Shown here piece by piece: positions 1 to 60,676 of a stretch of 60,676 nucleotides of DNA. Both the position numbers and the translations under genes were made by a program. Under the pieces are notes generated by a model, which was not told where the DNA came from, ran no database searches, and saw nothing but the letters and a program-made list of their open reading frames with translations. The DNA is from Mycobacteriales bacterium (lineage in GTDB: Bacteria; Actinomycetota; Actinomycetes; Mycobacteriales; DASULA01), in contig DASULA010000093.1 in assembly GCA_036278435.1 (NCBI GenBank), forward strand, positions 1 to 60,676, in the 5' to 3' direction. Positions within the stretch are counted from its first letter, which is position 1. Every line of letters starts with the position of its first letter.

Positions 1-31
1 GCGGTCCTGCGCGCCCGGGCCGGAGGGGACC

Positions 32-1675
32 TCACAGACCAAATGCGAGAAGGACGTAGCCGTTGTCCGTGGGGTAGAAGGGGAAGTAGCCCGACTGGAC
101 GAACATCATGCCGTTGGACACCACCGCGCCGCCGTTGCCGGAAAGAGCGCTGCCGGTACCTGTCAGCCCGTTGACCCCGGCGAAGTCCCGTACTGTGTCG
201 TACTCGGAGAGCACCGCGCCGGTGTCCGCGCTGAACGTCCGCATCTTGCCGTCCGCGCTGCCCTCATAGACCACGCCGGGGCTTGAGGTCACCGCCGGGG
301 TGAGGGACAGCTCGCACAGGTCCGGGAATTTGGCCGCACCGCCCAAGCTACAACCGTCGGACGGGTTCGGGGTAGACCAGAGGGTGGTTCCGGTGGCCGG
401 GTCCAGGGCGAACAGGGTGCCGGGCATGGCCTTCCAGGTGGCGATGTACAGTCGCCTGCCGTCGTAGCTCACGCCCCACTGGATGCCACCGACCCCGTCG
501 GGTGCCTCGAGACCCAGTGTCCTCTCCCAGACGGTTGCTCCGGTTTGGGCGTCGAGCATGTGGTACACACCGTTCTTCTGCCCGACACCGACGAGAGTGC
601 GCCGACCCTCGTGGATCACGGTCGGCGCCGCCGACACGTCGTAGTCCAGGGCGGTGCCGTTGATCAGTCCGGGACAGAAGCCCGGATCACCCTGCGAGCA
701 GGTCTGGCGGTAGGTGTCGGCCGGAGTCATCTGCCTCTTCCACCTGACCCGTCCAGTGGCCGCGTTCAGGGCGAGGAGCGAATCAATGTCGCCGGCCGGG
801 TCGATGTGGTTGGGGCCGACGGCGGTGTAGTTGTTGCCGGTACCGATATAGAGCGTGCCGGTGGCCGGGTCGATCGCCGGCGTGCCCCACACCGCACCGC
901 CAGATGGCGCGAACATTGTCGCTCCGCTGGGCCAGGTGCCCACCGCGGTCGGCGGTGGAACCGTGTAGTACCGCCACACCACCGCACCCGTGTCGGCATC
1001 CAGCGCGACCACGCTACCCCGGAAGGTGCAGCACGGATAAGATGTCCCGTTTGCATTCTCGGTGCTGGACACGCCGACGAAGACGGTGCCGTGGTAATAG
1101 ACCGGAGAACCGGTGATGCCGGCGAACTGATTGCTATCCAGTTGGGTGGTCCATAATAACGCCCCGGTACTCGTTTGCAGCGCGTACATCCGTCCACGAT
1201 GATCACCGAAGATGACCTTACCATGCTGCACCGTTGGCCCGTCCCACACGGCGGTGTCGCCCTGGCCGGGCGCAATCGTGTTGAGGTCGAAGGTCCATCG
1301 GGTCGCCCCGGTCGCGGCGTTCAGGGCGTAGAACTTGCCGTCCGGGCTGCCGAAGTATACGACGCCGCCGACCACCGCCGGCTGACTCTTCGCCAACTTG
1401 AAGGGTAGCTTCGGGTACGCGAAGGCCCATTTGACCTTGAGTCGACCGACATTGCCCGCCGTGATCTCCGTTTCGTTGGCGGCGTAGCGGGAGCCGTTCA
1501 GGTCGTGTGACCAGCTCGCCCAGTCCCCGTAGCCGACGGCCGATGCTACCCGCGAGTGTGCGGGGCTCGCCGTCGCCGTCGCCGTGGTTGACAGCAGCAG
1601 GGCGATTACCGCGATCAGTTGAAACGTCCATGTACCGAGTTTTCGAGAGCGCAATTCTGCAGCCCTTTCTGGCAT
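32..1675 (-). CDS. Secreted PQQ-like beta-propeller repeat protein (BamB/quinoprotein-type repeats)
   Basis: 547-aa ORF. N-terminal hydrophobic signal-like segment (LIAVIALLLSTTATATA) followed by repeated G.VY.G / W-containing blade motifs typical of PQQ-like propellers. Confidence 0.8.
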   Translation of the reverse strand: MPERAAELRSRKLGTWTFQLIAVIALLLSTTATATASPAHSRVASAVGYGDWASWSHDLNGSRYAANETEITAGNVGRLKVKWAFAYPKLPFKLAKSQPAVVGGVVYFGSPDGKFYALNAATGATRWTFDLNTIAPGQGDTAVWDGPTVQHGKVIFGDHRGRMYALQTSTGALLWTTQLDSNQFAGITGSPVYYHGTVFVGVSSTENANGTSYPCCTFRGSVVALDADTGAVVWRYYTVPPPTAVGTWPSGATMFAPSGGAVWGTPAIDPATGTLYIGTGNNYTAVGPNHIDPAGDIDSLLALNAATGRVRWKRQMTPADTYRQTCSQGDPGFCPGLINGTALDYDVSAAPTVIHEGRRTLVGVGQKNGVYHMLDAQTGATVWERTLGLEAPDGVGGIQWGVSYDGRRLYIATWKAMPGTLFALDPATGTTLWSTPNPSDGCSLGGAAKFPDLCELSLTPAVTSSPGVVYEGSADGKMRTFSADTGAVLSEYDTVRDFAGVNGLTGTGSALSGNGGAVVSNGMMFVQSGYFPFYPTDNGYVLLAFGL

Positions 1676-2106
1676 TCATGCGGCGCGGACCGAGGCGGCC
1701 GCTCTGTGCGTGTACCGTGACACGGAGCGATCCCAACCGCATGGGTCTCGCGTCCCGCCCCGGCTGGGAAAATGCCGCGCCCGCCAGGGTGCCATCACTC
1801 ACCGATACGAAAACCAGCGTCCCGGCGACGCGGGATCATCGGCTCATGTCGGGGGGACGAGGCCGGCGGAAACTTGTCGTGTCGAACACCGGTTCCGTCG
1901 ATGATCGCAGGCGAACTGTTGCGTTCCCCGGCGGAAGATCAGGCATCCGAACAGCAGGCGACGATCCGGCCGCGCCGGCCTGGGCCGGCAGACAGGATCG
2001 ATGAATCGGTCGTGGTTACGGTGTCCGGCGCCCACATGGGTCGACGACGGCGCCGAACGTGCCCGGTCGGATGCTCCGCATATTGTGCCCCACGACGAGA
2101 AGAGGA

Positions 2107-3318
2107 ATGCGCATGGGAGAGATCATCAGCGCCTGGGGGGACAATTCGAACGGCCAGCTCGGTGATGGGAGCACACTCGAGCACCACGCGCCAACCGAGG
2201 TGAAGGGCCTGGTCGGGGTGCGCAAGGTCGAGGCGGGCAGCGGGCACGTGGTCGCCCTCCTGGAGAACGGCACCGCCTATGCGTGGGGGCGGAACGCGTT
2301 CGGCCAGACCGGTGACGGCACGACCGACAACCAGGACCGGCCGTGCGAGGTCAGGCTCGACGGCATCAAGGACATCGCTCCGGGCGGCGGGCACACGCTG
2401 TTTCTTCGCGCCGACGGCACGGTGTGGGGGTGCGGCGCCGGCTTCTTCGGAGTGCTCGGCCCGAAGAACCTGCGGGTGCATCCTGTGCCGGTCAGGCTCG
2501 ACACCCCAGGCGACATCGTCCAGCTCGTCTCCGGTGGAAGCCACGGGCTCGCCCTGCTCGGCGACGGCACCGTGTGGAGTTGGGGGCGTAACGACGTCGG
2601 CCAGCTCGGTGATGGACCCCGACCGGGGCCGGGCACGATCGCGCAGGAACACGCCGGCCGTGCCTACCCGTGCCGGCCCGTCCCCGCCCAGGTACCCGGG
2701 CTGGAGCAGGTCAGTGCCGTGGCGGCCGGTGGTGGCCACAGCCTCGCCGTAATCGACGACGGCGGCCTGTTCGGCTGGGGATCCAACGACCGCGGCCAGC
2801 TCGGTGACGGAACGACGACTCACCGGTCGCGCCCGACCCGCGCCGCGCTCACCGGCGTACGCGCGGTCGCCGGCGCCTACCATCACACCCTCGCGCTGCT
2901 CACCGACGGGACCCTGCGGGCCTTCGGAATCAACGACCGAGGCCAACTCGGCGACGGAACCACCACCGACAGCAGCGTTCCGGTCGAGGTCAGGGGACTG
3001 CGCGGCGTCCACCTCGTGGTAGCCACCGGGGGTGGCGGTGACCAGAATCCCGGCGGCCACGGGCACAACCTGGCACTGCTCGACGACGGCACCGTGTGGG
3101 CCTGGGGCTGCAACGACCACGGCGAACTCGGTACCGGCGACACCGACTCGCACCTCGTTCCCGTCCTACTCCCTGGCCTGCGAGGGGTGCGGTACGTGAC
3201 CACCGGCGGCGAGGTACCGGGCTTCCGGGAGAACCCGGGTGGCGGTTTCGTCCTCGCCGTTCACGAAGAGATGGTGCCCGAACAGCCGAGGAGGGTACGT
3301 CGTGACCGCACCACCTGA
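2107..3318 (+). CDS. RCC1-repeat (alpha-tubulin suppressor-like) protein
   Basis: Seven recurrences of the WG.N..GQLGDG blade motif. ATG at 2107 or 2113 follows GAGAAGAGGA. The upstream part of tracked ORF 2059.. is unlikely to be translated. Confidence 0.8.
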   Translation: MRMGEIISAWGDNSNGQLGDGSTLEHHAPTEVKGLVGVRKVEAGSGHVVALLENGTAYAWGRNAFGQTGDGTTDNQDRPCEVRLDGIKDIAPGGGHTLFLRADGTVWGCGAGFFGVLGPKNLRVHPVPVRLDTPGDIVQLVSGGSHGLALLGDGTVWSWGRNDVGQLGDGPRPGPGTIAQEHAGRAYPCRPVPAQVPGLEQVSAVAAGGGHSLAVIDDGGLFGWGSNDRGQLGDGTTTHRSRPTRAALTGVRAVAGAYHHTLALLTDGTLRAFGINDRGQLGDGTTTDSSVPVEVRGLRGVHLVVATGGGGDQNPGGHGHNLALLDDGTVWAWGCNDHGELGTGDTDSHLVPVLLPGLRGVRYVTTGGEVPGFRENPGGGFVLAVHEEMVPEQPRRVRRDRTT

Positions 3319-4336
3319 CCCGTCGGTCCTGGCCGACATCACCGCACTGCACGAACTGATGTTCCCCGCCGCCGGGCAGTGCATCCGCGTCGCCGCGGAA
3401 CTCCGCCTGGCCACCCTGCTGGCCGACAAGCCGCGCAGTGTCGCGGAACTGTCCGCGCAGACGTCCACCGTCGCACCCGCACTCCACACGGTTCTGCGGG
3501 TCCTCGCCGACGAGGACATATTCGCCGAGGTGGCGCCGGGGGTGTTCGCGAACACCCGACGATCCGTTCTGCTTAGTCCTGACATGCCCCACTCGCAGTA
3601 CACGATGGCGCAGTTCGCCGGAGCGGAATGGCTGTGGTCCTGCTACAGCAGTCTCAACCACAGCGTCGCGACTGGCGCAGCCGCATTCGACCGGATCTTT
3701 CGGACGAATCTGTGGGCCTGGATGGCTCGGCAACCGGAGCGAGCCCGGCAGTTCAACGACGCCATGAACGAGTTCTCGACCACCGTCGGGCCGATCATCG
3801 CCCAGTCCTACGCTGAGTTCGGACGGGCCAGTGTGGTCGCCGACCTCGGCGGCGGGCAGGGTTCGTTCCTGGCCAGCATCCTGTCGGCGTATCCGACCGT
3901 CGGACGCGGGGTGCTCGTCGACCTGCCCGCGGTGATCGAGCAGGCCAGGACCAGGGAAGAACTGGACCTGCTGGTCGGACATGACCGTCTGGAGTTCTTC
4001 GCCGGTGACTTCTTCGACGACGTGCCCGCCCACGTCGACTTGTACGTGACGAAGCAGATCATGCACTCGTGGAACGACGAGCGGCTCGTCACGCTCCTGA
4101 AGCGGTGCCGGGACGCCTCTCCCACGGCCAACATCGCCGCCGTCGAACTCGTACAACGGCCCGGCATGACGCGGTTCGTGAAGAACTTCGACGTGATCAT
4201 GCTGGTAACCATGGCCGGCGCCATCCGCTCCACGGAGGACTTCGCCGCCGTGTTCGACCAGGCCGGTTACGCCCTACGCCGTGTGGTGTCAACGGGTACC
4301 GCCTTCTCGATCATCGAAGCCGTGCCCACCGGCTGA
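3302..4336 (+). CDS. Class I SAM-dependent O-methyltransferase (family-2 O-MT with N-terminal dimerisation domain)
   Basis: VADLGGGQG SAM-binding motif and O-MT family-2 architecture. GTG at 3302 lies 7 nt after GGAGGG. Confidence 0.85.
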   Translation: MTAPPDPSVLADITALHELMFPAAGQCIRVAAELRLATLLADKPRSVAELSAQTSTVAPALHTVLRVLADEDIFAEVAPGVFANTRRSVLLSPDMPHSQYTMAQFAGAEWLWSCYSSLNHSVATGAAAFDRIFRTNLWAWMARQPERARQFNDAMNEFSTTVGPIIAQSYAEFGRASVVADLGGGQGSFLASILSAYPTVGRGVLVDLPAVIEQARTREELDLLVGHDRLEFFAGDFFDDVPAHVDLYVTKQIMHSWNDERLVTLLKRCRDASPTANIAAVELVQRPGMTRFVKNFDVIMLVTMAGAIRSTEDFAAVFDQAGYALRRVVSTGTAFSIIEAVPTG

Positions 4337-4373
4337 GCCAGCCAGCACACTCCTTGACCGGGAGGAACGGAAC

Positions 4374-5162
4374 ATGAGCCAGCCGATAAGCGAAATGAAG
4401 GATCCGCTGCGGGCCCGACGTGTGTTGGTCGCCGGTGGCGACGGTGAGATCGGCAGCGCGATCAGCGCGAGCCTGGCGGCCGACGGTGCCGACGTGGCGA
4501 TCGCGAGCATTGCCGGTAATTCGGCGAACGACCTCGCCAGCCGACTCGCCGACGGGAAGAACCGCACGGCAGGCTACGAAGCCGATGTCACAGACTCGCG
4601 GAGCGTTGCGGAGCTTGTTGAGAGCATCACGACCGCCTGGGGCGGCATCGACGTGCTCGTCAACTGTGTCGGAATCCTCAAGGTGAGTTCTGCCGAAGAC
4701 TTTGACGCTGCCGACTGGCGTGAGGTTATCGAAACGAACCTCGTTGGCGCCTTCCTGCTCTCGCAGGCCGTGGGTCGAGTCATGATCAAGAACGGTGACG
4801 GTGGCAGGATGGTCCACCTGTCCTCCGTGCGCGGCGCCGTCGGTCTGTCCGTGGGCGGTTTCACCGCGTACGGGGCGAGCAAGGCCGGTCTCCACCTGCT
4901 GATCAAGCAGCTCGCGGCGGAGTGGGGAAAGCACCAGATCTCGGTGAACGGGGTGGCTGCCGGGTTCGTGCGAACCCGCCTGTCCGCGAAGGCGCTTGAG
5001 ACCGACGACTTCCAGAAGCTGGTGGCCGCCCGCACCCCATTGGGCCGGGTCGCCGAGATACAGGACGTCGCCAACGCTGCCGTCTATCTCGCCGGCCCCC
5101 GCTCCGGCTTCGTTACTGGTCAGGTGCTCTTTGTCGACGGCGGCTTGACGGCCACCCAGTGA
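4374..5162 (+). CDS. Short-chain dehydrogenase/reductase (SDR)
   Basis: N-terminal GGDGEIG Rossmann motif and YGASK catalytic motif. ATG at 4374 is preceded by GGAGGAACGGAAC. Confidence 0.85.
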   Translation: MSQPISEMKDPLRARRVLVAGGDGEIGSAISASLAADGADVAIASIAGNSANDLASRLADGKNRTAGYEADVTDSRSVAELVESITTAWGGIDVLVNCVGILKVSSAEDFDAADWREVIETNLVGAFLLSQAVGRVMIKNGDGGRMVHLSSVRGAVGLSVGGFTAYGASKAGLHLLIKQLAAEWGKHQISVNGVAAGFVRTRLSAKALETDDFQKLVAARTPLGRVAEIQDVANAAVYLAGPRSGFVTGQVLFVDGGLTATQ

Positions 5163-5187
5163 ACCTGTCACCCGAGAAGGGACTCAG

Positions 5188-6252
5188 ATGGCCATCTCGA
5201 TGACCACGCCCACCCAGTCGAACGCCCTTCCGCGCACCCCCGGTGCGCCCCCGCCCATGCAGATGATGGAAATGCTGTACGGAGCGCTGGCGACCCAGTT
5301 GATCTCCGTCGCAGCCGAGTACGGAATCGCCGACCTGCTCTGTGAGGGACCACGGCCCGTCGCCGACCTGGCCGCCGGCAGCGGCACGCATCCCGGTGCC
5401 CTGTACCGCGTGTTGCGCGCGCTGGCTGGCCTCGGTGTGTTCGCCGAAGTCGCCCCGGGAGTCTTCGGGCTGACACCGCTCGCCGAGACCCTCCGCGGTG
5501 GTGTGTCGGGCTCGATGAAGGAGATCGCCCAGGATGTGGGCGGCCGAACCCGGTTGCTGGCCTATGCCGAACTCTCCCACAGCCTGCGCACCGGCCAGCC
5601 CGCGTTCGACCACGCGCATGGGATGGGCATGTGGCCGTACCTGCGAGACCACCCCGACGAGGTGGCGCTGTTCAGTCGAGCGATGGGCAACCTGGCCAGC
5701 CAGGCGCACTCCGCGGCGTTCGCGGTCCACGACCTGTCCGACGTGCGGTGCCTGGTCGACGTGGGTGGCGGGGAGGGCCACCTCGTTGCCGCGGTTCTGC
5801 CCCGGTACCCGGACCTGAGGGCCATCGTCTTCGACGAACCCCATGTCACGCGCGGGGCGGACCGGGTACTCGCCGACGCCGGTCTCACCGGACGGGTGGA
5901 CATCGTCGGCGGCAACGTCTTCGAGGCGGTGCCCGAAGGCGGCGACGCCTACGTGCTGTCGTCCATACTGTTCAGCTACGAGGATGAGGACGCCGGTACG
6001 ATCCTGACCAACATCCGGCGGGTTCTGACGTCGAACGGCAGGGTTCTCGTCCTCGAACCGGTCCTCTCGACCGGAAACGACCCGCACCCCGGAAAGCTCC
6101 TCGACGTGTGCCAACTTGCCCTGCATCGCGGCGGTGTTCGCACCGAGACCGAGTGGTTGGCGCTCCTTGACTCCGCGGGATTCCGGCTGGCCGAGATGAA
6201 GAGGATGTGGCCCTCGTCGCCGACCGATTTGATCGTCGCCGTTCCGGCCTAG
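5188..6252 (+). CDS. Class I SAM-dependent O-methyltransferase (second family-2 O-MT)
   Basis: VDVGGGEGH SAM motif. Overall collinear with the 3302..4336 product. Confidence 0.85.
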   Translation: MAISMTTPTQSNALPRTPGAPPPMQMMEMLYGALATQLISVAAEYGIADLLCEGPRPVADLAAGSGTHPGALYRVLRALAGLGVFAEVAPGVFGLTPLAETLRGGVSGSMKEIAQDVGGRTRLLAYAELSHSLRTGQPAFDHAHGMGMWPYLRDHPDEVALFSRAMGNLASQAHSAAFAVHDLSDVRCLVDVGGGEGHLVAAVLPRYPDLRAIVFDEPHVTRGADRVLADAGLTGRVDIVGGNVFEAVPEGGDAYVLSSILFSYEDEDAGTILTNIRRVLTSNGRVLVLEPVLSTGNDPHPGKLLDVCQLALHRGGVRTETEWLALLDSAGFRLAEMKRMWPSSPTDLIVAVPA

Positions 6253-6511
6253 CGCGGCGGCCGGTGTCGACACCTGGATCCGCGGCCAGCATGCCGGCCG
6301 CGGCCGAACCCGTCGCGCGGCCGACAGCGGCCGGATGAACGAAGGCACGCGTCCGGCGAGTGAATACCCGGACCGGGGGCGCTGCCGTGCCTGGCTGGCC
6401 AGGACCCTTGATGGCACCGCGTTCCGCCCGCCCGGATGATGCCCTGACGGCGACCGCGGGAGACGTTTCGAGCCTCTGCGCCGGGGTGGAGGCAGCCCGA
6501 AGGAGAACTCG

Positions 6512-7360
6512 ATGAGGGTGAATACGACCTCGGATCCCAGAACGTTCGCATCGAGAGCCGGTGACTGGCTGGCGCGCGAACCGGTCGCGAACAACGTGCT
6601 CCTGGTTCACGCCCTGGATCCGGCAGGGATACCTCCAGGTGATGGGGAACCCGTGTTCGCCTGGATCGAGGACCCGGCCGGATCGGTGTTGGGAGCCGGG
6701 TTCACCAGGGCGCCGTACCGGATGACCATCTCGGCGATGCCCGTCGCGGCCTCCCGCGCCCTGGCCGAACGGCTCGCCGAACTACAGACCGCGTTGCCCG
6801 GAGTGAACGGCCCCACCGACGCCGCCACCCAGTTCGCGGCCAGGTGGTCGGAACTCGCCGGAACGCCGGCGCATCGCGAACGGGAACAGTGGATCATGCA
6901 GTGCCTTGAGACAGTCCGGCCCGCCGATCCGCCCGGTCGGCCCCGGCTGGCCACCCACGACGACCTGGACATGGTTGCCGAGTGGTTCTCGGCCAGCATG
7001 CGCGACAGCGGCATGACCAGACAGGACGTCCTGCGCCGGAGCCGGCACCTGGTCGGCGGGCAGCTCGCCGGCAAGCGGCTCATCGTCTGGGAGGCCGAGG
7101 ACGGCACGCCGGTCGGCGCCGCCGGATGGGCCCCGCCGATCGCCGGCGTGGTGCGTCCCTCCGGCGTGTTCGTCGTCCCGGAACGACGCGACGGCGGGTA
7201 CGCGACGCTGTTGCTGGGCGAGGTGACCGCCCGGGCGCTCGAGTCCGGTGTGGACGCCTGTGTGTGCACCCACTACCTGAAGTACCAGTCGATGCAAGCC
7301 GTCGTGGAGAATGTCGGTTACCGCCGGTTGCTCGACCTCGTCGAGTACCGCTTCGACTGA
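6512..7360 (+). CDS. GNAT-family N-acetyltransferase
   Basis: C-terminal acetyl-CoA-binding-type segment FVVPERRDGGYATLLLGEV. 282-aa ORF with good third-position GC. Confidence 0.7.
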   Translation: MRVNTTSDPRTFASRAGDWLAREPVANNVLLVHALDPAGIPPGDGEPVFAWIEDPAGSVLGAGFTRAPYRMTISAMPVAASRALAERLAELQTALPGVNGPTDAATQFAARWSELAGTPAHREREQWIMQCLETVRPADPPGRPRLATHDDLDMVAEWFSASMRDSGMTRQDVLRRSRHLVGGQLAGKRLIVWEAEDGTPVGAAGWAPPIAGVVRPSGVFVVPERRDGGYATLLLGEVTARALESGVDACVCTHYLKYQSMQAVVENVGYRRLLDLVEYRFD

Positions 7361-7403
7361 GTTCCCCGGCTTGTGCTGATTCGCCTGTGAGGAAGGCAGT
7401 CCT

Positions 7404-8180
7404 ATGACCTCGAGTATCCCAACGTACCCAGATCTCGCCGGCAAGGTTGCCGTCGTGACCGGTGGCTCGCGCGGAATCGGCGCGGAAACGTGCCGGTTCT
7501 TTGCTGCGAACGGCATGAAGGTGGCGGTCTGCGGCCGGGACAAGGACGCCATCCAGTCGGTCGTCGACGACCTCCGATCGCGGTCGGCTGCGGCCATCGG
7601 GGTGGCCGCGGACTGTACCGACCGCGGTGCCATCGACCAACTTTTCGACACCACCAGTCGGCAGTTGGGGCCGGTGGACGTGCTGGCTGTCTTCGCCGGG
7701 TTCGACCTTGGTCCTGGTTCCGTCGAGCAGGTGACCGAAGAGGCGTGGCGTTCGGTGATCGACGGCAATCTCACCGCCACGTTCCTGACCGTACAGGCCG
7801 TCCTGGCCGGCATGGTCGAGCGTCGCGGTGGATCGATCATCACGATGTCCTCGGCGGCCGGCCGGTTGCCGGGTTGGTCGTCGGTCGCCTACGCCGCGGC
7901 GAAGGCCGGCATTCTCATGCTCACCCGCCGTGTCGCTCTCGACGTCGGCAGGCACAACATCCGGATCAACGCCCTGGCCCCGTCTGCGATCCTCACCGAA
8001 AGACAGGAGCAGCGGATCCCGGAGGTGGTCCGCAACAGGGTGATCGAGGAGCAGTTCCCGATCGCTCGCTGGGGGACGCCGGCCGACTGCGCCAACGCCG
8101 CGCTGTTCCTGGCCTCCGACGCCTCATCCTGGATCACGGGTGCGACGATCGACATCGCGGGCGGGAAGATCATGATGTAG
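7404..8180 (+). CDS. SDR family oxidoreductase (FabG-like)
   Basis: TGGSRGIG cofactor motif, YAAAK catalytic motif, NALAP segment. Confidence 0.85.
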   Translation: MTSSIPTYPDLAGKVAVVTGGSRGIGAETCRFFAANGMKVAVCGRDKDAIQSVVDDLRSRSAAAIGVAADCTDRGAIDQLFDTTSRQLGPVDVLAVFAGFDLGPGSVEQVTEEAWRSVIDGNLTATFLTVQAVLAGMVERRGGSIITMSSAAGRLPGWSSVAYAAAKAGILMLTRRVALDVGRHNIRINALAPSAILTERQEQRIPEVVRNRVIEEQFPIARWGTPADCANAALFLASDASSWITGATIDIAGGKIMM

Positions 8181-8190
8181 GAACTCATCG

Positions 8191-8230
8191 CCCGGTGCCG
8201 CCCGGTGCCGCCCGGTGCCGCCCGGTGCCG
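8191..8230. repeat. Perfect 10-bp tandem repeat CCCGGTGCCG x4
   Basis: Read directly from the sequence. It starts 11 nt after the stop of the SDR gene (8178-8180), in the gap between convergent genes. Confidence 0.9.
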
Positions 8231-8311
8231 CCGGAGCCATCCGGCCTTCCGGGTGCCATGGTGTCACGGGACCGCCGTGGATGCGTCCTGAGGCCGCGCA
8301 TCGGCGGCTGG

Positions 8312-8342
8312 GTGTGGCCACCGACATCGCAGGTGGCCACAC
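8312..8342. terminator. Hairpin (11-bp perfect stem, 9-nt loop) between convergent genes
   Basis: GTGTGGCCACC-gacatcgca-GGTGGCCACAC. It lies 15 nt beyond the stop (8357-8359) of the minus-strand LLM gene. No U-tract. Confidence 0.45.
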
Positions 8343-8356
8343 CCGAATCCGGCTGG

Positions 8357-9235
8357 TCAGGCCGACACCTGCGCCAGCCCGGGAACCGCCGCCACCAGCG
8401 CGGCCAGTTCCTGGGCCGCCCACGACCCGGAGGTGATCACGATCAGGTGCTCGATTCCCAGGGCCGCCAGCGTGGCGGCTCGGGCGACGAACTCCGCCGG
8501 CGTCTCACCGGGACTCAGGCGAGTGCTCACCGTCTTCTCGATCTCCTCGTAGGGCCGGCCGACCTCGGCGCAGTGCCGGGCCAGGACGGCGAGCTTGTTC
8601 CTGATCGTCTGGCCACCGTCGGGGATGTCGAACAGGTTGCAGGCATCGGCGTACTTCGCCACCAGGCGCAGTGTCCTGCGCTCGCCGGCTCCGCCGATCA
8701 GGATCGGAGGTCGGGGACGGTGCACGGCCTGTGGGCTGTTCAGCGTGCGGGTGAGCCGGTAGTGCTTTCCGTCGAACGGGAGTTCGTCAGCGGACCACAT
8801 CTGGTTGGCGATCCGCAGCGTCTCCTCCAGCCTTTCGAACCTCTCCGCGACCGGTGGCAGCAGCAGGCCAAGCGCACGTGCCTCGTACTCGTGGTAGCCG
8901 GCACCGATCCCGAGCCAGGCGCGCCCGGAGGACAGCACGTCGAGGGTGGTGACGGCCTTGACCAACAAAGCCGGTGGCCGGCTGGTCACGCTGGACACCA
9001 GGGTGCCGAGCCTGATCCGTTCAGTCCGTGCGGCGAGGAACCCCAACGTGGTGTACGCCTCGAGCATCTCCGCCTCGGGGCTACTGGTCGGATCGGCCTG
9101 CAGCAGGTGGTCGGCCACCCACACGGTGTCCACGCCGGTGTCGTCGACGGCCCGGACGATGTCGTTCAGGCGTGCGGCGATCTCGGTGGGGCCGCCCGGC
9201 CATGAGTAGCCGGTGACGCTGATACTTGCCCGCAT
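8357..9235 (-). CDS. LLM-class F420-dependent oxidoreductase (luciferase-like)
   Basis: N-terminus MRASISVTGYSWPGGP...VDTVWVADHLLQ and overall TIM-barrel LLM pattern. Confidence 0.8.
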   Translation of the reverse strand: MRASISVTGYSWPGGPTEIAARLNDIVRAVDDTGVDTVWVADHLLQADPTSSPEAEMLEAYTTLGFLAARTERIRLGTLVSSVTSRPPALLVKAVTTLDVLSSGRAWLGIGAGYHEYEARALGLLLPPVAERFERLEETLRIANQMWSADELPFDGKHYRLTRTLNSPQAVHRPRPPILIGGAGERRTLRLVAKYADACNLFDIPDGGQTIRNKLAVLARHCAEVGRPYEEIEKTVSTRLSPGETPAEFVARAATLAALGIEHLIVITSGSWAAQELAALVAAVPGLAQVSA

Positions 9236-9410
9236 GGTTTCTCTGCCCTTCGCGTCGATGGCTGTACGAATCCCCAGCTCCAGTCTTCACCGGCCGGCCT
9301 TGCCCCACCGGGTGTGCAAGGCGAGGCGCTGCTGTGGACACTGCGGATTGTCCGGTGCGGATGCGGCTGGCGAGCTTCGGACGAGCTGGCAGGTGAGGCG
9401 GCTGGCCGCC

Positions 9411-10160
9411 TCAGGTGGTGGCGTTGGCGGGTCGAGCCGCAGCGTCGTTCCCGCGAGCGGCCGCCTGCCGTCTGGGTGCCCTGTTCCGTGGCAACAGGAC
9501 ACTCATCAGCACCGTCCAGGCCATGGCGGCGAACCGGCCGATCGGGACCAGCGGTGCCAGCCCGGAGGCCACCATCGTGACAGTTGAGAGCACCGCCACG
9601 GCCGCGATCACGATACCGACCACTGACAGCCATCTGGGTAGGCGACGCAGGAACCACGACGTGATGGCGATCCCGAACACCATGAACCCGAGGGCTGCGG
9701 TGTGCGCGGGGCCCCCGGACAGGAACATCAGGTACTGGAGCGCACGTACCAGCGCGGGCTCGTCGGTGACAGCCGGGCGGGAGAGCACCCACTGGATCAT
9801 CGCGCTCACCGCGAGGAACACCGACGCGACGATGCCGCTCACCCCTCCGATCGCCGGACCGGGTGCGTTCGGCGCCAGGTAGTCCAGCCTGGACAGCGCG
9901 ATGGCGCTGAAGAGGGCGAGCGAAACCGCTGACAGGAACATCAGGAAGCCGTTGACCTCGGAGGCGTGATGACTGGTCGAGAAGTAGTGCTGGATGACGG
10001 CCGGACCGGCGAACGGCGACGGCAGGCTGCCGGAACCCAGGAGTGGACTGACGACCAGGGTCGCGATGAACAGCACCGCGAACGCGGTCGCCGGTGCGGC
10101 CAGCGGCGGCCCGGGATGTTGGGAACCTTTGCCCGCGGTGGTGCGGGCTGGGCTGCTCAT
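9411..10160 (-). CDS. Integral membrane protein, function unknown
   Basis: 249-aa ORF with about six hydrophobic spans. No recognisable catalytic motif. Confidence 0.6.
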   Translation of the reverse strand: MSSPARTTAGKGSQHPGPPLAAPATAFAVLFIATLVVSPLLGSGSLPSPFAGPAVIQHYFSTSHHASEVNGFLMFLSAVSLALFSAIALSRLDYLAPNAPGPAIGGVSGIVASVFLAVSAMIQWVLSRPAVTDEPALVRALQYLMFLSGGPAHTAALGFMVFGIAITSWFLRRLPRWLSVVGIVIAAVAVLSTVTMVASGLAPLVPIGRFAAMAWTVLMSVLLPRNRAPRRQAAARGNDAAARPANATT

Positions 10161-10297
10161 CGTTGGTAATCCCCTTCACGGTGGCAGGACAGTCGGGATG
10201 TCCGGCGCAGATCCGAGGTCCCCGGATGCCGACGGAGCATCCGGGGACCCGGGCGCGACCCGTCAGGCTGGAGGGCAGGGGCCGGACCGGACGTGCG

Positions 10298-10669
10298 TCA
10301 CGCGCCGTCGGCGAGATTGCTCAGGTGGATCGAGGCCAGCCGCCAACGCGGTCCCTCCTTGACCAGCACCTGGGTGGCCCGGAACCGCCCGTCAGTCGGG
10401 TGGCCCTGGTAGCTGGTTCGCTGACTCTGCACACCGATGGCCACGGCCGTCATTCCGTACTCGCGGATGCCCACGTCGGACCACGTGAAGGACTGGTTGA
10501 CCAGGTTCCCGGAGGTGTACCTGGCCAACCACTGCTCCTTGTTGAGTTTGAAGCCGCGCGGGCCGACGCCGACGAAGTCGTCGGTCAGCAGGTCAGCGAG
10601 TGCGGCGGTGTCGTGGCGTTCCTCGGCGGCGGCCCACTCCTGGCCGAGGGCCACCAGTTCCTCGCTCAT
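10298..10669 (-). CDS. NTF2-like / DUF4440 (SnoaL-like fold) protein
   Basis: MSEELVALGQEWAAAEERHDTAALADLLTDDFVGVGPRGF is the typical DUF4440 N-terminus. Start taken at the internal ATG (M11 of the tracked ORF). Confidence 0.7.
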   Translation of the reverse strand: MSEELVALGQEWAAAEERHDTAALADLLTDDFVGVGPRGFKLNKEQWLARYTSGNLVNQSFTWSDVGIREYGMTAVAIGVQSQRTSYQGHPTDGRFRATQVLVKEGPRWRLASIHLSNLADGA

Positions 10670-10760
10670 GCGGTCTGCCTCCTCAAACCTCGGTGACATT
10701 GATCAACTTCGCAATCGAAACATTAGATATCGAACCTCGACGCCATCTAAGCTAGTAGCC
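10670..10760. promoter_or_regulatory. Divergent promoter/operator region between the DUF4440 and MarR genes
   Basis: Locally AT-richer 91-nt gap with short dyads (TTCGcaatCGAA, TCGA-N11-TCGA). MarR regulators typically bind such intergenic palindromes. Confidence 0.4.
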
Positions 10761-11189
10761 ATGGGACCTCCTGACAAGCCGCCGATCGGACTGGTGGTCA
10801 CCCGCACGGCCAAGGCGCTCAACCGCGCCTTCGAGCGGGCGCTCGGCGGGGCCGGTGGATCGCAGCCGGTGTGGTTGATCCTGCTCGCACTGAAGAGCCA
10901 GCCCGGCAGCACGCAGCGCCGGCTCGCCGAGGAGCTGGGGATCCGGGAGGCGACGATGACCCACCACCTCAACGGCATGGAACAGGCCGGGCTGGTGACC
11001 AGGCGCCGGGACCCGAACAACCGGCGGGTCCACCAGGTCACGGTCACCGAGGACGGCGAGATCCTCTTCGAGCGGCTGCGGGCAGCCGCCCTGGCCTTCG
11101 ACCTGCGGCTGCGGTCCGGAGCATCCGACGGTCAGCTCGACCAGTTGACCGAGACGCTGCAACGGCTCGCCGACAACGCGAGTCCGTGA
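10761..11189 (+). CDS. MarR-family transcriptional regulator
   Basis: Winged-helix segment QRRLAEELGIREATMTHHLNGMEQAGLVTRRRDPNNRRV. ATG at 10761 is in frame with tracked ORF 10437... Confidence 0.85.
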   Translation: MGPPDKPPIGLVVTRTAKALNRAFERALGGAGGSQPVWLILLALKSQPGSTQRRLAEELGIREATMTHHLNGMEQAGLVTRRRDPNNRRVHQVTVTEDGEILFERLRAAALAFDLRLRSGASDGQLDQLTETLQRLADNASP

Positions 11190-11406
11190 TCCGACCCAGA
11201 GCGGAGCCACGCGGGGGGCGTGCCCGGTCACCGGCGCCGCCACCGAGCAGCCACGGAGAGCCCGGTGGGCACCGGGCCGGGCGGTACGGATCTGTCCCAC
11301 CCGCCTGTGACGTCTTCCCTGGCCTGCCGGGCTCTCGTCTCACTCGGTCCAACCGGAAGTACCCGATGATGCTTTCGTCATCGGCTGAAAATGAGCAGGG
11401 CTGGCA

Positions 11407-12444
11407 ATGAGCATGGAGGTTGAGATGCGATCCGTCCAGGTGCATGCCGTGAGCAGGGCTCGGGGATCCGACAGCCTTGTGGTACGTGTGACCGACATCC
11501 CGGAACCGACAGCGGGGCAGGCCAGGGTCAGGATCGCGGCGGCAGGAGTTTCCTACGGCGATCTGCTCTTCCAGCGCGGCGTGGTCCCCGGAGGTCCGAA
11601 GCCGCCATTTGTCCCCGGTTGTGATCTCACCGGCGTTGTCGAGTCGGTCGGCCCTGGCGTGGCCGGCGTGGAACCCGGCGACCGGGTCACCGCGCTGGTC
11701 GTCTCCGCTGGTTACTCCAGCGTTTTGAACGTGCCGGTGGAACGGCTCGTTCCGGTGCCGGCGGACCTCGATCCGATCCAGGTCGCCGCCGTCTCCCTGA
11801 ACTACTTCATCGCGTATCAGATGCTGCACCGGATCGCACAGGTGCGATCCGGACAACGCATCCTGGTGCACGGCGCGTCCGGAGGCGTCGGGTTGGCGCT
11901 CCTCCAACTTGCCGAACAGATTGGCGACGTGCAGGTGTGGGGCACCAGTTCGGCCCGGAATCTGGAGCTGGTGGGCAAGTTCGGGGCGACCCCCATCGAC
12001 TACCGGGCCGAGAACGTGTTCGAGGTCGTCAAGGCAGCCGGCGGCAGCGTCGACGCCGTCTTCGACCACATCGGCGGAACCCACTTCTGGCGGTCGTACA
12101 CCGTGCTCCGTCGAGGCGGGCGTCTGGTCGCCTACGGGCAGAATGACGCCCTACGCGACGGCCGGCCCAACATGCGGGTGGGTGCCATCGGGTTTCTCGG
12201 CGGAATCCTCGCGCCCAAACTCATCCCGGATGGTCGACGGACCGGGTTCTACAATGCCTGGGCTCTGGAGAAGTCCCATCCGACCGCCTACCGAGACGAT
12301 CTTACCCACGTCCTCACCCTGCTGGCGGCCGGCAGGGTCGCACCCCGATCGATCACCGTGCTGCCGTTGCGGGAGGCCGACATGGCGTTCCGGACCCTTG
12401 AGGAGGGCGTCACCGGAAAGATCGTGCTGGACACCAGCGCCTGA
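11407..12444 (+). CDS. Zinc-type alcohol dehydrogenase / quinone oxidoreductase (MDR superfamily)
   Basis: GVSYGD, VHGASGGVG nucleotide-binding motif, C-terminal GKIVL. Confidence 0.85.
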   Translation: MSMEVEMRSVQVHAVSRARGSDSLVVRVTDIPEPTAGQARVRIAAAGVSYGDLLFQRGVVPGGPKPPFVPGCDLTGVVESVGPGVAGVEPGDRVTALVVSAGYSSVLNVPVERLVPVPADLDPIQVAAVSLNYFIAYQMLHRIAQVRSGQRILVHGASGGVGLALLQLAEQIGDVQVWGTSSARNLELVGKFGATPIDYRAENVFEVVKAAGGSVDAVFDHIGGTHFWRSYTVLRRGGRLVAYGQNDALRDGRPNMRVGAIGFLGGILAPKLIPDGRRTGFYNAWALEKSHPTAYRDDLTHVLTLLAAGRVAPRSITVLPLREADMAFRTLEEGVTGKIVLDTSA

Positions 12445-12594
12445 CCGGGATACCGGGGGCCGTTGCGCGAGCCGTGCCGGCAGATTCCCAGCCACCGGGG
12501 ACACCTGGCTCATGACGTTTCCGCTCCGATGCCGAAGCCTGGTGGCAAACGGGCTACCTACCCGGAGCATCCTTCGCACCCCAGGGAGTGACCA

Positions 12595-13881
12595 GTGGCG
12601 AACGCACGGATCACCACCTCGACGGCAGACGACGCGCATTCCGACCCGGAAGTCACCGCCTGGCTGGCCCGGATGGCGCAGCCACTTCATACCATCGAGG
12701 TGGACGCTTCGCTGGCTGATCTCGAACCGTTGCGCGCGATCGTCGGTGATGCCGTGATCGTGGGTATCGGCGGCTCCACCTACGGCGCGCACGAACAGTT
12801 CACCCTGACCACCAGGATCATCCGGTTCCTGGTTGAGGAACTGGGGTTCCGCACGGTCGCCACCGAGGAGGACTGGGATGTCGCCCTCGACCTTGACCAA
12901 TACGTCGTCACCGGTGCGGGGAATCTGAGCAAACTGATGTCGGGCACGAATGCGCCATGGCGTGTCCGGGAGATCCACGCCGCGCTGGAATGGTTACGCG
13001 GGTACAACGCCGGACGTGCGGATCCGGTGCGTTTCGTCGGCGTGGGCGTGATCGACACCAGGCCTGCCGTGTACGATCTGGTGGAGGTCCACGTCGGGCG
13101 TGTCGCCCCGGACCGGCTGGCCGAACTACGCGAACACTTCGCTGTCATCAGGCCCGTCCGCCCCGACCATGTCCGGTGGTTCTTCGCCGAGGTCGCCGAC
13201 AAGGATGCGTTCGTCGAGCATGCTCGGCAGGCGTTGCGGCTGGTCGAGAATCTGCCGTCCGCAGGCCCGGACAGCGCGCTCGCCGTTCAGCATGCCAGGC
13301 AGATTGTGGCCGTCTACGAACACTACGTGCACCACGTGGTGGAGGACGGTTACCGTGATACCGCGATGGCCGACAACCTGCGTTGGTGGCAGGAGTACAC
13401 TGGGCATCGGATCGCCTACTGGTCAACGAACGCGCACAGTGCGCGCAGCACGGGGCTCACGGTCTCCATTCCACCTAAGGGACGGCTAGAATTCACGCCG
13501 ACCGGCGAGCGCCTGCGCGAAAGGTACGGCGACCGGTACGTGTCGCTGGGCCTGACCTTCGACCACGGAACGGTGATCTCCGGATGGGGTCTACCACCGT
13601 TCGCCCGGCGGCCGTTGGCAGCGCCATCGGTGCCCGCGCAGTTCGCCGAGCGGCCCCTGTGCGATGTCGATCTGGACCAGTTCCTGGTGGACCTGCGCAC
13701 CCCGGTGTCCGGGCATGTAGGCCGTTGGCTCGACGGGCCGGCGCGCACCCGAGTCATCGGTTCGATCTGCGACCCCGGCCAACCCCCGGAGGAGTACTGG
13801 ATGGCCGGCGGGTCGCTGCGCCAGTGGTTCGACGTGCTGCTGCACAGCAACCGGCCGGTGTCACCGACCGCGGATTTGTGA
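12595..13881 (+). CDS. Erythromycin esterase family protein
   Basis: VIVGIGGSTYGAHEQF...FLVEELGFRTVATEEDW pattern of the Ere/ChaN-like family. GTG start follows GGGAG. Confidence 0.8.
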   Translation: MANARITTSTADDAHSDPEVTAWLARMAQPLHTIEVDASLADLEPLRAIVGDAVIVGIGGSTYGAHEQFTLTTRIIRFLVEELGFRTVATEEDWDVALDLDQYVVTGAGNLSKLMSGTNAPWRVREIHAALEWLRGYNAGRADPVRFVGVGVIDTRPAVYDLVEVHVGRVAPDRLAELREHFAVIRPVRPDHVRWFFAEVADKDAFVEHARQALRLVENLPSAGPDSALAVQHARQIVAVYEHYVHHVVEDGYRDTAMADNLRWWQEYTGHRIAYWSTNAHSARSTGLTVSIPPKGRLEFTPTGERLRERYGDRYVSLGLTFDHGTVISGWGLPPFARRPLAAPSVPAQFAERPLCDVDLDQFLVDLRTPVSGHVGRWLDGPARTRVIGSICDPGQPPEEYWMAGGSLRQWFDVLLHSNRPVSPTADL

Positions 13882-14210
13882 TCTCGGGCCGGTGGCCGTG
13901 CTGGCCCGGCAGGTCCGCCGGACGCTCCACGGCCGACCGGGGCGGCGCGGGACCGGCGCGAAGAGGCCCGGCCGGGATCGGCCGGTGGTGTGCCGGCGGG
14001 CGTGGACGCCGACACGCGCGTGGTGGGACGCCGGCACCGCACGGTCGTTCCTCCCAGAGCGCCACCGACCGCCTCGGTCCCAGGCTCCCCGGCGGGTCGG
14101 CGCCCAGACTCGATGCGGTACGACGCGCCCGGCGGTGCCGTCCGTACCGGCCCGTCTCGCCGCGCGCACAGGGTCGGCGCGGGTGGGGCGGGATGATCCG
14201 GGTGGCGCCG

Positions 14211-14390
14211 TCACTCGGTGTCGGAGCCGGGCACCGGCAGGGTCCACGGCCAGGCCAGGGCCACCGCCCCCCACCACCACCACGGTAGTTCGGCTCCGCC
14301 CTGCCGTTCGTCGGCTGCCGTCCCGTCCTCGTTGAACTGGTCAGTCCACTGGTCGAAGTCGGCATGGTGGTCGGCCCATTCCAGACCCAT
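14211..14390 (-). CDS. Possible small protein (59 aa): acidic N-terminus, Trp-rich hydrophobic C-terminus
   Basis: Not in the track (<60 aa). Hand translation: MGLEWADHHADFDQWTDQFNEDGTAADERQGGAELPWWWWGAVALAWPWTLPVPGSDTE. About 85% G/C at third positions. GGAAGGG lies 7 nt upstream of the ATG. Confidence 0.3.
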   Translation of the reverse strand: MGLEWADHHADFDQWTDQFNEDGTAADERQGGAELPWWWWGAVALAWPWTLPVPGSDTE

Positions 14391-14680
14391 CGCTGCCCTT
14401 CCCTACCCGGCGCCGGTCCCAACCGAAGTCGGCTGATTTGCTTCCCAGCTCTCCACCGACCGACGTTTGCAGCACCGCGTCCGGCCGTGGCGGGTCACGC
14501 GTCCTAAACTGGCGGGATTCGTTCCCGACTTCTGGCACCCACAGGAGGCGTGGGTGCGGGAGAACATCGATGTCGCGTGCCGGAACCGCCGAAGTGGGCG
14601 GGCGGGCGAGGGCCGGGCGGCCGGTTGGGGCCGAGGTGGGGATTCGCCGCTGTTCCCCACGCCGGGGGTGACCCGTGGGC

Positions 14681-14760
14681 GTGCTGGTCAACGTGGACTC
14701 GACTGTCACCCGCGCGCACCAGCACCCCTGCTGGAGCGCGAAAAGGGGGATGCTCAGGCC
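14681..14760 (+). mobile_element. Degenerate IS5-family transposase relic
   Basis: One frame reads VLVNVDSTVTRAHQH and the adjacent frame reads PAGARKGG. Together these give the conserved IS5 DSTxxRAHQHAAGARKGG block, broken by a frameshift. No intact ORF. Confidence 0.35.
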
Positions 14761-14972
14761 GAACCACGAGGCGGGGTAGGACAACCCGAGCCGGCCGCCC
14801 GCGTACTCGACCAGTGCTTTCAGACAAAGCGGACAACTCTAGAACACGCCGGAGCCTGGCCGCCAGCCAGCAGCAGGTTGCCACCGGGCCGCCGTGCCCG
14901 TGGGGAAACTGACAACCCGCGCGACGTACGGGTCGTGCGGGTTGGAATAAGGTCCAGTAGATCCTCGATCTG

Positions 14973-15045
14973 TGCCCCCGGGAGGATTCGAACCTCCGAC
15001 ACCCGCTTTAGGAGAGCGGTGCTCTATCCCCTGAGCTACGAGGGC
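14973..15045 (-). tRNA. tRNA-Arg (anticodon CCT)
   Basis: Hand-folded cloverleaf: acceptor GCCCTCG/CGGGGGC, anticodon stem CCGCT/AGCGG, loop CTCCTAA, T-loop GGAGG-TTCGAAT-CCTCC. 73 nt, no encoded CCA. Confidence 0.9.
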
Positions 15046-15277
15046 GTGTGACTGTGTGGAAGGCTACCGCGTCGGCGGACGGCGGTGTCGGCGGCCAGCT
15101 GTGGTGGAACGTTCGTTCGGCTGGCTGCCGTCCATCGCTGACGGGGTGTTGGGGGTGGCTTGGCCCGCGGCCCGGTAGCAGGATTCGGGCCGGCGGGGAC
15201 TGGACCTGCCGCGTGGTCTTTGGCAGGCTGTCGGGCTGTTGGTCTGAGCCGAGACGGTCTGGGAGATTCTGCGTACA

Positions 15278-16300
15278 GTGCGGATTCTGAGGGAACCTTT
15301 GTCGATCGCCCGTTGTGTCACGGTCACGGCCGTGGCCTCGCTGCTCGCCGGGGGTTTCGCCGGTGGGGTGCCCGGGGTGGCCGTGGCCGCCCCGGGATCG
15401 CAGTCGCCGGGTCAGGTGCAGGCGCAGTTGAAGACCCTGATGCACAAGGTCGAGGTGGTGACCGAGAAGTACGACGCGGCCACCGATGAGGTGGCCAAGA
15501 AGCGGGCCGCCCGCGACCGGGCCGACGCCACGGCCAGGGCGCTGAACGCCAAGCTCGGCGCGGTCAGCGGCAAGGTGCGCCAGATGGCCTCGGCGACCTA
15601 CCGGGCGGTGCCGTTCAGCGAGTTCACCGCTCTGATGACGAGCAGTTCCCCGCAGCAGTTCCTGAACCAGCTCAGCGCCCTGGATGTCATCGCCAGAAAG
15701 CGTGGCCAGGCGGTGGCGACGTTACGGCAGACCAGTGTCAGGGCCGGACAGGCGCAGCAACGGGCCCGCCAGGCCGCCCAGCAGGCCCAGGAACTGGTCG
15801 ACTCGCTGGCTGCGCAGAAGGCGTCACTGGACAAGCAGGTCACCAGACAGAAGTCGTTGCTGGCCACGCTGACCTTCTCCGAGCAGCAGGCGGTGTTCGC
15901 CAGCGCGTTCGGCAGTGGGTCGCTGGTGGCTCCGGACGTGCCGGCCACCGGTCGGGCCGAGGCGGCCGTGGCCGCGGCCAAGTCCATGCTGGGCGTCCCC
16001 TACGTGACCGCCGGGGCCTCGCCGTCACCGGGGTTCGACTGCTCCGGGCTGACCATGTGGGTCTGGGAGCAGGCCGGCGTGTCGCTGCCGCACCACGCCG
16101 CGTCCCAGTACGGCATGGGTCCGCACGTGCCCCGCGACCAGCTCCAGCCCGGGGACCTCGTGTTCTTCTTCTCCCCGATCAGCCATGTGGGTATCTACAT
16201 TGGCGACGGGATGATGATTCACGCACCCACCCCGGGCGACGTGGTGAAGGTGGCCCCGATCAACGAGATGCCGTTCGCCGGCGCCACCAGGGTTGGCTGA
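15278..16300 (+). CDS. NlpC/P60-family peptidoglycan endopeptidase with N-terminal coiled-coil (RipA-like)
   Basis: Signal-like N-terminus and a long Q/A-rich coiled coil. C-terminal FDCSGLTMWVW...HVGIYIGDGMMIHAP catalytic Cys/His motifs. Confidence 0.85.
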   Translation: MRILREPLSIARCVTVTAVASLLAGGFAGGVPGVAVAAPGSQSPGQVQAQLKTLMHKVEVVTEKYDAATDEVAKKRAARDRADATARALNAKLGAVSGKVRQMASATYRAVPFSEFTALMTSSSPQQFLNQLSALDVIARKRGQAVATLRQTSVRAGQAQQRARQAAQQAQELVDSLAAQKASLDKQVTRQKSLLATLTFSEQQAVFASAFGSGSLVAPDVPATGRAEAAVAAAKSMLGVPYVTAGASPSPGFDCSGLTMWVWEQAGVSLPHHAASQYGMGPHVPRDQLQPGDLVFFFSPISHVGIYIGDGMMIHAPTPGDVVKVAPINEMPFAGATRVG

Positions 16301-16576
16301 CCGGAGGCTGAACTCCTGGCGTGGCGACCCCGGACGGTTCTGGACGGCTCCGGACGTGCGTCGGCGCCGCCGCGCGGCTCGATCGCCGGGCGGTCCGGCG
16401 CGTCACGCCGGCGCGGCGCAGCCCCGGCCGGCGGCACGCCGTTCGGGACGCACCCCGTGTCAACCAACCCGGCTCCGTCGTTGTCCTGAATGGGGGGACG
16501 GACCGGCCGCCTGCGGTCCACCCAGCCAGGTTCGCCGGCCGGCCGGCCGGCTTGCCCACAACCGTCAGGAGACCCG

Positions 16577-17863
16577 GTGTCGCACGGTCGGAAACCATCC
16601 ACCCGCGTCCTGATCTCCCCGTTCGTGGGTGTTGGGCCGCTGGCCGCGGCCACGATGTTCGTCGGCGGTTGCCTGCTGGTGGTACTGGTCCTGGCCACCC
16701 GGCCGATGAGTTGGCGGACCATCGACCTGGAGGTGTACCGGTCGGGCGCCTCGGCGCTGCTGCACGGCCGGGACGTCTACGCCGCGCACCCTGGGGACTC
16801 CCACCTGCCGTTCAGCTACCCGCCGTTCGCGGCGTTGTCCTTCGTGCCGATGGCGTTGCTCGGCCAGATCGCGTCCCGGGCAGTGCTCACCGCGCTGTCC
16901 GCCGCGGCGCTGGTGCTGTGCCTGGGCCTGTCCGTCCAGGCGGTACGTCCAGGATGGAGAGTTCGATCCCGCTGGACGGTCGCGTTGCTGGTGGGGACCG
17001 CGGCGCTGTTCACCGACCCGGTGTACTGGACGCTGGCCTTCGGGCAGGTGAACCTGCTGCTGGTGGCACTGGTGCTTCTGGACCTGCTGGGGGGTCGAAC
17101 CGGGCTGCCCCGCGGCGTGCTGATCGGGGTGGCCACGGCGGTCAAGCTGACCCCCGGCCTGTTCGTCGTCTACCTGGCGCTGACCCGCCGGATGCGGGCG
17201 GCGGTGACCGCGGCCACGGTGCTGGCGGCCTCGATGGCGGTCGGGTTCCTGGTGGCGCCGGGGCCGTCGCTGGAGTACTGGGGTCGACTGGTGTTCGATC
17301 CCGGCCGGGGCGGCGGGCGGGAGTTCATCGATAACCAGTCGCTGCGTGGAGCGGCCATCCGGCTCGCCGGGGCGGTCGGTTCGACCCCGGTCGGCTGGGC
17401 GGTGCCGGCGGTGCTGACCCTGGTCGTCGGCATGTGGTTCGCCGTCCGGGCGGGCCGTCGCCCGGACGATCTGCTCGGCGTGTCGCTGTGCGCGGTCACC
17501 GGCCTGCTCGTCTGGCCGGTCTCGTCGAACCATTACTGGGTGTGGGCGCTGCCGGTGGCGGTCGTGCTGTGGGCACGGTGCCTGGACCTGCGCGCCCCGG
17601 CCCGGGTGGCGGTGGCCGCCGGCTGGACCGCGGTCTTCTGCCTCGCACCGATCTGGTGGGTGCCCTACCGCCACGGGCTGAAGTTCACCCTGCACGGCGG
17701 CCAACTGCTGGCCGGTAACGCCTACGTGCTGGCCGGGCTCGCCCTGCTGGCCGGCGCGCCGCTGCTGGTCCGCTCGGCACTGCCCAGCCGGGGCACCGGG
17801 CAGCCGGTGGCACCCGAGCCCCGGGCGGAACCGGACCTTCAGAACGCGGCGAGCCAGACCTGA
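16577..17863 (+). CDS. GT87-family (DUF2029) polyprenol-phosphate-mannose-dependent mannosyltransferase-like membrane protein
   Basis: DLEVYRSGASALLHGRDVYA...FSYPPFAAL motifs and multiple TM spans. GTG at 16577 lies 4 nt after AGGAGA. The tracked ORF begins at 16490. Confidence 0.75.
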   Translation: MSHGRKPSTRVLISPFVGVGPLAAATMFVGGCLLVVLVLATRPMSWRTIDLEVYRSGASALLHGRDVYAAHPGDSHLPFSYPPFAALSFVPMALLGQIASRAVLTALSAAALVLCLGLSVQAVRPGWRVRSRWTVALLVGTAALFTDPVYWTLAFGQVNLLLVALVLLDLLGGRTGLPRGVLIGVATAVKLTPGLFVVYLALTRRMRAAVTAATVLAASMAVGFLVAPGPSLEYWGRLVFDPGRGGGREFIDNQSLRGAAIRLAGAVGSTPVGWAVPAVLTLVVGMWFAVRAGRRPDDLLGVSLCAVTGLLVWPVSSNHYWVWALPVAVVLWARCLDLRAPARVAVAAGWTAVFCLAPIWWVPYRHGLKFTLHGGQLLAGNAYVLAGLALLAGAPLLVRSALPSRGTGQPVAPEPRAEPDLQNAASQT

Positions 17864-18131
17864 TGTGAGCGTTCACCGACTCGCGCTCCAGCCGGGGCCG
17901 GCTGAGAGGACCCGGCACGGGTTGGTGGTCATCGCCCACCACCTGGTGGCCGGGCGGTTTGGGTTGCCCGGTTTGCGGGCAGCCTGAGGGCGAACACCGG
18001 GTACCGGTGACCGGGCGCGAACCGGGCCGATCGCCGCGGCGGGACGGAACCGGGTGGGTCGGGATGGGCCAGGATCCGTCGAGGATCCTGCCGGATCGGT
18101 CGGTCGGCGTCGGTAGCGGAGGAGGCCGCTC

Positions 18132-18680
18132 ATGGGCAGCATGCTGCAGGGCAGGAACATCGCGTTCGTGGTGGCGAACGAGGGTGTCGAGCGGGTCGAG
18201 CTGACCGAACCGTGGAACGCGGTCGAGGACGAGGGCGGCACCCCACAACTGGTGGCGCCGCACGCCGGGACGGTGCAGACGTTCGACCACCTGGACCGCT
18301 CGGCCGCGTTCGAGGTGGACGCGGCGGTGGCCGACGTCGAAGCCGGTGAGTTCGACGGGCTGGTGCTGCCCGGCGGGGTGGTCAATCCAGACAAGCTGCG
18401 GACAAGCCCGGCGGCCGTGCACATGGTGCGGCGGTTCTTCGAACTGGGCCGGCCGGTCGCGGTCATCTGCCACGGCCCGTGGACTCTGGTCGAGGCCGAC
18501 CAGGTGCGTGGTCGGCGGCTGACGTCGTGGCCGAGCCTGCGGACGGACATCCGAAACGCCGGCGGTGACTGGGTCGACGAGGAGGTCGTGGTCGACACCA
18601 ACGGCCCGAACGTGCTCATCTCCAGCCGCCGGCCGGATGATCTCAAGGCGTTCTGCGGGGAGATCGTGCACCGGTTCTGA
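18132..18680 (+). CDS. DJ-1/PfpI family protein (type 1 glutamine amidotransferase-like)
   Basis: Nucleophile-elbow AVICHGPW. GGAGGAGG RBS before the ATG. Confidence 0.85.
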   Translation: MGSMLQGRNIAFVVANEGVERVELTEPWNAVEDEGGTPQLVAPHAGTVQTFDHLDRSAAFEVDAAVADVEAGEFDGLVLPGGVVNPDKLRTSPAAVHMVRRFFELGRPVAVICHGPWTLVEADQVRGRRLTSWPSLRTDIRNAGGDWVDEEVVVDTNGPNVLISSRRPDDLKAFCGEIVHRF

Positions 18681-18759
18681 CCCTGCCGCACCATCTCACC
18701 ACCTTCCGGGTCCTGCTCCGGTTACGGTGCGGGTCCGCGGTGTTTCGGATAGGGCGCAA

Positions 18760-18811
18760 CACCGGTTCCCGGTCCTGCTCCAGGTACGGGGCAGGACCGG
18801 GAACACCGGTG
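18760..18811. terminator. Long near-perfect hairpin between convergent pfpI-like and MMPL genes
   Basis: CACCGGTTCCCGGTCCTGC ... GCAGGACCGGGAA(CA)CCGGTG. The right arm abuts the MMPL stop codon (18812-18814). Confidence 0.55.
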
Positions 18812-21079
18812 TCAGACCCGCACCGGGCTGGCCGTGACCGGGACCGGGTCGCCGGCCGCGTGCCCGGCCGCCCGGCCGCGGCCGGGCAGCCAGTCCAGCC
18901 ACGACGGCAGGTACCAGTTGTACCGGCCCAACGCCGACATGGCCGCCGGTAGGAGCACGCCGCGCACCACGGTGGCGTCGATCAGGATCGCCGCGGCCAG
19001 CCCCACACCAACCTGCTTGAACTCCAACATGGACAGCGTCGCGAAGACTGAGAACACAGCGGTCATGATGACCGCGGCACTGGTCACGGTGGACGCCGAC
19101 CGCAGCACGCCGTGCCGTACCGCGTCTACGGTGGGCAACCCGACCCGCACCGCCTCGCGAATCCGGCTCACCACGAAGATGTGGTAGTCCATCGACAGTC
19201 CGAACAGGACGACGAACAGGAACAGCGGGAGCCAGGTGACGATCCCCCCGTCGGAGCGGAAACCGAGCAGCCCCTGCGCCCACCGGTGTTGGAAGACCAA
19301 CACGAGCAGGCCGTAGGCGGCCCCGACGCTGAGCAGGTTCAGCACGATCGAGGTGGCCGCCACCACCACCGACCGGAACGTCAACAGCATCACCAGGAAC
19401 GTCAGGCCCAGCACGAACCCGAACACCAGCGGCAACCGACCGGCGATCTGCCGGCCGAAGTCCCGCTCACCGGCGGTCTGGCCGGTGACCCCCGACCAGG
19501 TGTGCGGCAGCCGGCCGAACGTCGCGGGCACCAACCGGTCCCGCAGCAGGTCCAACGACCTGCCGGCCCGCGAATCGTTGGCCCGGTAGGGGATGGGCAG
19601 GTCGAGGACGGCCACCCGCCCATCGGTGGAGAACCTGGGTACCCCGGCGGGGTCCAGGGCGAACAGGCCACTGGCCGAGGCCTGTCGGGACAGCGCACCG
19701 GCCGCAGTGGTCACCCCGGCCCGCGACAGCGGCGCCGGCCCGGTGGCGGTGACCACCACCTCGTGCTCGGCCCCCTGATCGGGGAACGCCGCGTTGAGCC
19801 GGTCGTAGGACCGCATGATCGGGATCGACCGGGGCAGGTCCGCGGTGCCGGGTAGCGCGGTCCGGAGCTGGAGCGCCGGCGCGGCCAGCGCGGCCATGGC
19901 CAGCGCGGCCAGCCCGAACGACACCACCGGGCGGCGTGACACCACCCTCAGGACCGCCGCCCAGGTCCGCGAGTACCGGACCCCGCCGGGTCGGCCGCCA
20001 CGGCCACGCAGCCGGTGGACCAACGGCACCCGGGGCCGTTCGATCCGCTCGCCGAGCAGGGCCAGCAGCGCCGGCAGCACGGTCACCGAGCCGGTCACGG
20101 CCACCGCGACCACGAGCATGGTGCCCACCGCCAACGAGGTGAACACCGCGTTGCCAGACAGCAGCAGGCCCGCCATCGCGATCAGCACGGTGATCCCGGA
20201 GATCACCACGGCCCGCCCGGAGGTGGCCGCGGCGATCTCGATGCTGTCCCGGCCGGACGCGCCGCGGGCCCGTTCCTCCCGTTCCCGCCGGATGTAGAAC
20301 AGCGAGTAGTCCACTCCCACCGCCATCCCGATCAGCAGCACCACGCTGGACGCCGCGTCGGCCAGCGGCACCAGATGGGAGGCCAGCGCGGACAGGCCCA
20401 TGGCCCCGGCCACCGCGGTCAACGCCAGCAGCACCGGCACTCCGGCGGCGAACAGCGCGCCGAACACGACCAGCAGGATGGCCAGTGTGACCGGAATGCT
20501 GGTGAGTTCGGCCCGCCTCAGGTCGTCGCCGGACTGGTTGCCGATCGCCCGGTCGATCGACGCGCCGCCAACCTGCTCGACTCGCAGGTCCGGGTGGTCG
20601 GCCTGCACCCGGCCGGTCGCGGCCAGCATCGGCCCGACCAACTCCTCGGCTCGGTCCGAGCTGGCCGACCCGGTGAGCGTGCCGGTGTCCAACGTCACCG
20701 TGACCAGTCGGCTGTGACCGTCCCGGGACGGCACCGGTTTACCGACCGGACCGATGCCGCGCAGGCCGGCGTAGTGGCGGGTCAGATCGGCGGTCACCGC
20801 GGTCACCTCGGCCGGGTCCAGGCTGCCGTGCCGGGCCTGGATGAGTACCGCCTCGGTCGGCTTGTCGCCGAAGTACGCGCCCTCGGTCGCCTTGTCGGCG
20901 ATCTTCGACTGGCCCGCCCCGGTGTCGACGCCCGACAGTTGCCGGTTGCCGGCGGCGCCGCCAGCCAGCACGGTGAGCGTCACGAAGAGCACCCATCCGG
21001 TCACCGCGGTCCACCGGTGCCGGGTACTCCACCTCGCCACGTTCAGCACAGGTCCAGAACCGGACCGGGTACGCGTCAT
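18812..21079 (-). CDS. MMPL-family (RND superfamily) membrane transporter
   Basis: Two 6-TM bundles with the duplicated MMPL pattern (VDYSLFY / MDYHIFV). Start taken at MTRTRSG (M18 of the tracked ORF). Confidence 0.85.
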   Translation of the reverse strand: MTRTRSGSGPVLNVARWSTRHRWTAVTGWVLFVTLTVLAGGAAGNRQLSGVDTGAGQSKIADKATEGAYFGDKPTEAVLIQARHGSLDPAEVTAVTADLTRHYAGLRGIGPVGKPVPSRDGHSRLVTVTLDTGTLTGSASSDRAEELVGPMLAATGRVQADHPDLRVEQVGGASIDRAIGNQSGDDLRRAELTSIPVTLAILLVVFGALFAAGVPVLLALTAVAGAMGLSALASHLVPLADAASSVVLLIGMAVGVDYSLFYIRREREERARGASGRDSIEIAAATSGRAVVISGITVLIAMAGLLLSGNAVFTSLAVGTMLVVAVAVTGSVTVLPALLALLGERIERPRVPLVHRLRGRGGRPGGVRYSRTWAAVLRVVSRRPVVSFGLAALAMAALAAPALQLRTALPGTADLPRSIPIMRSYDRLNAAFPDQGAEHEVVVTATGPAPLSRAGVTTAAGALSRQASASGLFALDPAGVPRFSTDGRVAVLDLPIPYRANDSRAGRSLDLLRDRLVPATFGRLPHTWSGVTGQTAGERDFGRQIAGRLPLVFGFVLGLTFLVMLLTFRSVVVAATSIVLNLLSVGAAYGLLVLVFQHRWAQGLLGFRSDGGIVTWLPLFLFVVLFGLSMDYHIFVVSRIREAVRVGLPTVDAVRHGVLRSASTVTSAAVIMTAVFSVFATLSMLEFKQVGVGLAAAILIDATVVRGVLLPAAMSALGRYNWYLPSWLDWLPGRGRAAGHAAGDPVPVTASPVRV

Positions 21080-21211
21080 TCGCTCCTCCTCGATGCGGCC
21101 GGACCCGAGCGGAGTCCGGTTGCGACCCACACGACGGTGCCGGATCGACGAAGCGCTGTCGGTGGTGTGACCACCCGTCTTCCGGTGGGGTTGACCCCAC
21201 CCGGCATTGGG

Positions 21212-22615
21212 ATGGACGCCTCATGGCTCCGGTGCCCGGCGGTGCCTACCGTGGACGTCGTGACTTCGACAGATGCCGCCGCGCCGGACCGGCCGGCCGC
21301 ACCGGACGGGCAGACCGGACGGTCCGGGCAGGCCGGGCCGACCCGGCAGACCGGGCGCCGGGTCGGGCTGGGCGCGGTGTTGCGCGGCCCCTGGTCGGCA
21401 TCGGGCTGGCTGGCCACGGTCCACGTGCTGGTCGGGTTCCCGATCTGCGTGACCGCGTTCGTGCTGATGGTGACGCTGGTGTCCCTGACGGCCGGGCTGG
21501 CGATCACCGCGATCCTGGCGGTGGTGCCGCTGCTGCTGCTGCTGGCCTCGGTGCGGGTGCTTGGCACGGTGCAGCGGTCCCGGTTCGCCGCGCTGCTGGA
21601 CGTGCGGATCGACCCGGTGCCGCCCCGGCGGGACGGGTCGAGCTGGTGGCGCCGGCTGGTCGCCGAGGCGCTCGCGGCGAGCACCTGGCGGCAGATCGGC
21701 TACCACCTGGTGTCGCTCCTCACCGGCACGGTCGGGTTCGCGCTGGTCACTTCGGTCTGGTCGGCCGGCCTGGTCGGCGTCACCGCGTTCGCGTACGGCT
21801 GGGTACTGCCCCGGCACGGCATCTTCGGCTGGGACATGCGCGCCCCGCTGATGCTGGCGGCGCTCACCGGCGTCGGGCTGGTGGTGCTGTTCGCCGCCCC
21901 CTGGGTGGCCCGGGGAGTGGCCGCGGTGGACGTGGCGCTGGCCTGGGCGCTGCTCGGGCCGAGCCGCGGCGAGCGACTGCGCGGCCGGGTGGCCTCGCTC
22001 ACCGAGAGCCGGGCCGGCGCGGTGGACGCGGCCGACGCCGAGCGCCGGCGGATCGAGCGCGACCTGCACGACGGCACCCAGCAGCGGTTGGTGTCCCTGG
22101 CGATGAATCTGGGCATGGCCCGGGCGAAGTTCACCGACGCCCCGGAACCGGCCCGCGACGCGATCGCCGCCGCGCACGAGGAGGCCAAGCAGGCCCTGGT
22201 CGAGTTGCGGGGATTCGTCAGGGGTCTGCATCCGGCGGTGCTCAACGACCGGGGTCTGGACGCGGCGCTGTCGGGCATCGCCGCCCGCGCGCCGTTGCCG
22301 GTGTCCCTGCGGGTGGAGGTGTCCCGGCGCCCGTCGCCGACCATCGAGGCGGTGGCCTACTTCGTGGTCTCCGAGGCGCTGAACAACGTGGTCAAGCACG
22401 CCGAGGCGTCCCGGGCGGACGTCACCGTGCGGCGCCTGGACGGCCTGCTGCGGGTGGAGGTCGCCGACGACGGCCGCGGCGGTGCCGGGCCCGACGGCGG
22501 CAGCGGCCTGCGCGGCCTGGCCCAGCGGGTGGCCTCGGTGGATGGCACCCTGCGCATCGACAGCCCGCCGGGGGTGGGAACCGTGATCGTGGTGGAGTTG
22601 CCATGCGAGTCGTGA
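21212..22615 (+). CDS. Sensor histidine kinase, HisKA_3 (LiaS/DesK-like) with N-terminal multi-TM sensor
   Basis: H-box ERRRIERDLHDGTQQRL plus a C-terminal HATPase_c domain (N, G1 and G2 boxes). Only the last ~467 codons of tracked ORF 20015..22615 are credible, because the 5' part is antisense to the MMPL gene. Confidence 0.8.
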   Translation: MDASWLRCPAVPTVDVVTSTDAAAPDRPAAPDGQTGRSGQAGPTRQTGRRVGLGAVLRGPWSASGWLATVHVLVGFPICVTAFVLMVTLVSLTAGLAITAILAVVPLLLLLASVRVLGTVQRSRFAALLDVRIDPVPPRRDGSSWWRRLVAEALAASTWRQIGYHLVSLLTGTVGFALVTSVWSAGLVGVTAFAYGWVLPRHGIFGWDMRAPLMLAALTGVGLVVLFAAPWVARGVAAVDVALAWALLGPSRGERLRGRVASLTESRAGAVDAADAERRRIERDLHDGTQQRLVSLAMNLGMARAKFTDAPEPARDAIAAAHEEAKQALVELRGFVRGLHPAVLNDRGLDAALSGIAARAPLPVSLRVEVSRRPSPTIEAVAYFVVSEALNNVVKHAEASRADVTVRRLDGLLRVEVADDGRGGAGPDGGSGLRGLAQRVASVDGTLRIDSPPGVGTVIVVELPCES

Positions 22616-23244
22616 TCGCCGAGGATTCCGTGCTGCTGCGCGAGGGGCTGGTGCGGCTGCTCGACGACGCCGGGATAGCGGTGGTCGACGCGGTCGCCGA
22701 CGCCGAGGCGCTGTTGCGGGCGGTCGAGCGGCATCAGCCCGACGTGGTGATCGCCGACGTCCGGATGCCCCCGACCCACACCGACGAGGGCCTGCGGGCC
22801 GCGCTGGTACTGCGCCGGAGCCGGCCCCGGGTGGCGGTGCTGGTGCTGTCCCAGTACGTGGAGGAGCGTTACGCCACAGAGTTGCTGTCGACCGACACCA
22901 GTGGCGTGGGGTACCTGCTCAAGGACCGGGTCGCCGACGTCACCGAGTTCCTCGACGCGCTGCGCCGGGTGGCCGCCGGGGGCACCGTGCTGGATCCCGA
23001 GGTGGTCTCCCAACTGCTGGTCCGCCGCCGCAGCGACCCGCTGGACCGGCTCACCGCCAGGGAGACCGAGGTGTTGGCGCTGATGGCCGAGGGGCGGTCC
23101 AACTCCGGTATCGCCGCCGCGCTGGTGGTCAGCGACAGCGCGGTGGAAAAGCACGTGAACAGCATCATGAGCAAGCTCGACCTGGCGCCCACCGACACCG
23201 ACCACCGCCGGGTGCTCGCCGTACTGCGATTCCTGAAGGTCTGA
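22603..23244 (+). CDS. NarL/LuxR-family response regulator
   Basis: MRVVIAEDSVLLREG...DVVIADVRMPP receiver domain plus a C-terminal LuxR HTH (LTARETEVLALMAEGRSNSGIA). The ATG overlaps the kinase stop by 13 nt. Confidence 0.9.
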   Translation: MRVVIAEDSVLLREGLVRLLDDAGIAVVDAVADAEALLRAVERHQPDVVIADVRMPPTHTDEGLRAALVLRRSRPRVAVLVLSQYVEERYATELLSTDTSGVGYLLKDRVADVTEFLDALRRVAAGGTVLDPEVVSQLLVRRRSDPLDRLTARETEVLALMAEGRSNSGIAAALVVSDSAVEKHVNSIMSKLDLAPTDTDHRRVLAVLRFLKV

Positions 23245-23254
23245 GGGGGCAACC

Positions 23255-24061
23255 GTGACCACGAACACCACCGGTACCGACCGGCCGGGCAGGACCGGCC
23301 ACCGGGCCGCCTGGCTGGCCATCGGTGTGCCGCTCACCGGGGCCGCGCTGTTTTTCGGCAGCCTGAACGTGGTGGCCCTGGTGGGTAGCCAGTCCGATGT
23401 GGAGAATCACGTCTACCGTGAGAACGCGGTCGTTCGGTTGGATGTCGCGATCGGCTCCGGTGACATCGAGGTCCGGCACGGGCCGACCGGTCAGGTCACC
23501 GTGCGGCGTAGGCTGACCTGGGCGTTCAGTCGCCCGGCGGCCAGCCAACGGATCTCCGGCGCGACGTTGTTCATCCGCACCAACTGCGGGTTCCGGGCTG
23601 TGGCCCGCTGTTCGTCGGACTACCTGGTGACGGTGCCCGCCGATGTCGCGGTGCACGCCCACACCTCGTCGGGAACGGTCACTGTGGACGGTGTGGGGGG
23701 CGGGTTGGATCTGTCGACTTCCTCCGGCGACATCCGGGTGCGCGGCGGGCGCGGCGCGCTGTTGGCGCGCACCGGTTCCGGGTCGATCGAGGTGACCGGA
23801 TCGGCGTCGCAGGACGTGTCGGCGCACACCGGTTCCGGGGACGCGGCGTTGACATTCGACCAGTCGCCGCGCCGAGTCGACGCCCAGACCGGATCCGGCG
23901 ACGTGGACGTCGCGGTTCCCGGCCGCGACCGGTACCGGGTGACCGGCGACACCGGTTCGGGGGACCGCTCGATCAACGTGATCCAGGATCCGGATGCGAA
24001 CCGTTCGATCCGGGCCGATACCGGCTCCGGTGACGTCACGGTCCGCTACCTGGACGGCTGA
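23255..24061 (+). CDS. DUF4097-family beta-repeat protein (LiaG-like putative adhesin)
   Basis: N-terminal TM followed by repeated TGSGD(V/I) strands. Confidence 0.75.
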   Translation: MTTNTTGTDRPGRTGHRAAWLAIGVPLTGAALFFGSLNVVALVGSQSDVENHVYRENAVVRLDVAIGSGDIEVRHGPTGQVTVRRRLTWAFSRPAASQRISGATLFIRTNCGFRAVARCSSDYLVTVPADVAVHAHTSSGTVTVDGVGGGLDLSTSSGDIRVRGGRGALLARTGSGSIEVTGSASQDVSAHTGSGDAALTFDQSPRRVDAQTGSGDVDVAVPGRDRYRVTGDTGSGDRSINVIQDPDANRSIRADTGSGDVTVRYLDG

Positions 24062-24111
24062 TCCGGGGGTGCGGCGCCCACCGGGCCCTACGGCGGTCAC
24101 CGCCCAAATGC

Positions 24112-24876
24112 TCAGACCCGCATCCGAGCACCGTCACGGCCGTTCGCGGTGGCCACGATCTCGGCCATGATCGACAGCGCGATCTCCGCCGGGGTGCGAC
24201 CGCCGATGTTCAGCCCGACCGGGCAGCGCAGCCGGTCCAGGTGGGTTTGCGGCACGCCCGCCTCCCGCAGCCGCCCGGTCAGCAGCGGGACGAGCCGCCG
24301 GCTGCCCAGCATGCCCACGAATCCGGCCGGGCTGGCCAGCGCGACCCGCAGCACCTCGTCCGCATCGGGTATGTCGTGGTCGGACACCAGCACGGCGTCA
24401 CCGGCGTTCGGCGGATGATCCCGCAGCCGGGCGGCCGGGGCGTCACCCAACAGCACCGCGTTCCACCCGGTGAACCGGGCCAGGTCGGCCACCGCGCGGC
24501 CCACCGGATTGTCGCCGGCCACGATCACCGCGGCCGCCGGCGGCAACACCTCGGCGAACAGTTCCAGCGCGCGCACCTCGCCGTGCCCGAACACGGCCCG
24601 GCGGCGCACCGTGCTCTGCCCGCCGGCGACCAGCTCACCGGCCAGGTCGGTGCCCGCGGTGTCGAACTCCGAGCAGCCCAGGGTGCCGGCCAACACATCG
24701 TCGTCCACGACCACGAGCTTGGCGCCCGGATGAGACGGAGCCTGGCCGTCCACCGCGATGACCGTGACCAGCACCGCGGTCCGGCCCTCGTCGGCGGCCT
24801 GCCGCAGGGCCCGCAGGACGCCGGCAGTGTCCGAGCCGTCGGGCCGACCGTACCCGTTCGGGGCGTTCACGTTCAC
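24112..24876 (-). CDS. XdhC/CoxI-family molybdoenzyme maturation factor
   Basis: LRQAADEGRTAVLVTVIAVDGQAPSHPGAKLVV N-terminal XdhC motif plus a Rossmann-like C-terminal domain. GTG at 24876 follows GGAGGA. Confidence 0.75.
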   Translation of the reverse strand: MNVNAPNGYGRPDGSDTAGVLRALRQAADEGRTAVLVTVIAVDGQAPSHPGAKLVVVDDDVLAGTLGCSEFDTAGTDLAGELVAGGQSTVRRRAVFGHGEVRALELFAEVLPPAAAVIVAGDNPVGRAVADLARFTGWNAVLLGDAPAARLRDHPPNAGDAVLVSDHDIPDADEVLRVALASPAGFVGMLGSRRLVPLLTGRLREAGVPQTHLDRLRCPVGLNIGGRTPAEIALSIMAEIVATANGRDGARMRV

Positions 24877-25079
24877 CGGGTCCTCCTGGATGGATGAGTC
24901 CGAACGGGGCGATCTGCGGGAGGACCGGTACCGACCCGTCATGCCTGCCTGGTGTTGGGTGGCGGAGCCAGGCTCCGCCCGCGGAGGACGACACGGCCCC
25001 GGTGGCGTTCCGGCGGATGGCACGGCGCCGCGGTGCTCACGCGGTGGGGTTACCGTTCACCCTAATCGGTTCGGGGCGG

Positions 25080-25991
25080 TCACGGCCCGGGAAGTCGCGG
25101 TTTGGGCCGCGGTTTCGGCCCGGGTGGCCCACCGCGGGCTTCCAGCCGGACCCGGTCGCCGACCCCGAGCCGCAGCCGGGCCGCCGCCGAACCGTCACGG
25201 ACCGCCACCGCGGCCCGGCCGGCCGAGTCGACCAGGACCACCACCCGGCCGGGCTCGGCGTCGGCGAACACCTCACCCAGCACCGCCTCGACCGTGCGGT
25301 CGGGCAGGTGGACCGACAGCCGGTCCGGACCGTCCGGGCCCGCCGGACCGATCGCGCCCGCCGAACTGGCTGAGCTGGCCAGGCCGGCCCGGGCCAGGTC
25401 CGCGGCGGTGGCGTCGAGTTGGACGTTGCCGTACCGGTCGACCGTGGCCACCTCGGTGTCGACCATGCCCGCGCCAACCCGGGTCACCGGGACCGGGAGC
25501 CGGGCCAGGGTGGCCGGGTCCACCGCCGGGCCGAGGCGTTCGGGTGGCACCCCGGCGGCCAGGTGCGCGGCGGCCGGGGCGAACACGTCGCGCCCGTGGA
25601 AGGTGCGTGACACGACCGGCAGCCGGTAGCCCGGCTCGGTGAGTTCGTAGGCGCCGCGCGGGCCGCCCAGCGCGGTCGCCGCCGGCACCAGCAACCCGTT
25701 GTCCGGGCCGACCAGCACCGAGTCGCCGGCCAGCACCGCGACCCCTCGCCGGTCCGTGCCCACCCCGGGATCGACCACGGCCAGGTGCACCGCCGGCGGC
25801 AGGTATCCGATCGTCTGGGCCAGCACCGCCGCCCCGCGGCCGACGTCCTGCGGCGGTACCCCGTGGGTCACGTCCAGTACCCGCGCGTCCGGGGCGATCC
25901 GGGCGATGACCCCCCGGCATGCGGCGGTGAAACCGTCCTGGTCGCCGTAGTCGGTGGTGAAGGAGATCCACTCGTACCCGTGCCTGGCCAC
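25080..25991 (-). CDS. SAM hydroxide adenosyltransferase family protein (DUF62; chlorinase/fluorinase superfamily)
   Basis: ISFTTDYGDQDGF...VVDPGVGTDRRGVAV...VGPDNGLL motifs. Confidence 0.8.
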   Translation of the reverse strand: MARHGYEWISFTTDYGDQDGFTAACRGVIARIAPDARVLDVTHGVPPQDVGRGAAVLAQTIGYLPPAVHLAVVDPGVGTDRRGVAVLAGDSVLVGPDNGLLVPAATALGGPRGAYELTEPGYRLPVVSRTFHGRDVFAPAAAHLAAGVPPERLGPAVDPATLARLPVPVTRVGAGMVDTEVATVDRYGNVQLDATAADLARAGLASSASSAGAIGPAGPDGPDRLSVHLPDRTVEAVLGEVFADAEPGRVVVLVDSAGRAAVAVRDGSAAARLRLGVGDRVRLEARGGPPGPKPRPKPRLPGP

Positions 25992-26111
25992 GGCGGGAAG
26001 TGTCGCCTACCGGCGCCGGCCTGGGGTCATCGGGCCCACCGGTACCGACCACGGCGTGGCAGGCTTGAGCCGCGCCGGGCGAGGCACGGTGCCACCACCG
26101 AGGAGGGATCG

Positions 26112-26559
26112 ATGCTCGTCGTCACCAGCAACGACATTCCGGGATACGAGATCACGCACGTGTTCGGCGAGGTGTTCGGCCTCACCGTCCGCTCCCGCAA
26201 CGCCTTCGCGAATCTGGGTGCCGGGTTGAAGTCACTTGTCGGCGGCGAGCTCAAGGGCCTGACCAAGGCGCTCTACGAGAGCCGCAACGAGGTGATGGGC
26301 CGCATGGTCGCCGAGGCGCAGGCGCGCGGGGCGAACGGGATCGTCGCGATGCGCTTTGACCTCCGAGATGGGCGACGTCTGGACCGAGCTGTGCGCGTAC
26401 GGCACGGCGGTGTACGTGGTGCCGGTGTCCGAGCAGGCCCGTGCCGCCGCGGCCCAGATGGCCCAGCCGCCGCAGGGTTACGGCCCGCCGGCTGGTTATC
26501 CGCAGCAGCCGGGCGCGCAGGGTCAGCCCGGCCAGCCGGGCGCCTGGCCGCAGGGGTGA
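26112..26559 (+). pseudogene. ybjQ: YbjQ/UPF0145-family gene interrupted by a frameshift
   Basis: Frame 1 gives MLVVTSNDIPGYEI...GANGIVAMRFD. The conserved continuation TSEMGDVWTELCAYGTAVYV is in the next frame (tracked ORF 26356..26559). The junction is at about 26358-26361. Confidence 0.7.
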
Positions 26560-26594
26560 GCCCGGCGCCGGTCGGAAACTCGTAGGCTCGGGAC

Positions 26595-27077
26595 ATGCCA
26601 GCAGAACTGACCCATGTCGATCCGACCGGAGCGGCCCGAATGGTCGACGTGTCGGGCAAGGGCGTCACGGTGCGTGAGGCCGTGGCGACTGGCCGGCTGC
26701 GGACCACCCCCGAGGTGGTGGCACTGCTGCGCGCCGACGGCTTGGCCAAGGGGGACGCACTGGGGGTGGCGCGGATCGCCGGGATCACCGGCGCCAAGCG
26801 GACACCCGACCTGGTGCCGTTGTGTCATCCGGTCGCCCTGCACAGTGTCACCGTCGACCTGCGGATCGTCGACGACGGGGTGCACATCCAGGCCACCACC
26901 CGCACCGCGGACCGCACCGGGGTGGAGATGGAGGCGCTGACCGCGGTCGCGGTCGCCGGCCTGGCCCTGGTGGACATGGTCAAGGCGGTGGACCGGGGTG
27001 CCACCATCACTGACATCGGGGTCATCCACAAGTCGGGCGGCCGGTCCGGAACGTGGACCCGCGGGGCCGGAACGTGA
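26595..27077 (+). CDS. moaC: Cyclic pyranopterin monophosphate synthase MoaC
   Basis: LTHVD..G.ARMVDVS.K..T.R.A.A and LCHP / GVEMEALTA motifs. Confidence 0.9.
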   Translation: MPAELTHVDPTGAARMVDVSGKGVTVREAVATGRLRTTPEVVALLRADGLAKGDALGVARIAGITGAKRTPDLVPLCHPVALHSVTVDLRIVDDGVHIQATTRTADRTGVEMEALTAVAVAGLALVDMVKAVDRGATITDIGVIHKSGGRSGTWTRGAGT

Positions 27078-27195
27078 CCCCGGGCCACCCCGGCGGGCGG
27101 TCGCACCGTGCCTGGCTACCCCTCGACATCGGAAGGCTGACGATGCGCTGGACGAACGATCCCGACCCCGGCACCCGACGCGGCCCGGCGGGGTC

Positions 27196-27714
27196 ATGGT
27201 GACCGGCCCGGCGGCCGTGCGCCGGGCCGCGGTGATCACCGCGTCGAACCGCAGCGCGCGGGGGGAACGGGAGGACACCTCGGGTCACCTGCTCACCCGG
27301 CTGCTGCGGGAACAGGGGTTTCTGGTCGACGAACCGGTGGTCGTGCCCGACGACATACCCGCGATCCAGGCGGCACTGCGCGGCGCGCTGGCCACCGGAG
27401 TGGACCTGGTGGTGACCACCGGTGGCACCGGGGTCACCCCGACCGACGTGACGCCGGAAGCCACCAGGCCGCTGCTGGATCGGGAGATCCCTGGGATCGC
27501 CGAGACGATCCGGTCGGCCTCCCGGGACCGGGTGCCGACCTCGGTGCTGTCCCGCGGGCTCGCCGGTAACGTCGGGGCCGCGCTGGTGGTCAACCTGCCC
27601 GGGTCGCCTGGTGGTGTCCGCGACGGCGCGACCGTGCTCGGTCCGATCCTCGGGCACGTCCTGGACCAGTTGCGTGGTGGCGATCACCTGCCGACGACCG
27701 CCGGCCCCCAATGA
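27196..27714 (+). CDS. moaB: MogA/MoaB-family molybdenum cofactor biosynthesis protein
   Basis: VVTTGGTGVTPTDVTPEA and PGSPGG motifs. ATG at 27196 is in frame with tracked ORF 26998... Confidence 0.85.
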   Translation: MVTGPAAVRRAAVITASNRSARGEREDTSGHLLTRLLREQGFLVDEPVVVPDDIPAIQAALRGALATGVDLVVTTGGTGVTPTDVTPEATRPLLDREIPGIAETIRSASRDRVPTSVLSRGLAGNVGAALVVNLPGSPGGVRDGATVLGPILGHVLDQLRGGDHLPTTAGPQ

Positions 27715-27858
27715 GCGAGCGAACCGGGTGGGCGCGGTGCCCCTTGTGCGACGGTGCCGGGGCCGGAGCGGGTCAGGAATAGCGTCCGGTGGGGTGTCTT
27801 GGACTTCGAGAACGGAGCCTCGGGGGCGTGAACGCAGCGTAGTGGAGCGAGGGCACAC

Positions 27859-28275
27859 GTGAACATTCAGGTTGCGGTGAGTGACCAACCGTTGTCGCCG
27901 GAGGAACATCTGCGGGCGGTGGAGCGGGTCGACTCCGGTGCCTGCGTGGTGTTCGCCGGTGTGGTGCGCGACCACGACCACGGCCGCAAGGTGGTCGAGC
28001 TGGAATACGTCGGGCACCCCACCGCCGAACGGGTCCTCACCGAGGTGGCCGAACAGGTCGCCGCGGACCCGAGCGTGCACGCGGTGGCGGTGAGCCACCG
28101 GTTGGGTCCGCTGACCGTCGGGGACGTGGCCCTGGTCGCGGCGGTGAGTGCGGCGCACCGGCACGAGGCGTTCGCGGCCTGCGCCGCGCTGGTGGAACTG
28201 GTCAAGGAGCGGATCCCGGTGTGGAAGCGGCAGGTCTTCCCCGACGGCACCGACGAGTGGGTCAACTGCGCGTGA
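27859..28275 (+). CDS. moaE: Molybdopterin synthase catalytic subunit MoaE
   Basis: GACVVFAGVVRDH...LEYVGHP...IPVWKRQ motifs. Confidence 0.85.
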   Translation: MNIQVAVSDQPLSPEEHLRAVERVDSGACVVFAGVVRDHDHGRKVVELEYVGHPTAERVLTEVAEQVAADPSVHAVAVSHRLGPLTVGDVALVAAVSAAHRHEAFAACAALVELVKERIPVWKRQVFPDGTDEWVNCA

Positions 28276-28500
28276 GTCCTGCGCCGTGAATGGCCGGGCC
28301 GTTTCCGTTTCGCCACCAGGCACGGCGAGGCGGGCGTGGAGGTGGTGGGGCGCCGCCGCGAAGACCGCCAGGTGACCCGGTACGCTGACAGGCCTGGTAC
28401 CCGAACCGCTGTCCCGACCTCGGGCCGCGGACCGTACCGGGTCGCAGTCGTGATCGTTTCGTGTTCATGAACTCGTTCACCTCGCGGAGGCTATGGGCCT

Positions 28501-28740
28501 GTGGTGACCGTGCGTTACTGGGCGGCGGCTCGGGCGGCGGCGGGCCGCGATGAGGAGACGCTGCCGGCGTGTGACCTGGGCGAGTTGCTGACCAGGATCG
28601 CCGAGCGGCACGACATCTCGCGGGTGTTGTCGGTGTGCAGCCTGCTGGTGGACGGCGCGCCCGTGCACCGCGAGGACACCGGGCGCGGCCTGGCCAGCGG
28701 CGCGGTCGTTGACGTCCTGCCGCCCTTCGCCGGCGGCTGA
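28501..28740 (+). CDS. moaD: MoaD/ThiS-family sulfur carrier (C-terminal GG)
   Basis: 79 aa, V.YWAAAR N-terminus, ends ...PPFAGG immediately before the stop. Confidence 0.8.
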   Translation: MVTVRYWAAARAAAGRDEETLPACDLGELLTRIAERHDISRVLSVCSLLVDGAPVHREDTGRGLASGAVVDVLPPFAGG

Positions 28741-29011
28741 GCCGAGCCCGACTGGGATGCGCGGTCGGATCTGTCCGCCGACGTGGCAGACCCCCGGGCA
28801 CCTGACGGGTGGCGCCTCCCCCGGGAGCCGGCCGGCCGCACTGTGACCGCTGCGGGAGCCGGCAGCGGTCCGTCGCGACCCTCGAACTCGGCTCGTTCGG
28901 GGCGGTCCGCGGGCGGCCGGTCAGCGGCGTCAGCAGGGTTGTTTGGGGTGGGCGACCCTGCGTGGCCCGGCCGTCCACGCCGGTTAGGCTCGAACGCCTA
29001 CCGAGGAGGTC

Positions 29012-29473
29012 GTGGTGCAGGTAGCCGACGTGATGACGTCCGTGCGGGTCAGTGGCTCTCCCAGCGGGACGCTGCGGGACGCCGCCGCCCGTATGTGGGA
29101 GCAGCAGACCGGGTCGCTCCTGGTGATGGATGGTGACCACCTCCTGGGCATCGTGACCGAACGGGACGTGGTGCGGGCCGTGGCGCAGGGAGGGAACGTC
29201 GACACCGCCACGGTGGGCGAGATCATGACGCCCGACGTGTTCACCGTGCCCCCGGACATGGCGCTGTACGAGGCGGCGCGGCTGATGGTGTCGCGGTGGG
29301 TGCGTCACCTCCCGGTGGTGGACAGCGACGAGGTGGTCGGCGTCCTGTCGTTGCGGGACCTGGTGGCGGTGCTCGCCGCGATGGGCCGGGAGACCGATGA
29401 CGTGCGGTTGCCCGCGGATGAGTTGGTGCGTTCCCGCAGGCTGGCCAGGATCGAGGCCGGCGACCTTGACTGA
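29012..29473 (+). CDS. CBS-domain pair protein
   Basis: Two CBS motifs (VADVMT...LLVMDGDHLLGIVTERDVVRAV and IMTPDVFTV...LPVVDSDEVVGVLSLRDLV). Confidence 0.8.
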   Translation: MVQVADVMTSVRVSGSPSGTLRDAAARMWEQQTGSLLVMDGDHLLGIVTERDVVRAVAQGGNVDTATVGEIMTPDVFTVPPDMALYEAARLMVSRWVRHLPVVDSDEVVGVLSLRDLVAVLAAMGRETDDVRLPADELVRSRRLARIEAGDLD

Positions 29474-29477
29474 ACGG

Positions 29478-29642
29478 GTGGATCCTGGGTCCGAAAGCCG
29501 GTCCGATCGGCCTGTGTACCGCGGCCAGGTGCTGCCGGACGTCTCCACCGACGAGACTGACGTCGGCTGGGGAGACCTGCCCGACGGGTCCGGTGACGAC
29601 GAACGGATCCTGCGTGAGGTCCCACCCCACCACGTGGGCTGA
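29478..29642 (+). CDS. Possible small acidic protein (54 aa) with a DVGWG...ILREVPPHH tail
   Basis: GTG 5 nt after the CBS stop. The C-terminal TDVGWGD...DDERILREVPPHH resembles a small ORF I recall at this position in actinobacteria. Not verified. Confidence 0.35.
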   Translation: MDPGSESRSDRPVYRGQVLPDVSTDETDVGWGDLPDGSGDDERILREVPPHHVG

Positions 29643-29669
29643 CCGCCGGGCTGACCGCCGGGCCGGAGG

Positions 29670-30365
29670 TCAGGGTGGTCGCAGGGTGACGGTCAGGCCG
29701 GCGTCACCCCCGGCCCCGGCCAGGCGTCGGGCCGTGTCCGGCGCGGCGGCGACCACCAGCAGCGGGCCACCGGACCGATCGGAGCCCACCGGAACGACGG
29801 CCAGCACGGTCACGTCCGCGGCGAGCACCACGGCCGGCTGGGGGCTCTCGGGCCCGGCGTCGCCGGGTCCGGTGTCATCGGCGCCGGACCGGGCCAGCAG
29901 GTCCACCCGGGAACCGGGCCGCAGCAGAACCGCGGTGGCCGGGTCGGCGAGCCGGACCGGGACCGCGACCAGGCCGGACCCGGACAGCCCGGCGGTGAGC
30001 CCCGGATCGACCAGGCGCACGTCGGTCAGGGCCTCACCGCGCCGGAGCGGACCGGCCACCCGCCGTCCCAGCACCGCCCGGCCGTCGGTCAGCGCATGCG
30101 CCGGCACCGCGGCCGGTGGCAGCCGGAGCGGGCGCACGTCCGCGGCGCGCAGTACCGATCCGGCGGTCAGGTCACGGGCCGCGGCCAGCACGGTGACCGA
30201 GTGATCCGCCGGAGGCTCCGGTCCGGGAGTTGTGGACCAGCCGGACAGTTCGACGGCGAGGGCCGCGAGCAGCAGGACGGCGGCGAGCAGCCGGCGGGGC
30301 CACCGGCCGAAACGGGTCAGGATCGGGTGTAGCGCTGCCCCAGCTCGGACACGGTGTGTATTCAC
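29670..30365 (-). CDS. SAF-domain membrane-anchored protein (CpaB/RcpC-like)
   Basis: N-terminal TM (LLAAVLLLAALAV), then VTVLAAARDLTAGSVLRAADV SAF-type beta-clip. Confidence 0.65.
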   Translation of the reverse strand: MNTHRVRAGAALHPILTRFGRWPRRLLAAVLLLAALAVELSGWSTTPGPEPPADHSVTVLAAARDLTAGSVLRAADVRPLRLPPAAVPAHALTDGRAVLGRRVAGPLRRGEALTDVRLVDPGLTAGLSGSGLVAVPVRLADPATAVLLRPGSRVDLLARSGADDTGPGDAGPESPQPAVVLAADVTVLAVVPVGSDRSGGPLLVVAAAPDTARRLAGAGGDAGLTVTLRPP

Positions 30366-30554
30366 GAAATCGACGCTAGGTGATCAGTCGGTTAGCCGAC
30401 ACCCCGATCTCGTCGCCTGTGGACAACCGGGTCGATGGTCACGGTCAGTGAGACAAGTCGATCCCGTATGCACGGTTCTGTACTCGTTCGAGGGGTGCGC
30501 CGTGAGTCTGGGCTGTGGAAAACCGAGTTTCGGGCGGGGTGCCTCATCCTGGCG

Positions 30555-30989
30555 TTACGAGCCCTTGGATGACCCGGACGACGACCCGGACGACGACTTG
30601 GAGGACCCGGAAGAGCCGGAGGACCCGGAAGAGCCGGATGATCCGGAGCCCGACGGGGACCCGTTCGAGGCCCCCGCCTTGGCCGGCGCCTGGTCCGAAC
30701 GGGCGGAATCCGACCCGGACGACGACTCAGACCCCGAACCGGACGAGCCGGAGGAATCCGGCGACGCGCTGCCGGCACCGGACGCCGCGCCGGCTTTGCG
30801 GCTCTCGGCTCGGCTGTCGTTGCGGTAGAAACCGGACCCCTTGAACACCACACCGACCGCCGAGAACACCTTGCGCAGCCGACCGTCACACACCGGACAC
30901 GTCGACAGGGGCTCGTCGGAGAACCCCTGGACCGCGTCGAAGCGGTGACCGCACGTGGACTCAGTGCAGGCGTACTGGTACGTCGGCAC
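30555..30989 (-). CDS. FmdB-family zinc-ribbon protein with a long Ser/Gly-rich tail
   Basis: VPTYQYACTESTCGHRFDAVQGFSDEPLSTCPVCDG..RKVF is the FmdB CxxC..CxxC signature. GTG at 30989 follows CAGGAGG. Confidence 0.8.
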   Translation of the reverse strand: MPTYQYACTESTCGHRFDAVQGFSDEPLSTCPVCDGRLRKVFSAVGVVFKGSGFYRNDSRAESRKAGAASGAGSASPDSSGSSGSGSESSSGSDSARSDQAPAKAGASNGSPSGSGSSGSSGSSGSSGSSKSSSGSSSGSSKGS

Positions 30990-31106
30990 GCCGACCTCCT
31001 GTTGGCACTCCCGGAACACGACTGCTAACAATGGTGCGACACCCCCCATTCCACGGTCCAACCGGGGTCGACCGTGAGCGCGGCCGACCGCCCACAACCG
31101 GCCGGA

Positions 31107-31679
31107 TCAGCACAGTTCGACCCAACCGAGGGCGGGGGTCACCGCCGCGGTGACCGACCGGTCGTGCGGCTCGGCGGGCAGCGTGTCGAGAAGTTCCCCG
31201 TCGTGCAGCAGCGCGGCCACCGGCACCGAGCGGTCCAGCCGGGCCAGCGCCCGGTCGTAGAACCCGGCCCCCCGGCCCAACCGGTGACCCCGCCGGTCCG
31301 CGGCCAGCGCCGGGGCCAGCACCAGGTCCGCGGTCGACACCGAGTCCGGGCCGAGCCGGGTACCGACCGGCTCCCGCAGTCCCAGCGGCCCGGGGCGCAG
31401 CGCGCCGGTGTAGCCGGCCCAGTCCAACTCGCCGCCGGCACGCACCACCGGCAGCAGCACCAGCACGCCGCGGTCGCGCAGTTCGTCCAGGAGCGCCACC
31501 GAACCCGGCTCGGAACCGACCGGCACGTACGCGGCCACCCGCCCGGCCCGGCGCAGCGCGGGGGCGGCCAGCACGTGCCGGCGCAGCGCCCGTGCCGAGG
31601 TTTCCAGGTCGGCCGGTGTCAGCGCGCGGCGCCCGCGCCGAACCCGGTCGCGCAACGCGGCCTTGTCATCGCACACCAT
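31107..31679 (-). CDS. 5-formyltetrahydrofolate cyclo-ligase
   Basis: KAALRDRVR..R; VAAYVPVGSEP; GRGAGFYDR motifs. Only the last 190 codons of tracked ORF 31107..32492 are credible, because the rest is antisense to galU. Confidence 0.8.
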   Translation of the reverse strand: MVCDDKAALRDRVRRGRRALTPADLETSARALRRHVLAAPALRRAGRVAAYVPVGSEPGSVALLDELRDRGVLVLLPVVRAGGELDWAGYTGALRPGPLGLREPVGTRLGPDSVSTADLVLAPALAADRRGHRLGRGAGFYDRALARLDRSVPVAALLHDGELLDTLPAEPHDRSVTAAVTPALGWVELC

Positions 31680-31718
31680 CACCACATGATCGCCGGTGGC
31701 ACCGGCTAGTCTCCCGTC

Positions 31719-32636
31719 ATGACCGATGGCCCACCCCTGGTCCAACCGCGCAAGGCGGTCATTCCGGCGGCGGGCCTGGGTACCCGCTTCCTGCCGGCGA
31801 CCAAGGCGGTGCCCAAGGAGCTCATGCCGGTCGTGGACACCCCGGCGATCCAGTACGTGGCCGAGGAGGCGGTCCGGTCCGGGCTGGACGAGCTGCTGAT
31901 CATCACCGCCCGGGGCAAGGACGCGATCGTCGACCACTTCGACCGGGTTCCCGAACTGGAAGCGGCACTTGAGGCCAAGGGGGACACCGTCCGGCTGGCC
32001 GCGGTGCGCCGGTCCACCGAACTCGCCCGGGTGCACTTCGTCCGGCAGCTCGAACCGGCCGGGCTCGGCCACGCCCTGCTGTGCGCGGCGCCCTACGTCG
32101 GCGAGGAGCCGTTCGCCGTGCTGCTGGGCGACGACCTGATCGACGAGCGGGACAGCCTGCTCGCCCAGATGCTCGCCGTGCACGCCGAACGGGGGGGCTG
32201 CGTGCTGGCCCTGATCCGGGTCCCCCCCGAGGCGGTGTCGCTGTACGGCTGTGTGGCGGTGGAACCGGCCAGCGGATCCGGACCCGACCGGCCCGGCGAC
32301 GTGGTCCGGATCACCGACCTGGTGGAGAAGCCGGACCCGGACACCGCGCCCAGCGACCTGGCCATCATCGGCCGGTACGTGCTCCCGCCGCGGATCTTCG
32401 ACGCGCTGGCCAAGACGCCACCCGGGCGGGGCGGGGAGATCCAGCTCACCGACGCGCTGCGGGCGCTGGCCGAGGCTGGTGAACCCGTGCACGGGGTGAT
32501 CTTCACCGGACGCCGCTACGACACCGGGGACCAGATCGACTACCTGCGCACGGTGGTTCGGCTGGCCTGTGAGCGGGAGGACATCGGCCCGGGCTTTCGA
32601 AACTGGCTCGTCGACTTCGTGGCCGGGCTGTCATGA
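31719..32636 (+). CDS. galU: UTP--glucose-1-phosphate uridylyltransferase
   Basis: AVIPAAGLGTRFLPATKAVPKELMPVVD signature. Confidence 0.9.
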   Translation: MTDGPPLVQPRKAVIPAAGLGTRFLPATKAVPKELMPVVDTPAIQYVAEEAVRSGLDELLIITARGKDAIVDHFDRVPELEAALEAKGDTVRLAAVRRSTELARVHFVRQLEPAGLGHALLCAAPYVGEEPFAVLLGDDLIDERDSLLAQMLAVHAERGGCVLALIRVPPEAVSLYGCVAVEPASGSGPDRPGDVVRITDLVEKPDPDTAPSDLAIIGRYVLPPRIFDALAKTPPGRGGEIQLTDALRALAEAGEPVHGVIFTGRRYDTGDQIDYLRTVVRLACEREDIGPGFRNWLVDFVAGLS

Positions 32637-33901
32637 CCGCCCCCGGAGGCGGCTCCGGGGGCGGCGCCGAACGCCCGCTGCGGGTCGAACAGCACCTGGA
32701 CCGGATCCTGGCCACCGTGCGCCGACCAGCGCCGATGGAGGTCGCGCTGCTCGACGCGCACGGCCTGCACTGCGCCGAACAGGTGGTGGCACGCTGGCCG
32801 CTGCCCGGGTTCGACAACTCGGCCATGGACGGGTACGCGGTGCGCTCGGCCGACGTGGCCGGCGCCGACCCGGACCACCCGGTGGTGCTGCCGGTGGTCG
32901 GGGACATCGCGGCCGGCGCCAGTGCGCCGGAGGCAATCGGCGCCGGGCTCACCGTGCGGATCATGACCGGCGCGCCGATGCCGGTCGGCGCGGACGCCGT
33001 GGTGCCGGTTGAGTGGACCGACCGGGGCGTGGTCAAGGTGGCCATCCACCGGCCGGCCCCGCCCGACACCTACGTCCGGCACGTCGGCGAGGACATCCGG
33101 GCCGGGGACGTCGCGGTCGAGTCCGGCACCCTCGTCGGCCCGGCGCAGGCCGCGGTGCTGGCCGCGATCGGCCGCGAACGGGTGCTGGTGCACCCGCGAC
33201 CGCGGGCGGTGGTGCTGTCCACCGGCAGCGAACTGGTCGAGGTAGGCCAGCGGCCCGGGCCGGGCGAACTCGTGGACTCCAACGGGTACCTGCTGGCGAT
33301 GGCCGCCCGCGACGCCGGTGCCGAGGTGTACCGGGCCGGCATCGTGCCGGACGACCGGCGCCGGCTGCTGGACACGCTGGAGGGGCAGCTCACCCGCGCG
33401 GACCTGCTGATCACCTCCGGCGGGGTCAGCATGGGCGCCTACGACGTGGTCAAGGAGGCGCTGGCCGAACTGGGCACCGTCCAGTTCCACCGGGTGGCCA
33501 TGCAGCCGGGCATGCCGCAGGGATTCGGCACCCTCGGGCCGGAACCGACCCCGGTGTTCTGCCTGCCCGGCAACCCGGTCAGCGCGCTGGTGTCGTTCGA
33601 GGCGTTCGTCCGTCCGGCGATCCGGTACATGCTCGGCAGCGGCGAACTGCACCGGGCCGCGGTGAGCGCGGTGCTGTCCGAGCCGCTGACCAGCCCGCTG
33701 GGCCGGCGCCAGTACCGGCGGGGTCGGTTGCGGACGGGCGGCGACGGTGGACCCGCGGTGGCGCCGGTTGGCGGTCCCGGGTCGCACCTGCTGGCCAGCC
33801 TGGCCCGAGCCGACTGCCTCATCGTCATCGAGGAGGAGGTGACCGAGTTGTCCGCGGGCAGCCGGGTCACCGTGGTACCGCTGTCGTCGCCCGGCGCGTG
33901 A
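32633..33901 (+). CDS. moeA: MoeA-family molybdopterin molybdotransferase (gephyrin-like; Glp candidate)
   Basis: NSAMDGYAV, RIMTGAP.P.GADAVV, ITSGGVSMG.YD and PGNPVSA motifs. ATGA overlap with the galU stop. Confidence 0.9.
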   Translation: MTAPGGGSGGGAERPLRVEQHLDRILATVRRPAPMEVALLDAHGLHCAEQVVARWPLPGFDNSAMDGYAVRSADVAGADPDHPVVLPVVGDIAAGASAPEAIGAGLTVRIMTGAPMPVGADAVVPVEWTDRGVVKVAIHRPAPPDTYVRHVGEDIRAGDVAVESGTLVGPAQAAVLAAIGRERVLVHPRPRAVVLSTGSELVEVGQRPGPGELVDSNGYLLAMAARDAGAEVYRAGIVPDDRRRLLDTLEGQLTRADLLITSGGVSMGAYDVVKEALAELGTVQFHRVAMQPGMPQGFGTLGPEPTPVFCLPGNPVSALVSFEAFVRPAIRYMLGSGELHRAAVSAVLSEPLTSPLGRRQYRRGRLRTGGDGGPAVAPVGGPGSHLLASLARADCLIVIEEEVTELSAGSRVTVVPLSSPGA

Positions 33902-33950
33902 ACCCCACCGGCCCGGCCGCACGGCACCCCGCCCGACCGCGGAGGCGACC

Positions 33951-34583
33951 GTGCCAGCAACCCTGGGCAGGATCATGACGCGTCATCCCGGTTGGCCGGC
34001 GGAGCTGCGCTACCAGCACGTCGGGCTGCGTCCGATGCGGATGCGCGACGCGTCGGCGTGGAGCGAACTGCGGCTGCGCAACGAGGAGTGGCTGGCACCC
34101 TGGGAACCCAGCTCGCCGGATCCCTGGGCCGGGCGGCACTCGGTCGCGGCGTTCCCGCCGTTGCTCAGCCGGCTGCGCAGGATGGCCCGGTCGGGCGTGG
34201 CGCTGCCGTGGGCGGTGGTCTACGACAACCGGTTCGTCGGCCAGCTCACTGTGATCAACATCGTCCGGGGCGCGTTCGACTCCGGCCAGGTCGGCTACTG
34301 GGTGGACCGCGCCGTGGCCGGCCGGGGGATCATCCCGACCGCGGTCGCGCTGGCCGTGGACCACTGCTTCGGCCCGGTCGGGCTGCACCGGGTACAGGTC
34401 GACATCCGCCCGGAGAACGCGGCCAGCCGCCGGGTTGTGGCCAAGCTCGGGTTCCGCGAGGAGGCGTACTTCGCCCGGTACCTGGACATCGATGGCGGCT
34501 GGCGGGACCACATCGGCTATGCGCTGACCCGCGAAGACTGCCCTAATGGGCTGGTCCGGCTACTACCCGCCGTGACAAGCTGA
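33951..34583 (+). CDS. rimJ: GNAT N-acetyltransferase, RimJ/RimL-like
   Basis: LRP.R.RDA..W...R..N..WL.PWEP and GYW.D....GRG motifs. The alternative ATG at 33975 is equally possible. Confidence 0.8.
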   Translation: MPATLGRIMTRHPGWPAELRYQHVGLRPMRMRDASAWSELRLRNEEWLAPWEPSSPDPWAGRHSVAAFPPLLSRLRRMARSGVALPWAVVYDNRFVGQLTVINIVRGAFDSGQVGYWVDRAVAGRGIIPTAVALAVDHCFGPVGLHRVQVDIRPENAASRRVVAKLGFREEAYFARYLDIDGGWRDHIGYALTREDCPNGLVRLLPAVTS

Positions 34584-34737
34584 GCCCTCTCGGCGACACC
34601 ACCCGTGCCGGGACGGCAGTGCCGACGACAGTTGACGGCGACTCTGGCGACACACCGACCGCGTTCCCGGCCCGGCCCACGGCGCGAAACTACGGTCATC
34701 TGGTGGCCGCAGTGACGCAGGTGACGGGAGGGGCGCG

Positions 34738-35505
34738 GTGAGTTCGACGATCCTGACCGTCATCGTGCTGGTCGTGATGTGGCTCGTCGTGCTGGTCCCC
34801 ATGTTCGTCCGGCGCGCCGATGAGCCGGCCGAGTCGACCGAACCGGCCGCCGCCGTGGGGGACGCGGCCCCCGACGAGGCCAGTGACCCCGTTGGCGCCG
34901 GCGCCCACTCCGCCGGGGCGCTGGCCCGGCGCGTGCTCACCGGTCACCTCGACGACGGCGAACCGGAGTTCGACGACGCCGACCTTCCCGACGACGCCGA
35001 CCATGCCTACCGTCCGGCTGGCGAGACCGACCCGGAAGTCTCCGGAACCGTGGACCACGGTGATGGCGTTCCGGCGCCGGACGGCGCCCGGGCCAGGATG
35101 ATCCTCCGCCGCCGTCGGACGCTGACCGCTTTGGCGGCGCTGGTGCTGGCCACGCTCGTCCTGGTACTGCTTGCCCGGGGCCGGCCGGGCGCTTGGGCGT
35201 TCCAGGCCGGCTGCGACCTGCTGCTGGCCGGCTACCTGGTCGGGCTGCGCGGGGAAGCCCGCCGCGAACGGATCCGCCGGTCCGACCGGACTGCCGCCCG
35301 GGCGGAAGCACGCGCCCGCGCCGAGGCCCGCGAGCGGGCCCGCCGTGCCGGCCGGACCCGCGCCGGCACGCCCGGCGCGCCGGGCCGCCGGACCCCCACC
35401 CGGCCGGCCGCGACCGGCACCCACGGAGCTCCGCCCCGACCGGCCCGCGCCCTGTACTCCCCGCCGGAACCGGACGAGGAGTACGAACGCCGGTGGGTGG
35501 TCTGA
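34738..35505 (+). CDS. Membrane protein with an Arg-rich cytoplasmic tail (GlpR/SepX-like by position and architecture)
   Basis: N-terminal TM ILTVIVLVVMWLVVLVPMFV, acidic linker, two further TMs, basic tail. GTG follows GGGAGGGG. Its position after moeA-rimJ matches the conserved actinobacterial arrangement. Confidence 0.55.
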   Translation: MSSTILTVIVLVVMWLVVLVPMFVRRADEPAESTEPAAAVGDAAPDEASDPVGAGAHSAGALARRVLTGHLDDGEPEFDDADLPDDADHAYRPAGETDPEVSGTVDHGDGVPAPDGARARMILRRRRTLTALAALVLATLVLVLLARGRPGAWAFQAGCDLLLAGYLVGLRGEARRERIRRSDRTAARAEARARAEARERARRAGRTRAGTPGAPGRRTPTRPAATGTHGAPPRPARALYSPPEPDEEYERRWVV

Positions 35506-35559
35506 TTCCGGCTGGCGGGGACGGCCTGCCGGCCTGCTACCCTGTACTCCGGTTTCATC

Positions 35560-35633
35560 GGGGCTGTAGCGCAGTCCGGTAGCGCACCTCGTTCGCATCG
35601 AGGGGGTCAGGGGTTCGAATCCCCTCAGCTCCA
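35560..35633 (+). tRNA. tRNA-Ala (anticodon CGC)
   Basis: Hand-folded: acceptor GGGGCTG/CAGCTCC with the G3:U70 Ala identity pair, anticodon stem CCTCG/CGAGG, loop TTCGCAT, T-arm AGGGG-TTCGAAT-CCCCT. No encoded CCA. Confidence 0.9.
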
Positions 35634-36121
35634 CGAAGTCAATGGGCGGCGTGTGCCCGCGGAGTAGGCGGGCCATGGTCGCCTTCGTTATTTGTGCTCG
35701 GCTTCGCCTCGCCGGGCGGGGGCTTTGCGACCCGCACCCCCATAGTGTCCGCGGTGGGTTGCCGGTCGGGGTTCGAGTTAGGTGTGGTCAGGGTCCACAA
35801 TCAGAGCCATGCCGGGCACCAGCCGCACCATCCTCGTCCAACTCATCAGCGAACTGGACACGCGCAGGCTGTCCTTCTACGGGATGCCAGCCCCGCTGCG
35901 TGTTCCCAACGACGCGCTGGGAGCATCCGGCGAACCCGTGCGTGTCCCGGTACCCAGCGGCACCATCACTCTCGATCCGAACGTCGAAGTCGTGCCGCTG
36001 CTCGTTGTCGCCAGCGCTAAGCACATCGCCGCCGTACCGCAGCGTCCAGGCCCGCGTGCGACGTCGCCGCGCCGAGAGCGACCGCATCGTGCCCTCACCT
36101 CGGCGGCTGACCTCCTGGATT

Positions 36122-36481
36122 ATGAGCAGACCCCAGGACCTGTCCGACAAACATCGTGCTCACCTCGGTGACCTCCTGGCTGCCTGCCCGGAGATGACTG
36201 CCCTGGTGGGCTTCGTCGGTGAGTTCGCCCAACTCATGGCCGAGCGGCGCGGCAGCGACCTCGACTCCTGGGCCGCACACGTCCGAGCAGCCGGACTGTC
36301 CGAGATGGCGCCCTTCCTCAACGGTCCCGAGGCAGACCACGACGCCGCCGTGGCCGGCCTGAGCGTGCCTCACAGCAACGGCCCGACCGAGGGCATCAAC
36401 ACCAAAACCAAGCTCATCAAACGACAGATGTATCGCCGCGCAGGCTTCCACCTCCTCCGCCACCGCATCCTGCTCCCATAA
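36122..36481 (+). mobile_element. ISL3-family transposase, C-terminal remnant only
   Basis: ...HSNGPTEGINTKTKLIKRQMYRRAGFHLLRHRILL is the conserved ISL3 C-terminus. The N-terminal two-thirds of a normal ISL3 transposase are absent, and the upstream part of tracked ORF 35642.. shows no transposase motifs. Confidence 0.7.
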
Positions 36482-36671
36482 CTCCCCGACCAGACGACCG
36501 GAAGCGAGCCAGAGCCAAACGTTTGACAGACCCCCGTCCCTCGCGATGCCATACACGCGCCCAGACTCGGCGTCACGACCGAGCCAGGCCGCCGGCACGC
36601 ACGGGCCCCGGGCCGAACGTTTGAGCCCAGTCAGTGTTGCGACTACCCTTCGGACCCGTGCAGTGCTCCAC

Positions 36672-37448
36672 ATGCGTATTGTCAGCGCCATGCATAAGGT
36701 GCCGAAGATCTCGGTTCAGATCCAGCCGCAGCACGTTCGTCTAGAGGCGCTTGTCGATGCCCTCGACGAGCTCGACGCGCTGCGGGTCGACACCATCTAC
36801 TGCTGGGACCATATTGGTCAGTTGTCGGGGAGCAGCAGTCTGCCGAGCCTGGAATGTTGGGCCTTGCTCGCGTCGTTGTCGCGCGTAACGTCGCACGTCA
36901 AGTTAGGTTCCCTGGTGAGCCCATACGGCTGGCGCAATCCTGAACTAATGGCGTACACGGCTGATACAGTCGATCGAATGTCGGGCGGCCGCGTTGTCCT
37001 AGGGATGGGTGCCGGCTGGCATGCGTCGGACTTTGAGCGGCTCGGCTTAGTCATGCCGGCCGGTGCCGCCCGCATCCGGGGCTTGCAATCAGCGCTGGAT
37101 CGCATCAGGGCTAGCCTCGACGCGTTGAAGTCCAGGGTGCCGGTGTTGATCGGTGGCTCAGGGCCCAAGTTGCTCGACGTTGTCGCGCAGCACGCCGACA
37201 TCTGGCATAGCAATCAGCAAGGTCCGGCCTGGGCCCGCGCCGCCGCAACGCTCGAACAAGCGTGTCACCGGCGCGGTCGCGACCCAAGAACCATTGTTGT
37301 GTCGGTGTCGCTTGGCGATAGCGATATCGACGCACTCGCGAAGGAGCACGAGATCGACTCGGTAACCGTCAACGTGGCCGGCCCCAGGTTCGATCTGCGC
37401 CGTGTCAGGGAGCTCGTGAGCTGGCGTGCGGGCGTGTTGAGTGGCTGA
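36672..37448 (+). CDS. LLM-class (luciferase-like) F420/flavin-dependent oxidoreductase
   Basis: KISVQIQPQH...VDTIYCWDH...GGRVVLGMGAGWH pattern. Start at ATG 36672 or 36690. Confidence 0.75.
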   Translation: MRIVSAMHKVPKISVQIQPQHVRLEALVDALDELDALRVDTIYCWDHIGQLSGSSSLPSLECWALLASLSRVTSHVKLGSLVSPYGWRNPELMAYTADTVDRMSGGRVVLGMGAGWHASDFERLGLVMPAGAARIRGLQSALDRIRASLDALKSRVPVLIGGSGPKLLDVVAQHADIWHSNQQGPAWARAAATLEQACHRRGRDPRTIVVSVSLGDSDIDALAKEHEIDSVTVNVAGPRFDLRRVRELVSWRAGVLSG

Positions 37449-37463
37449 GTGGCGCCCGATCCC

Positions 37464-38585
37464 TCATGCCAGCAGACCTCGCCACGCGTCTACCTGGTCA
37501 AGTATGGCGCAGTCGGGCACGGACGCAAAGTCGGCAGCTCTTCGCTGGACGGATCGTGAGTCAATGTCACCGTTCGACTCGATCGCGACCAATGCTGCCG
37601 ACAACACTAAGTAGGGGTCAGTCTGCTGCGCGGCTGAGGAGGTCACCCTGTAGGCGCGTAGGTCGGCAACGCTAACTTCGCCGTGAAGCACTGCATCTAG
37701 CACAGCGCGGATCTCCCTGGCGAGCGGGTAGCGGTCGCCGACCGACCCGGCCGTCTCGAAGCAAACGAACACGTCACCGTTGGTCGGCTCGAAGCGGACG
37801 GAGAGTCCATACCCGCCGGCACCGTAGCGAAAGCTCTCGTACAACCTTGGGACCGGGCCATAGACGAAAGCTCCGCACGCGATGGCAACGGCGCGCGCGC
37901 CCTCGTCCGTATCCACAGGCAATGAGAAGGCAACGCTGTTCCACACGCCCTTTCGGGCAAGTCGCTGCGCCGACCATCCCCCATCGAGCCTGTACCTGCG
38001 ACGGCAAGCACTCAGCGCACTGGTTCGATCAGCCTGTCCGTCGAGCCACCCATTGAATCGGCCGCCGAGACCAACCGGGGCTGGCCCGGCCACTCCGATC
38101 GCCCTCAGTACGGGCGCTAGGTCGGCGCATGCCCCCTCCGCTGCAATCGGCATCACCGTCAGACTCAGGCTGCGCCGGTCCTCGGGGTGGTAGAGCTTCC
38201 TTCTGGCCAACTGCTCTGTTCGGATCGGCGGCTGATGATCCGAACGTACCGCCGTCCCCAACTCGCCGTCGACAGATTCCCGGTAACCCTCGACGACCGA
38301 GGCCACCGTATCAACGATTCTCGGTGCATCACGGGGCAGACACTCAACGACCAGGTCAGCGTGGGCCCAGGCGATACTCCCTCTCACCGTCGCAGCTTCG
38401 GTGCAGAGAGCTCTGAGCAATCTTCCGCAGATGCGCCGCAGGAGCATCAGGCTGGCGCCGCGCTCACCGGCCTGCTCACCGAGGATCGAGAGTCCCAGCC
38501 TCAGGACGATGGTCGTCACGTGACAATGCGGAGTGACGAGACTTATCACTGGTATAGGCTGCTCCCGGTCTATTACCAGTCTCAC
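37464..38585 (-). CDS. M16-peptidase-like protein lacking the HxxEH zinc motif (probable non-catalytic partner subunit)
   Basis: Size and position suggest pairing with the M16 gene at 41925..43145. The place of HxxEH reads GASLMLLRRI. GTG at 38585 overlaps the MFS stop as GTGA. Contains an in-frame TTA codon at 37608-37610. Confidence 0.5.
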   Translation of the reverse strand: MRLVIDREQPIPVISLVTPHCHVTTIVLRLGLSILGEQAGERGASLMLLRRICGRLLRALCTEAATVRGSIAWAHADLVVECLPRDAPRIVDTVASVVEGYRESVDGELGTAVRSDHQPPIRTEQLARRKLYHPEDRRSLSLTVMPIAAEGACADLAPVLRAIGVAGPAPVGLGGRFNGWLDGQADRTSALSACRRRYRLDGGWSAQRLARKGVWNSVAFSLPVDTDEGARAVAIACGAFVYGPVPRLYESFRYGAGGYGLSVRFEPTNGDVFVCFETAGSVGDRYPLAREIRAVLDAVLHGEVSVADLRAYRVTSSAAQQTDPYLVLSAALVAIESNGDIDSRSVQRRAADFASVPDCAILDQVDAWRGLLA

Positions 38586-39868
38586 CGGGCGGTCACTTCG
38601 GTCCGCGACACCGAGTTGTCGAGCGTCCAAATGCTGCTCAGTGCTAACGGTAGGAAGCCGGCGACGAGCAGCGCTAGCCCGGCACCGACGAACAGCGGCC
38701 GCAGGCCGATGTGGCTGGCGAGGGAACCCGCGCCGACATAAGCGAGCGGTACGACGGCGAGCTGCCCGGAGTTCGATAGGCCGAAGATTCGACCCTGGAT
38801 TTCGCCGGAGAAGCTTGTCTGAAGGAGAACGGTGAACGACACGATACTTACGTCAAGCGCGACGCCAGTCATTGCTGTGGCGACGCAGATCAACCAGATC
38901 CCGTCCCAGTTCAATGCTAACGCGAACATTGGAAACGCCATCACACCTGTGGCGACGCACATTGCGACACCGGTCCGACTGGGCTGCCAGCGAACAAGCA
39001 AGAATGATCCCGTGATCATGCCTCCAGCGAAGCTGCTGGAAATCAAGCCCCAAGAGCTCGCGCCGCCCAAGCTTTCGTAGGCCTCAGTGGGACCGAGCAG
39101 CTGGAACCCGATGAGCCATACGAGCGTGCCGACAGCTCCCTGAAGCACCAACACTATGAGCCAGCCGTGCGACCGGAACTCCGACCAACCCTGCAGGAAG
39201 TCAGCGGTCGCTCGCACCCGATTGGTCTGCCTGCCCTGCTGCCTGTTCCCAGTCATCGCCAGCACTCGCAGTAGCAAAGCCGCGAGCAGGAAGGAAGCAC
39301 CATCCAAAGTAATGACCGAGGCGGGGCCCACCATACCGACGAGCCACCCGCCTAGCGCGGGGGCAACAAACTTGGTGACGCTGAAGCTCATCCGCAGCGC
39401 TGCTGTCGCCGTGACCAGGTCCTGCCGGGGGACCAGATCGCGCAGCACTCTTTGATATGCGGGAGCGAAGATCGCCGATCCGGAGCCGGTGATCGCCGCG
39501 CCGACCAGCAGGTACACGAGGGACTGGTACCAAAGCAGGCTAGCCGCGACGCCGAATTGGGACACGGCGACAACGACGTCGACAAGAACGATGAGCCGAA
39601 AACGCGGCAGGCGGTCGCACAAGACGCCTGCCGCAGGCATGAGCAGCGCCTGCGGTATCGCACTACACATTAGGACTAGACCCAGCGCTGTAGGTGATCC
39701 GCTTATGCGCAGAGCGCCGAAGGCAAGCGCGATAGTCGCCATTCCTGAACCGAACAGCGACACGGTTCGTGCTAGCGCGTAGCGGCGGTATGTGCCGTTA
39801 TTGCTCAGCAGCAGAAAGCGCCCGCGCATGCTTGGGAGTGCTTCCTTGGAGCCTGCGTAGTCAGCCAT
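38582..39868 (-). CDS. MFS transporter
   Basis: About 12 hydrophobic spans; 428 aa. Confidence 0.85.
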   Translation of the reverse strand: MADYAGSKEALPSMRGRFLLLSNNGTYRRYALARTVSLFGSGMATIALAFGALRISGSPTALGLVLMCSAIPQALLMPAAGVLCDRLPRFRLIVLVDVVVAVSQFGVAASLLWYQSLVYLLVGAAITGSGSAIFAPAYQRVLRDLVPRQDLVTATAALRMSFSVTKFVAPALGGWLVGMVGPASVITLDGASFLLAALLLRVLAMTGNRQQGRQTNRVRATADFLQGWSEFRSHGWLIVLVLQGAVGTLVWLIGFQLLGPTEAYESLGGASSWGLISSSFAGGMITGSFLLVRWQPSRTGVAMCVATGVMAFPMFALALNWDGIWLICVATAMTGVALDVSIVSFTVLLQTSFSGEIQGRIFGLSNSGQLAVVPLAYVGAGSLASHIGLRPLFVGAGLALLVAGFLPLALSSIWTLDNSVSRTEVTAR

Positions 39869-39877
39869 CGCCAGCCC

Positions 39878-41161
39878 TCACGCGGGGCGGCGCAACACGC
39901 CTAGACTGCACAAGACCCGTGCGACGCGGGCGGCCGCTTCGAATCCGATGCCCGGAAGCTCGGTCAGCGTGAAAGGTTCAACTTGCGTGCACAACTCCCG
40001 GCACGCCGCGACAGCAGGACGGCTCTGCAGTACCAAGCCACCCATGTCGGAAATTAGCAAAGCGGCCGTGGAATCGAATTCGAACAGTGGAAGAGGTACC
40101 GGGAGCGCGCGCGTCAGCACGGATTGCTGCGAGAGTTCTTGGCCTGGCTCCCGGTCGGTTAAACTGGTTTCCAGATAGGGCCGAGCGCTCATGAACATGC
40201 CTGCCGTCGTCAGGGCCGATAGGGTCGGCGCGTCTAGTGACACAACGAGCGCTGCGGTCTCGCCGAGGTAGCGTTCAAAACTCGCATCGCTTGTCGCCGC
40301 GTTCGTACGCTGCAGTACACCGCGCAAATTCTTGATGGTGTCGACGACAGCATTCCTCAGTAAATCCTCCTCTTGTTCGACTCGGACGCCGACAGTCAGA
40401 TGCAGCGAGTCGTTCGTGGTCGTCCGTGCCGCATGCTCCGTATTCCGTGGAAGGAACAGAACGTCACCTTCAGCCAGATCAATCACGGACGAGCCCATAC
40501 TTGGTACACTCCATTGCTTCGAGCCGCGCAACTGAACGACGACGACATCGTGCGGGTCCCGGTGCAAGTCAAATCCCTGATGCCCGCCGGCACGAGTGGC
40601 GTAGACGTTTGCGTGACAAGACCCTCGCATCACCCATGCCAACTGGCGGCACAAGAGCCCTACCGCCCGGCGGTAACGCTGGACCCCTTGCAAGATGATT
40701 GTCGCCCCAGCGAAATATAGGTCGCGGACCGCCCTTGGATCTGGCGCTCCGTCGACCAGCAGGTGTACTTGGTGGTCGATACCGGCCGAGTTTGCAGCTG
40801 ATCGGGCCAGGGGCCGCAGATACCTTGTCGGCTCCACAGTTTCGCCGTCCTTGGCGAGTCGGAAGTGCGCGGGCCGCAGCAGCTGCCCGAAGATGAGGGC
40901 GTCCACGTCCGGCCAGTCGAGCAGGTCGAAAAATGAGCCACGTTCTCGATGCACAACCGGCCCGTTGCTGGCCATCACGTTCTGCTCGAGATCGAGTCCA
41001 AGCCGGCGGGGCTGCCAGTCTTCACAGCGGTGGAACGGTCCCAACCACTCGAGCCGCGGGCGTTCCTCGCTGGCGACCGCGAGCTGCTTCAGCGTCGTGT
41101 GCACTGATTCAGTGACGGAAAGGTCGTCAGTGACGCGCGCGAGCCCAGCCGGCTTCATCAC
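39878..41161 (-). CDS. JmjC/cupin-4 family Fe(II)/2-oxoglutarate-type oxygenase
   Basis: GFDLHRDPHDVVVVQLRGSKQW...GDVLFLPRNTEHAART gives an HxD...H facial triad in the cupin-4 (ribosomal-oxygenase-like) arrangement. Confidence 0.7.
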   Translation of the reverse strand: MMKPAGLARVTDDLSVTESVHTTLKQLAVASEERPRLEWLGPFHRCEDWQPRRLGLDLEQNVMASNGPVVHRERGSFFDLLDWPDVDALIFGQLLRPAHFRLAKDGETVEPTRYLRPLARSAANSAGIDHQVHLLVDGAPDPRAVRDLYFAGATIILQGVQRYRRAVGLLCRQLAWVMRGSCHANVYATRAGGHQGFDLHRDPHDVVVVQLRGSKQWSVPSMGSSVIDLAEGDVLFLPRNTEHAARTTTNDSLHLTVGVRVEQEEDLLRNAVVDTIKNLRGVLQRTNAATSDASFERYLGETAALVVSLDAPTLSALTTAGMFMSARPYLETSLTDREPGQELSQQSVLTRALPVPLPLFEFDSTAALLISDMGGLVLQSRPAVAACRELCTQVEPFTLTELPGIGFEAAARVARVLCSLGVLRRPA

Positions 41162-41928
41162 CGCAGCCTCGCAGACATGAAGCGCGCTCCGCGATGGATG
41201 GTCAGTTGATCTTGATGTTCGGCATCGCGCGCAAGTTCAATAGTCGTCGCTCTGAACTCGTCGGCCGCGTGATCTGGCAGGCTCTCAACAAACCCACGTA
41301 GGCCATGGCTCATCTCTGACTCCCAGAAGTCAATCGGACTCGCGTACGTTACCGGGACCGAGACCGCCGTGACACGTACACTGTCGAAGCCTGCGTCGGT
41401 CAACTGCGGCACGAGGGTTTTGACGTTATGGGTCTCCCACACGCCCGGCAGTCGAAAGTCCGCGAAGCGTGCGATTAGGTCGCCGTATCCCGGTAGCTCG
41501 CCTTTTGGTGCAGTAGCGGGAGTCGATACGCCCACGATGCCTCCGGGTTTGAGAATGCGAGCAACTTCGAGAATGCATGCGTCGACATCCGTCGCGAAGT
41601 TGACCGCGAAGCCGAGGAATGCATAATCGAAGCTGGAGTTTCGCAACGGCAAGTGGGTCAAGTCGCCACGCACAACGCGACGCAGCCCGGCGGCTCTGGA
41701 TTTCGTTGTCATGCCGGAAGATAGGTCGCAACCAACGACTCGCGCTCGCCGGCGCCGGAGCGCGCCGCTGAGACCGATTGCACCGCGTCCACAGGCGAGA
41801 TCCGCGATCCATGCGTCGTCGCGCGGATCGACCCACTCAACAAGTGCCTCTCCGAGCGGCGGAAAAAACGGGACCTCCCCGTACCGATCCGACACCTTAT
41901 CGAATAGCGCCAGTACCTGAGAGTTCAC
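41158..41928 (-). CDS. Class I SAM-dependent methyltransferase
   Basis: IADLACGRGAIG motif I, VVGCDLS motif II. GTG at 41928 follows GGGAGG and overlaps the M16 stop as GTGA. Confidence 0.8.
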   Translation of the reverse strand: MNSQVLALFDKVSDRYGEVPFFPPLGEALVEWVDPRDDAWIADLACGRGAIGLSGALRRRRARVVGCDLSSGMTTKSRAAGLRRVVRGDLTHLPLRNSSFDYAFLGFAVNFATDVDACILEVARILKPGGIVGVSTPATAPKGELPGYGDLIARFADFRLPGVWETHNVKTLVPQLTDAGFDSVRVTAVSVPVTYASPIDFWESEMSHGLRGFVESLPDHAADEFRATTIELARDAEHQDQLTIHRGARFMSARLR

Positions 41929-43145
41929 GGTCGCCTCCCGCTGTGGTGGAAGATACCGACCGCTCCGCCACAGGTGAGAGCGACGGCAGCACATGTCAAA
42001 TTCCCGAGCTGGTTCCGGATGTCTGCTGCCGTCGTCCGGCGCAACTGGTGGACGTCACTGATCGGGTGCTGGGCTGCGCAGCCGCGAGCCGCGCGACCGG
42101 CCAGTTCGTCAGCCAGCGCCCCTGGACGCGATGCCTTCGACAAGATCTCAAGGGTCAGACCCCGCACCGCCGCAAGGTGAAGGGCTGCGAATTGACGATC
42201 GTCTTCGAGCAACTCGACCCATCTCCGTTGGACGTTCGCGGTGAAGCTTACACGGTGCTCATTGGGAAGCTGTCGAAGATCGAGTGCAATCAAGCTACCG
42301 TACCGGTCGGCCGGATAGTGCACGATTCGGCACGGGGCTATGTCCCGTTCCTGTGCCGCGTAGTCGCGAAGCATCCGAACTAGCACAGCGCTGGCGAGGA
42401 ACTGGGTCGAATCGCGCGCCGGGAAAGTCAACGCTGAGCATCGGTCATGGGTCCGCTGTGTATCGGTAACGCGGTCGTTCGAACCGCCGTTTACATCAGT
42501 GTTCAGCGCCGCACTGATGCGGTCGACCACACTTGAGAAGGATTCAGCGGTTACTATCGCGATCGTCAGCCGCTGCGCCCTGCAGCACCTTCGGACGAAG
42601 GCGCCGAGCTGGGCCGGCGTGGGTGCGGCATCGGCGTACGCCGGTCGCAGCGGAGCGCTATGGTAAGGATGAGTGGCTGGCCACGTCGCCCTCAGCAACC
42701 GGGGGTACAGGTCGCCGTCAGGACCTAGAGTTTGCATAAACCATTCGTCGTCGATGACTGCGCGCTCGCGTTCCAAGGATAGCGCGTTGACGCGCAGGCA
42801 ACCGCTCAGCCACCCAGTTGTGCGCTGTAGGCGCAGAAGCCGTCCCAGCATCTGGGCTGACACGTAACCGGAAAAGCGCATGCGGTCCACGGAGGTAGAT
42901 GCCCCCCAGCCGGGACACTCGGCGGCGACGGACGAGGGCAGGGCAGCCGTGCCTGCAGCGAACAGCAGGTGCTCGCTCAAGTGAGCAGCTCCCGCCTCCG
43001 ACGGTCTGTCCTCCTCTCGGGACCCAGCTTCGAAGTGCATTGCCACAGCCATCGGGTTCGCGTCGGGGCGATGCGCCCACACCACCCTCGTGCCCGTATC
43101 AAGACTCACCGCGCGACATCTCGGAGCGACGTCGGCGCTAGCCAT
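41925..43145 (-). CDS. M16-family (insulinase-like) zinc peptidase with an intact HxxEH motif
   Basis: FEAGSREED.PSEAGAAHLSEHLLF contains HLSEH. Start taken at MASADV (ATG 43145), overlapping the TfuA stop by 8 nt. Confidence 0.75.
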   Translation of the reverse strand: MASADVAPRCRAVSLDTGTRVVWAHRPDANPMAVAMHFEAGSREEDRPSEAGAAHLSEHLLFAAGTAALPSSVAAECPGWGASTSVDRMRFSGYVSAQMLGRLLRLQRTTGWLSGCLRVNALSLERERAVIDDEWFMQTLGPDGDLYPRLLRATWPATHPYHSAPLRPAYADAAPTPAQLGAFVRRCCRAQRLTIAIVTAESFSSVVDRISAALNTDVNGGSNDRVTDTQRTHDRCSALTFPARDSTQFLASAVLVRMLRDYAAQERDIAPCRIVHYPADRYGSLIALDLRQLPNEHRVSFTANVQRRWVELLEDDRQFAALHLAAVRGLTLEILSKASRPGALADELAGRAARGCAAQHPISDVHQLRRTTAADIRNQLGNLTCAAVALTCGGAVGIFHHSGRRP

Positions 43146-44481
43146 CGGCGGGCTCGTCGCGACGAAGCGACCAGAGGTAGAAGTAGCGTAACACCTCCGC
43201 CGCACCATCCGCGCTGTCGAAGCCTCGATCGCGCGCGGCCGCGTCGAGTTCGTCCGGACGGTCGATTATGTCCCAGAGTCCGACCAGCCGAGCTCGCAGC
43301 CGATCGGCCCGCAGATGGTGCACGCTACGACCAGGGTCGCTGGCGCTCGCTGCTCGACTGATCTCTAGCGCGTCGGCGACCCTAAGTGCTAGATCATCGT
43401 CGATCGCCTCATTCCACAGGATCTTGGAAAGGGGCCAGTCAGGCGCTGCCGGCGAGCTTCGGCACGAACGAACCAACAGTCGGGTCATGCACTCGTGTGA
43501 AGGCAGGTTCGTTAACTCCATCTCGGTTAACCAGAATCTCTTCTGTTCTGCGTCGAGCGACTCCCACGCGAGTCCGCGCTCGTTCGCTCGATGCACTGCC
43601 GCGAGCTCCACGTCCATGTCGATGAACCCGCGCGAGTCGCCGATGTCGGCGATCCAGCGCAGCACGAACCGGCGCCAGGCCGCGGCGAACGACGCGTCGA
43701 ATAGTTGCCGAAACTGCATGGCAGCCAGCCGCGGCACCCTGCGTCCATCGGACGTAGTCAGTGCCTGATAGCGCCGCAGCCAGTGCTGCAGGTACGTAGT
43801 GCGCCATGACCCCCAGTCGGCACTGCGCCCATCCGACTGTAGCTCGCCACGCCGGACGGCGCGAAGACATGCCAACGCATCCGCCCGTTTGCCGAGTTGC
43901 TGGTTCGACGGCTGCGCTACCCAGGCCCAAAAGTTCTCGAAGCGGGGACCGGACAACATTGACCGAAGTCGATGGGGCGTTCGATCGAGGTAATGGAGCG
44001 AACGGGCTGCCTCGACGACGTCGATCGCCTGTCTCTGGGTCAACACACCTGCACCGAGTGCAGCCTGCGTGCTGATCCGGACGTCGACAAGGGGCGTCGT
44101 CGTCTGCCGGAACCCGTGGTCAGCATCTGCGTGCGCTACCGCCACCTCGTCGTCACCATCGATCTCTTGAGTGGCATACATTTCGTATACCGATCCGAAA
44201 CCGATCATCCCGAATGCTGACAGCTCGGCGGCTCTAAGCGCACCCATGCTGCTACAGCCAATCACCGTGGTACCCGCGTCAAGACAGTGCAGGATCTCCT
44301 TGTGACGCACGGGTGCTGTCTGGTGAAACAGGCCGTCGATGATGACGATTATATCAGTCGCCTTGGGCTCGAGAGCGAGCAGGTCTCCATGCTGGATTGG
44401 CGGCAGCAGGGTGGCTCGGGGCAGATGGGATGCGACCTCGTCGCTTGCGAGGGTCGGGCCTGCAAACACGAAGGTGCTCAT
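43138..44481 (-). CDS. TfuA-like protein (long actinobacterial form)
   Basis: MSTFVFAGPTL.........LLPPIQHGDLL......IIVIIDGLFHQTAPVRHKEIL..LDAGTTVIGCSSMGALRAAEL..FGM.G.G.VY is the TfuA domain. ATGA overlap with the YcaO stop. Confidence 0.85.
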   Translation of the reverse strand: MSTFVFAGPTLASDEVASHLPRATLLPPIQHGDLLALEPKATDIIVIIDGLFHQTAPVRHKEILHCLDAGTTVIGCSSMGALRAAELSAFGMIGFGSVYEMYATQEIDGDDEVAVAHADADHGFRQTTTPLVDVRISTQAALGAGVLTQRQAIDVVEAARSLHYLDRTPHRLRSMLSGPRFENFWAWVAQPSNQQLGKRADALACLRAVRRGELQSDGRSADWGSWRTTYLQHWLRRYQALTTSDGRRVPRLAAMQFRQLFDASFAAAWRRFVLRWIADIGDSRGFIDMDVELAAVHRANERGLAWESLDAEQKRFWLTEMELTNLPSHECMTRLLVRSCRSSPAAPDWPLSKILWNEAIDDDLALRVADALEISRAASASDPGRSVHHLRADRLRARLVGLWDIIDRPDELDAAARDRGFDSADGAAEVLRYFYLWSLRRDEPADG

Positions 44482-45752
44482 GCCTCAGTTCCACATTCGG
44501 GGCGCGGGATCTCGTGCCGAGCCGTATACTCCGTTTTGGGCGCGATGACCCGGACCACCGCAAACTCCGGTTCGGTGCTGAGATCTACGACAATCGGCGA
44601 CACACGTGACCCACATTCGAGTCGAGCTGTCGCCCATTGCAGTTCGGCTTCATCCGTTTCAAGGCCATCCTGACACCTTGCAACATCCGGCCACGATATC
44701 AGTGAGGCGCGCAAACTTGGTGCCCGATAGCGGCCATTCGGCATTCGGTAGACCAGTGGACTGATGTCGTCGCGGGTACCCACAATGAAAGTGACTCTGC
44801 TTTGCGCTGCCTCGGTTATGGCCCGGGAGAGCGCGACCGCGGATGAAGAGTGTGCGCCCGAGCCGACTACCATCGCGCCGCCAAAGAAGGGACACCATAG
44901 GTAGCAAACATAGCAAGGTACACCAAATGGGTTCGGGGCACTCACGATCTCTACCCATGCATCCGCGGCGTGAAGGCGCCTGAGGAGTTCCCGGCAATGC
45001 GGATCATCTACCGTCTCAGGATCAATGTAAGTGCGCTCGTGTACACCGACGCGGCCAAGTCGGCTGGTGGCATCACGTTCGATGATCTCGTAGATCGCGT
45101 GGGTGGTGGCCTCAGCGAGCGTATTGCCCGACGCCAAGCCATTGCTTGACGCAGTAAGCATCCATACCCGCCAGTCACGGGAGATGTCGCGGCCCATCTG
45201 TACGGCTTCGCGCGGAACTAGGACGGTCCGGCCTGTAGCAAATTCGACGCCTTCGATCCAATCGAGCAATGCCTCGTCGGTTAGCAAGCTCCCAGCGTGC
45301 TGCTGCAGATCGCGCACCGCGTACGGCAAATCAAGCTCTCCGGCCGGCGTGTCGGTGAGGACTGCTTGCGGGACGGCGCGTTCCGCATGCCAGAGTTCGA
45401 TGGACTCCATCGCAGCGGAAACCCTGGCGGACGCCTTGTCGATTCCCTTGCCCTGCGACACTGTCAGGGTCGTCGCCAGCGGTCGGACAGCCATTACTAC
45501 CGGTATGTCGAGAATGTCGAGGCCCGTTACATCAGCCAGTCGGGTTAGTCGGTACTTCTGAAACTTCGGGGCGACGATATCGAATGTCTCGGCAGGGGAG
45601 CGCACCCGGTGTGTGCCATCGAAATATGTCTTCTTCACGATTCCGTCGCAGTCGTTGTGATGACCCATGACGCCCGGGAGGGCGGCACTGGATACCGCCA
45701 CTCCCGGGCAGATTTCACACGTCGTATACCGCGACGTCGAAGAATGCGACAT
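44478..45752 (-). CDS. YcaO-family ATP-dependent amide-activating enzyme (TfuA-associated type)
   Basis: KKTYFDGTHR, SQGKG, ESIELWHAE, SSNGLASGN, EAxxHAIYEIIERD, EAAQSR and GTRDD motifs. The start is ambiguous: 45752 overlaps the precursor ORF by 38 nt, while the ATG at 45668 leaves a 46-nt gap. Confidence 0.9.
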   Translation of the reverse strand: MSHSSTSRYTTCEICPGVAVSSAALPGVMGHHNDCDGIVKKTYFDGTHRVRSPAETFDIVAPKFQKYRLTRLADVTGLDILDIPVVMAVRPLATTLTVSQGKGIDKASARVSAAMESIELWHAERAVPQAVLTDTPAGELDLPYAVRDLQQHAGSLLTDEALLDWIEGVEFATGRTVLVPREAVQMGRDISRDWRVWMLTASSNGLASGNTLAEATTHAIYEIIERDATSRLGRVGVHERTYIDPETVDDPHCRELLRRLHAADAWVEIVSAPNPFGVPCYVCYLWCPFFGGAMVVGSGAHSSSAVALSRAITEAAQSRVTFIVGTRDDISPLVYRMPNGRYRAPSLRASLISWPDVARCQDGLETDEAELQWATARLECGSRVSPIVVDLSTEPEFAVVRVIAPKTEYTARHEIPRPECGTEA

Positions 45753-45876
45753 CGGGCACAGTGGCGTCGCCGCCTTGGTTCTGCGGCATCACTCCGTCGT
45801 CGAAGAGCTTCATGACGAAGTCTTGATCACTTAGCTCGACCGGGTCCGCCGTAGCCTCGGGGTCAACACTGCTCAT
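45715..45876 (-). CDS. Candidate RiPP precursor peptide (53 aa, or 55 aa from the ATG at 45882)
   Basis: Below the track length cutoff, so hand-translated: (MT)MSSVDPEATADPVELSDQDFVMKLFDDGVMPQNQGGDATVPDVAFFDVAVYDV. GGGAGG (45885-45890) lies 8 nt upstream of ATG 45876. Sits between the oxygenase pair and YcaO on the same strand. Confidence 0.6.
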   Translation of the reverse strand: MSSVDPEATADPVELSDQDFVMKLFDDGVMPQNQGGDATVPDVAFFDVAVYDV

Positions 45877-45911
45877 GGTCATCACCTCCCCTCAGTGGAA
45901 TCGTCGCCGCT

Positions 45912-46541
45912 CTAGTCGAGGGCGAAGTAACAGATGGTCGCGAGAATGCCCAGGTCTTCTGTCTCGAAAGGTGAACGCCAGTGCGGAATGTTGAACCCAT
46001 CGAAAGCCATGACGGTGCCTTGAGTAAGCGGCATCGTCGACGATGTCTGCGGAAAATCACCACGCTGGCTAAGCTCCTCTATGAGCGCGGAATTGGACAA
46101 CCCACGTAGTTCCGGAAGCCAGCCCATGATCCCAAGGTTGTCGGTAACCGCGATTGACAGGGTGACGGTGCATTTGAAGTCGTCGCGGTGGGCGGCCATG
46201 AAGTCGCCAGCCCGATAATATTTGTATCCCATTCGAGTTGGCACGATGATGTCGGATCGAAGGGCAGTACGGACAATGTCGATCAACGAGCGATCGTGTG
46301 CCATAGCCTTGAGCGCCGGACCGGCCCGATGTGCTCGACACCTTTGCGCGGAGGACAGCCCGCCCTCGCGGTGGGCCTTCCACCCGACCGCCGTGTTGAT
46401 TCGGTCGAAGGCCTCCGTCTCGAAGGATCTCGCTTCGTCCAACAGCGCCCGAGACCGCGACATGTCGAGCACACCTTGCACCTGAAAATGGCCATCACGC
46501 TGCCATGCCGCCGCAACGTCGGCGAGCGCCATGCTGGTCAT
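45912..46541 (-). CDS. Small HxD...H oxygenase-like protein (putative Fe(II)/2OG-dependent), paralog B
   Basis: GYKYYRAGDFMAAHRDDFKCTVTLSIAV ... FDGFNIPHWRSPF. Collinear with the upstream paralog. The start overlaps the upstream stop as ATGA. Confidence 0.55.
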   Translation of the reverse strand: MTSMALADVAAAWQRDGHFQVQGVLDMSRSRALLDEARSFETEAFDRINTAVGWKAHREGGLSSAQRCRAHRAGPALKAMAHDRSLIDIVRTALRSDIIVPTRMGYKYYRAGDFMAAHRDDFKCTVTLSIAVTDNLGIMGWLPELRGLSNSALIEELSQRGDFPQTSSTMPLTQGTVMAFDGFNIPHWRSPFETEDLGILATICYFALD

Positions 46542-47176
46542 AGGTCGAAGTAGCAGCAGTTGGCGAGCAGGCCAAGGTCCGACTCGAACGGCTTGCGCCA
46601 GTGCGGTACGTTATATCCGTCGAAAGCGACGATCGTCCGATGGGGCATGGAGATTGACGTCCCGACTTTTGCGGGAAAGATGCCATCTTCGGCGACCGTA
46701 GCAGCCAGTTTGTCGTTAGATGCGAGACGCAATTCGGGTGCCCAGTGCAGGCCGTCGAGATTCGGTGTCACGGCAAAGTTGAGAGTGACTGTGGCCTTTA
46801 CCGAATCGCGGTGCAGGCCGAGATAGTCGCCCGGACCATAGTAGTTGTATCCGCACCGAACGGGAATTAGCCGTGGCATGCCGACTGCTCGCCGGACGGC
46901 TTCGAGGAACTCAATCGACCGATGCAAGCGGCGAAACACTGTCCCACCCTGAACGCTGTGAAAGCGGGCAGGTGTAGCAAAGCTGCCGTCTCGATGCGCT
47001 GCGACCTGCTCGAAGCCGTTGCTGTTAGCCTCCTCGCGCAGCGCGAGGGCTTCCTTGAGCAGCGCCTCCCATGTCTCGTCTGAGAGTTCGATCTTGAGGT
47101 CGGCGGTAGCCGTCTCGTCCCACTGTTGCTTGGTCATGCCGCTCCACAACGCCGCCAACGTAACCAATTCGGACAT
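46538..47176 (-). CDS. Small HxD...H oxygenase-like protein (putative Fe(II)/2OG-dependent), paralog A
   Basis: GYNYYGPGDYLGLHRDSVKATVTLNFAV ... FDGYNVPHWRKPF. Start at ATG 47176 (or 47137, after GGAG). The 5' 119 codons of tracked ORF 46538..47533 look non-coding. Confidence 0.55.
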   Translation of the reverse strand: MSELVTLAALWSGMTKQQWDETATADLKIELSDETWEALLKEALALREEANSNGFEQVAAHRDGSFATPARFHSVQGGTVFRRLHRSIEFLEAVRRAVGMPRLIPVRCGYNYYGPGDYLGLHRDSVKATVTLNFAVTPNLDGLHWAPELRLASNDKLAATVAEDGIFPAKVGTSISMPHRTIVAFDGYNVPHWRKPFESDLGLLANCCYFDL

Positions 47177-47957
47177 CCGGATGATAGCCAAATATAGAAC
47201 GAGTTGGAAGCCCCGGGTCCTACTGGATATTGCGTCCCATCTGCCTTGGGTGTCGAAGTATCTGACCGGCCAGCTTGAGCCGCTGACCGCAGTACAGGGG
47301 CCTGCCAGGGCGATGCAGGGCCCCGGCGTGAGGTCTACATGAATGAGGTGTGGCGTGCCCGCTGTTGCATTGTCCCGCGTGGGTGCGCAGGTGGTCGCAT
47401 CCGGTCCCGAAGGCGAGAACCTGGCCGCCGGCGCGTGGCGGCGGCTGGAGTCGCTGCCCGATCCGCGTTCAGCGTCATGCCGACCCCACCGATCCAGACC
47501 GCCTGGCTTAGGGGCAACGGATCCAGGGCACATCTTCCTTCACCGGTCACTTCCTCGCCCACGGCGACAACATCGCCTGCTCATAGCAACGTCAGACCAG
47601 ACCGCCGGCGCACGGTCGTCGGTGGTCTGGGGCGGGCCGCCACGCACCACGGCGCACTCTCACAGCGATCGTGAGGTGCCTGCGTATCGCCTCCTGGCCC
47701 CCGCGGTGACCGGAGGAGGACTCCTGGAACCACGATCGACCGCCGTCCCGTGGCCGGATGCTGGAACGGGCGGCCCACCACCCGCGTAGGGTTCGCCACG
47801 GTCGCCGGGCTGTTGGCGTTCGCGCACCGGCACCGCCGGAGCCCGGACGGGTGAGAGCGGATGGCTCAGGGCAACCACATCGAACGTGGTGGTCGGTACG
47901 GTGCGGTGAGGCGGGCAGTCATGTGATCTACAAGTTCGAAGAGGGCGAGGGGATCAG

Positions 47958-48584
47958 ATGGACCATGAGGCAGCGGCCCACCTGTCGCGGCTGAAGGCGC
48001 TGGACGCGGCCACCGTGCACGAGGCCGCCGGGCGGGTCGGGCACGTGGCTCCCACGGTGCGCCCGATCCAGCGGGGCGTCACCCTGGCCGGCCGGGCCGT
48101 TACCGCCGAGGTCCACCCCGGCGACAACCTGGCGCTGCACCGGGCCGTGCTGGCCGGGTCCACCGGCGACGTGCTGGTGGCCGCCGCTCGCGGTCACCTG
48201 GCCGGGTACTGGGGCGAGATCCTGGCCGTGGCCGCGCAGGTCAGGGGTATCGCCGGGTTGGTGCTGGACGGCGGCTGCCGGGACACCGCCGCGTTGCGGG
48301 CCCGCGGCTTCCCGGTCTGGTCAACCGGGGCCAGTGTGCACGGCACGGTCAAGCGCACCCCCGGCACGGTCAACCAGAACGTCGTGGTCGGCGGCGTACC
48401 AGTGTCGCCCGGGGACTACGTCATCGCCGACGACGACGGCGTGGTGGTCGTGCCGGCCGGCCGGATCGCCGAGGTGCTCGACGCGGCCGAGGCGCGAGTG
48501 GCCAGGGAGGCCGAGATCATGCGGCAACTCCGCGACGGCGGCACCACCATCGACCTGATGGGCCTGGCCGGAGCCCTGCTGTGA
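47958..48584 (+). CDS. RraA-family protein (4-hydroxy-4-methyl-2-oxoglutarate aldolase / oxaloacetate decarboxylase-like)
   Basis: ATVHEAAGR.G......RPI......AG.AVT......DNLALH.A......GDVLV......GYWGEILA..A...GIAGLV.DG.CRD pattern. Confidence 0.8.
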   Translation: MDHEAAAHLSRLKALDAATVHEAAGRVGHVAPTVRPIQRGVTLAGRAVTAEVHPGDNLALHRAVLAGSTGDVLVAAARGHLAGYWGEILAVAAQVRGIAGLVLDGGCRDTAALRARGFPVWSTGASVHGTVKRTPGTVNQNVVVGGVPVSPGDYVIADDDGVVVVPAGRIAEVLDAAEARVAREAEIMRQLRDGGTTIDLMGLAGALL

Positions 48585-49171
48585 CCGGCCCGGCCGACCC
48601 GCCGAAAGCGGTCGACCCGCCGACAGTGTCGGACCCGCCAGATCTGGCCGACGTGCTGGCCGAGCGCAGCGCGGCCGTGGTGGCCGGCGTCGAACGGATC
48701 GACCCCGACGCCGTGCTGCACCTGGCCAGCAGCACGCTCCGGCTCGTGCTGGACCACTTCATCGGCGGGCCGGGCGCCCGTGCCGGCCGCCTCGTCTTCG
48801 CCATGCCCCGCGAGGAGGAGGGGGTCGCGGTGGCCGCCGGCCTGGAACTGGCCGGACGCCGGCCGGTCCTGATCTTCCAGGACAACGGGATCGGCAACCT
48901 GCTCACCTCGCTGCTGACGTTCCCGCAGGCCTACCACCTGCCGCTGTTCGGCGTGGTGACCCGGCGTGGTGGCCTGGGCGAGTACAACTCGATGATCCAC
49001 ACCATCAGCGAGCGCAGCGAGGCGCTGCTCGACGCCGCCGGAGTCCGCTGGTTCGGCCTGGACTCGCGGACCCCGGTCGAGCTGTGGCCGCGGGAGATCC
49101 ACCGGGCCTGGACGTTCAGCCGCACCACCCACCGGCCGGTGTTCACCTTCGTCAATCTCATGGGGGGCTGA
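48581..49171 (+). CDS. ThDP-dependent decarboxylase, alpha (N-terminal PYR-domain) subunit; sulfopyruvate/phosphonopyruvate decarboxylase-like
   Basis: EEGVAVAAGLELAGRRPVLIFQDNGIGN...PLFGVVTRRG pattern. GTGA overlap with the RraA-like stop. Confidence 0.75.
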   Translation: MTGPADPPKAVDPPTVSDPPDLADVLAERSAAVVAGVERIDPDAVLHLASSTLRLVLDHFIGGPGARAGRLVFAMPREEEGVAVAAGLELAGRRPVLIFQDNGIGNLLTSLLTFPQAYHLPLFGVVTRRGGLGEYNSMIHTISERSEALLDAAGVRWFGLDSRTPVELWPREIHRAWTFSRTTHRPVFTFVNLMGG

Positions 49172-49174
49172 GGA

Positions 49175-49840
49175 GTGGCCGAACTCCGCCAAGAACGCCG
49201 CCACGAACTCCGCCGCGCCGACGTGCTACGCGACATCGACCGGGCCTTCGCGGACTCCCCGATCGTGCTCACCCTGGGCGGCACCGCCCGGGAGATGCTG
49301 GCCGTGGCCGGGCGCCGGCCGAACCATTTGGTCAACCTCGACGCGATGGGCCAGACGGTGCCGGTCGCGCTCGGGCTGGCCCTCGGGCTGGGGCGCGACG
49401 GCGACGGCGGACGCCGGACCGTGGCGGTCGAGGGCGACGGCTCGTTGCTGATGGGGTTCAGCGTGCTGACCACAGTCGGCCACCTGCGGCCGGCCAACCT
49501 GGTGGTGATCGTGCTGGACAACGGGGTCTACCTGGCCACCGGCGGGCAGCCCACAGCCGCCGCCGGAGTGGACCTGTGCGCGGTGGCCGACGCCTGCGGG
49601 TGGGCGGGCAGCCGCGACGTGGACGGCGCCGGCCCACTCGCCGACGCGCTGGCCTGGGCCGCGCGGGAACCCGGGCCGCTGCTGTTGCGGGTCCGGGTCG
49701 GCACCGGGCAGGTGCCGACCGACTTCTTCCTGGCCGACCCGGTGGTGCTCGCCTCGGACTTCCGCCGCTGGCTCGCCCGAGCTGAACCCACGCCGGGCCA
49801 GGGGAGTCCGCACGCCCCGGGGAGTCCGGTCGGGTCCTGA
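49175..49840 (+). CDS. ThDP-dependent decarboxylase, beta (PP-domain) subunit
   Basis: MGQTVPVALGLAL...AVEGDGSLLMG...VVIVLDNGVY (GDGS...N ThDP-Mg motif). Begins 3 nt after the alpha subunit stop. Confidence 0.75.
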   Translation: MAELRQERRHELRRADVLRDIDRAFADSPIVLTLGGTAREMLAVAGRRPNHLVNLDAMGQTVPVALGLALGLGRDGDGGRRTVAVEGDGSLLMGFSVLTTVGHLRPANLVVIVLDNGVYLATGGQPTAAAGVDLCAVADACGWAGSRDVDGAGPLADALAWAAREPGPLLLRVRVGTGQVPTDFFLADPVVLASDFRRWLARAEPTPGQGSPHAPGSPVGS

Positions 49841-50039
49841 TCTGACCAACCGGATCGCCCACCCCGGGATCCATGTGTCCTGTGAGGACAGTGCGTGGCG
49901 TGACCGGGGACCGCCGCCGGCGGCCGGAGCCGGTGCCGCCACGCTGCGCCCGCAGCGGGCCACACCCGCCGGTCACCCCCTCCGCGCCGGTTGGTCAGCC
50001 CCGGGCCGTCCGGTTCGGATCGGCCGGCGTGACGTGGGT

Positions 50040-51017
50040 TCACCTTCGGCGCGGTCGGTACGCCGGACCGGGGTTCGCCGTGCTGGTTCCCGGGCGTGGG
50101 CGCGGGCGCCGTGGGCGGTGTCCGGCCAGGACGGCATAGGCGTTGGCGACGTAGCGGGCGTTGCCGGCCGCCAGCGCGGCGAACGCGGAGGCCCGGCGGG
50201 TGATCAGGCCGCGCTGGAGTTCGGCTTCGGCGGCCAGCCAGGTACGGACCAGGCCGACCCGGTGCTTGCATCCCACGTCCGCGGTCGCGGTGGCGATCTC
50301 CGCACCCGACGGGGTCGGGGAGTTCAGCTTCCAGCGCGGATCGGAGATGGCGGCCTGCGGGTTCGCGTAGTGCATCCGATGGGTGGCCATGCAGGCCCGC
50401 CAGCGAACGGTGGCCGCGCGGACTCCCGGGTCGGTGACCGACTCGTCCAGCGAGCGGAAGTCCAGCGGGGTGAACCACCCCGGGTCGGTGAGCACGATCC
50501 CGGCGCGCAGCGCCCGGTCGGCCCGGGCCGTGCACCCGCCGGCGCCGGTGCCGCCGTCGAGGGCGTCCCGCTCCCGGCCCGGCAGCCGGCCGTACCACGC
50601 CTGGTAGGAGGCGGCCCGCCGGGTGGCACCGGGGTCGGGCGGGAAGTGGTAGCCGTACAGGGCCGCGACGTCTGGGTCGATGACCCCGTACCGGCGGCTG
50701 TTCGGCCGCACCGCGGGCGGGCCGCTGTCCGCGGTCGGGACGGTGACGTCGAACCCGTGGGACCGCATGCAGTCGTCGATCAGCAGGTCGGTGGCCCGGT
50801 CGATCTTCCGCCGGTCGGAGCGGCTGAACCGGTACGCGTCGAACGGCAGCACTACCTTGGCCCTCGTGGCCGGCGTCGGTCCGGCGGCACCGGTCCGGCC
50901 CGGCCGGGCGGGCGATCCGGCACCGACCGGGCTGACCGGGCTGACCGGGCCGGCTGGGCCGGGCAGCAGGGCGAGCAGGGCCGTGAGCGCGGCGGCCCCC
51001 CGGCTGGTCAGACGCAC
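50040..51017 (-). CDS. Secreted hypothetical protein
   Basis: GTG at 51017 gives VRLTSRGAAALTALLALLPG..., a signal-like N-terminus. No motif recognised. The 5' part of tracked ORF 50040..51218 overlaps the I36 gene. Confidence 0.5.
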   Translation of the reverse strand: MRLTSRGAAALTALLALLPGPAGPVSPVSPVGAGSPARPGRTGAAGPTPATRAKVVLPFDAYRFSRSDRRKIDRATDLLIDDCMRSHGFDVTVPTADSGPPAVRPNSRRYGVIDPDVAALYGYHFPPDPGATRRAASYQAWYGRLPGRERDALDGGTGAGGCTARADRALRAGIVLTDPGWFTPLDFRSLDESVTDPGVRAATVRWRACMATHRMHYANPQAAISDPRWKLNSPTPSGAEIATATADVGCKHRVGLVRTWLAAEAELQRGLITRRASAFAALAAGNARYVANAYAVLAGHRPRRPRPRPGTSTANPGPAYRPRRR

Positions 51018-51421
51018 ATCTGGATGGCGCTGGCCCGGTTGTCGCCGATCGAGTTGTTCTTCAGGAAGCCGTCGGACACGTTGTTGTGGAAGTCGGTGGA
51101 CGCACCCGTCCCGCCGACGTTCTGCCACAGCCGCACGGTGCACCCGCGCCGGTTCCTGATCGCGCTGGTCTCGTTGTCCATGTGGTCGTTGGTCTGGCTG
51201 CCGTGCGAGTCGCGCCACAGCACCTTGTTGAAGTCGTAGTTGCTCGACCTGAAGTCACGCCAGTGGTCGGTGTTCCCGTTGTTGAAGTCGTTGTTCTCGT
51301 ACAGGCAGGCCCAGCCCTTGGCGCACGTCCCGCGCGCTCCGGCCTCCGCCGATGTCGCCAGCATGGTCGTGCTGGCCAGCGCCAGCGCACACACACCACC
51401 GACCACGATTATCGATCGCAC
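51008..51421 (-). CDS. Peptidase inhibitor family I36 (SMPI-like, beta/gamma-crystallin fold) secreted protein
   Basis: Signal peptide followed by C.KGWACLYENNDFNNG...WRDF...SSN pattern with conserved Cys pairs. Confidence 0.75.
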   Translation of the reverse strand: MRSIIVVGGVCALALASTTMLATSAEAGARGTCAKGWACLYENNDFNNGNTDHWRDFRSSNYDFNKVLWRDSHGSQTNDHMDNETSAIRNRRGCTVRLWQNVGGTGASTDFHNNVSDGFLKNNSIGDNRASAIQMCV

Positions 51422-51551
51422 GATACGTCCCCCGGATTCTCAGCAAAACAGGTGTTTTTCGCAAACCATCGGCCTTAGCAGTAAGGCAATGGCCCGAAAC
51501 GACCTTACATCGCCGCCGTCGGCCCTCCCGGTCGCCACGCGGGCCGGCGAC

Positions 51552-52724
51552 TCAGAACGGTGTGCGTGAGCTCGCCACGATGCCGCTGACCGCACGGGCC
51601 ATCGGAAACCGCCGCACCAGCTGGTCGCGGGCCGGGCAGAGCACCGCCCGACGGGGGAACATGACCCGGGCCAGCCACCGCGACTCGGACTGGTTGCGCT
51701 GTACCACCCGCCGGCACCGCTTCTCGTACAACTGAAGGGCGAGCGGCACGGTGGCCGCGTCGGCCCGGGACAGCTCGTCGGCCAGCCCGGCCGCGGCGCG
51801 CATGGCGGCCGACGCGCCGACCCCGGCCGTGGGCAGGAAGCCGGCCGCCGCGTCGCCGCACAGCGCCACCCGCCGGTCCACCCAGGCACGCGAGCGCACG
51901 TCACGCATCGACCAGAGGTGGACCGGCAGGGTGCCATCCGCGCCATCTGTGTCAGGTGTGCCATCCGCGTCGCTCAGGGCACCGGCAAGGCCCGCGATGC
52001 ACCCGGCGAACGGCTCGGTGAGCCGGCGCGGCGCCTCACCCAACCCGGCCCGGTCGGTCGGTACCAGCGCGCCGGCCGGCGCGCCCGCCACGCACATCAC
52101 CGCACCGGGCACCGGGTAGGCGCCGAAGAACCGGTCGTGCCCCCACCACTCCCGCGCCACCGGCCCGGAGAAGCGTTCCGGTCCGGCCCACCAGGTGAGC
52201 AGGACCCAGCCCGAGGCGAAGCCCGGCTGCGGGCCGAACACCAGGTCCCTGACGGTTGAGCCCATCCCGTCGCACCCGACGACCAGGTCGAAGCGTTCGT
52301 CGGCACCCCGGCCGAACGTGACGCGGACGCCGCGGCCGTCCTGTTCGAGCCCGGCCACGGTGTCGCCGCGGCGGATCTGCGCGCCCGCACAGGCCGCGCC
52401 GAGCAGGTCGAGGAGGCTACGCCGCCGCACCATGACCACCGGTCCGGTCCCACCGGTGAGCACTGACATGTCCACGGCGCGGAGTGGCCGCCCGGCCTGG
52501 TCGGCGATCTCGTACCGTTCGAGCACCAGGCCGCGCTCGCCGAACTCGCGGTAGCGGCCGAGGCCGTGCAGCACCCGGCTGCCCAGCGGGTACAGCCCGA
52601 TCGCGTACCCGTCCCGGGCGACGGTCGAGCGTTCCAGCACGGTCGGCCGCCGTCCCTGCCGGGCCAGCAGCGCGGCCAGCGTCAGCCCGGCCACGCCGGC
52701 CCCGACGACGAGTACCCGCACCAC
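51552..52724 (-). CDS. FAD-dependent monooxygenase (aromatic-ring hydroxylase-like)
   Basis: VLVVGAGVAGLTLAALLARQG dinucleotide fold, DLVVGCDG, GDAAH-type LCGDAAAGFLPTAG motif. Confidence 0.85.
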   Translation of the reverse strand: MVRVLVVGAGVAGLTLAALLARQGRRPTVLERSTVARDGYAIGLYPLGSRVLHGLGRYREFGERGLVLERYEIADQAGRPLRAVDMSVLTGGTGPVVMVRRRSLLDLLGAACAGAQIRRGDTVAGLEQDGRGVRVTFGRGADERFDLVVGCDGMGSTVRDLVFGPQPGFASGWVLLTWWAGPERFSGPVAREWWGHDRFFGAYPVPGAVMCVAGAPAGALVPTDRAGLGEAPRRLTEPFAGCIAGLAGALSDADGTPDTDGADGTLPVHLWSMRDVRSRAWVDRRVALCGDAAAGFLPTAGVGASAAMRAAAGLADELSRADAATVPLALQLYEKRCRRVVQRNQSESRWLARVMFPRRAVLCPARDQLVRRFPMARAVSGIVASSRTPF

Positions 52725-52856
52725 CCCAGCCTGCCACCGATCCGGTGCCGGCGGGGCTGGTCACCCGCTCCGCCGGCCGAAAGCCGCTCGGGTCGGATAG
52801 CCGACCACGGTCATCCACTCAAGACAGACGCATGTGGACGGTAGATCTGTCCCCGC

Positions 52857-53498
52857 TCACGGTACGGGCGCGGTGCCGGCAGTGGCGTCGATCTGGGGGA
52901 GGTAGCCGGCCCGCAGGACGGCCAGGGTGGACGGGGGAGTGATCACCTCGGCGGCGCCGCGGACCGGCCTGGGGAGCCGGCCGGCGTAACCGCGGGTCGT
53001 CCACGGCACCAGGGCGTCGCTGAGTACCAGCGCCGGGCCGGTGTCGAGCCGCGCGAACGCCCCGGCGGGCAGGTCGGCCCAGTCGTAGGGGTGGAACCGG
53101 CGCCGGTGGGTGCCACGGACGATCCGTTCACCGTGCAGTTGGCGGTCGATCTCGGCCGCCCGCGGCGCGGTGTCCAGCCCGGCGGCGGCCGACCATGCCC
53201 GGCGGTAGGCGTCGTAGGCGTCCCGCCGGCACGATGCGCAGGGCCGGTGTCCGGCCGCCAGGGCCACCGCCTCGTCGTGGAAGAACAGCACGGTGTAGTG
53301 GCCGGGCGCCCACTGGGGCACCCGCCGGTCCCCCTGCCGCAGCACGCAGATGATCCACAGCGCGCTCGCGTGGAAGCGGACCACCTCGGTGTCCCGGTGC
53401 AGGATCCCCCGGTTCCCCATCCACGCGCCGCGCAGATCCACCGCGACTATCTCGCCGGTCGGGGTGACCCGGTTCCGCATTGGCCTGGCCGCGTTCAT
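52857..53498 (-). CDS. Conserved hypothetical protein with an Ada-like zinc-binding motif
   Basis: FFHDEAVALAAGHRPCASCRR matches the FF..EA..AGxRPCxxCR signature of the Ada N-terminal metal-binding domain. Start taken at MNAARP. Confidence 0.55.
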   Translation of the reverse strand: MNAARPMRNRVTPTGEIVAVDLRGAWMGNRGILHRDTEVVRFHASALWIICVLRQGDRRVPQWAPGHYTVLFFHDEAVALAAGHRPCASCRRDAYDAYRRAWSAAAGLDTAPRAAEIDRQLHGERIVRGTHRRRFHPYDWADLPAGAFARLDTGPALVLSDALVPWTTRGYAGRLPRPVRGAAEVITPPSTLAVLRAGYLPQIDATAGTAPVP

Positions 53499-53640
53499 CG
53501 CACTCCGATCCTGTCTGTGCCGGCCGGTCATCCGGCCGGAGTCCTGCGGACCGATGTTCCGCGCTGCCGCACGGACACCCGCCCCGCGGTGTCGGGGCGG
53601 TCAGCCGGCACCGGCCGAGCCCGAGAACACCGTGATCTAT

Positions 53641-53790
53641 TCGGCTGATGTAGGTCATTAACCGATTAGGGCGTAGATTATTAACCCAGTTGGACCCTCA
53701 TGTACTATTTAAATAAAGTATCTTTGGTGAAAAAAATACTGTTCCTTTAGTTGTCTTGCAAAGTACTTTTCGGATGGGCGCACTTCCGGC
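53641..53790. promoter_or_regulatory. Strongly AT-rich intergenic block with palindromic AAAGTA(T)CTTT motifs
   Basis: The line 53701-53760 has 16/60 G+C. AAAGTATCTTT at 53715-53725 and the perfect palindrome AAAGTACTTT at 53760-53769. Lies between divergent gene sets, upstream of the N-N cassette. Confidence 0.5.
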
Positions 53791-54293
53791 TGAACATCTG
53801 CGCGTGCATCTGCTCGTGCATCTAGTCGCATGCCGAGGTGCTCTCCGTCCGGCGGATGCCAGATCCGATGACCTGGCAGTTGCGGATCCGGGGAAACCCT
53901 TGATATCGCCACCAATGGTGCAATACTACGATCCATTCGAGATGACCGCCGGGTGGCCAGGGGCAACCCCTGCCGCTGGCGGGGGAATGTTGGCGAACAG
54001 GGTCAGGAGGCGGTCGAGCAGGAGTGCCGGCGCTGCGTGTGGCCCGTCCGGTAATCGTGTGCAGGTACCGGGGGTCACCCAAAGCGACCGATGCTACTGA
54101 GTGCGATCGTCGGGTCGAGTGTGGAATGGACTGGTCGGGGGACGCGCGCTCCCCGACGCTCGGCTCGGCGGCAGCACGCCGCCGTCACCGCCGGGTTGGC
54201 CCGGCTGGCACCCGACTGGACGCGCGCCGCCATATCCCACGCCGGTCAGAGCCCGCGGCAGCCGGGCAGTGTCGTGCACAGGAAGGGCGGACG

Positions 54294-54662
54294 ATGAAGG
54301 CGTTCAGCAGCGGGTCGGCCACGCTGGCACCGGAGTTCGGGATCCTCAGTGGACGGTGGAACCAGTACGCGGAGTCGGGCGACCTTCCCGAATTGCCGTT
54401 CAACGCGATGTGGTGTGTGGTACCGCCCGGTGGCCGGAGTAACGAGGATTGCCACCCGGAGCTGGAATTGTCCGTGGTAGTGGACGGCGCGGCCACGTTC
54501 GAGTCGCCGAGCGGGCGGGTGGACGCATCCACTGGCACGGCCGTTCTCATGGACTCGGCGGAACGGCACGTAATCCACAACAAGTCGACGGAATCACGGC
54601 TTGTCGTCCTCAGCATTTACTGGATGCCGGAGAACTGTGCGGAGGTCGGGGATGGGAGGTGA
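54294..54662 (+). CDS. Cupin-domain protein (N-N bond-forming cupin candidate)
   Basis: CHPELELSVVVDG...GTAVLMDSAERHVIHN gives two cupin motifs. Its end overlaps the MetRS-like start by 11 nt. Confidence 0.7.
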   Translation: MKAFSSGSATLAPEFGILSGRWNQYAESGDLPELPFNAMWCVVPPGGRSNEDCHPELELSVVVDGAATFESPSGRVDASTGTAVLMDSAERHVIHNKSTESRLVVLSIYWMPENCAEVGDGR

Positions 54663-56082
54663 GAATCCACGTCCCCTTACTCTTGTCACCGCCACCGCGC
54701 CTACTCCAAACGGACCTTTACATGTGGGCCATCTGAGCGGACCGTACATCGCCGCGGATATCGCCGCCCGGGCGGCCCGCACCCGCGGTGAGCGGGTACT
54801 CACTCTGAGCGGCGTTGACCCGAACCAGAATTACGTGCTGGCGAAGTCACGGCTGCTGGGCGAGCCCGCCGATCGGGTCGTCGGACACTACGAGGACCTG
54901 GTCCGCCGGGCGTTCGACCTGGCCCGGGTCGAGTACGACGTCTTCGTTGACCCGCGGGCCGACCAGCCGTACCGGTGGGCGGTGCGTGACCTGGTGGGCG
55001 AACTGGTCGAGACCAAGGCCGCGACCGTGCGGGAGGTGCGGCTGGCCCGGTGCGAACCGTGCGGCCGGACCCTGCACCACGCCTACGTCACCGGCACCTG
55101 CCCGGTGTGCGGCAGCGGATCCGGTGGCGGGACCTGCGAGGGCTGCGGAGCGTTCACCACCGGCACCAGCCTGGTGGACGCGCGCTGTGCGGACTGCGGA
55201 ACGGCGCCGACCGAGGCCACCGTGGAGATCCCGGTGCTGCGGCTGGAGGACTACCGCGACCACCTGTGCGAGGTCTGGTCGACCGCGAGCCTGCCGGCCC
55301 GGGTGCGCTGGTTGATCGGCCGGTACCTGGCCGACGGGTTGCCCGACGTGCCGTTGGCCTACCCGACCGACTGGGGCATTCCCGGGCCCGCCCTGGGCGG
55401 CCCGGACGGCGACCGGTGGGCCGACCAGCGCGTCGACGTGTGGGTGGAGATGGGGCTGGGCTACCTGTACGCGCTGGCCCGGCACCTTGACCCGAACGTG
55501 CGGGGGGCCGAGGCCGTCGTGCGCGCGTGGTCCGATGTGGACCGGGTGTGGCACTTCCTCGGCATCGACAACGCGTTCTACTTCGCGGTGCTGTTCCCCG
55601 CGCTGTACGCGGCGGCCGGGGTGCCCGGCGGCCGACTGGGCGGGTTGGTGGTCAACGAGTTCTACCGGCTGGACGGGCTGAAGTTCTCCACCAGCCGCGA
55701 CCACGCCATCTGGGCGCACGAGTTCTTCGGCGACGAGGACCCGGACATGGTTCGGCTGTACCTGTGCTGGGACCGGCCGGACCACTACGAGAGCGACTTC
55801 ACCCGGGAGGGCTACCTGGCCTTCCGGGACTGGGTCCGGGCCCTGCGCGACGGCGGGCCGGCCGGATCCGGACCGTCCGGGCTGCCGGCGGTGTCGGCCG
55901 CACAGAACGTGCTGCGCGCCAGCGAGTCGCTGCGGCTCGCCGCGTTCGACCCGGCCGGGGCGGTGCGCTGCCTGCTTCCTGCGCTGGCCGCGGCCCCGGA
56001 CCAGGCCGCGGGCGTACTGGCGCTGCTCACCGGGCAGGCCGGAGGGAGGGAATCCGGCGGCGTGGCCGGGGCCCGGTCATGA
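54652..56082 (+). CDS. Methionyl-tRNA synthetase-like class I ligase paralog
   Basis: PTPNGPLHVGHLSGPYI (HIGH-type), Zn-knuckle CPVCGSGSGGGTCEGCG...CADCG, KMSKS position reads KFSTS. Only about 476 aa, with a short C-terminal region. Confidence 0.85.
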   Translation: MGGENPRPLTLVTATAPTPNGPLHVGHLSGPYIAADIAARAARTRGERVLTLSGVDPNQNYVLAKSRLLGEPADRVVGHYEDLVRRAFDLARVEYDVFVDPRADQPYRWAVRDLVGELVETKAATVREVRLARCEPCGRTLHHAYVTGTCPVCGSGSGGGTCEGCGAFTTGTSLVDARCADCGTAPTEATVEIPVLRLEDYRDHLCEVWSTASLPARVRWLIGRYLADGLPDVPLAYPTDWGIPGPALGGPDGDRWADQRVDVWVEMGLGYLYALARHLDPNVRGAEAVVRAWSDVDRVWHFLGIDNAFYFAVLFPALYAAAGVPGGRLGGLVVNEFYRLDGLKFSTSRDHAIWAHEFFGDEDPDMVRLYLCWDRPDHYESDFTREGYLAFRDWVRALRDGGPAGSGPSGLPAVSAAQNVLRASESLRLAAFDPAGAVRCLLPALAAAPDQAAGVLALLTGQAGGRESGGVAGARS

Positions 56083-57260
56083 CCGCGGTCATCGCGCCGC
56101 CGCGGATCGGCGTCGTCGGGGCCGGGATCGCCGGCAGCCTGCTGGCCTGGAGGCTGGCCACCGCCGGCCCGGCGGGGCGGGTCGAACTGCTCGGCGCGCC
56201 GGCTCCGGGCGGGGGGGACGCCACCGGGGTGTCCGGTGGCCTCGTCCGCGGCTTCGAGACCGACCCGACCGCCCGCCGGCTGGCCACCGCGGGCCTGGCC
56301 GAACTGCTGGCCAGCCCCACCCTGCTGGCTTGGTCGGGGTTCCGCCAGATCGGATCGGTGTACGTGATCGACCCGGCCGACGCGCCCGGGCTGGCCGCGG
56401 CTCGGGCACTGACCCGCGGGGGCACCGGTCCGCATGCCAGCGCGGCCCCGCCGGGCGCCGTGCTGACCGATGCGGCCGTACTGACCGATGCCGCCGGGCT
56501 GGCCGACCGGCACGGTTGGCGCGGCCTGCCCGCCGACTGCCTGGGCGTGGTGGAGCCACCGGCTGGACACATCTCGCCGGACGCGCTGCGCGCCGGCGTG
56601 CTGGCCGACCTGGCCGACCGGGGCGTGCCGGTGCGGCCGGAACCAGTGGTCACGATCCGGCCCGAGCCCGGCGGCGGGGCCACCGTGCTGACCGGCGCGG
56701 GCACCCACCGGTACGACGCGGTCGTGGTCGCCGCCGGCCGGTGGACCCCCCGCTTGCTGCGCGACAGCGGCCTGCCCACCGGAAACCTGCGCACCAAGCT
56801 GGTCCAGTACGGGGTGTACCAGGCCGGCGGCCCGCCACCGCCGGCATTCGTCGACGACACCACCGGGCTGTACGGGCGCGGGATGGCCGACGGGCAGGTG
56901 CTGCTCGGGGTTCCGGTGCACCACTTCGACATCGACCCGGACCACCCAGAACCGGACCACGAGGCGCAGACCCGCGCGGCTGAACTGGCCGACGTCCGAC
57001 TGCCGCTGCTGCGGCTGGGCCGGTTGAGCCGGGTGGTGGCCGGCGCGGACTGCTACGCCGAGCCGGCCCGGCTGCGACTGGCCGAACTTCCCCATCCACG
57101 GATCTACACGTTCACCGGCGGCAGCGGCGGGTCGGCCAAGTTGGCGCTGGCCGCCAGCGCCGCGGCGGCCGGTGAACTGGCCGAACTCCTCGGCATCGGC
57201 GACGCGCCCGCGCGGCGCGCCGGGATGGGACCTGAATCGGCGACAGCCGGACCGCCCTGA
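56079..57260 (+). CDS. FAD-dependent oxidoreductase (glycine/D-amino-acid oxidase family)
   Basis: RIGVVGAGIAGSLLAWRLA dinucleotide-binding fold. ATGA overlap with the upstream stop. Confidence 0.8.
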   Translation: MTAVIAPPRIGVVGAGIAGSLLAWRLATAGPAGRVELLGAPAPGGGDATGVSGGLVRGFETDPTARRLATAGLAELLASPTLLAWSGFRQIGSVYVIDPADAPGLAAARALTRGGTGPHASAAPPGAVLTDAAVLTDAAGLADRHGWRGLPADCLGVVEPPAGHISPDALRAGVLADLADRGVPVRPEPVVTIRPEPGGGATVLTGAGTHRYDAVVVAAGRWTPRLLRDSGLPTGNLRTKLVQYGVYQAGGPPPPAFVDDTTGLYGRGMADGQVLLGVPVHHFDIDPDHPEPDHEAQTRAAELADVRLPLLRLGRLSRVVAGADCYAEPARLRLAELPHPRIYTFTGGSGGSAKLALAASAAAAGELAELLGIGDAPARRAGMGPESATAGPP

Positions 57261-57387
57261 CCCGCGGCCAGGTGAACCGGCAGGTGCGGCTCGCCGGTTC
57301 CCTTCCCGGCCGGGAGGTCTGCACCGGCCTCCCGCCAGCACCTGTTCGAACACCAGACATCACGAGGCATTCGGCGAGGAGACCCAG

Positions 57388-58695
57388 ATGGCGACCAACG
57401 GACCCGCACCCGGGACCGTCGATGTGCCCACTTTCCACACGATCGGTGTAGGCGCGGGGCCAGCGAACCTGAGCCTTGCGGCGCTGTTCGGCGCGGCCGG
57501 CCCCCAGCGGGTCGGGTTGTTCGAGCGGCAGCCGTTCGCGTCCTGGCACCGCGGGCTGCTCTACTCCGGTGTGCGGATGCAGACTTCCTGGATCAAGGAC
57601 CTGGTCTCGCTGGTCGATCCGACCCATCCGATGTCCTTCCTCAGCTACCTGGTGTCCAGCGGCCGGGCGTTCGCCTTCCTCAACGCCCAGCACGACTCCA
57701 TCCCGCGGCTGGAGTTCGTCCGTTACCTGGCCTGGGCCAGTGACCAGATCGGCGACGTGCACTACGGCACCGCCATCGACGAGATCAACTTCGATGACGG
57801 GTTCGAGGTGCGCAGCCAGGGCCGCACCGTGGCCAGGTCGGACAACCTGGTGCTCGGGCTGGGCACCGAGCCGTTCATCCCACCTGGACTGTCCGGTGTG
57901 GCCGAAGACCGGCGGATCGTCGCCGACGACCTGATCGACTGGCTGGAGGGCACCGAGACCGAGCCGGCCGGGACTGACCGGCACGAGCCCATCGCGGTGG
58001 TCGGCGGTGGGCAGACCGGGGCCGAGTGCGTGATGGAGTTGCTCAATCACGGCTACGACGACGTGCGGTGGTTCGGCCGGCGGCCCTGGTTCGCCCCGCT
58101 GGACGACTCGCCGTCGGCGAACGAGTTCTACCGGCCGGCCTACGCCCAGTTCTTCCAGCAGTTACCCCGGCAGGTGCGCCGCGACCTGGTGGACAGCCAG
58201 GTGCTGACCAGCGACGGGGTGTCCGCGGCGACGCTGCGCACGCTCTACCAACACAACTACGAGCAACTGCTGCGCACCGGGCGGTTCCCGCTGACCATGC
58301 TGCCCGGCCGAGACGTGACCGGGATGGAACCGGACGCCGGCGGCGGGGTGCGGCTGGCCTGCCAGACCGCGACCGGCACCGAGACGCACGAGGTGCGGCG
58401 GATCGTGTGCGCCACCGGCCGCCGCCCGTCGGCGTTGCCGTTCGGGCCGGAACTGGCCGAGCGGGTGGAACTGGACGAGACCGGTGACCTGATCGTCGAG
58501 GACGACTTCTCGGTCCGCTGGAAGGGCAGCAACGGGCACAGGATCTACGCGCAGAACCGGGCCCGCTACACCCACGGCCTGACCGACGCGAATCTGAGCC
58601 TGCTCCCGATGCGCAGCGCGGTGATCATCAACTCGCTGTTCGAGCGTGAGATCTTCGACATCCGCGACGAGAACCTCAGCACCGCATGGGGTTGA
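57388..58695 (+). CDS. Lysine N6-hydroxylase / ornithine N5-oxygenase family flavin monooxygenase (IucD/SidA-like)
   Basis: HTIGVGAGPANLSLAAL...FSWHRGLL...MQTSWIKDLVS..DPT.P.SFL.YL and VVGGGQTGAE, collinear with IucD as I recall it. ATG follows GAGGAG. Confidence 0.85.
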   Translation: MATNGPAPGTVDVPTFHTIGVGAGPANLSLAALFGAAGPQRVGLFERQPFASWHRGLLYSGVRMQTSWIKDLVSLVDPTHPMSFLSYLVSSGRAFAFLNAQHDSIPRLEFVRYLAWASDQIGDVHYGTAIDEINFDDGFEVRSQGRTVARSDNLVLGLGTEPFIPPGLSGVAEDRRIVADDLIDWLEGTETEPAGTDRHEPIAVVGGGQTGAECVMELLNHGYDDVRWFGRRPWFAPLDDSPSANEFYRPAYAQFFQQLPRQVRRDLVDSQVLTSDGVSAATLRTLYQHNYEQLLRTGRFPLTMLPGRDVTGMEPDAGGGVRLACQTATGTETHEVRRIVCATGRRPSALPFGPELAERVELDETGDLIVEDDFSVRWKGSNGHRIYAQNRARYTHGLTDANLSLLPMRSAVIINSLFEREIFDIRDENLSTAWG

Positions 58696-58724
58696 CCGGT
58701 GAACGGGGACAGGAGGCAGGCGGG

Positions 58725-59075
58725 ATGATCGACTACGACGGCAGGGTGTTCCGGTCGTCGGCCACCGAGACGGCCGATGCCGGCGGGGTGGGACCGGAGG
58801 GCCACTACCACCAGCGGGGCAACCAGGTCTGGGCCGAGTTCGTCGGCGGGAAGGTGCTGCGCGGCAATCTGGTGGGCACCTGCGACAGCGACGGCACCCT
58901 GCACCTGGCCTACTGCCAGCTCCTGGCCGGTGGAGCGGTCGTGGCCGGCTCGTGCACCAGCACCCCGCGGGTCCTCGATGACGGCCGGGTGCGGCTGGCC
59001 GAACACTGGCGCCGGTTCGACGACGCCGGTTCGACCGGTGTGTCCTACATCGAGGAGGTGTCCCGGGCGCGATGA
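58725..59075 (+). CDS. Small hypothetical protein (116 aa)
   Basis: ATG after GGAGGCAGGCGGG, with good codon bias. No motif I can name with confidence. Confidence 0.55.
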   Translation: MIDYDGRVFRSSATETADAGGVGPEGHYHQRGNQVWAEFVGGKVLRGNLVGTCDSDGTLHLAYCQLLAGGAVVAGSCTSTPRVLDDGRVRLAEHWRRFDDAGSTGVSYIEEVSRAR

Positions 59076-59713
59076 CCGACCGACTGTCTCCAACCCCGCG
59101 GACCAGGGTGCGCCGGCAGTCGGCGCTGGCGTCGGACCGCCGCGCCGACCTGTACTCCATCCTGGACGCCTCGACCGTGTGCCACCTGGGCGTGCTGCTC
59201 GACGGCGCGCCCGCGGTGTTCCCCACCGGGTACGGCCGCCACGGCGACCTGCTGTACCTGCACGGGTCGGTGGCCGCCCGCAGCCTGGCCGCGGCGCTGG
59301 CGCATCCGGTGTGCGTGTGCGTGACCCATCTGGATGGTGTGGTCTACGCCCGCTCGCTCTACAACCACACGGTGAACTACCGCAGCGCCATGGTCTACGG
59401 CCAGGCCCGGTTGGTCACCGACAGCACCGAGCTGATGCACGGGCTGCGGGTGCTCACCGAACACCTGGCGCCCGGGCAGTGGGACTACGCCCGGCGGCCC
59501 AGCCGTCGGGAGCTGGCCGCCACCTCGTTGCTGGCCGTGCCGCTGGACGAGGCCTCGGTGAAGATCCGCTCGGGTCCGCCCCAGGATGACGAACCCGATT
59601 ACGACCTGCCCATCTGGGCTGGAGTGGTACCCATCTCCATGCTGCGGGGCGACCCGCTGGCATGCCCACGCCTGGCACCGGGAACTCCGGTGCCCGACCA
59701 CATCGGACACTGA
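59072..59713 (+). CDS. Pyridoxamine 5'-phosphate oxidase-family (FMN-binding split-barrel) protein
   Basis: Y.ILD....CHLG......P.V.PT.Y.R.GD.LYLHGS pattern. ATGA overlap with the upstream stop. Confidence 0.8.
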   Translation: MTDRLSPTPRTRVRRQSALASDRRADLYSILDASTVCHLGVLLDGAPAVFPTGYGRHGDLLYLHGSVAARSLAAALAHPVCVCVTHLDGVVYARSLYNHTVNYRSAMVYGQARLVTDSTELMHGLRVLTEHLAPGQWDYARRPSRRELAATSLLAVPLDEASVKIRSGPPQDDEPDYDLPIWAGVVPISMLRGDPLACPRLAPGTPVPDHIGH

Positions 59714-59727
59714 CAAGGAGGCGACGC

Positions 59728-60066
59728 ATGCAGCTCATCGAGGGTGCCGGCGTCTACACACCGCCCAAGGACGAGCCGAACCACTGGATCGAGCACCTGC
59801 GTGGTTCCGACCTGAGCGTCGGCACCTACTCGATCGCGGCTGGCGGCCTGGACGACCAGCGGCCGCACTTGGAGGACGAGATCTACGTGGTGCAGACCGG
59901 TCGGGCCACCATCGTGACCGACACCGGCCGGGCCCAGGTGCAGCCCGGTTCGGTCGTGTTCGTGCCGGCCAACGAGAAACACCAGTACGTGGACATCATC
60001 GAGGACCTCACCCTGGTCGTGATCGTCGCTCCGCCGTACAAAACCCGCGAGCAGGCTGCCACCTGA
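59728..60066 (+). CDS. Cupin-domain protein
   Basis: HLEDEIYVVQTGRATI...GSVVFVPANEKHQY two-motif cupin. ATG follows AAGGAGG. Confidence 0.75.
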   Translation: MQLIEGAGVYTPPKDEPNHWIEHLRGSDLSVGTYSIAAGGLDDQRPHLEDEIYVVQTGRATIVTDTGRAQVQPGSVVFVPANEKHQYVDIIEDLTLVVIVAPPYKTREQAAT

Positions 60067-60267
60067 GCAGCGCCGGCGGGCACCGGTACGGTGCCCGCCG
60101 GCCGCTGGCCGCCGCCACCCGCGCCCGGATCGCGGATTGGCGGACCGGCGGGTCGTGATTCGCCTTCGACCCGGTAGGGCCCGGCGGTACGTCCAAATAT
60201 TCGGACAGACGATGCCGACCAGCCCAGAAATACGTATTAATCCCCAAAAAACTGACCTGGAGTCGTC

Positions 60268-60676
60268 GTGACCGAATTCGATGCCGTCGCTGACGGCGAA
60301 CCGCTGGTGGAGCCAGTCGCGATCGTGGGCATGGCCTGCCGACTGCCCGGCGCCGCGGACGTGGACACCTACTGGCGCAACCTGGTCGGCGGCGTCGAGT
60401 CGGTGCGGCGGTACACCCGTGCCGAGCAGGAGGCACGCGGCGTGCCGGCACACCTGCTGGACGCCCCGAACTGGGTGTCGGTGTCGTCCACTCTGGACGA
60501 TCCGGAGTACTTCGACGCGGCCTTCTTCGGGATGACCCGGCGGGAGGCCGACGTCCGGGACCCGCAGCAGCGGATCTTCCTGGAACTGGCCTACACCGCC
60601 CTACAGGACTCCGGGTACGACCCGGCCCGGTTCGACGGCGAGATCGGCGTGTACGGCGGCCTGGGCGCAGACGAGT
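60268..60676 (+). CDS. Type I polyketide synthase, N-terminal ketosynthase domain (truncated by the window end)
   Basis: Hand translation: VTEFDAVADGEPLVEPVAIVGMACRLPGAADVDTYWRNLVGGVESV...DPEYFDAAFFGMTRREADVRDPQQRIFLELAYTALQDSGYDP. Open to the last base, so absent from the track. GTG follows GGAG. Confidence 0.85.
   Translation, partial: MTEFDAVADGEPLVEPVAIVGMACRLPGAADVDTYWRNLVGGVESVRRYTRAEQEARGVPAHLLDAPNWVSVSSTLDDPEYFDAAFFGMTRREADVRDPQQRIFLELAYTALQDSGYDPARFDGEIGVYGGLGADE

Follow-up and report, generated by a model that had tools for sequence, protein, structure and literature searches.

A ten-gene YcaO-TfuA operon on an acquired island of a Mycobacteriales genome, proposed to make a thioamidated and hydroxylated peptide

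The window analysed here is the whole 60,676-nucleotide stretch of contig DASULA010000093.1, from a Mycobacteriales bacterium. A check of its open reading frames gave ten co-directional frames on the minus strand, all lying where the original prediction had placed them. The six predicted stop/start overlaps were verified base by base: ATGA between OxyA and OxyB (46538/46541) and between YcaO and TfuA (44478/44481); 8 nt, with a TAG stop and an ATG start, between TfuA and M16 (43138/43145); and GTGA between M16 and the methyltransferase (41925/41928), the methyltransferase and JmjC_2 (41158/41161), and the MFS gene and the tenth gene (38582/38585). The gap between the JmjC_2 and MFS genes is only 9 nt. 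All ten frames are intact and the catalytic motifs are kept across the operon (HxD...H twice, HRD...H, and HxxEH plus E). The ten genes form a real operon, most likely an intact RiPP biosynthetic one, whose features, together with those at its side, are the following:

46538..47176, minus strand: OxyA, small 2OG/Fe(II) oxygenase by predicted fold, 212 aa, first gene of the operon, no Pfam model
45912..46541, minus strand: OxyB, small 2OG/Fe(II) oxygenase by predicted fold, 209 aa, paralogue of OxyA
45715..45882, minus strand: precursor peptide gene, 53-55 aa, GGAGG upstream, homologues in six further loci
45671..45710, minus strand: strong RNA hairpin of about 18 bp, after the precursor stop codon and before the start of YcaO
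44478..45668, minus strand: YcaO, ATP-dependent backbone-activating enzyme (PF02624, 1e-60)
43138..44481, minus strand: long TfuA, 447 aa (PF07812, 8e-42; NF033432, 4e-50)
41925..43145, minus strand: M16 zinc peptidase, candidate leader peptidase (PF00675, 2e-5; HLSEH and Glu155)
41158..41928, minus strand: class I SAM-dependent methyltransferase (Methyltransf_11, 1e-16)
39878..41161, minus strand: JmjC_2/cupin-4 2OG oxygenase (PF08007, 2e-16)
38582..39868, minus strand: MFS exporter, MFS_3/EntS-like (MFS_1, 2e-29; MFS_3, 1e-20; TIGR00900, 3e-49)
37464..38585, minus strand: tenth and last gene of the operon, 373 aa, coupled by GTGA to the MFS gene
36546..37448, plus strand: luciferase-like (LLM) oxidoreductase, convergent with the operon (PF00296, 2e-24)
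35642-36481, plus strand: ISL3 transposase fragment, island boundary (DDE_Tnp_ISL3, 3e-9)
35560-35634, plus strand: tRNA-Ala(CGC), island boundary (ARAGORN and Rfam)

Between 35.5 and 47.95 kb the GC content drops from 0.74-0.84 to 0.56-0.69, and GC3 is at most 0.74 in the operon genes as compared to 0.87-0.93 in the adjacent flanking genes. On the basis of this composition and of the tRNA and IS evidence, the operon is carried on a horizontally acquired island adjacent to tRNA-Ala. The LLM oxidoreductase, with a GC3 of 0.74, fits the low-GC island and not the flanks; whether it belongs to the cluster is uncertain.

The precursor peptide, M(TM)SSVDPEATADPVELSDQDFVMKLFDDGVMPQNQGGDATVPDVAFFDVAVYDV, has two possible starts, giving 55 aa (from 45882) or 53 aa (from 45876), the latter with the better spacing to the GGAGG site. 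It is acidic, about 53 residues long, with an acidic, Pro-containing core, and among 5.8 billion proteins it is the sole member of its own 90% cluster. Homologues were found in six other loci (L060-64, L065, L069, L070, L072 and L073), and the seven share the motif F-x-x-L-F-D-x-G-x-x-P..D-A-[AT]-[VI]-P-D..F.D..V-[YF], with synonymous codon changes at the conserved residues and with Shine-Dalgarno sites. On this comparative evidence the short ORF is a real, conserved gene. A 53-aa candidate ORF lies at the corresponding position in JGI 3300067032, outside the count of seven, and L071 carries a degenerate copy with an in-frame stop. The peptide has neither Cys nor repeats, its core is not Ser/Thr-rich and the Ser/Thr residues of the core are not conserved; the lack of Cys and of conserved core Ser/Thr argues against azoline chemistry.

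The hairpin just 3' of the precursor gene has a folding energy of -37.4 kcal/mol (z = -5.2), and none of 200 shuffled sequences folded equally well. L060, L072 and L073 have equally strong hairpins of unrelated sequence (z from -4.6 to -5.8) in the corresponding place. With the weaker one of L069 (z -1.9), this makes five loci, while RNA folding gave no hairpin 3' of the precursor gene in L065.

YcaO, which may start at ATG 45668 or GTG 45638, scores 170 bits on TIGR03266, the model of the McrA-Gly thioamidation type, vs. 82 bits on SagD. Its closest solved relative is the thioamidation YcaO MJ1094 of M. jannaschii (6PE3/6PEU, 3e-26), as compared to about 1e-7 for the cyclodehydratase structures in the PDB. 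The NCBIfam thioamidation models were matched below their curated cutoffs, which is expected for non-archaeal members. TfuA consists of the TfuA domain followed by a C-terminal domain, about 230 aa long and conserved, with no assigned function and no match in Pfam, NCBIfam or the PDB. The latter is shared by the TfuAs of L065, L070, L071 and L072 and by long TfuAs from further actinomycete loci, among them loci of Amycolatopsis, Lentzea, Streptomyces and Nonomuraea. Family searches of the operon revealed no ThiS-like sulfur carrier, and no recognisable RRE is present within it.

OxyA and OxyB are 36% identical paralogues, and neither has a match in Pfam. OxyA retains an HRD...PHWR motif and has orthologues of 42-56% identity in L060, L065, L069, L072 and L073; since the homologues measure 200-210 aa, the start at 47176 was preferred to the upstream ATG at 47533. 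The AlphaFold2 model of OxyB, built with a 63-sequence alignment, has a pLDDT of 96.6, and its top Foldseek matches include SnoN (5ep9, E 3e-10), BesD, HalA and HalB (TM 0.73-0.76) and P4H/PHD2. In the OxyB family alignment the two His residues, H118 and H187, never vary, and D120 is conserved in at least 90% of sequences. The pair, described in the original prediction as HxD..H oxygenase-like, is thus assigned by the predicted structure to the 2OG/Fe(II) oxygenase fold. Halogenase activity was considered and rejected for both proteins because the Asp of HxD is retained. With SnoN/SnoK, BesD/Hal and the prolyl-4-hydroxylases they share the double-stranded beta-helix and the HxD...H iron triad, but they are only 10-18% identical to these enzymes and, at about 205 aa, far smaller; their presumed substrate is a peptide rather than a sugar or free amino acid. 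OxyA and OxyB represent an old duplication maintained as two orthologous groups. Of the 196 cluster representatives that an exhaustive HMM search for the OxyB-type family gave, 24 were below 1e-30; no Pfam model reached threshold, PhyH appearing (4e-4) only in the fusion protein P0021. This natural TfuA-oxygenase fusion (L066) adjoins a YcaO, which indicates that the oxygenase family is functionally tied to TfuA.

The calls made for YcaO, TfuA and the M16 (HLSEH), SAM methyltransferase, JmjC/cupin-4 and MFS proteins were all backed by Pfam, NCBIfam and PDB searches. The M16 protein has a complete zinc site (HLSEH at residues 76-80, and ERAVIDDE with Glu155 at the canonical distance) and matches MPP-beta and PqqL in the PDB. 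It was seen in this window only and in no related locus searched, and therefore it is not a hallmark of the family. The methyltransferase has UbiE/BioC-like NCBIfam matches below cutoff, and methyltransferases are present also in L070, L071, L076 and JGI 3300067032. The JmjC_2 protein has an H-R-D...H triad and matches the protein hydroxylases NO66/MINA53 in the PDB; its homologues adjoin TfuA in L070, L072 and L065, and also in L006, L007 and L057. MFS genes occur in L070, L071 and L072. The tenth gene had been called M16-like, a visual impression that the searches did not confirm: M16_C in Pfam gave only E = 0.29, nothing in the PDB was significant, BLASTP found no match to the M16 gene of the window, and no fetched locus contains a homologue. 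As neither the M16 gene nor the tenth gene was seen outside this locus, there is little support for a pathway role of either.

The check that had been proposed, whether the gene set recurs around homologous short peptides, came out positive: the seven loci combine YcaO/TfuA with the oxygenase pair, in independent metagenomic and MAG contigs and in different gene orders. The order is Oxy-Oxy-precursor-YcaO-TfuA in L060-64 and L065 (TfuA of 546 aa), Oxy-Oxy-precursor-YcaO-TfuA-JmjC-MFS in L072, and precursor-Oxy-YcaO-TfuA-Oxy-YcaO2-JmjC-MT-MFS in L070; JGI 3300067032 has short ORF-YcaO-TfuA-Oxy-Oxy-MT. The core of the family is two oxygenases, precursor, YcaO and long TfuA, with JmjC, methyltransferase and MFS genes as frequent accessories. 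YcaO is 50-61% identical to those of the family loci and at most 48% identical to those of the 59 loci compared from GTDB representative genomes; both the oxygenase pair and the precursor are absent from all 59. In L060, TfuA is without its C-terminal domain and YcaO is frameshifted; these defects, together with the stop in the L071 precursor, suggest that some members may be decaying.

Taken together, a RiPP operon on an acquired island, with the pathway outlined below, is in our estimate the best explanation, with a probability of about 70%. The product would most likely be a sulfur-substituted (thioamide), hydroxylated natural product made from the peptide of about 53 residues encoded beside the enzymes. 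The leader would be the F-x-x-L-F-D-x-G region at the N-terminus, and the core the D-A-[AT]-V-P-D...V-Y part. From what is known of its family, YcaO would use ATP to activate one or more backbone amides, and TfuA would deliver sulfur to give the thioamide(s), as do the pairs that act on McrA or in the thioamitide, thiovarsolin and thiopeptin pathways. OxyA and OxyB may oxidise side chains within the invariant core; as they keep the HxD triad, hydroxylation is the likeliest reaction. In the present cluster the JmjC-type oxygenase and the methyltransferase might add further decoration, the M16 peptidase might remove the leader and the EntS-like MFS pump might export the product. The hairpin probably acts by stabilising the precursor mRNA or by attenuating read-through; the peptide would then be made in excess over the enzymes.

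Other explanations were weighed against this one. YcaO might perform a non-thioamide chemistry, such as amidine or macrolactamidine formation, or merely activate the peptide for the oxygenases, with TfuA for example recruiting the substrate. All adjacent YcaO-TfuA pairs characterised so far make thioamides, to our knowledge, and the YcaO is much nearer to the archaeal thioamidation enzyme than to cyclodehydratases; the missing sulfur carrier would fit this alternative, but such carriers are commonly encoded elsewhere. The uncharacterised C-terminal domain of TfuA and the versatility of YcaO enzymes, which form azolines, amidines (streptamidine, PMC8442711) and thioamides, also speak for it, and overall we consider it unlikely. 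There is a slim chance that the cluster makes nothing in this MAG and is only carried along, silent or decaying, on a mobile island. The foreign composition, the adjoining tRNA gene and truncated ISL3 transposase, and the frameshift or in-frame stop in some relatives point that way; against it, the ten tightly coupled frames and their catalytic motifs are preserved, and the precursor is intact with its Shine-Dalgarno site.

It is quite improbable that the target of YcaO-TfuA is a larger protein of the cell, comparable to McrA or ribosomal uL16, with the short ORF not being the substrate and the JmjC/2OG enzymes acting as protein hydroxylases. The JmjC_2 relatives NO66, MINA53 and YcfD do hydroxylate ribosomal proteins, and YcaO-dependent thioamidation of uL16 is reported for Pseudomonadota (PMC13063428). 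However, in all arrangements the short ORF varies together with the enzymes and its motif is under purifying selection, the operon includes an exporter and a peptidase, and the set lies on a foreign, patchily distributed island and not in a housekeeping context. Highly improbable is the reading in which the original prediction overlooked a characterised thioamide RiPP class, with the locus being in fact a thioamitide, thiovarsolin or thiopeptin-type thiopeptide cluster. The YcaO-TfuA pair is common to them, and thioamitide clusters, such as that of thioviridamide, also contain an oxygenase and a methyltransferase; on the other hand, the precursor is without Cys, repeats or a Ser/Thr-rich core, and its motif was found neither in the available part of the RiPPER supplementary peptide tables nor by full-text literature search. 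The hallmark genes of these classes are absent, as had been noted for those of thioamitides and thiopeptides: the operon and its flanks contain no LanD-type or HFCD decarboxylase, phosphotransferase/HopA1 lyase, Lan dehydratase, pyridine synthase or cycloaddition enzyme, heme-oxygenase-like gene or amidinotransferase.

Neither the precursor motif nor the gene combination turned up in literature searches, which gave no match to a characterised cluster. The suggestion of a possibly uncharacterised family agrees with the recurrent small family described here, outside the named thioamide classes. We regard it as a family that is new and uncharacterised but falls within the known YcaO-TfuA thioamidated RiPPs; its product chemistry is proposed by homology. 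Many other YcaO-TfuA families that await characterisation have already been catalogued (PMC6511847, PMC8120280). The locus is a good mining target, though conceptually unsurprising.

The uncharacterised actinobacterial families from RiPPER and from global TfuA mining (Santos-Aberturas et al., 2019, PMC6511847; Malit et al., 2021, PMC8120280) likewise have an adjacent YcaO and standalone TfuA, a short precursor of the unannotated type and variable tailoring genes; YcaO precedes TfuA here, whereas TfuA comes before YcaO in the closest genome loci. Thioamitides (thioviridamide, thiostreptamide S4; PMC8153245) combine YcaO-TfuA thioamidation with oxidative and methyl tailoring, as proposed here, but they have an HFCD decarboxylase and a phosphotransferase/HopA1-type lyase pair and hydrophobic, Ala/Val-rich cores, and no AviCys is expected from a precursor without Cys. 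The thiovarsolins of Streptomyces varsoviensis (PMC6511847) are also actinomycete YcaO-TfuA RiPPs with an MFS gene; their repetitive core, heme-oxygenase-like VarO and amidinotransferase are all missing here. The best relatives of this YcaO and TfuA among solved structures and NCBIfam models belong to archaeal McrA-glycine thioamidation (PMC5589413), so that the same ATP- and sulfide-dependent chemistry presumably applies, with scores that fall short of the McrA-type equivalog cutoffs. In the McrA system, however, the substrate is a large enzyme subunit and there are no tailoring, protease or export genes, whereas the present operon has all of these and a dedicated small peptide.

The window corresponds to a whole 60,676-bp MAG contig labelled 'Mycobacteriales bacterium' (locus tags VFX70_044xx). 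The ten minus-strand ORFs that the original prediction had placed at 37,464-47,176 are all present, and domain scans with Pfam and NCBIfam supported the identities proposed for the YcaO, TfuA, M16 peptidase, SAM methyltransferase, JmjC and MFS proteins. The main features are as follows:

46538-47176, minus strand: OxyA, predicted 2OG/Fe(II) oxygenase
45912-46541, minus strand: OxyB, predicted 2OG/Fe(II) oxygenase
45715-45882, minus strand: predicted precursor ORF, reading M(TM)SSVDPEATADPVELSDQDFVMKLFDDGVMPQNQGGDATVPDVAFFDVAVYDV, with GGAGG upstream
41925-43145, minus strand: M16 peptidase (PF00675, 2e-5)
minus strand, after the M16 gene: class I methyltransferase (domain match 1e-16)
minus strand, after the methyltransferase gene: JmjC protein (JmjC_2, 2e-16)
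minus strand, after the JmjC gene: MFS exporter (MFS_1/MFS_3 matches)
37464-38585, minus strand: tenth gene
35560-35634: tRNA-Ala(CGC), directly before a truncated ISL3 transposase (both span 35560-36481)

Every junction was read, and the start/stop overlaps described earlier were found at 46538/46541 (ATGA), 44478/44481 (ATGA), 43138/43145 (8 nt), 41925/41928 (GTGA), 41158/41161 (GTGA) and 38582/38585 (GTGA); the gap between the JmjC and MFS genes is 9 nt. The operon genes are translationally coupled. The M16 signature, HxxEH followed about 75 residues downstream by a distal Glu, is found in the protein encoded at 41925-43145 (HLSEH at residues 76-80, E155 in ERAVIDDE), so that its active site is complete; among proteins of solved structure it is related to MPP-beta and PqqL. 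In the JmjC protein H-R-D...H is retained, and its relatives include the protein hydroxylases NO66/MINA53. The gene set thus stood as predicted, except for the M16-like label given to the tenth gene, which was not confirmed: its best match, Peptidase_M16_C, was not significant (E=0.29, 11.4 bits versus a cutoff of 23), no significant match was obtained in Pfam, and neither PDB nor BLASTP searches supported an M16 assignment.

A luciferase-like (F420/FMN-type) oxidoreductase (36546-37448, plus strand) lies convergent with the operon, has an island-like composition and could be an eleventh cluster gene; an LLM protein 32% identical to it is encoded near YcaO in the comparison locus L059. The region 47177-47230 (minus strand), directly upstream of the OxyA start, has an unusually high AT content (TTCTATATTTGGCTATCATCCGG-ATG) and carries a hexamer resembling TANNNT a few bases 5' of the ATG; it could be the promoter of a leaderless transcript. 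Promoter and terminator consensus scans gave counts not above those of shuffled sequence.

The GC content, 0.72-0.84 in the surroundings, drops to 0.56-0.69 across about 35.5-47.95 kb, and this block of 12 kb, low in both GC and GC3, begins right after the tRNA-Ala(CGC) and the truncated ISL3 transposase and holds the entire operon as well as the luciferase-like oxidoreductase gene. GC3 is at most 0.74 in the operon genes, as compared to 0.87-0.93 in the adjacent flanking genes. Two of the related loci (L070 and L072) have a GC content of about 56-57%. The cluster is best read as lying on a horizontally acquired island from a donor of lower GC; no att-type repeat was found when the far border of the island was searched for a direct copy of the tRNA-Ala 3' end. 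Elsewhere on the contig, positions 1-15000 have a GC of 0.66-0.69, below that of the contig middle, and end near a tRNA-Arg(CCT) (14972-15045); they may represent a second compositionally distinct segment. Two ORFs with coding-like GC3, 18812-21130 (minus strand, 772 aa) and 20015-22615 (plus strand, 866 aa), overlap on opposite strands; they cannot both be full-length genes.

The YcaO protein matched PF02624 (1.1e-60) and TIGR00702 (2e-55). Its best solved relative in the PDB was the archaeal thioamidation YcaO MJ1094 (3e-26; TIGR03266, 170 bits), whereas cyclodehydratases were reached only at about 1e-7 (SagD, 82 bits). Judged by these similarities, the protein is far nearer the archaeal thioamidation YcaO than the cyclodehydratases. 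The TfuA gene (PF07812, 7.7e-42) directly adjoins YcaO, with an ATGA overlap at the YcaO stop. The locus thus combines the features of TfuA-associated YcaO RiPP clusters, namely a YcaO domain with the ATP-binding core, an adjacent TfuA and a co-occurring short precursor gene. The TfuA protein carries a C-terminal domain of about 230 aa (43141-43851, minus strand), with the motifs WRTTYLQxW, YRQLYDxxFPxxWRR, LLVRSC and AAARDRGF. It is kept in the family (L065, 8807-9574; L070, 3299-4051; L072, 4040-4744) and in the long TfuA proteins of Amycolatopsis, Lentzea, Streptomyces and Nonomuraea loci (L001-L013). Profile searches of Pfam, NCBIfam and PDB found nothing for this domain, which may serve in peptide recognition or as a docking module for a sulfur carrier.

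When the precursor was searched against 5.8 billion proteins (word-indexed search), only the precursor itself was returned, and for this reason homologues of the short peptide were reached through the neighbouring oxygenase. Homologous short ORFs were found in the comparison loci L060-64, L065, L069, L070, L072 and L073. The conserved short ORF expected in homologous loci was indeed present in seven loci including the window, with the shared motif [FY]-[LIV]-x-x-[LM]-[FH]-x-x-G-x-x-P-(5)-D-A-[AT]-[VI]-P-D-x-x-[FI]-x-[DE]-x-x-V-[YF] and with synonymous variation: aligned at the codon level, the copies differ by GAC/GAT, GCC/GCG/GCT, GTG/GTA/GTT and CCC/CCG/CCA changes that leave the conserved residues unaltered. 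Most copies have a Shine-Dalgarno site, none of the seven precursors contains Cys, and repeats are absent from the window precursor. By this pattern of conservation, the short ORF is a precursor gene co-occurring with the enzymes. The truncated precursor in L071 (...VPDY*) was considered as evidence for a minimal core, a reading that was rejected since the sequence beyond its in-frame TAA still follows the family motif (..EDAVVF) and the ORF has no obvious start codon; degeneration of this copy, or else a sequencing error, is the likelier cause.

A very stable hairpin (45671-45710, minus strand; -37.4 kcal/mol, z -5.2) fills the gap that separates the precursor stop from the YcaO start. Similarly strong hairpins of unrelated sequence occupy the same gap in L060 (1236-1340), L072 (2156-2256) and L073 (1670-1800), so that the position of the hairpin is conserved but its sequence is not. 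This would fit a structural-gene transcript that is stabilised, or partly terminated, before the enzyme genes.

OxyA and OxyB are 36% identical to each other. Neither matched Pfam or NCBIfam even at E<=10, except for unrelated DUFs, and they fall outside the curated families, such as PhyH and 2OG-FeII_Oxy; the oxygenase profile reached PDB sequences only at 4e-3, with ectoine hydroxylase. Searching 1.84 billion representatives exhaustively with a profile gave 196 relatives, 24 of which were below 1e-30. In an alignment of 63 sequences, H118 and H187 of the iron triad HxD/E...H are invariant and D120 is conserved in at least 90%. The AlphaFold model built from these 63 sequences had a pLDDT of 96.6; an initial model from a 3-sequence alignment (pLDDT 49.7) was discarded. 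The model has the double-stranded beta-helix fold: Foldseek returned 532 PDB matches to it at E<=1e-3, and all 50 of those listed were 2OG oxygenases; the matches include SnoN (E 3e-10), BesD/HalA/HalB (TM up to 0.76) and prolyl hydroxylases of both bacterial and human origin. The model and the conserved triad firmly point to OxyA and OxyB as 2OG/Fe(II) oxygenases whose family has no Pfam model. Since the Asp is retained, hydroxylase- or oxidase-type chemistry is expected, and not halogenation.

Independent evidence that this oxygenase family works with TfuA and YcaO comes from the homologue P0021, a natural 713-aa fusion of a TfuA domain and a domain of this oxygenase family, encoded beside YcaO in an 8.4-Mb genome (GCA_005795905.1; locus L066, 8820-12142, YcaO followed by the fusion). 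In L066 an ORF of 32 aa that has an SD site (MNHDEVFAMFDELDAAVAKALGSGTFVACSAE) is found immediately upstream; the locus may be a related system, from a genome assembly that is larger and more complete. Fusions with SDR, methyltransferase, JmjC or sulfotransferase domains are seen among the more distant members; in the contexts examined, the methyltransferase and JmjC fusions occur without YcaO, and therefore the link to YcaO-TfuA or RiPP-type loci holds for the close subfamily only. In L078 (711-2511), the homologue P0012 adjoins a 68-aa ORF and a protein with weak NicX/CgnE_B (crocagin-type) Pfam matches; the family may also serve other RiPP-like pathways.

A metagenome scan for relatives was carried out with a 10-sequence alignment as query, and the family members found came nearly all from metagenomes or MAGs. 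Their gene arrangements are listed below.

Gene arrangements in the family (MT, methyltransferase)
window: OxyA-OxyB-precursor-YcaO-TfuA-M16-MT-JmjC-MFS-unknown
L060/61: HTH-M20 peptidase-OxyA-OxyB-precursor-YcaO-TfuA
L065: cupin-SDR-OxyA-OxyB-precursor-YcaO-TfuA (546 aa), convergent JmjC
L070: precursor-Oxy-YcaO-TfuA-Oxy-YcaO2-JmjC-MT-MFS
L072: OxyB-OxyA-precursor-YcaO-TfuA-JmjC-MFS
L071: TfuA...Oxy-precursor (degenerate)-MT-MFS
JGI 3300067032: short ORF-YcaO-TfuA-Oxy-Oxy-MT

These recurring arrangements define the family signature as two oxygenases, precursor, YcaO and long TfuA, to which JmjC, methyltransferase and MFS genes are common add-ons; among the loci compared, the M16 peptidase and the last gene occur in the window only. 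YcaO identity within the family is 42-61% (at least 50% in L060, L065, L067 and L073). The second YcaO of L070 (4812-6023), which follows the second oxygenase and is 47% identical to that of the window, hints at additional backbone chemistry in this variant. A scan of GTDB representative genomes with YcaO gave 59 loci at 35-48% identity, a few of them with JmjC or MFS. All 59 lacked the Oxy pair, as well as the precursor and the M16 gene, and a regular expression for the leader motif matched no short ORF across them (L001-L059); as the scan used peptide patterns from the window YcaO, this does not prove absence of the family from cultured genomes.

On the basis of what is established for YcaO-TfuA systems and for the enzyme superfamilies, we infer a pathway in which YcaO would activate the backbone in an ATP-dependent manner and TfuA would deliver sulfur, giving one or more thioamides. 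OxyA and OxyB would oxidise the invariant core, probably by hydroxylation, while the JmjC protein might add a further hydroxylation and the methyltransferase a methyl group; the M16 peptidase would remove the leader and the MFS pump export the product. Guessing from the conservation pattern, the leader would centre on F-x-x-L-F-D-x-G and the core would run from D-A-A-V-P-D onward, with a product fragment expected from the ...DATVPDVAFFDVAVYDV region of the precursor. A bolder reading, to which we give clearly less than an even chance (about 0.3), is that the locus and its relatives form a new structural RiPP class, in which an invariant acidic D-A-A-V-P-D...V-Y core would be thioamidated by YcaO-TfuA and oxidised by a dedicated and previously unrecognised mini 2OG pair, the long TfuA C-terminal domain being the missing peptide-recognition module. 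More speculatively, a ribosomal metallophore would be in keeping with such a combination of thioamide, hydroxy-acid and carboxylate groups and with the EntS-like exporter.

Characterised thioamide-containing ribosomal peptides are few, and the known ones are bioactive (antitumour thioamitides, thiopeptins). The locus is a good experimental target. With its fixed, simple, Cys-free acidic core and its own pair of compact 2OG oxygenases, the family would be tractable for asking which backbone positions YcaO-TfuA chooses when no azole or Avi chemistry interferes. The family also offers a new oxygenase family, lacking a Pfam model and predicted to act on peptides, and its conserved 230-aa TfuA appendage might account for how substrates are recognised by YcaO-TfuA systems that lack an RRE. 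Because nearly all members are metagenome-derived, this locus, with all ten genes intact, offers a practical starting point for gene synthesis and expression in a heterologous host.

The absence of thioamitide and thiopeptide hallmarks noted in the original prediction was borne out for each hallmark tested, and extended to thiovarsolins, by Pfam and NCBIfam scans of all ten operon genes and ten flanking genes. Thioamitides have a C-terminal Cys and Ser/Thr for AviCys, an HFCD (LanD-like) decarboxylase and a phosphotransferase/HopA1-type lyase pair, whereas here the precursors are Cys-free and no flavoprotein decarboxylase domain, phosphotransferase or lyase was found in the operon or flanks. 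Thiovarsolins combine a repetitive core with a heme-oxygenase-like oxidase and an amidinotransferase; the present precursor has no repeats, and such domains are absent. Thioamidated thiopeptides have a Cys/Ser-rich core, a split Lan-type dehydratase, a [4+2] pyridine synthase and an azole-forming cyclodehydratase/dehydrogenase, while here the core contains no Cys and none of these enzymes was detected. The precursor motif was not found in a relevant context in the full-text literature searched, which was largely open-access, and the TfuA, YcaO, M16 and JmjC combination appeared in no paper retrieved by a full-text search of mostly open-access scope. No similar system was found in recent YcaO/TfuA papers, nor in the two large TfuA mining studies (PMC6511847, PMC8120280) as far as their partly covered supplements extend. 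Recurrence of the precursor with the Oxy pair, and the lack of a match in this literature, support the earlier suggestion of an uncharacterised family, which would lie within the known YcaO-TfuA thioamidated RiPPs. The existence of such a family is not surprising, considering that existing catalogues list dozens of orphan YcaO-TfuA families; its new components are the precursor, the two mini 2OG oxygenases and the long TfuA, which is recurrent.

Follow-up and report, generated by a model that had tools for sequence, protein, structure and literature searches.

A short open reading frame (ORF) directly upstream of a YcaO–TfuA gene pair is a real, conserved gene, and we propose that it encodes the peptide on which that pair acts. 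The frame lies in a 60,676-nt stretch of DNA (hereafter, the window), and conservation was observed for the gene itself, for its synteny with YcaO–TfuA and with two oxygenase-like genes (oxA and oxB), and for a hairpin that follows it. We place at roughly 80% the probability that the frame is the RiPP precursor gene for the adjacent YcaO–TfuA, in a thioamide-type cluster in which the peptide core is also oxidized by the oxA and oxB products. The features of the locus are summarized in Table 1.

Table 1. Features of the peptide gene and its operon, in window coordinates
Feature	Position	Strand	Basis
388-aa protein, last operon gene	37464..38630	-	faint Peptidase_M16_C match, E 0.28
MFS exporter, conserved cassette member	38582..39868	-	MFS_1 E 2e-29, MFS_3 E 1e-20
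JmjC/cupin oxygenase, NO66/MINA53-like	39878..41161	-	PF08007 E 2e-16; PDB NO66/MINA E 4e-4
SAM-dependent methyltransferase	41158..41994	-	Methyltransf_11 E 1e-16
M16 (insulinase-type) metallopeptidase, HLSEH zinc motif (HxxEH)	41925..43208	-	PF00675 E 2e-5
TfuA, 447 aa	43138..44481	-	PF07812 E 8e-42; NF033432 170.2 bits; PDB 6xp8 E 1e-28, residues 5-168
YcaO, ~396 aa from ATG 45668	44478..45668	-	PF02624 E 1e-60; homologs 385-395 aa
GC-rich stem-loop, peptide stop codon to YcaO	45671..45710	-	fold of 45660-45725
Predicted precursor peptide gene, 53 codons + TGA, MSSVDPEATADPVELSDQDFVMKLFDDGVMPQNQGGDATVPDVAFFDVAVYDV	45715..45876	-	translation, NCBI annotation, family matches, alignments
Shine-Dalgarno box GGGAGG, 8 nt before ATG 45876	45885..45890	-	sequence
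oxB, 209 aa, putative Fe(II)/2-oxoglutarate oxygenase-like	45912..46541	-	invariant H118-x-D120...H187
oxA, oxB paralog, ~212 aa	46538..47176	-	alignment with 205-215 aa homologs

Retranslation of positions 45715–45885 on the minus strand gave VMTMSSVDPEATADPVELSDQDFVMKLFDDGVMPQNQGGDATVPDVAFFDVAVYDV, ending at the TGA at 45717–45715, identical to the frame given in an earlier sequence-only reading of this DNA. That reading had placed the GGGAGG box at distances of 8 nt from ATG 45876 and 2 nt from ATG 45882 and had favored the former as the start; we reproduced both spacings, and the 53-aa length of the NCBI product agrees with this choice. The frame had been described as missed by the ORF track used at the time; it is not absent from public records, in which the same product appears as a hypothetical protein of 53 aa from a Mycobacteriales MAG (NCBI/GenBank VFX70_04430). 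The case holds a lesson for genome annotation, namely, that the key gene of such clusters is shorter than common ORF-length cut-offs. The peptide has no cysteine, no histidine, and no APR or GPR unit. A Gly–Gly pair precedes its last 17 residues, and the last 13, PDVAFFDVAVYDV, are free of Cys, Ser, and Thr, both as had been described. Its stop codon lies 14–47 nt upstream of YcaO on the same strand. The window holds a single copy of the peptide, and a tblastn search with the consensus of the family alignment found the window ORF with an E-value of 1.3e-9.

A word-indexed protein search with the peptide returned only a self-match, and an exhaustive HMMER search was therefore needed to find relatives. 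Searching 1.84 billion representative proteins with phmmer, we recovered five related peptide clusters (E 6.6e-8 to 1.1e-4), comprising peptides of 47–72 aa, with 49%–60% identity. A genome scan contributed 27 further loci, for a total of 32 related loci in several actinobacterial genera, and a scan of metagenomes with the alignment of the window's subgroup gave 231 pattern matches and no confirmed relatives. Mapping by tblastn showed the gene order oxA–oxB–peptide–YcaO–TfuA–MFS in all loci with sufficient flank. The frame is maintained at the amino acid level in the 32 loci, always directly upstream of YcaO–TfuA, in keeping with the precursor role first proposed for it. Among the outcomes that would count against this role, the sequence-only reading had named conservation that fits only a 5′ extension of the YcaO frame. 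This is not the case, since the YcaO homologs (385–395 aa) align from around ATG 45668 and the gap in front of it is filled by the hairpin.

Alignment of the family yielded the motif D-x-x-F-[IVL]-x-x-L-x-x-x-G-x-x-P-Q-N-x-G-G-D-x-A-V-P-D-x-x-F-x-D-x-x-x-Y, in which L24, G28, P31, N33, P41, F45, and D47 are invariant and G35, G36, D37, A39, V40, D42, and Y51 nearly so. There is one conserved block of ∼35 aa, flanked by a variable N terminus of ∼16 aa and a variable tail beyond the Tyr. The window peptide falls into a divergent subgroup (DQDFxxxLFDxGVxPQN...FFD[EV]xVY). Nonsynonymous divergence was below synonymous divergence both in the Streptomyces group (pN 0.091 vs. pS 0.209) and in the window's subgroup (0.188 vs. 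0.604), and the same relation (pN < pS) holds for the conserved block.

The family alignment altered two earlier interpretations of the peptide's tail. A quasi-repeat of the form D-V-A-aromatic had been pointed out there; it is present in the window peptide, in 2.5 copies only, and is not common to the family. Relatives read DRSFFDETVY, DKAFADVTVY, or DSAFPDTHTY at this place, and the conserved element is D-x-x-F-x-D-x-x-x-Y. The absence of Ser and Thr from the tail had likewise been taken as a sign of thioamide rather than azoline chemistry. Relatives carry Ser and Thr in their cores; their absence is thus peculiar to the window, and the case for a thioamide rests on the TfuA partner, not on missing nucleophiles.

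The enzymes support the predicted choice of chemistry. Besides having a TfuA partner, the window YcaO scored best against the McrA-thioamidation model (169.6 bits), compared with 82.5 bits against the SagD azoline model (cut-off 219.25). The end of YcaO and the beginning of TfuA share 4 nt, and the pair is translationally coupled. The C-terminal ∼240 aa of TfuA had no Pfam match, yet they are part of a full-length alignment with the TfuA proteins of the relatives. Pfam scans of the cluster detected no RiPP recognition element (PqqD-like domain), and the extra conserved TfuA domain may stand in for this missing element.

Neither oxA nor oxB matched a Pfam or NCBIfam model at threshold. An HxD...H triad is invariant in 23 oxA/oxB homologs, and the profile matched AlkB weakly across the HxD motif (E 0.056); single members gave marginal matches to PhyH (E 0.007) and 2OG-FeII_Oxy_2 (E 0.07). 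On the strength of this motif and these sub-threshold matches, we regard both as putative Fe(II)/2-oxoglutarate-oxygenase-like proteins. The true start of oxA, judged from sequence, is probably ATG 47176, with the 331-aa ORF that reaches 47533 being over-extended. A word-indexed search with oxB returned oxB itself and one homolog, and an AlphaFold model of oxB built from a three-sequence alignment had an unusably low pLDDT of 49.7. By tblastn, oxA and oxB fall into two distinct orthologous lineages (A and B) throughout the loci, and wherever a related locus includes upstream sequence it has an oxB ortholog.

Scanning the ten operon genes against Pfam and NCBIfam identified only YcaO, TfuA, the M16 peptidase, the methyltransferase, the JmjC protein, and the MFS protein, leaving four genes with no match. 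The MFS_3 gene adjoins TfuA in all related loci with sufficient flank. The genes for the M16 peptidase, the methyltransferase, the JmjC oxygenase, and the 388-aa protein had no counterpart in the 32 related loci by tblastn mapping. The 388-aa protein matched nothing in Pfam or the PDB at the usual thresholds and showed no significant similarity to the M16 peptidase; it may be an inactive M16 partner. The window cluster sits on a low-GC island that adjoins a tRNA-Ala gene. Repeats of the tRNA-Ala 3′ end that could mark an attachment site were sought where the island ends on its far side, and only a 10-nt chance match was seen.

Together, these components suggest the following model. Translation from ATG 45876 would yield a 53-residue precursor, in which the segment D17-Q-D-F-V-x-x-L-F-D-x-G-x-x-P-Q-N is most likely the docking element for the modifying enzymes and the block G-G-D-x-x-V-P-D-x-x-F-x-D-x-x-x-Y would carry the modifications. 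YcaO–TfuA would activate at least one backbone amide with ATP and replace its oxygen by sulfur, giving a thioamide. The oxA and oxB products would oxidize side chains, probably by hydroxylation, with the invariant Asp, Pro, Phe, and Tyr residues as candidate sites. The MFS protein would export the product, and in the window cluster the M16 peptidase would remove the leader at a putative cleavage site. Given the extra M16 peptidase, methyltransferase, and JmjC oxygenase, the product of the window cluster should be further tailored.

The conserved residues can also be read another way, with the peptide acting as a scaffold from which a small molecule is excised. Modification or cross-linking of a few invariant residues (for instance, Asp/Phe/Asp/Tyr) would be followed by their excision, and the rest would be discarded. 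The peptide would remain a precursor under this reading, though of a very different product. Precedents for such scaffolds are PQQ, which is made from PqqA, and the tripeptide-derived thiovarsolins. The pattern of conservation is compatible with this, as only a few separated positions are invariant (P41, F45, and D47, with D42 and Y51 near-invariant) while their neighbors vary, and the tail past the Tyr varies in both length and sequence (pN 0.365 > pS 0.254). The M16 peptidase of the window also has weak similarity to PqqF (TIGR02110, E 7e-5), but the match is to a generic N-terminal M16 motif and is far below the model cut-off, and the relatives have no protease or peptidase gene in their six-gene cassette. 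Neither a radical-SAM enzyme nor another cross-linking enzyme is present. According to PMC6511847, the thiovarsolin cluster, which has the same order precursor–YcaO–TfuA–MFS, yields a small thioamidated fragment; the peptide family described here, however, has no similarity to the thiovarsolin precursor VarA. On balance, we consider excision from a scaffold unlikely, and prefer a precursor that supplies the body of a peptide product.

The hairpin between the peptide gene and YcaO raises the question of a regulatory role. The 66-nt stretch that contains it (45660–45725) has a predicted folding energy of −44.3 kcal/mol (z = −6.8 vs. shuffles), and 29 of 30 related loci have an equivalent hairpin that differs in sequence. 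Of 14 related loci tested, 13 had it at rank 1–9 among ∼4000 fold windows; in the DNA analyzed here it ranked 10 of 6126. An Rfam search of the region gave no match. The YcaO start annotated by NCBI (GTG 45701) falls within the hairpin. Such a strong, conserved structure between the ORF stop and YcaO, behind a short ORF that directly precedes enzyme genes, could point to a translation-coupled attenuator of YcaO–TfuA, with the ORF as a regulatory upstream frame and its peptide functionless. Leader peptides with a regulatory function usually preserve just a few key codons. The frame discussed here instead shows amino acid identity across genera, invariant residues, and pN < pS. Moreover, the ORF ends before the hairpin and does not overlap with alternative pairings, and the fold of 45660–45725 showed no alternative structure of the anti-terminator kind. 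YcaO–TfuA, the oxygenases, and the exporter also need a substrate, and there is no other conserved small ORF to provide one. Attenuation by a functionless peptide is accordingly very unlikely. With the frame taken as the precursor gene, the hairpin is probably a partial terminator or mRNA stabilizer that would keep the precursor transcript in excess of the enzyme transcript.

The Gly–Gly pair does not form a clean boundary between leader and core, as conservation continues on both sides of it and SH replaces it in one relative (P0125). Could the pair instead be the terminus of a miniature sulfur carrier or accessory protein, cleaved at G-G and thiocarboxylated like ThiS or MoaD to feed TfuA, with the real substrate encoded elsewhere? 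The internal GG is nearly invariant, the operon has no ThiS or ThiF gene by Pfam scan, and TfuA is reported in PMC13185837 to hydrolyze the ThiS thiocarboxylate, thereby delivering sulfide. But the ∼35 residues before the GG, with their variable N terminus, are too short for a ThiS-type beta-grasp fold; the residues after the GG are at least as conserved as those before it (core pN 0.066 vs. leader pN 0.109); one relative has no GG; and the same scan found no E1-like, adenylating enzyme, nor a nitroreductase-type gene. A sulfur carrier is therefore highly improbable, and the precursor remains our preferred reading.

That the frame opened by chance in GC-rich DNA, its relatives being conserved noncoding or antisense sequence, is effectively refuted by the comparative data: although the antisense frame is also open in 27 of 31 loci and the pN/pS values of the leader block do not separate the six frames, the annotated frame alone is open in all 31, an AGGAGG-like box stands 5–9 nt before the peptide ATG in 29 of 32 loci, protein E-values reach 6.6e-8 against 1.8 billion sequences, GC3 in the relatives is near 1.0 (0.96–1.0), pN/pS of the core block is lowest in the annotated frame (0.57 vs. 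0.85–1.58 in the others), and the ORF is co-directional with the operon at a fixed position. Open-frame counts as such are uninformative, since other frames are often open in GC-rich DNA.

Few ribosomal peptides are thioamidated, and several of these act as potent cytotoxins or antibiotics. To our knowledge, only a handful of YcaO–TfuA families have a known product. Our analysis ties the short ORF to a defined family of about 30 loci in several actinobacterial genera. The family now has a precise sequence motif and a minimal cassette of six genes, and its hosts include culturable Streptomyces, which makes it directly testable by heterologous expression; the pair of unclassified oxygenase-like proteins and the TfuA with its conserved extra domain are worth characterizing. 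Literature searches (TfuA, thioamide, hydroxylase, and motif strings) found no paper with a characterized product for the peptide family. We tentatively suggest, at slightly below even odds, that the family and its cassette (oxygenase pair, YcaO, long TfuA, and MFS) constitute a chemically new RiPP class, combining thioamidation with paired side-chain oxidation on D-x-x-F-x-D-x-x-x-Y, of which the window would hold a horizontally acquired and elaborated version. If so, the product of that version would be unlike any known thioamidated peptide.

Several known systems share parts of this arrangement. In azol(in)e-forming YcaO systems (LAP/TOMM and thiopeptide), a Cys/Ser/Thr core is combined with an E1-like or Ocin-ThiF partner or a fused docking domain, and usually with a dehydrogenase. 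The window cluster differs in its partner genes and in its peptide, which has no Cys and whose tail has no Ser or Thr, although the cores of relatives do contain Ser and Thr. In the McrA thioglycine system of methanogens, which also uses YcaO and TfuA, the substrate is a large enzyme subunit, and there is no dedicated small peptide, oxygenase, or exporter. The window YcaO and TfuA score best on the NCBIfam models of this system, at 169.6 and 170.2 bits, under the equivalog cut-offs of 365 and 235.2, respectively, and the TfuA domain matches the solved TfuA structure 6xp8. Possible analogs of the putative oxygenases oxA and oxB, with their invariant HxD...H, are CinX, DurX, and other Fe(II)/2-oxoglutarate RiPP hydroxylases. 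CinX and DurX are the Asp beta-hydroxylases of lanthipeptide clusters, dedicated non-heme iron oxygenases that act on one conserved core residue.

The thioamitides (thioviridamide, thioholgamide, and thiostreptamide S4) are actinomycete ribosomal peptides with YcaO–TfuA-dependent backbone thioamidation, and the enzyme pair is common to the window cluster. Thioamitide clusters carry a JmjC-type hydroxylase and a methyltransferase that act on a His. Both enzyme types also occur in the window cluster by Pfam; its peptide has neither His nor Cys. The terminal HC motif, which PMC6511847 describes for thioviridamide-like peptides, is absent from the window peptide. As the Pfam scan of the ten operon genes revealed no other enzyme families, no homologs of the dehydration and decarboxylation enzymes that form the AviMeCys macrocycle were found.

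By enzyme similarity, the closest experimentally characterized system is the thiovarsolin cluster of Streptomyces varsoviensis (varA–varY–varT–varP plus the oxidase gene varO). The YcaO-like protein of S. varsoviensis, which we take to be VarY, is 51% identical to the window YcaO, and the YcaO proteins of the family are 44%–57% identical to it. Its genes likewise run precursor–YcaO–TfuA–MFS, with the oxidase gene upstream (PMC6511847 Table S2). The thiovarsolin product is a proven thioamide. The precursors differ, VarA having 113 aa with repeated APR units and the window peptide 53 aa with none; we rejected homology between them after an hhalign comparison of the family profile with VarA residues 1–66 (probability 0.2%). 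VarT has ∼270 aa (816 bp), compared with ∼447 aa for the window TfuA with its extra conserved C-terminal region, and VarO is heme-oxygenase-like, whereas oxA and oxB are marginally AlkB/PhyH-like.

The peptide family itself had been retrieved independently in earlier genome mining. Supplementary Dataset 4 of the RiPPER study (Santos-Aberturas et al. 2019, PMC6511847) lists unnamed candidate peptides beside actinobacterial tfuA genes, and at least three of these belong to the same family: S. davawensis WP_015663090_1, S. purpureus WP_019885859_2, and S. iakyrus WP_033309247_1. The family was thus known from 2019 as candidate peptides, we found no report of its product, and the window peptide is a divergent member. 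Our genome scan recovered S. iakyrus again, with the full cassette (locus L018). As listed in the dataset, the three peptides follow the pattern DPADF[IV]xELHxxGxxPQNxGGDPAVPDSAFPDTxTY and are encoded on the strand of TfuA at 1267–1297 nt from it, that is, directly upstream of YcaO. Compared with the family clusters in that dataset, the window cluster has four extra genes; its peptide is 38%–45% identical to the three listed peptides, and the invariant L, G, P, N, P, F, and D are common to all.

The short minus-strand ORF that a sequence-only reading had placed upstream of YcaO as a candidate precursor peptide is real, and the main interpretation given to it holds. We reproduced its translation from 45715–45885 (−), VMTMSSVDPEATADPVELSDQDFVMKLFDDGVMPQNQGGDATVPDVAFFDVAVYDV*, and likewise found ATG 45876 (53 aa) to be the likely start, because the GGGAGG box at 45890–45885 lies 8 nt ahead of it, compared with 2 nt for ATG 45882. 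The ORF had been called untracked; it is indeed absent from the first-stage ORF track, but NCBI annotates exactly this 53-aa product (VFX70_04430, a hypothetical protein in a MAG labelled Mycobacteriales bacterium). The GG ahead of the last 17 residues and the lack of Cys, Ser, and Thr among the last 13 were both borne out in the window's peptide, which contains no Cys or His at all. The closely packed operon genes, all on the minus strand, and their neighbors are listed in the table.

Features of the operon and the surrounding island
Feature	Position (strand)	Remarks
tRNA-Ala(cgc)	35560–35634	Island begins directly after
ISL3 transposase fragment	35642–36481	
Luciferase-like monooxygenase gene	36546–37448 (+)	In island
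388-aa protein	37464–38630 (−)	Function unassigned
MFS exporter	38582–39868 (−)	
JmjC oxygenase	39878–41161 (−)	Related to NO66/MINA53
SAM methyltransferase	41158–41994 (−)	
M16 peptidase	41925–43208 (−)	HLSEH motif
TfuA	43138–44481 (−)	PF07812, E 8e-42; start overlaps YcaO stop by 4 nt
YcaO	44478–45668 (−)	PF02624, E 1e-60
Peptide	45715–45876 (−)	Translation in text
oxB	45912–46541 (−)	209-aa paralogue of oxA
oxA	46538–47533 (−)	ORF of 331 aa matching no family; probably starts at ATG 47176

When 5.8 billion proteins were searched by word index, the peptide matched nothing but itself. phmmer, run exhaustively against 1.84 billion cluster representatives, recovered five peptides (47–72 aa, E 6.6e-8 to 1.1e-4, 49%–60% identity). 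Moreover, the nearest homologues of the window's YcaO (56% identity), found in Sporichthyaceae MAGs and S. ossamyceticus, have a called gene of 51–53 aa directly upstream that can be aligned with the peptide. Scanning one genome per GTDB species for the pattern NxGGD[AP]AVPD yielded 27 loci, mostly from Streptomyces and Kitasatospora, with two on contigs of a single Sporichthyaceae MAG. The pattern leaves out the window's own NQGGDATVPD variant, and the family is therefore larger than this count. We used tblastn to locate the ten proteins of the window in every locus. Every locus with enough flank had the same cassette: an oxA-type and an oxB-type gene (paralogous oxygenase-like genes), the peptide, YcaO, TfuA, and an MFS_3 transporter adjoining TfuA. 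The cassette was likewise found in Dactylosporangium, at one locus, and on a contig from a metagenome. The transporter is mostly convergent, being co-directional in the window and in one related locus (L033). Within 37464–43208 the window has four genes for which tblastn found no equivalent in any of the 32 related loci: those for the M16 peptidase, the methyltransferase, the JmjC protein, and the 388-aa protein, the last gene of the operon. The peptidase, methyltransferase, and JmjC genes are inserted between TfuA and the MFS gene.

Alignments divided the peptide into three zones: a variable N-terminus of ∼16 residues, a conserved block (D17–Y51 in window numbering), and a tail after the Tyr that differs in both sequence and length (1–10 residues). 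L24, G28, P31, N33, P41, F45, and D47 were invariant, and G35, G36, D37, A39, V40, D42, and Y51 were at least 90% conserved; one relative (P0125) has SH where others have GG. The Streptomyces-type subgroup reads DPADF[IV]xELHxEGxxPQNxGGDPAVPDSAFPDTHTY, and the window-type subgroup DQ[DE]F[ILV]xxLFDxGVxPQNxGGDAxVPDxxFFD[EV]xVY. The DVA-aromatic repeat noted in the sequence-only reading is thus local to the window; at this place the subgroups have D-x-x-F-x-D-x-x-x-Y in common, a stretch in which Ser and Thr are frequent among relatives.

The pattern of substitution points to a coding sequence. In the conserved block, pN/pS was 0.091/0.209 across 24 distinct Streptomyces-group genes and 0.188/0.604 in the window's subgroup; constraint was far weaker in the variable N-terminus (0.369/0.47) and the tail (0.365/0.254). 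Of the six frames, the annotated one had the lowest pN/pS over the core block (0.57; others 0.85–1.58); in the leader block the same comparison did not single it out. The DNA is too GC-rich for the presence of an open frame alone to be informative. The relatives' peptide genes have a GC3 of 0.96–1.0, and 29 of 32 loci carry an AGGAGG-type box 5–9 nt ahead of the start, and in the exceptions a box of this type precedes an alternative start. Conservation as a 5′ extension of YcaO was ruled out, because YcaO homologues are 385–395 aa long and align from about ATG 45668.

These homologue lengths are consistent with ATG 45668 as the YcaO start. The longest YcaO ORF, from ATG 45752, overlaps the last 12 codons of the peptide, and the NCBI start, GTG 45701, falls within a GC-rich stem-loop (45710–45671, −) between the peptide stop codon and YcaO. 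ATG 45668, directly after this hairpin, is therefore the more likely true start. The 66-nt stretch containing the stem-loop (45660–45725) has a folding energy of −44.3 kcal/mol (z = −6.8 relative to dinucleotide-shuffled sequences), and the hairpin ranks tenth in stability of 6126 50-nt windows. In 29 of 30 related loci (L001–L031), a hairpin of similar stability (−34 to −50 kcal/mol) lies just 3′ of the peptide gene, kept as a structure while differing in sequence; in 13 of 14 loci tested it ranked ninth or better of ∼4000 50-nt windows. The window's hairpin lacks a U-tract and matched nothing in Rfam. Stem-loops behind RiPP precursor genes commonly raise the precursor-to-enzyme transcript ratio, and by analogy this hairpin may do so too.

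The window's YcaO scored 169.6 bits against the McrA-thioamidation model and 82.5 bits against the azoline-forming SagD model, and its TfuA domain matches a solved TfuA structure (6xp8, E 1e-28). TfuA proteins of this family are ∼445–475 aa long, compared with the usual 200–270 aa. The extra C-terminal region (237 aa in the window, 43138–43851) is conserved across the family and matched no Pfam family or PDB chain. Since the window's cluster has no PqqD-like element, this region is a candidate substrate-recognition domain.

oxA and oxB matched no Pfam or NCBIfam model. The two paralogues are always neighbors, upstream of the peptide (window 45912–47176; related loci L003–L033), and form two separate orthologous lineages, so their duplication is older than the family. 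An H118-x-D120...H187 pattern is invariant across 23 homologues of these ∼205-aa proteins, and a PHWR motif is also kept. The family profile aligned with E. coli AlkB structures over the iron-binding HxD motif (E 0.056), and single members resembled PhyH (E 0.007) and 2OG-FeII_Oxy_2 (E 0.07); a structure predicted from a three-sequence alignment had a pLDDT of 49.7. The invariant residues and these similarities suggest that oxA and oxB are probably divergent Fe(II)/2-oxoglutarate oxygenases of a putative undescribed branch. Judging by its homologues, which are 205–215 aa long and align from ATG 47176, the oxA ORF appears over-extended. An AT-rich stretch ahead of that ATG, TTCTATATTTGGCTATCAT, could be the operon promoter region.

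The comparisons above establish that the gene exists, is conserved, and is syntenic; for the chemistry, we infer at every step a pathway in which the peptide would be the substrate of the cluster's enzymes. The conserved DxxF[IV]xxL...PQN segment would serve in recognition, possibly through the TfuA C-terminal region. YcaO and TfuA would then thioamidate the backbone, oxA and oxB would oxidize side chains at invariant core residues, and the MFS protein would export the product. In the window alone, the M16 peptidase, possibly with the 388-aa protein (a faint M16_C match, E 0.28), would remove the leader, and more tailoring would come from the methyltransferase and the JmjC oxygenase.

The operon lies within a ∼12-kb segment (35,640–47,950) of 58%–68% GC, compared with 72%–78% in the flanks. 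This low GC and the start beside a tRNA and a transposase fragment suggest horizontal acquisition, as would fit the lack of close relatives (best identities: YcaO 56%, peptide 60%, oxB 46%). No att-like direct repeat >10 nt was found at the island's far end. Just beyond it (47958–49840, +) are a gene of the RraA-like/aldolase kind and a thiamine-pyrophosphate enzyme that is split (C-terminal TPP-binding domain at 49175–49840, preceded by a 196-aa ORF without a match), which appear unrelated to the RiPP cluster.

The cluster has YcaO–TfuA chemistry in common with the thioamitides. Thioamitide clusters also carry a JmjC and methyltransferase pair, acting on His. The window's pair recalls these enzymes, although its peptide has no His, and the defining Cys/His core and macrocycle enzymes of thioamitides are absent. 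The closest characterized system is the thiovarsolin cluster: An S. varsoviensis YcaO-like protein is 51% identical to the window's, and the var genes have the order precursor–YcaO–TfuA–MFS, as in the window's family (PMC6511847), but VarA is unrelated to these peptides. Supplementary Dataset 4 of RiPPER, a 2019 genome-mining study of peptides near actinobacterial tfuA genes, represents this very family by at least three peptides (from S. davawensis, S. purpureus, and S. iakyrus), all previously unannotated, on the tfuA strand, and 1267–1297 nt from tfuA (PMC6511847). Going by that dataset, the family had therefore already been caught by genome mining. Our literature search found no paper describing a product of it. 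We place the window's cluster as a new member, divergent and with more elaborate tailoring, in a bioinformatically predicted, chemically uncharacterized precursor family; it is unsurprising in kind and useful for natural-product discovery and annotation.

What the first reader, a model, noticed from the sequence alone, without database searches (positions are those of the whole stretch)
54294..60676. Hydrazine (N-N bond) forming enzyme set adjacent to a type I PKS: edge of a second biosynthetic cluster
Four consecutive plus-strand genes encode a cupin, a MetRS-like ligase (HVGH; KMSKS replaced by KFSTS; Cys knuckles retained), a DAO-family FAD oxidase and an IucD-like lysine N6-hydroxylase. 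The first three carry 11-nt and ATGA overlaps; the hydroxylase follows after a ~130-nt gap.

Established knowledge: this set (Spb38/39/40 in the s56-p1 pathway, Tri26-28 in triacsin biosynthesis) works in three steps.
- Lysine is N6-hydroxylated.
- It is coupled to an amino acid through the MetRS-like and cupin domains to form an N-N bond.
- The FAD oxidase releases hydrazinoacetate or a related hydrazino acid.

Downstream follow a small unknown protein, a PNPOx-family flavoprotein, a second cupin and a KS domain that runs off the window.

Inference: this is the start of a BGC for an N-N-containing polyketide (hydrazide, diazo, triazene or pyrazole type). The enzyme logic is known, but the product of this particular locus is not deducible from the window.
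Basis: partly seen in the sequence, partly recalled or inferred. Interest (0 to 1): 0.75.

Follow-up and report, generated by a model that had tools for sequence, protein, structure and literature searches.

The report
Split hydrazine-synthetase cassette beside a PKS
This is a gene cassette for making a nitrogen-nitrogen (hydrazine) building block by a known enzymatic route; it sits next to the start of a polyketide synthase and carries three accessory proteins whose roles nobody has worked out.

Summary
Window 54294-60066 holds seven co-directional, tightly packed genes:
- Zn-type cupin
- stand-alone MetRS-like ligase
- DAO-type FAD oxidase
- Lys/Orn-type N-hydroxylase
- avidin-like beta-barrel (116 aa)
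- a second cupin

After a strong hairpin, a KS-first type I PKS gene runs off the contig.

The ligase is not a housekeeping MetRS. Its best solved relative is PyrN-C, the hydrazine-synthetase ligase domain. Its 11-residue substrate pocket, TAPTDQWMGNF, is identical to that of a tested stand-alone enzyme that accepts Ala and Gly. Cupin 1 keeps the four Zn ligands of RHS1.

The small protein and second cupin are not stray downstream genes. They belong to a conserved cassette found in many soil actinobacterial contigs. That cassette sits next to ATP-grasp ligases or NRPS genes, next to a type II PKS (albofungin-like), or next to no assembly enzyme at all.

Only this window has the flavocytochrome and a type I PKS. 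The PKS link is plausible but unproven, and the contig ends, so the product cannot be deduced.

Verdict: a new member of a known kind, of moderate interest.

The parts
53899..53931 (+). Promoter-like block: TTGATA, 16 nt, then TG-extended AATACT. It lies about 360 nt upstream of the first gene.
   Evidence: It is the only sigma-70-like site in 53400-60676. The block is 31 of 33 nt identical in the closest relative cassette (L005, L006, L032-L035), while the flanking non-coding DNA has diverged.
54294..54662 (+). Cupin 1: the Zn-dependent N-N-forming (rearrangement) component of the split hydrazine synthetase.
   Evidence: Cupin_2, E 1.4e-9. PDB hits are 5J7M (E 5e-19), 4RD7, 4MV2 and 5UQP = RHS1. 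D52, H54, E58 and H92 match the RHS1 ligands D63, H65, E69 and H103 with the same spacing (sequence compared with PMC8664883).
54652..56082 (+). Stand-alone MetRS-like O-aminoacyl-hydroxylamine synthetase. GenBank protein HEX5493815.1.
   Evidence: tRNA-synt_1g is its only Pfam domain. All MetRS equivalog models score far below their cut-offs (211 vs 553 bits). The best PDB hit is PyrN-C (9L8V, 204 bits, 38.5% identity) against 154 bits for P. abyssi MetRS. HVGH and KFSTS are present. The pocket TAPTDQWMGNF equals that of the Ala/Gly enzyme HEX4062544.
56079..57260 (+). DAO-family FAD oxidase. Its predicted role, like Spb39 and albofungin OrfF, is to cut the lysine C6-N bond and release the hydrazino acid.
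   Evidence: DAO, E 2.3e-27. The nearest solved proteins are sarcosine oxidase and NikD, only weakly. A homologue (44-62% identity) occupies the same position in L001, L003, L005-8 and L029.
57388..58695 (+). Flavin N-hydroxylase of the Lys/Orn/diamine family. Predicted reaction: L-lysine to N6-hydroxylysine.
   Evidence: Lys_Orn_oxgnase, E 2.1e-74. PDB hits are the cadaverine hydroxylase SsDesB (6XBB, E 2e-47), then MbtG, then FbsI. It is 51-82% identical in the related cassettes.
58725..59075 (+). Avidin-like eight-stranded beta-barrel, 116 aa, function unknown. It is a conserved cassette member.
   Evidence: It is 62-90% identical to proteins precomputed as PF26421 Avidin_like in related cassettes, more conserved than the enzymes. 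The AlphaFold2 model has pLDDT 95.9; the best Foldseek matches are avidins with TM 0.5-0.65. AGGAGG lies 9 nt before ATG 58725.
59072..59713 (+). Anf3/MSMEG_4975-type split-barrel flavocytochrome (predicted FAD + haem b). It is unique to this copy of the cassette.
   Evidence: Pyridox_ox_2, E 3.2e-40. PDB hits are 6RK0 = Anf3 (E 3e-47) and 4YBN (E 3e-36). The haem ligand His70 (here H64), Arg21 (here R15), Tyr103 and Lys170 are conserved. It overlaps the preceding gene by ATGA. No other locus has it.
59728..60066 (+). Cupin 2, 112 aa, function unknown. It is a conserved cassette member.
   Evidence: Cupin_2, E 3e-7. It is 77-88% identical in L003, L005-8, L012, L013 and L016-19 but only 24% identical to cupin 1. 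Arg replaces the first metal ligand; His, Glu and His are retained.
60068..60107 (+). GC-rich hairpin directly after the cupin 2 stop codon: a terminator-like or mRNA-end structure with no U tract.
   Evidence: -41.1 kcal/mol, z-score -5.1, and 0 of 200 shuffles fold as well.
60268..60676 (+). Start of a type I PKS. The KS domain lies at the very N-terminus with no loading module, and the gene is cut by the contig end before the catalytic Cys.
   Evidence: ketoacyl-synt N-terminal domain, E 1e-27. NCBIfam type I PKS models also match. GGAG lies 6 nt before GTG 60268. NCBI calls the same 136-aa partial protein.

Best explanation
Window 54294-60066 is a portable seven-gene cassette. It makes a hydrazine (N-N) building block by the cupin/MetRS-like 'hydrazine synthetase' route, in the split form.

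Proposed steps:
1. The flavin N-hydroxylase converts L-lysine to N6-hydroxylysine. (Inferred from the family and from characterised cassettes.)
2. The MetRS-like protein adenylates a small amino acid, alanine or glycine. It transfers that amino acid to the N6-OH group, giving an O-aminoacyl-hydroxylamine. (Inferred from motifs and from a pocket identical to a tested enzyme.)
3. Cupin 1, with its Zn site D52/H54/E58/H92, rearranges this ester to the N-N-linked N6-(carboxyalkylamino)lysine.
4. The DAO-type FAD oxidase cuts the lysine C6-N bond. This releases 2-hydrazinopropionate or hydrazinoacetate.
5. The avidin-like barrel, cupin 2 and, in this locus only, an Anf3-like FAD/haem protein act on or hold this reactive product. 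Their chemistry is unknown. My best guess is further oxidation to a hydrazone, and possibly release of free hydrazine as in the albofungin pathway.
6. The type I PKS that starts 201 nt downstream probably uses the product as starter unit or as off-loading nucleophile. This step rests on gene position alone.
For: Domains and gene order are as described.

The ligase is a hydrazine-synthetase ligase, not a MetRS:
- It scores 204 bits against PyrN-C (9L8V/9VQ4) but 154 bits or less against true MetRS.
- All NCBIfam MetRS models fall far below their cut-offs.
- It has KFSTS where PyrN has KFSTG.
- The PyrN residues that bind N6-OH-Lys, Asn143, Asp420 and Asn421, are conserved as N20, D306 and N307.

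The pocket TAPTDQWMGNF is identical to HEX4062544, which made Lys-Ala and Lys-Gly conjugates in E. coli.
- Among the 120 closest homologues, 31 carry PPPTDQWMGNY.
- That code matches the code of the alanine-using albofungin enzyme Afn8.

Cupin 1 keeps the RHS1 Zn ligands.

Albofungin BGCs have the same order: cupin, tRNA synthetase, FAD oxidoreductase (PMC9469721). A Streptomyces type II PKS locus (L029) has cupin, MetRS, DAO, a BBE oxidase and an avidin-like protein.

The cassette recurs in more than 15 contigs. In most, an assembly enzyme lies at or near the downstream end:
- ATP-grasp ligase in L003, L007 and L009-11
- NRPS in L013

Precedents for a hydrazine synthetase feeding a type I PKS or other ligases are the dob cluster and fuscazine.
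Against: - No activity was measured.
- The hydroxylase substrate is not fixed by sequence. Its best solved relative is a cadaverine hydroxylase.
- The authors of the pocket table warn that native substrates may differ from those seen in E. coli.
- The closest relative of the cassette (71% ligase identity, seen on at least 24 contigs) has no PKS, NRPS or ATP-grasp gene within 5-8 kb. It has only an orphan MbtH gene.
- A hairpin of -41 kcal/mol and a 201-nt gap separate cupin 2 from the PKS gene.
- None of the dob-type hand-over enzymes is visible in the part of the locus we have: no GNAT, adenylase, carrier protein or C45 peptidase.
- The PKS is cut after 136 residues.
Confidence: 0.75

Rival explanations
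1. The cassette is a self-contained pathway for a small, exported N-N metabolite: a hydrazino acid, a hydrazone or diazo acid, or hydrazine itself. On this reading the PKS gene is only a neighbour and belongs to a separate cluster.
For: - The closest relatives carry the six conserved genes plus MbtH between a MerR/flavodoxin/MFS group and unrelated SWIM/SNF2 genes, with no assembly line.
- L016-L019 have a histidine kinase directly after cupin 2.
- In the window a hairpin and a 201-nt gap precede the PKS gene, which has its own ribosome-binding site.
Against: - In most other contexts an ATP-grasp, NRPS or type II PKS gene lies next to the cassette.
- Here the PKS occupies the slot directly after cupin 2 that ATP-grasp or NRPS genes fill in several relatives, and it is on the same strand.
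- Hydrazine synthetases characterised so far feed larger scaffolds.
Confidence: 0.35
2. The cassette is a generator of free hydrazine (N2H4), as proposed for albofungin. The hydrazino acid is oxidised a second time, by the Anf3-like flavocytochrome and/or cupin 2, with the avidin-like barrel holding the intermediate. This releases N2H4, which then attacks a PKS-bound thioester to give an acyl hydrazide or N-amino lactam.
For: - The ligase family includes the Afn8 pocket code.
- An albofungin-like type II PKS locus also carries the avidin-like protein plus an extra oxidase of the BBE type.
- N2H4 production that depends on afn8 is reported.
- The window has an extra redox protein in the equivalent place.
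Against: - No asparagine-synthetase-like hydrazine transferase (the Afn14 type) is visible.
- The role of the accessory proteins is entirely inferred.
- Anf3 itself is an O2-reducing oxidase, not a hydrazine oxidase.
Confidence: 0.2
3. This is a hydroxamate-siderophore hydroxylase next to a duplicated housekeeping MetRS, and makes no N-N chemistry.
For: The hydroxylase belongs to the same Pfam family as the siderophore enzymes IucD, PvdA, MbtG and DesB.
Against: - The ligase scores 211 bits against a 553-bit MetRS cut-off.
- It has no anticodon-domain Pfam hit.
- It has KFSTS instead of KMSKS.
- It scores higher against PyrN-C than against any MetRS.
- It is translationally coupled to a Zn cupin with the RHS1 ligands.
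- No NRPS or IucA/IucC-type siderophore synthetase was seen in the window genes scanned.
Confidence: 0.02

Closest known systems
Albofungin hydrazine genes: Afn9 cupin, Afn8 MetRS-like, OrfF-type FAD oxidoreductase, Afn18 lysine N6-hydroxylase (J. Am. Chem. Soc. 2024, 146, 13399; PMC9469721)
   Same: - The cupin and ligase are separate proteins, in the same order: cupin, ligase, FAD oxidase.
- They belong to the same ligase family; the Afn8 code PPDWMGY occurs in 31 of the 120 closest homologues.
- The cassette is associated with a polyketide.
- An albofungin-like locus (L029) also holds the avidin-like protein, at 65% identity.
   Different: - The window's pocket is TAPTDQWMGNF, not the Afn8 code.
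- The L029 ligase is only 51% identical.
- The partner is a type I, not a type II, PKS.
- The window adds cupin 2 and an Anf3-like flavocytochrome.
- No Afn14-like hydrazine transferase is seen.
HEX4062545/HEX4062544, a stand-alone cupin + MetRS-like pair from a Streptosporangiaceae MAG (bioRxiv 10.1101/2025.08.22.671884, Supplementary Tables 4 and 5)
   Same: All 11 pocket residues are identical. It is also the split architecture and also comes from a soil actinobacterial MAG. It was shown to couple N6-OH-Lys with Ala and Gly in E. coli.
   Different: No genomic context was reported for it, and its native substrate is not established.
Spb38/39/40 (s56-p1) and Tri26/27/28 (triacsin)
   Same: The same three-step logic: lysine N6-hydroxylase, cupin/MetRS-like N-N formation, FAD oxidase release.
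   Different: - There the cupin and ligase are fused.
- The Tri28 code is TPDWMGH (glycine only).
- Downstream chemistry uses succinylation, a carrier protein and a hydrazone route that is not seen here.
RHS1 (PDB 5UQP) with its stand-alone MetRS-like partner in Rhodococcus jostii RHA1, and PyrN (PDB 9L8V)
   Same: - The Zn-ligand set of the cupin is the same.
- The ligase fold and motifs (HxGH, KFST[G/S], Cys knuckles) are shared.
- The ligase is 38.5% identical to PyrN-C.
   Different: Those enzymes use glutamate (code SFVALRR). They are paired with a saccharopine-dehydrogenase-type cleavage enzyme, not a DAO oxidase.
The dob cluster of Nocardia (4-diazo-3-oxobutanoate; PMC12154687)
   Same: A hydrazine synthetase set next to a type I PKS in a member of the Mycobacteriales. 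It is the precedent for a PKS extending a hydrazine-derived unit.
   Different: - dob has a fused DobE plus a GNAT, an adenylase, a carrier protein, an FAD oxidase, a C45 peptidase and a diiron oxidase.
- Its PKS starts with a TE domain (TE-KS-AT-ACP).
- None of these features is seen here.
Fuscazine FuzD-G four-gene hydrazine cassette with ATP-grasp ligases (PMC13149037)
   Same: Split cupin and MetRS-like genes plus an FAD oxidoreductase and an N-monooxygenase, used as a movable cassette. Several relatives of the window's cassette are likewise flanked by ATP-grasp ligases.
   Different: The gene order differs, FuzG accepts arginine or hydroxyarginine, and no avidin-like protein or second cupin was described.
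Anf3 of Azotobacter vinelandii (PDB 6RK0) and MSMEG_4975 (PDB 4YBN)
   Same: For gene 59072-59713: strong sequence match, with the haem-ligand His, the propionate-binding Arg and Lys, and the distal Tyr all conserved.
   Different: Anf3 is linked to Fe-only nitrogenase and reduces O2. Here the gene is embedded in a hydrazine cassette. Tyr22 is Gln, and the Phe105/Asn106 loop is His/Thr.

Membership tests
Cupin/MetRS-like hydrazine synthetase system | Class I aaRS catalytic core with HxGH and the KFST[G/S] variant of KMSKS | tested here: met
   HVGH at 24-27 and KFSTS at 344-348. KFSTS is present in 119 of 120 family members. PyrN has HLGH and KFSTG.
Cupin/MetRS-like hydrazine synthetase system | Scores higher against a characterised hydrazine-synthetase ligase than against true MetRS | tested here: met
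   PyrN-C 9L8V scores 203.8 bits, E 3.8e-59; the best MetRS (1RQG) scores 153.8 and E. coli MetRS about 75. The MetRS equivalog models score 211 bits or less against cut-offs of 336-633. No tree was built with Spb40, Tri28 or Afn8 because those sequences are not held here.
Cupin/MetRS-like hydrazine synthetase system | Residues that bind the aminoacyl-adenylate and N6-hydroxylysine in PyrN (T141, N143, Q182, D420, N421) | tested here: met
   They align with T18, N20, Q59, D306 and N307. Only one of E284/E286 is retained, as E163.
Cupin/MetRS-like hydrazine synthetase system | Partner cupin with the Zn ligands D-x-H-x3-E...H, including the catalytic Glu | tested here: met
   D52, H54, E58 and H92 match RHS1 D63, H65, E69 and H103 with identical spacing. 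The cupin and ligase genes overlap by 11 nt.
Cupin/MetRS-like hydrazine synthetase system | Co-located flavin N-hydroxylase that supplies the hydroxylamine | tested here: met
   Lys_Orn_oxgnase, 251 bits. It holds the same position in the related cassettes. The substrate (lysine) is inferred, not tested.
Cupin/MetRS-like hydrazine synthetase system | ATP-dependent formation of an N-N-linked amino acid conjugate | not testable with these tools
   This needs expression and LC-MS. The only indirect support is that the pocket is identical to the tested enzyme HEX4062544.
Housekeeping methionyl-tRNA synthetase | Passes the MetRS equivalog thresholds and has KMSKS and an anticodon-binding domain | tested here: not met
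   All MetRS models score below their cut-offs. KFSTS replaces KMSKS. Pfam reports only the catalytic domain, residues 11-386 of 476.
Type I polyketide synthase | KS domain with the catalytic Cys-His-His triad, followed by AT and ACP domains on one polypeptide | tested here: inconclusive
   Only the first 136 residues are present. They match the N-terminal half of ketoacyl-synt (E 1e-27) and type I PKS NCBIfam models. The fragment ends before the catalytic Cys, and the contig ends at 60676.
Anf3/MSMEG_4975 flavocytochromes | Split-barrel fold with a proximal His haem ligand and Arg and Lys binding the haem propionates | tested here: met
   6RK0 E 3e-47. His70, Arg21, Lys170 and Tyr103 are all conserved in the alignment. 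Cofactor binding itself is untested.
Avidin/streptavidin biotin-binding proteins | Eight-stranded barrel with detectable sequence homology to avidins | tested here: inconclusive
   The fold is avidin-like (TM 0.5-0.65), but sequence identity is 8-19% and the Foldseek E-value is never better than 1.5e-3. A sequence profile finds no PDB relative. The biotin-binding residues were not compared. The resemblance is of fold only.

The most novel reading that the evidence does not exclude
The avidin-like barrel is the best-conserved protein of the cassette, yet I found no mention of it in the hydrazine-synthetase papers I could read. Together with cupin 2 and, here, an Anf3-type FAD/haem protein, it may be the missing machinery that takes a hydrazino acid onward. 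That could mean oxidation to a hydrazone or diazo species, or release of free hydrazine. If so, this is a self-contained 'hydrazine donor' module that can plug into ATP-grasp, NRPS, type II PKS or type I PKS lines. It would also give the first haem-flavin enzyme acting on an N-N intermediate.
Probability: 0.2. Interest if true: 0.7.

Novelty: new member of a known kind. Interest (0 to 1): 0.4.

Why it matters
Hydrazine synthetases are the largest known family of enzymes that form N-N bonds, and they are sought as biocatalysts and as genome-mining markers. This locus adds a split Ala/Gly-type cassette next to a KS-first type I PKS in an uncultured member of the Mycobacteriales.

More usefully, comparing it with relatives shows that a small avidin-like barrel and a second cupin travel with this clade of synthetases across very different assembly lines. 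That makes them concrete candidates for the still-unassigned steps after the hydrazino acid, including the route to free hydrazine proposed for albofungin. Homologues of the avidin-like protein exist in cultured Streptomyces and Kitasatospora strains, so the idea can be tested.

Tried and rejected
- **Sequence beyond 60676.** The window is the whole 60,676-bp contig of a Mycobacteriales MAG. An exact look-up of the PNPOx-like protein found nothing. The species-representative genome scan gave only four loci at 62% identity or less.
- **Finding the rest of the PKS through KS homologues.** The search returned only short fragments. The two with context were a truncated KS remnant after an NRPS-type carrier domain (L030) and a contig-end fragment (L031).
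- **Looking for a related cassette with a PKS or PNPOx gene.** tblastn over 28 loci found none.
- **The avidin-like protein.** The local Pfam copy gave no hit. A profile search of PDB sequences gave only noise.
- **Papers and records not held.** The paper that defines the eight-residue code (ChemBioChem 2024) is not held. I first mis-assigned pocket positions 1 and 2 to T18/P19. I corrected them to T15/A16 using the PyrN alignment and Supplementary Table 5. HEX4062544 could not be located among the homologues by accession. The Kitasatospora homologue P0165 was not on record.
- **The 5' leader.** Rfam found nothing credible; the only hit was a microRNA model at 25 bits against a 100-bit threshold. 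I considered a conserved upstream peptide (MVQYY...) and rejected it, because the later conserved DNA patches fall in different reading frames in the two lineages.
- **Context of distant cupin 2 homologues.** They lie next to uvrC, rapZ, gap and pgk, which gives no functional clue.

Full report
**1. What is in the sequence**

The window is a complete 60,676-bp contig of a MAG labelled Mycobacteriales bacterium, so nothing lies beyond 60676. From 54294 to the end there are eight + strand genes with GC3 of 0.80-0.92:

| Gene | Coordinates | Evidence (unless stated) |
|---|---|---|
| Cupin 1 | 54294-54662 | Cupin_2 |
| MetRS-like ligase | 54652-56082 | tRNA-synt_1g only; HEX5493815.1 |
| DAO-family FAD oxidase | 56079-57260 | DAO |
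| N-hydroxylase | 57388-58695 | Lys_Orn_oxgnase |
| 116-aa small protein | 58725-59075 | no Pfam hit in the local copy |
| Split-barrel protein | 59072-59713 | Pyridox_ox_2 |
| Cupin 2 | 59728-60066 | Cupin_2 |
| KS N-terminal domain | GTG 60268 to end | ketoacyl-synt |

There is also a second ATGA overlap, between the small protein and the split-barrel gene. HVGH, KFSTS and four CxxC pairs are present in the ligase.

**2. The ligase is a hydrazine-synthetase component, not a MetRS**

- Its best solved relatives are 9L8V and 9VQ4 (204 bits). Archaeal MetRS scores 154 bits and E. coli MetRS about 75.
- 9L8V and 9VQ4 are PyrN-C, the O-aminoacyl-hydroxylamine synthetase domain of the pyrazomycin hydrazine synthetase (bioRxiv 10.1101/2025.08.22.671884). 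Identity over the aligned 374 columns is 38.5%.
- Every NCBIfam MetRS model scores far below its cut-off. Pfam reports no anticodon-binding domain.
- PyrN has KFSTG where MetRS has KMSKS; the window has KFSTS. The PyrN residues that contact the adenylate and N6-hydroxylysine (T141, N143, Q182, D420, N421) align with T18, N20, Q59, D306 and N307.

**3. Substrate prediction**

I used the PyrN alignment and the authors' 11-position pocket table. The window's pocket is T15 A16 P17 T18 D56 Q59 W264 M267 G270 N307 F311, that is TAPTDQWMGNF.

This is identical at all 11 positions to HEX4062544. That protein is a stand-alone ligase from a Streptosporangiaceae MAG. With its own cupin and a lysine N6-hydroxylase, it produced Lys-Ala and Lys-Gly conjugates in E. 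coli.

Among the 120 closest homologues:
- 67 share this code.
- 14 have the F-to-Y variant.
- 31 have PPPTDQWMGNY, which matches the seven-letter code PPDWMGY of Afn8, the alanine-using albofungin enzyme.
- For comparison, glycine-specific Tri28 is TPDWMGH.

I therefore predict alanine and/or glycine. The authors' own caveat applies: native substrates may differ from those seen in E. coli.

**4. The other core enzymes**

- **Cupin 1.** It hits 5J7M, 4RD7, 4MV2 and 5UQP. 5UQP is RHS1, the stand-alone Zn cupin shown to form the N-N bond (PMC8664883). Its ligands D63, H65, E69 and H103 correspond to D52, H54, E58 and H92 with identical spacing.
- **N-hydroxylase.** It belongs to the IucD/PvdA/DesB family, but its best solved relative is a broad-specificity cadaverine hydroxylase. 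Lysine is therefore inferred from context, not from sequence.
- **DAO protein.** It is only distantly related to sarcosine oxidase and NikD. It occupies the position of the FAD oxidoreductase in albofungin clusters, whose order is cupin, tRNA synthetase, FAD oxidoreductase (PMC9469721).

**5. The cassette is larger than four genes, and it moves**

The order cupin 1, ligase, (DAO), hydroxylase, avidin-like protein, (cupin 2) recurs in L001, L003, L005-L013, L016-L019 and L032-L035.

The small protein is 62-90% identical across these loci and cupin 2 is 77-88% identical. The ligase is only 56-71% identical. These are conserved members, not stray genes.

What lies next to the cassette varies:

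| Neighbouring genes | Loci |
|---|---|
| ATP-grasp ligases | L003, L007, L009-L011 |
| NRPS on both sides | L013 |
| Type II PKS with a BBE-type oxidase, albofungin-like | L029, from a Streptomyces sviceus assembly |
| No assembly enzyme at all | L016-L019 |
| No assembly enzyme, only an orphan MbtH gene | L005, L006, L032-L035 (the closest relative, on at least 24 contigs) |

Only the window has a type I PKS and the split-barrel gene.

**6. The accessory proteins**

- **Small protein.** It models with high confidence (pLDDT 95.9) as an eight-stranded barrel. Its nearest solved folds are avidins, at TM 0.5-0.65, with negligible sequence identity. That suggests a small-ligand-binding barrel. 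Every database source that names it calls it hypothetical. A full-text search found no paper linking avidin-like proteins to hydrazine synthesis.
- **The "PNPOx" protein.** It matches Anf3 (6RK0, E 3e-47) and MSMEG_4975 (4YBN), which bind FAD and haem b. The haem ligand His70, the propionate-binding Arg21 and Lys170, and Tyr103 are all conserved. It is probably a flavocytochrome. Its substrate here is unknown.
- **Cupin 2.** It keeps His, Glu and His but has Arg at the first ligand position. More distant homologues lie in a housekeeping neighbourhood next to uvrC, which gives no clue to function.

**7. Relation to the PKS**

A hairpin of -41 kcal/mol (z = -5.1) starts two bases after the cupin 2 stop codon. 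The PKS gene follows 201 nt later with its own GGAG.

The KS lies at the extreme N-terminus, so the enzyme must receive its starter in trans or act iteratively. The fragment ends before the catalytic cysteine. The homologue search could not tell me what type of PKS it is.

There is precedent for a hydrazine-derived unit being extended by a type I PKS: the dob cluster of Nocardia (PMC12154687). That cluster needs a set of hand-over enzymes that are not visible here. I put the functional link at about one in two.

**8. Comparison and verdict**

The architecture, however, is the split one of RHS1, Afn8/Afn9, FuzD-G and HEX4062544/5. All defining features that sequence can test are met; activity cannot be tested here.

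This is a new member of a known kind. More than 1,200 such synthetases are estimated to exist, and a protein with the same pocket has already been assayed.

What is new, and worth a bench test, is the conserved avidin-like barrel and second cupin, and in this locus the haem-flavin protein. These may carry out the unassigned steps after the hydrazino acid.

Interest is 0.4. The most novel reading has a probability of about 0.2 and would deserve about 0.7 if true.

Noticed in passing
window 36546-47533, with a tRNA gene at 35560-35633 (+): A block of lower G+C (0.60-0.65 against 0.70-0.75 elsewhere) lies directly after a tRNA gene. It encodes YcaO (44478-45752, -), TfuA (43138-44481, -), a methyltransferase, a JmjC protein, an MFS exporter and a luciferase-like oxygenase. 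I did not look for a precursor peptide.
   Followed up: partly
window 53899-53931, and the leader up to 54293: A promoter-like block (TTGATA, 16 nt, TG-extended AATACT) is 31 of 33 nt identical in the closest relative cassette. It lies 363-466 nt upstream of cupin 1, which implies a long 5' leader. Short further patches (CGGGGGAATG, GGAGGCGGTCGA) are conserved in different reading frames, so they are conserved at the nucleotide level, not as a peptide. No Rfam family matches. With only two lineages, RNA structure could not be tested.
   Followed up: partly
window 53650-53780 and 53795-53818: An AT-rich stretch sits in the divergent intergenic region, followed by a 12-nt tandem pair (CATCTGCGCGTG / CATCTGCTCGTG). 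It may be an operator, or it may be chance.
   Followed up: no
window 60068-60107: A very stable GC-rich hairpin (-41.1 kcal/mol, z = -5.1) lies directly after the cupin 2 stop codon, without a U tract.
   Followed up: yes
window 59072-59713: The 'PNPOx' gene is an Anf3/MSMEG_4975-type protein with the haem-ligand His conserved. Anf3 is otherwise known from Fe-only nitrogenase clusters, so finding a homologue inside a hydrazine cassette is an odd coincidence of nitrogen chemistry.
   Followed up: partly
L021 991-1293, L025 7468-7791, L026 4714-5037: Cupin 2 homologues at 53-57% identity sit immediately upstream of uvrC, rapZ, a CofD-like gene, gap and pgk. This is a conserved housekeeping neighbourhood of actinobacteria, so the cassette's cupin 2 looks like a recruited copy of a widespread protein of unknown function.
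   Followed up: partly
L005 8106-8303; L032 10955-11152: In the closest relative, the cassette is followed by an orphan MbtH-like gene, with no NRPS within 8 kb downstream or 5.6 kb upstream. MbtH proteins normally partner NRPS adenylation domains.
   Followed up: no
L029 (Streptomyces sviceus assembly GCA_042881745.1) 869-5667: A cultured-strain locus carries cupin, MetRS-like, DAO, a BBE/FAD_binding_4 oxidase and an avidin-like protein next to type II PKS genes. It is a tractable system for testing the avidin-like protein's role.
   Followed up: partly
L030 1-754: The KS relative with the most context is a 142-aa truncated KS open reading frame that follows an NRPS-type carrier domain and is itself followed by respiratory-chain genes. 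It looks like a decayed hybrid NRPS-PKS remnant.
   Followed up: no
window 51008-51421 (-) and 51552-52724 (-): Upstream of the cassette on the opposite strand lie a small Cys-rich, apparently secreted protein with no Pfam hit and a FAD_binding_3 aromatic-ring-type monooxygenase. Whether they belong to the cluster is unknown.
   Followed up: no
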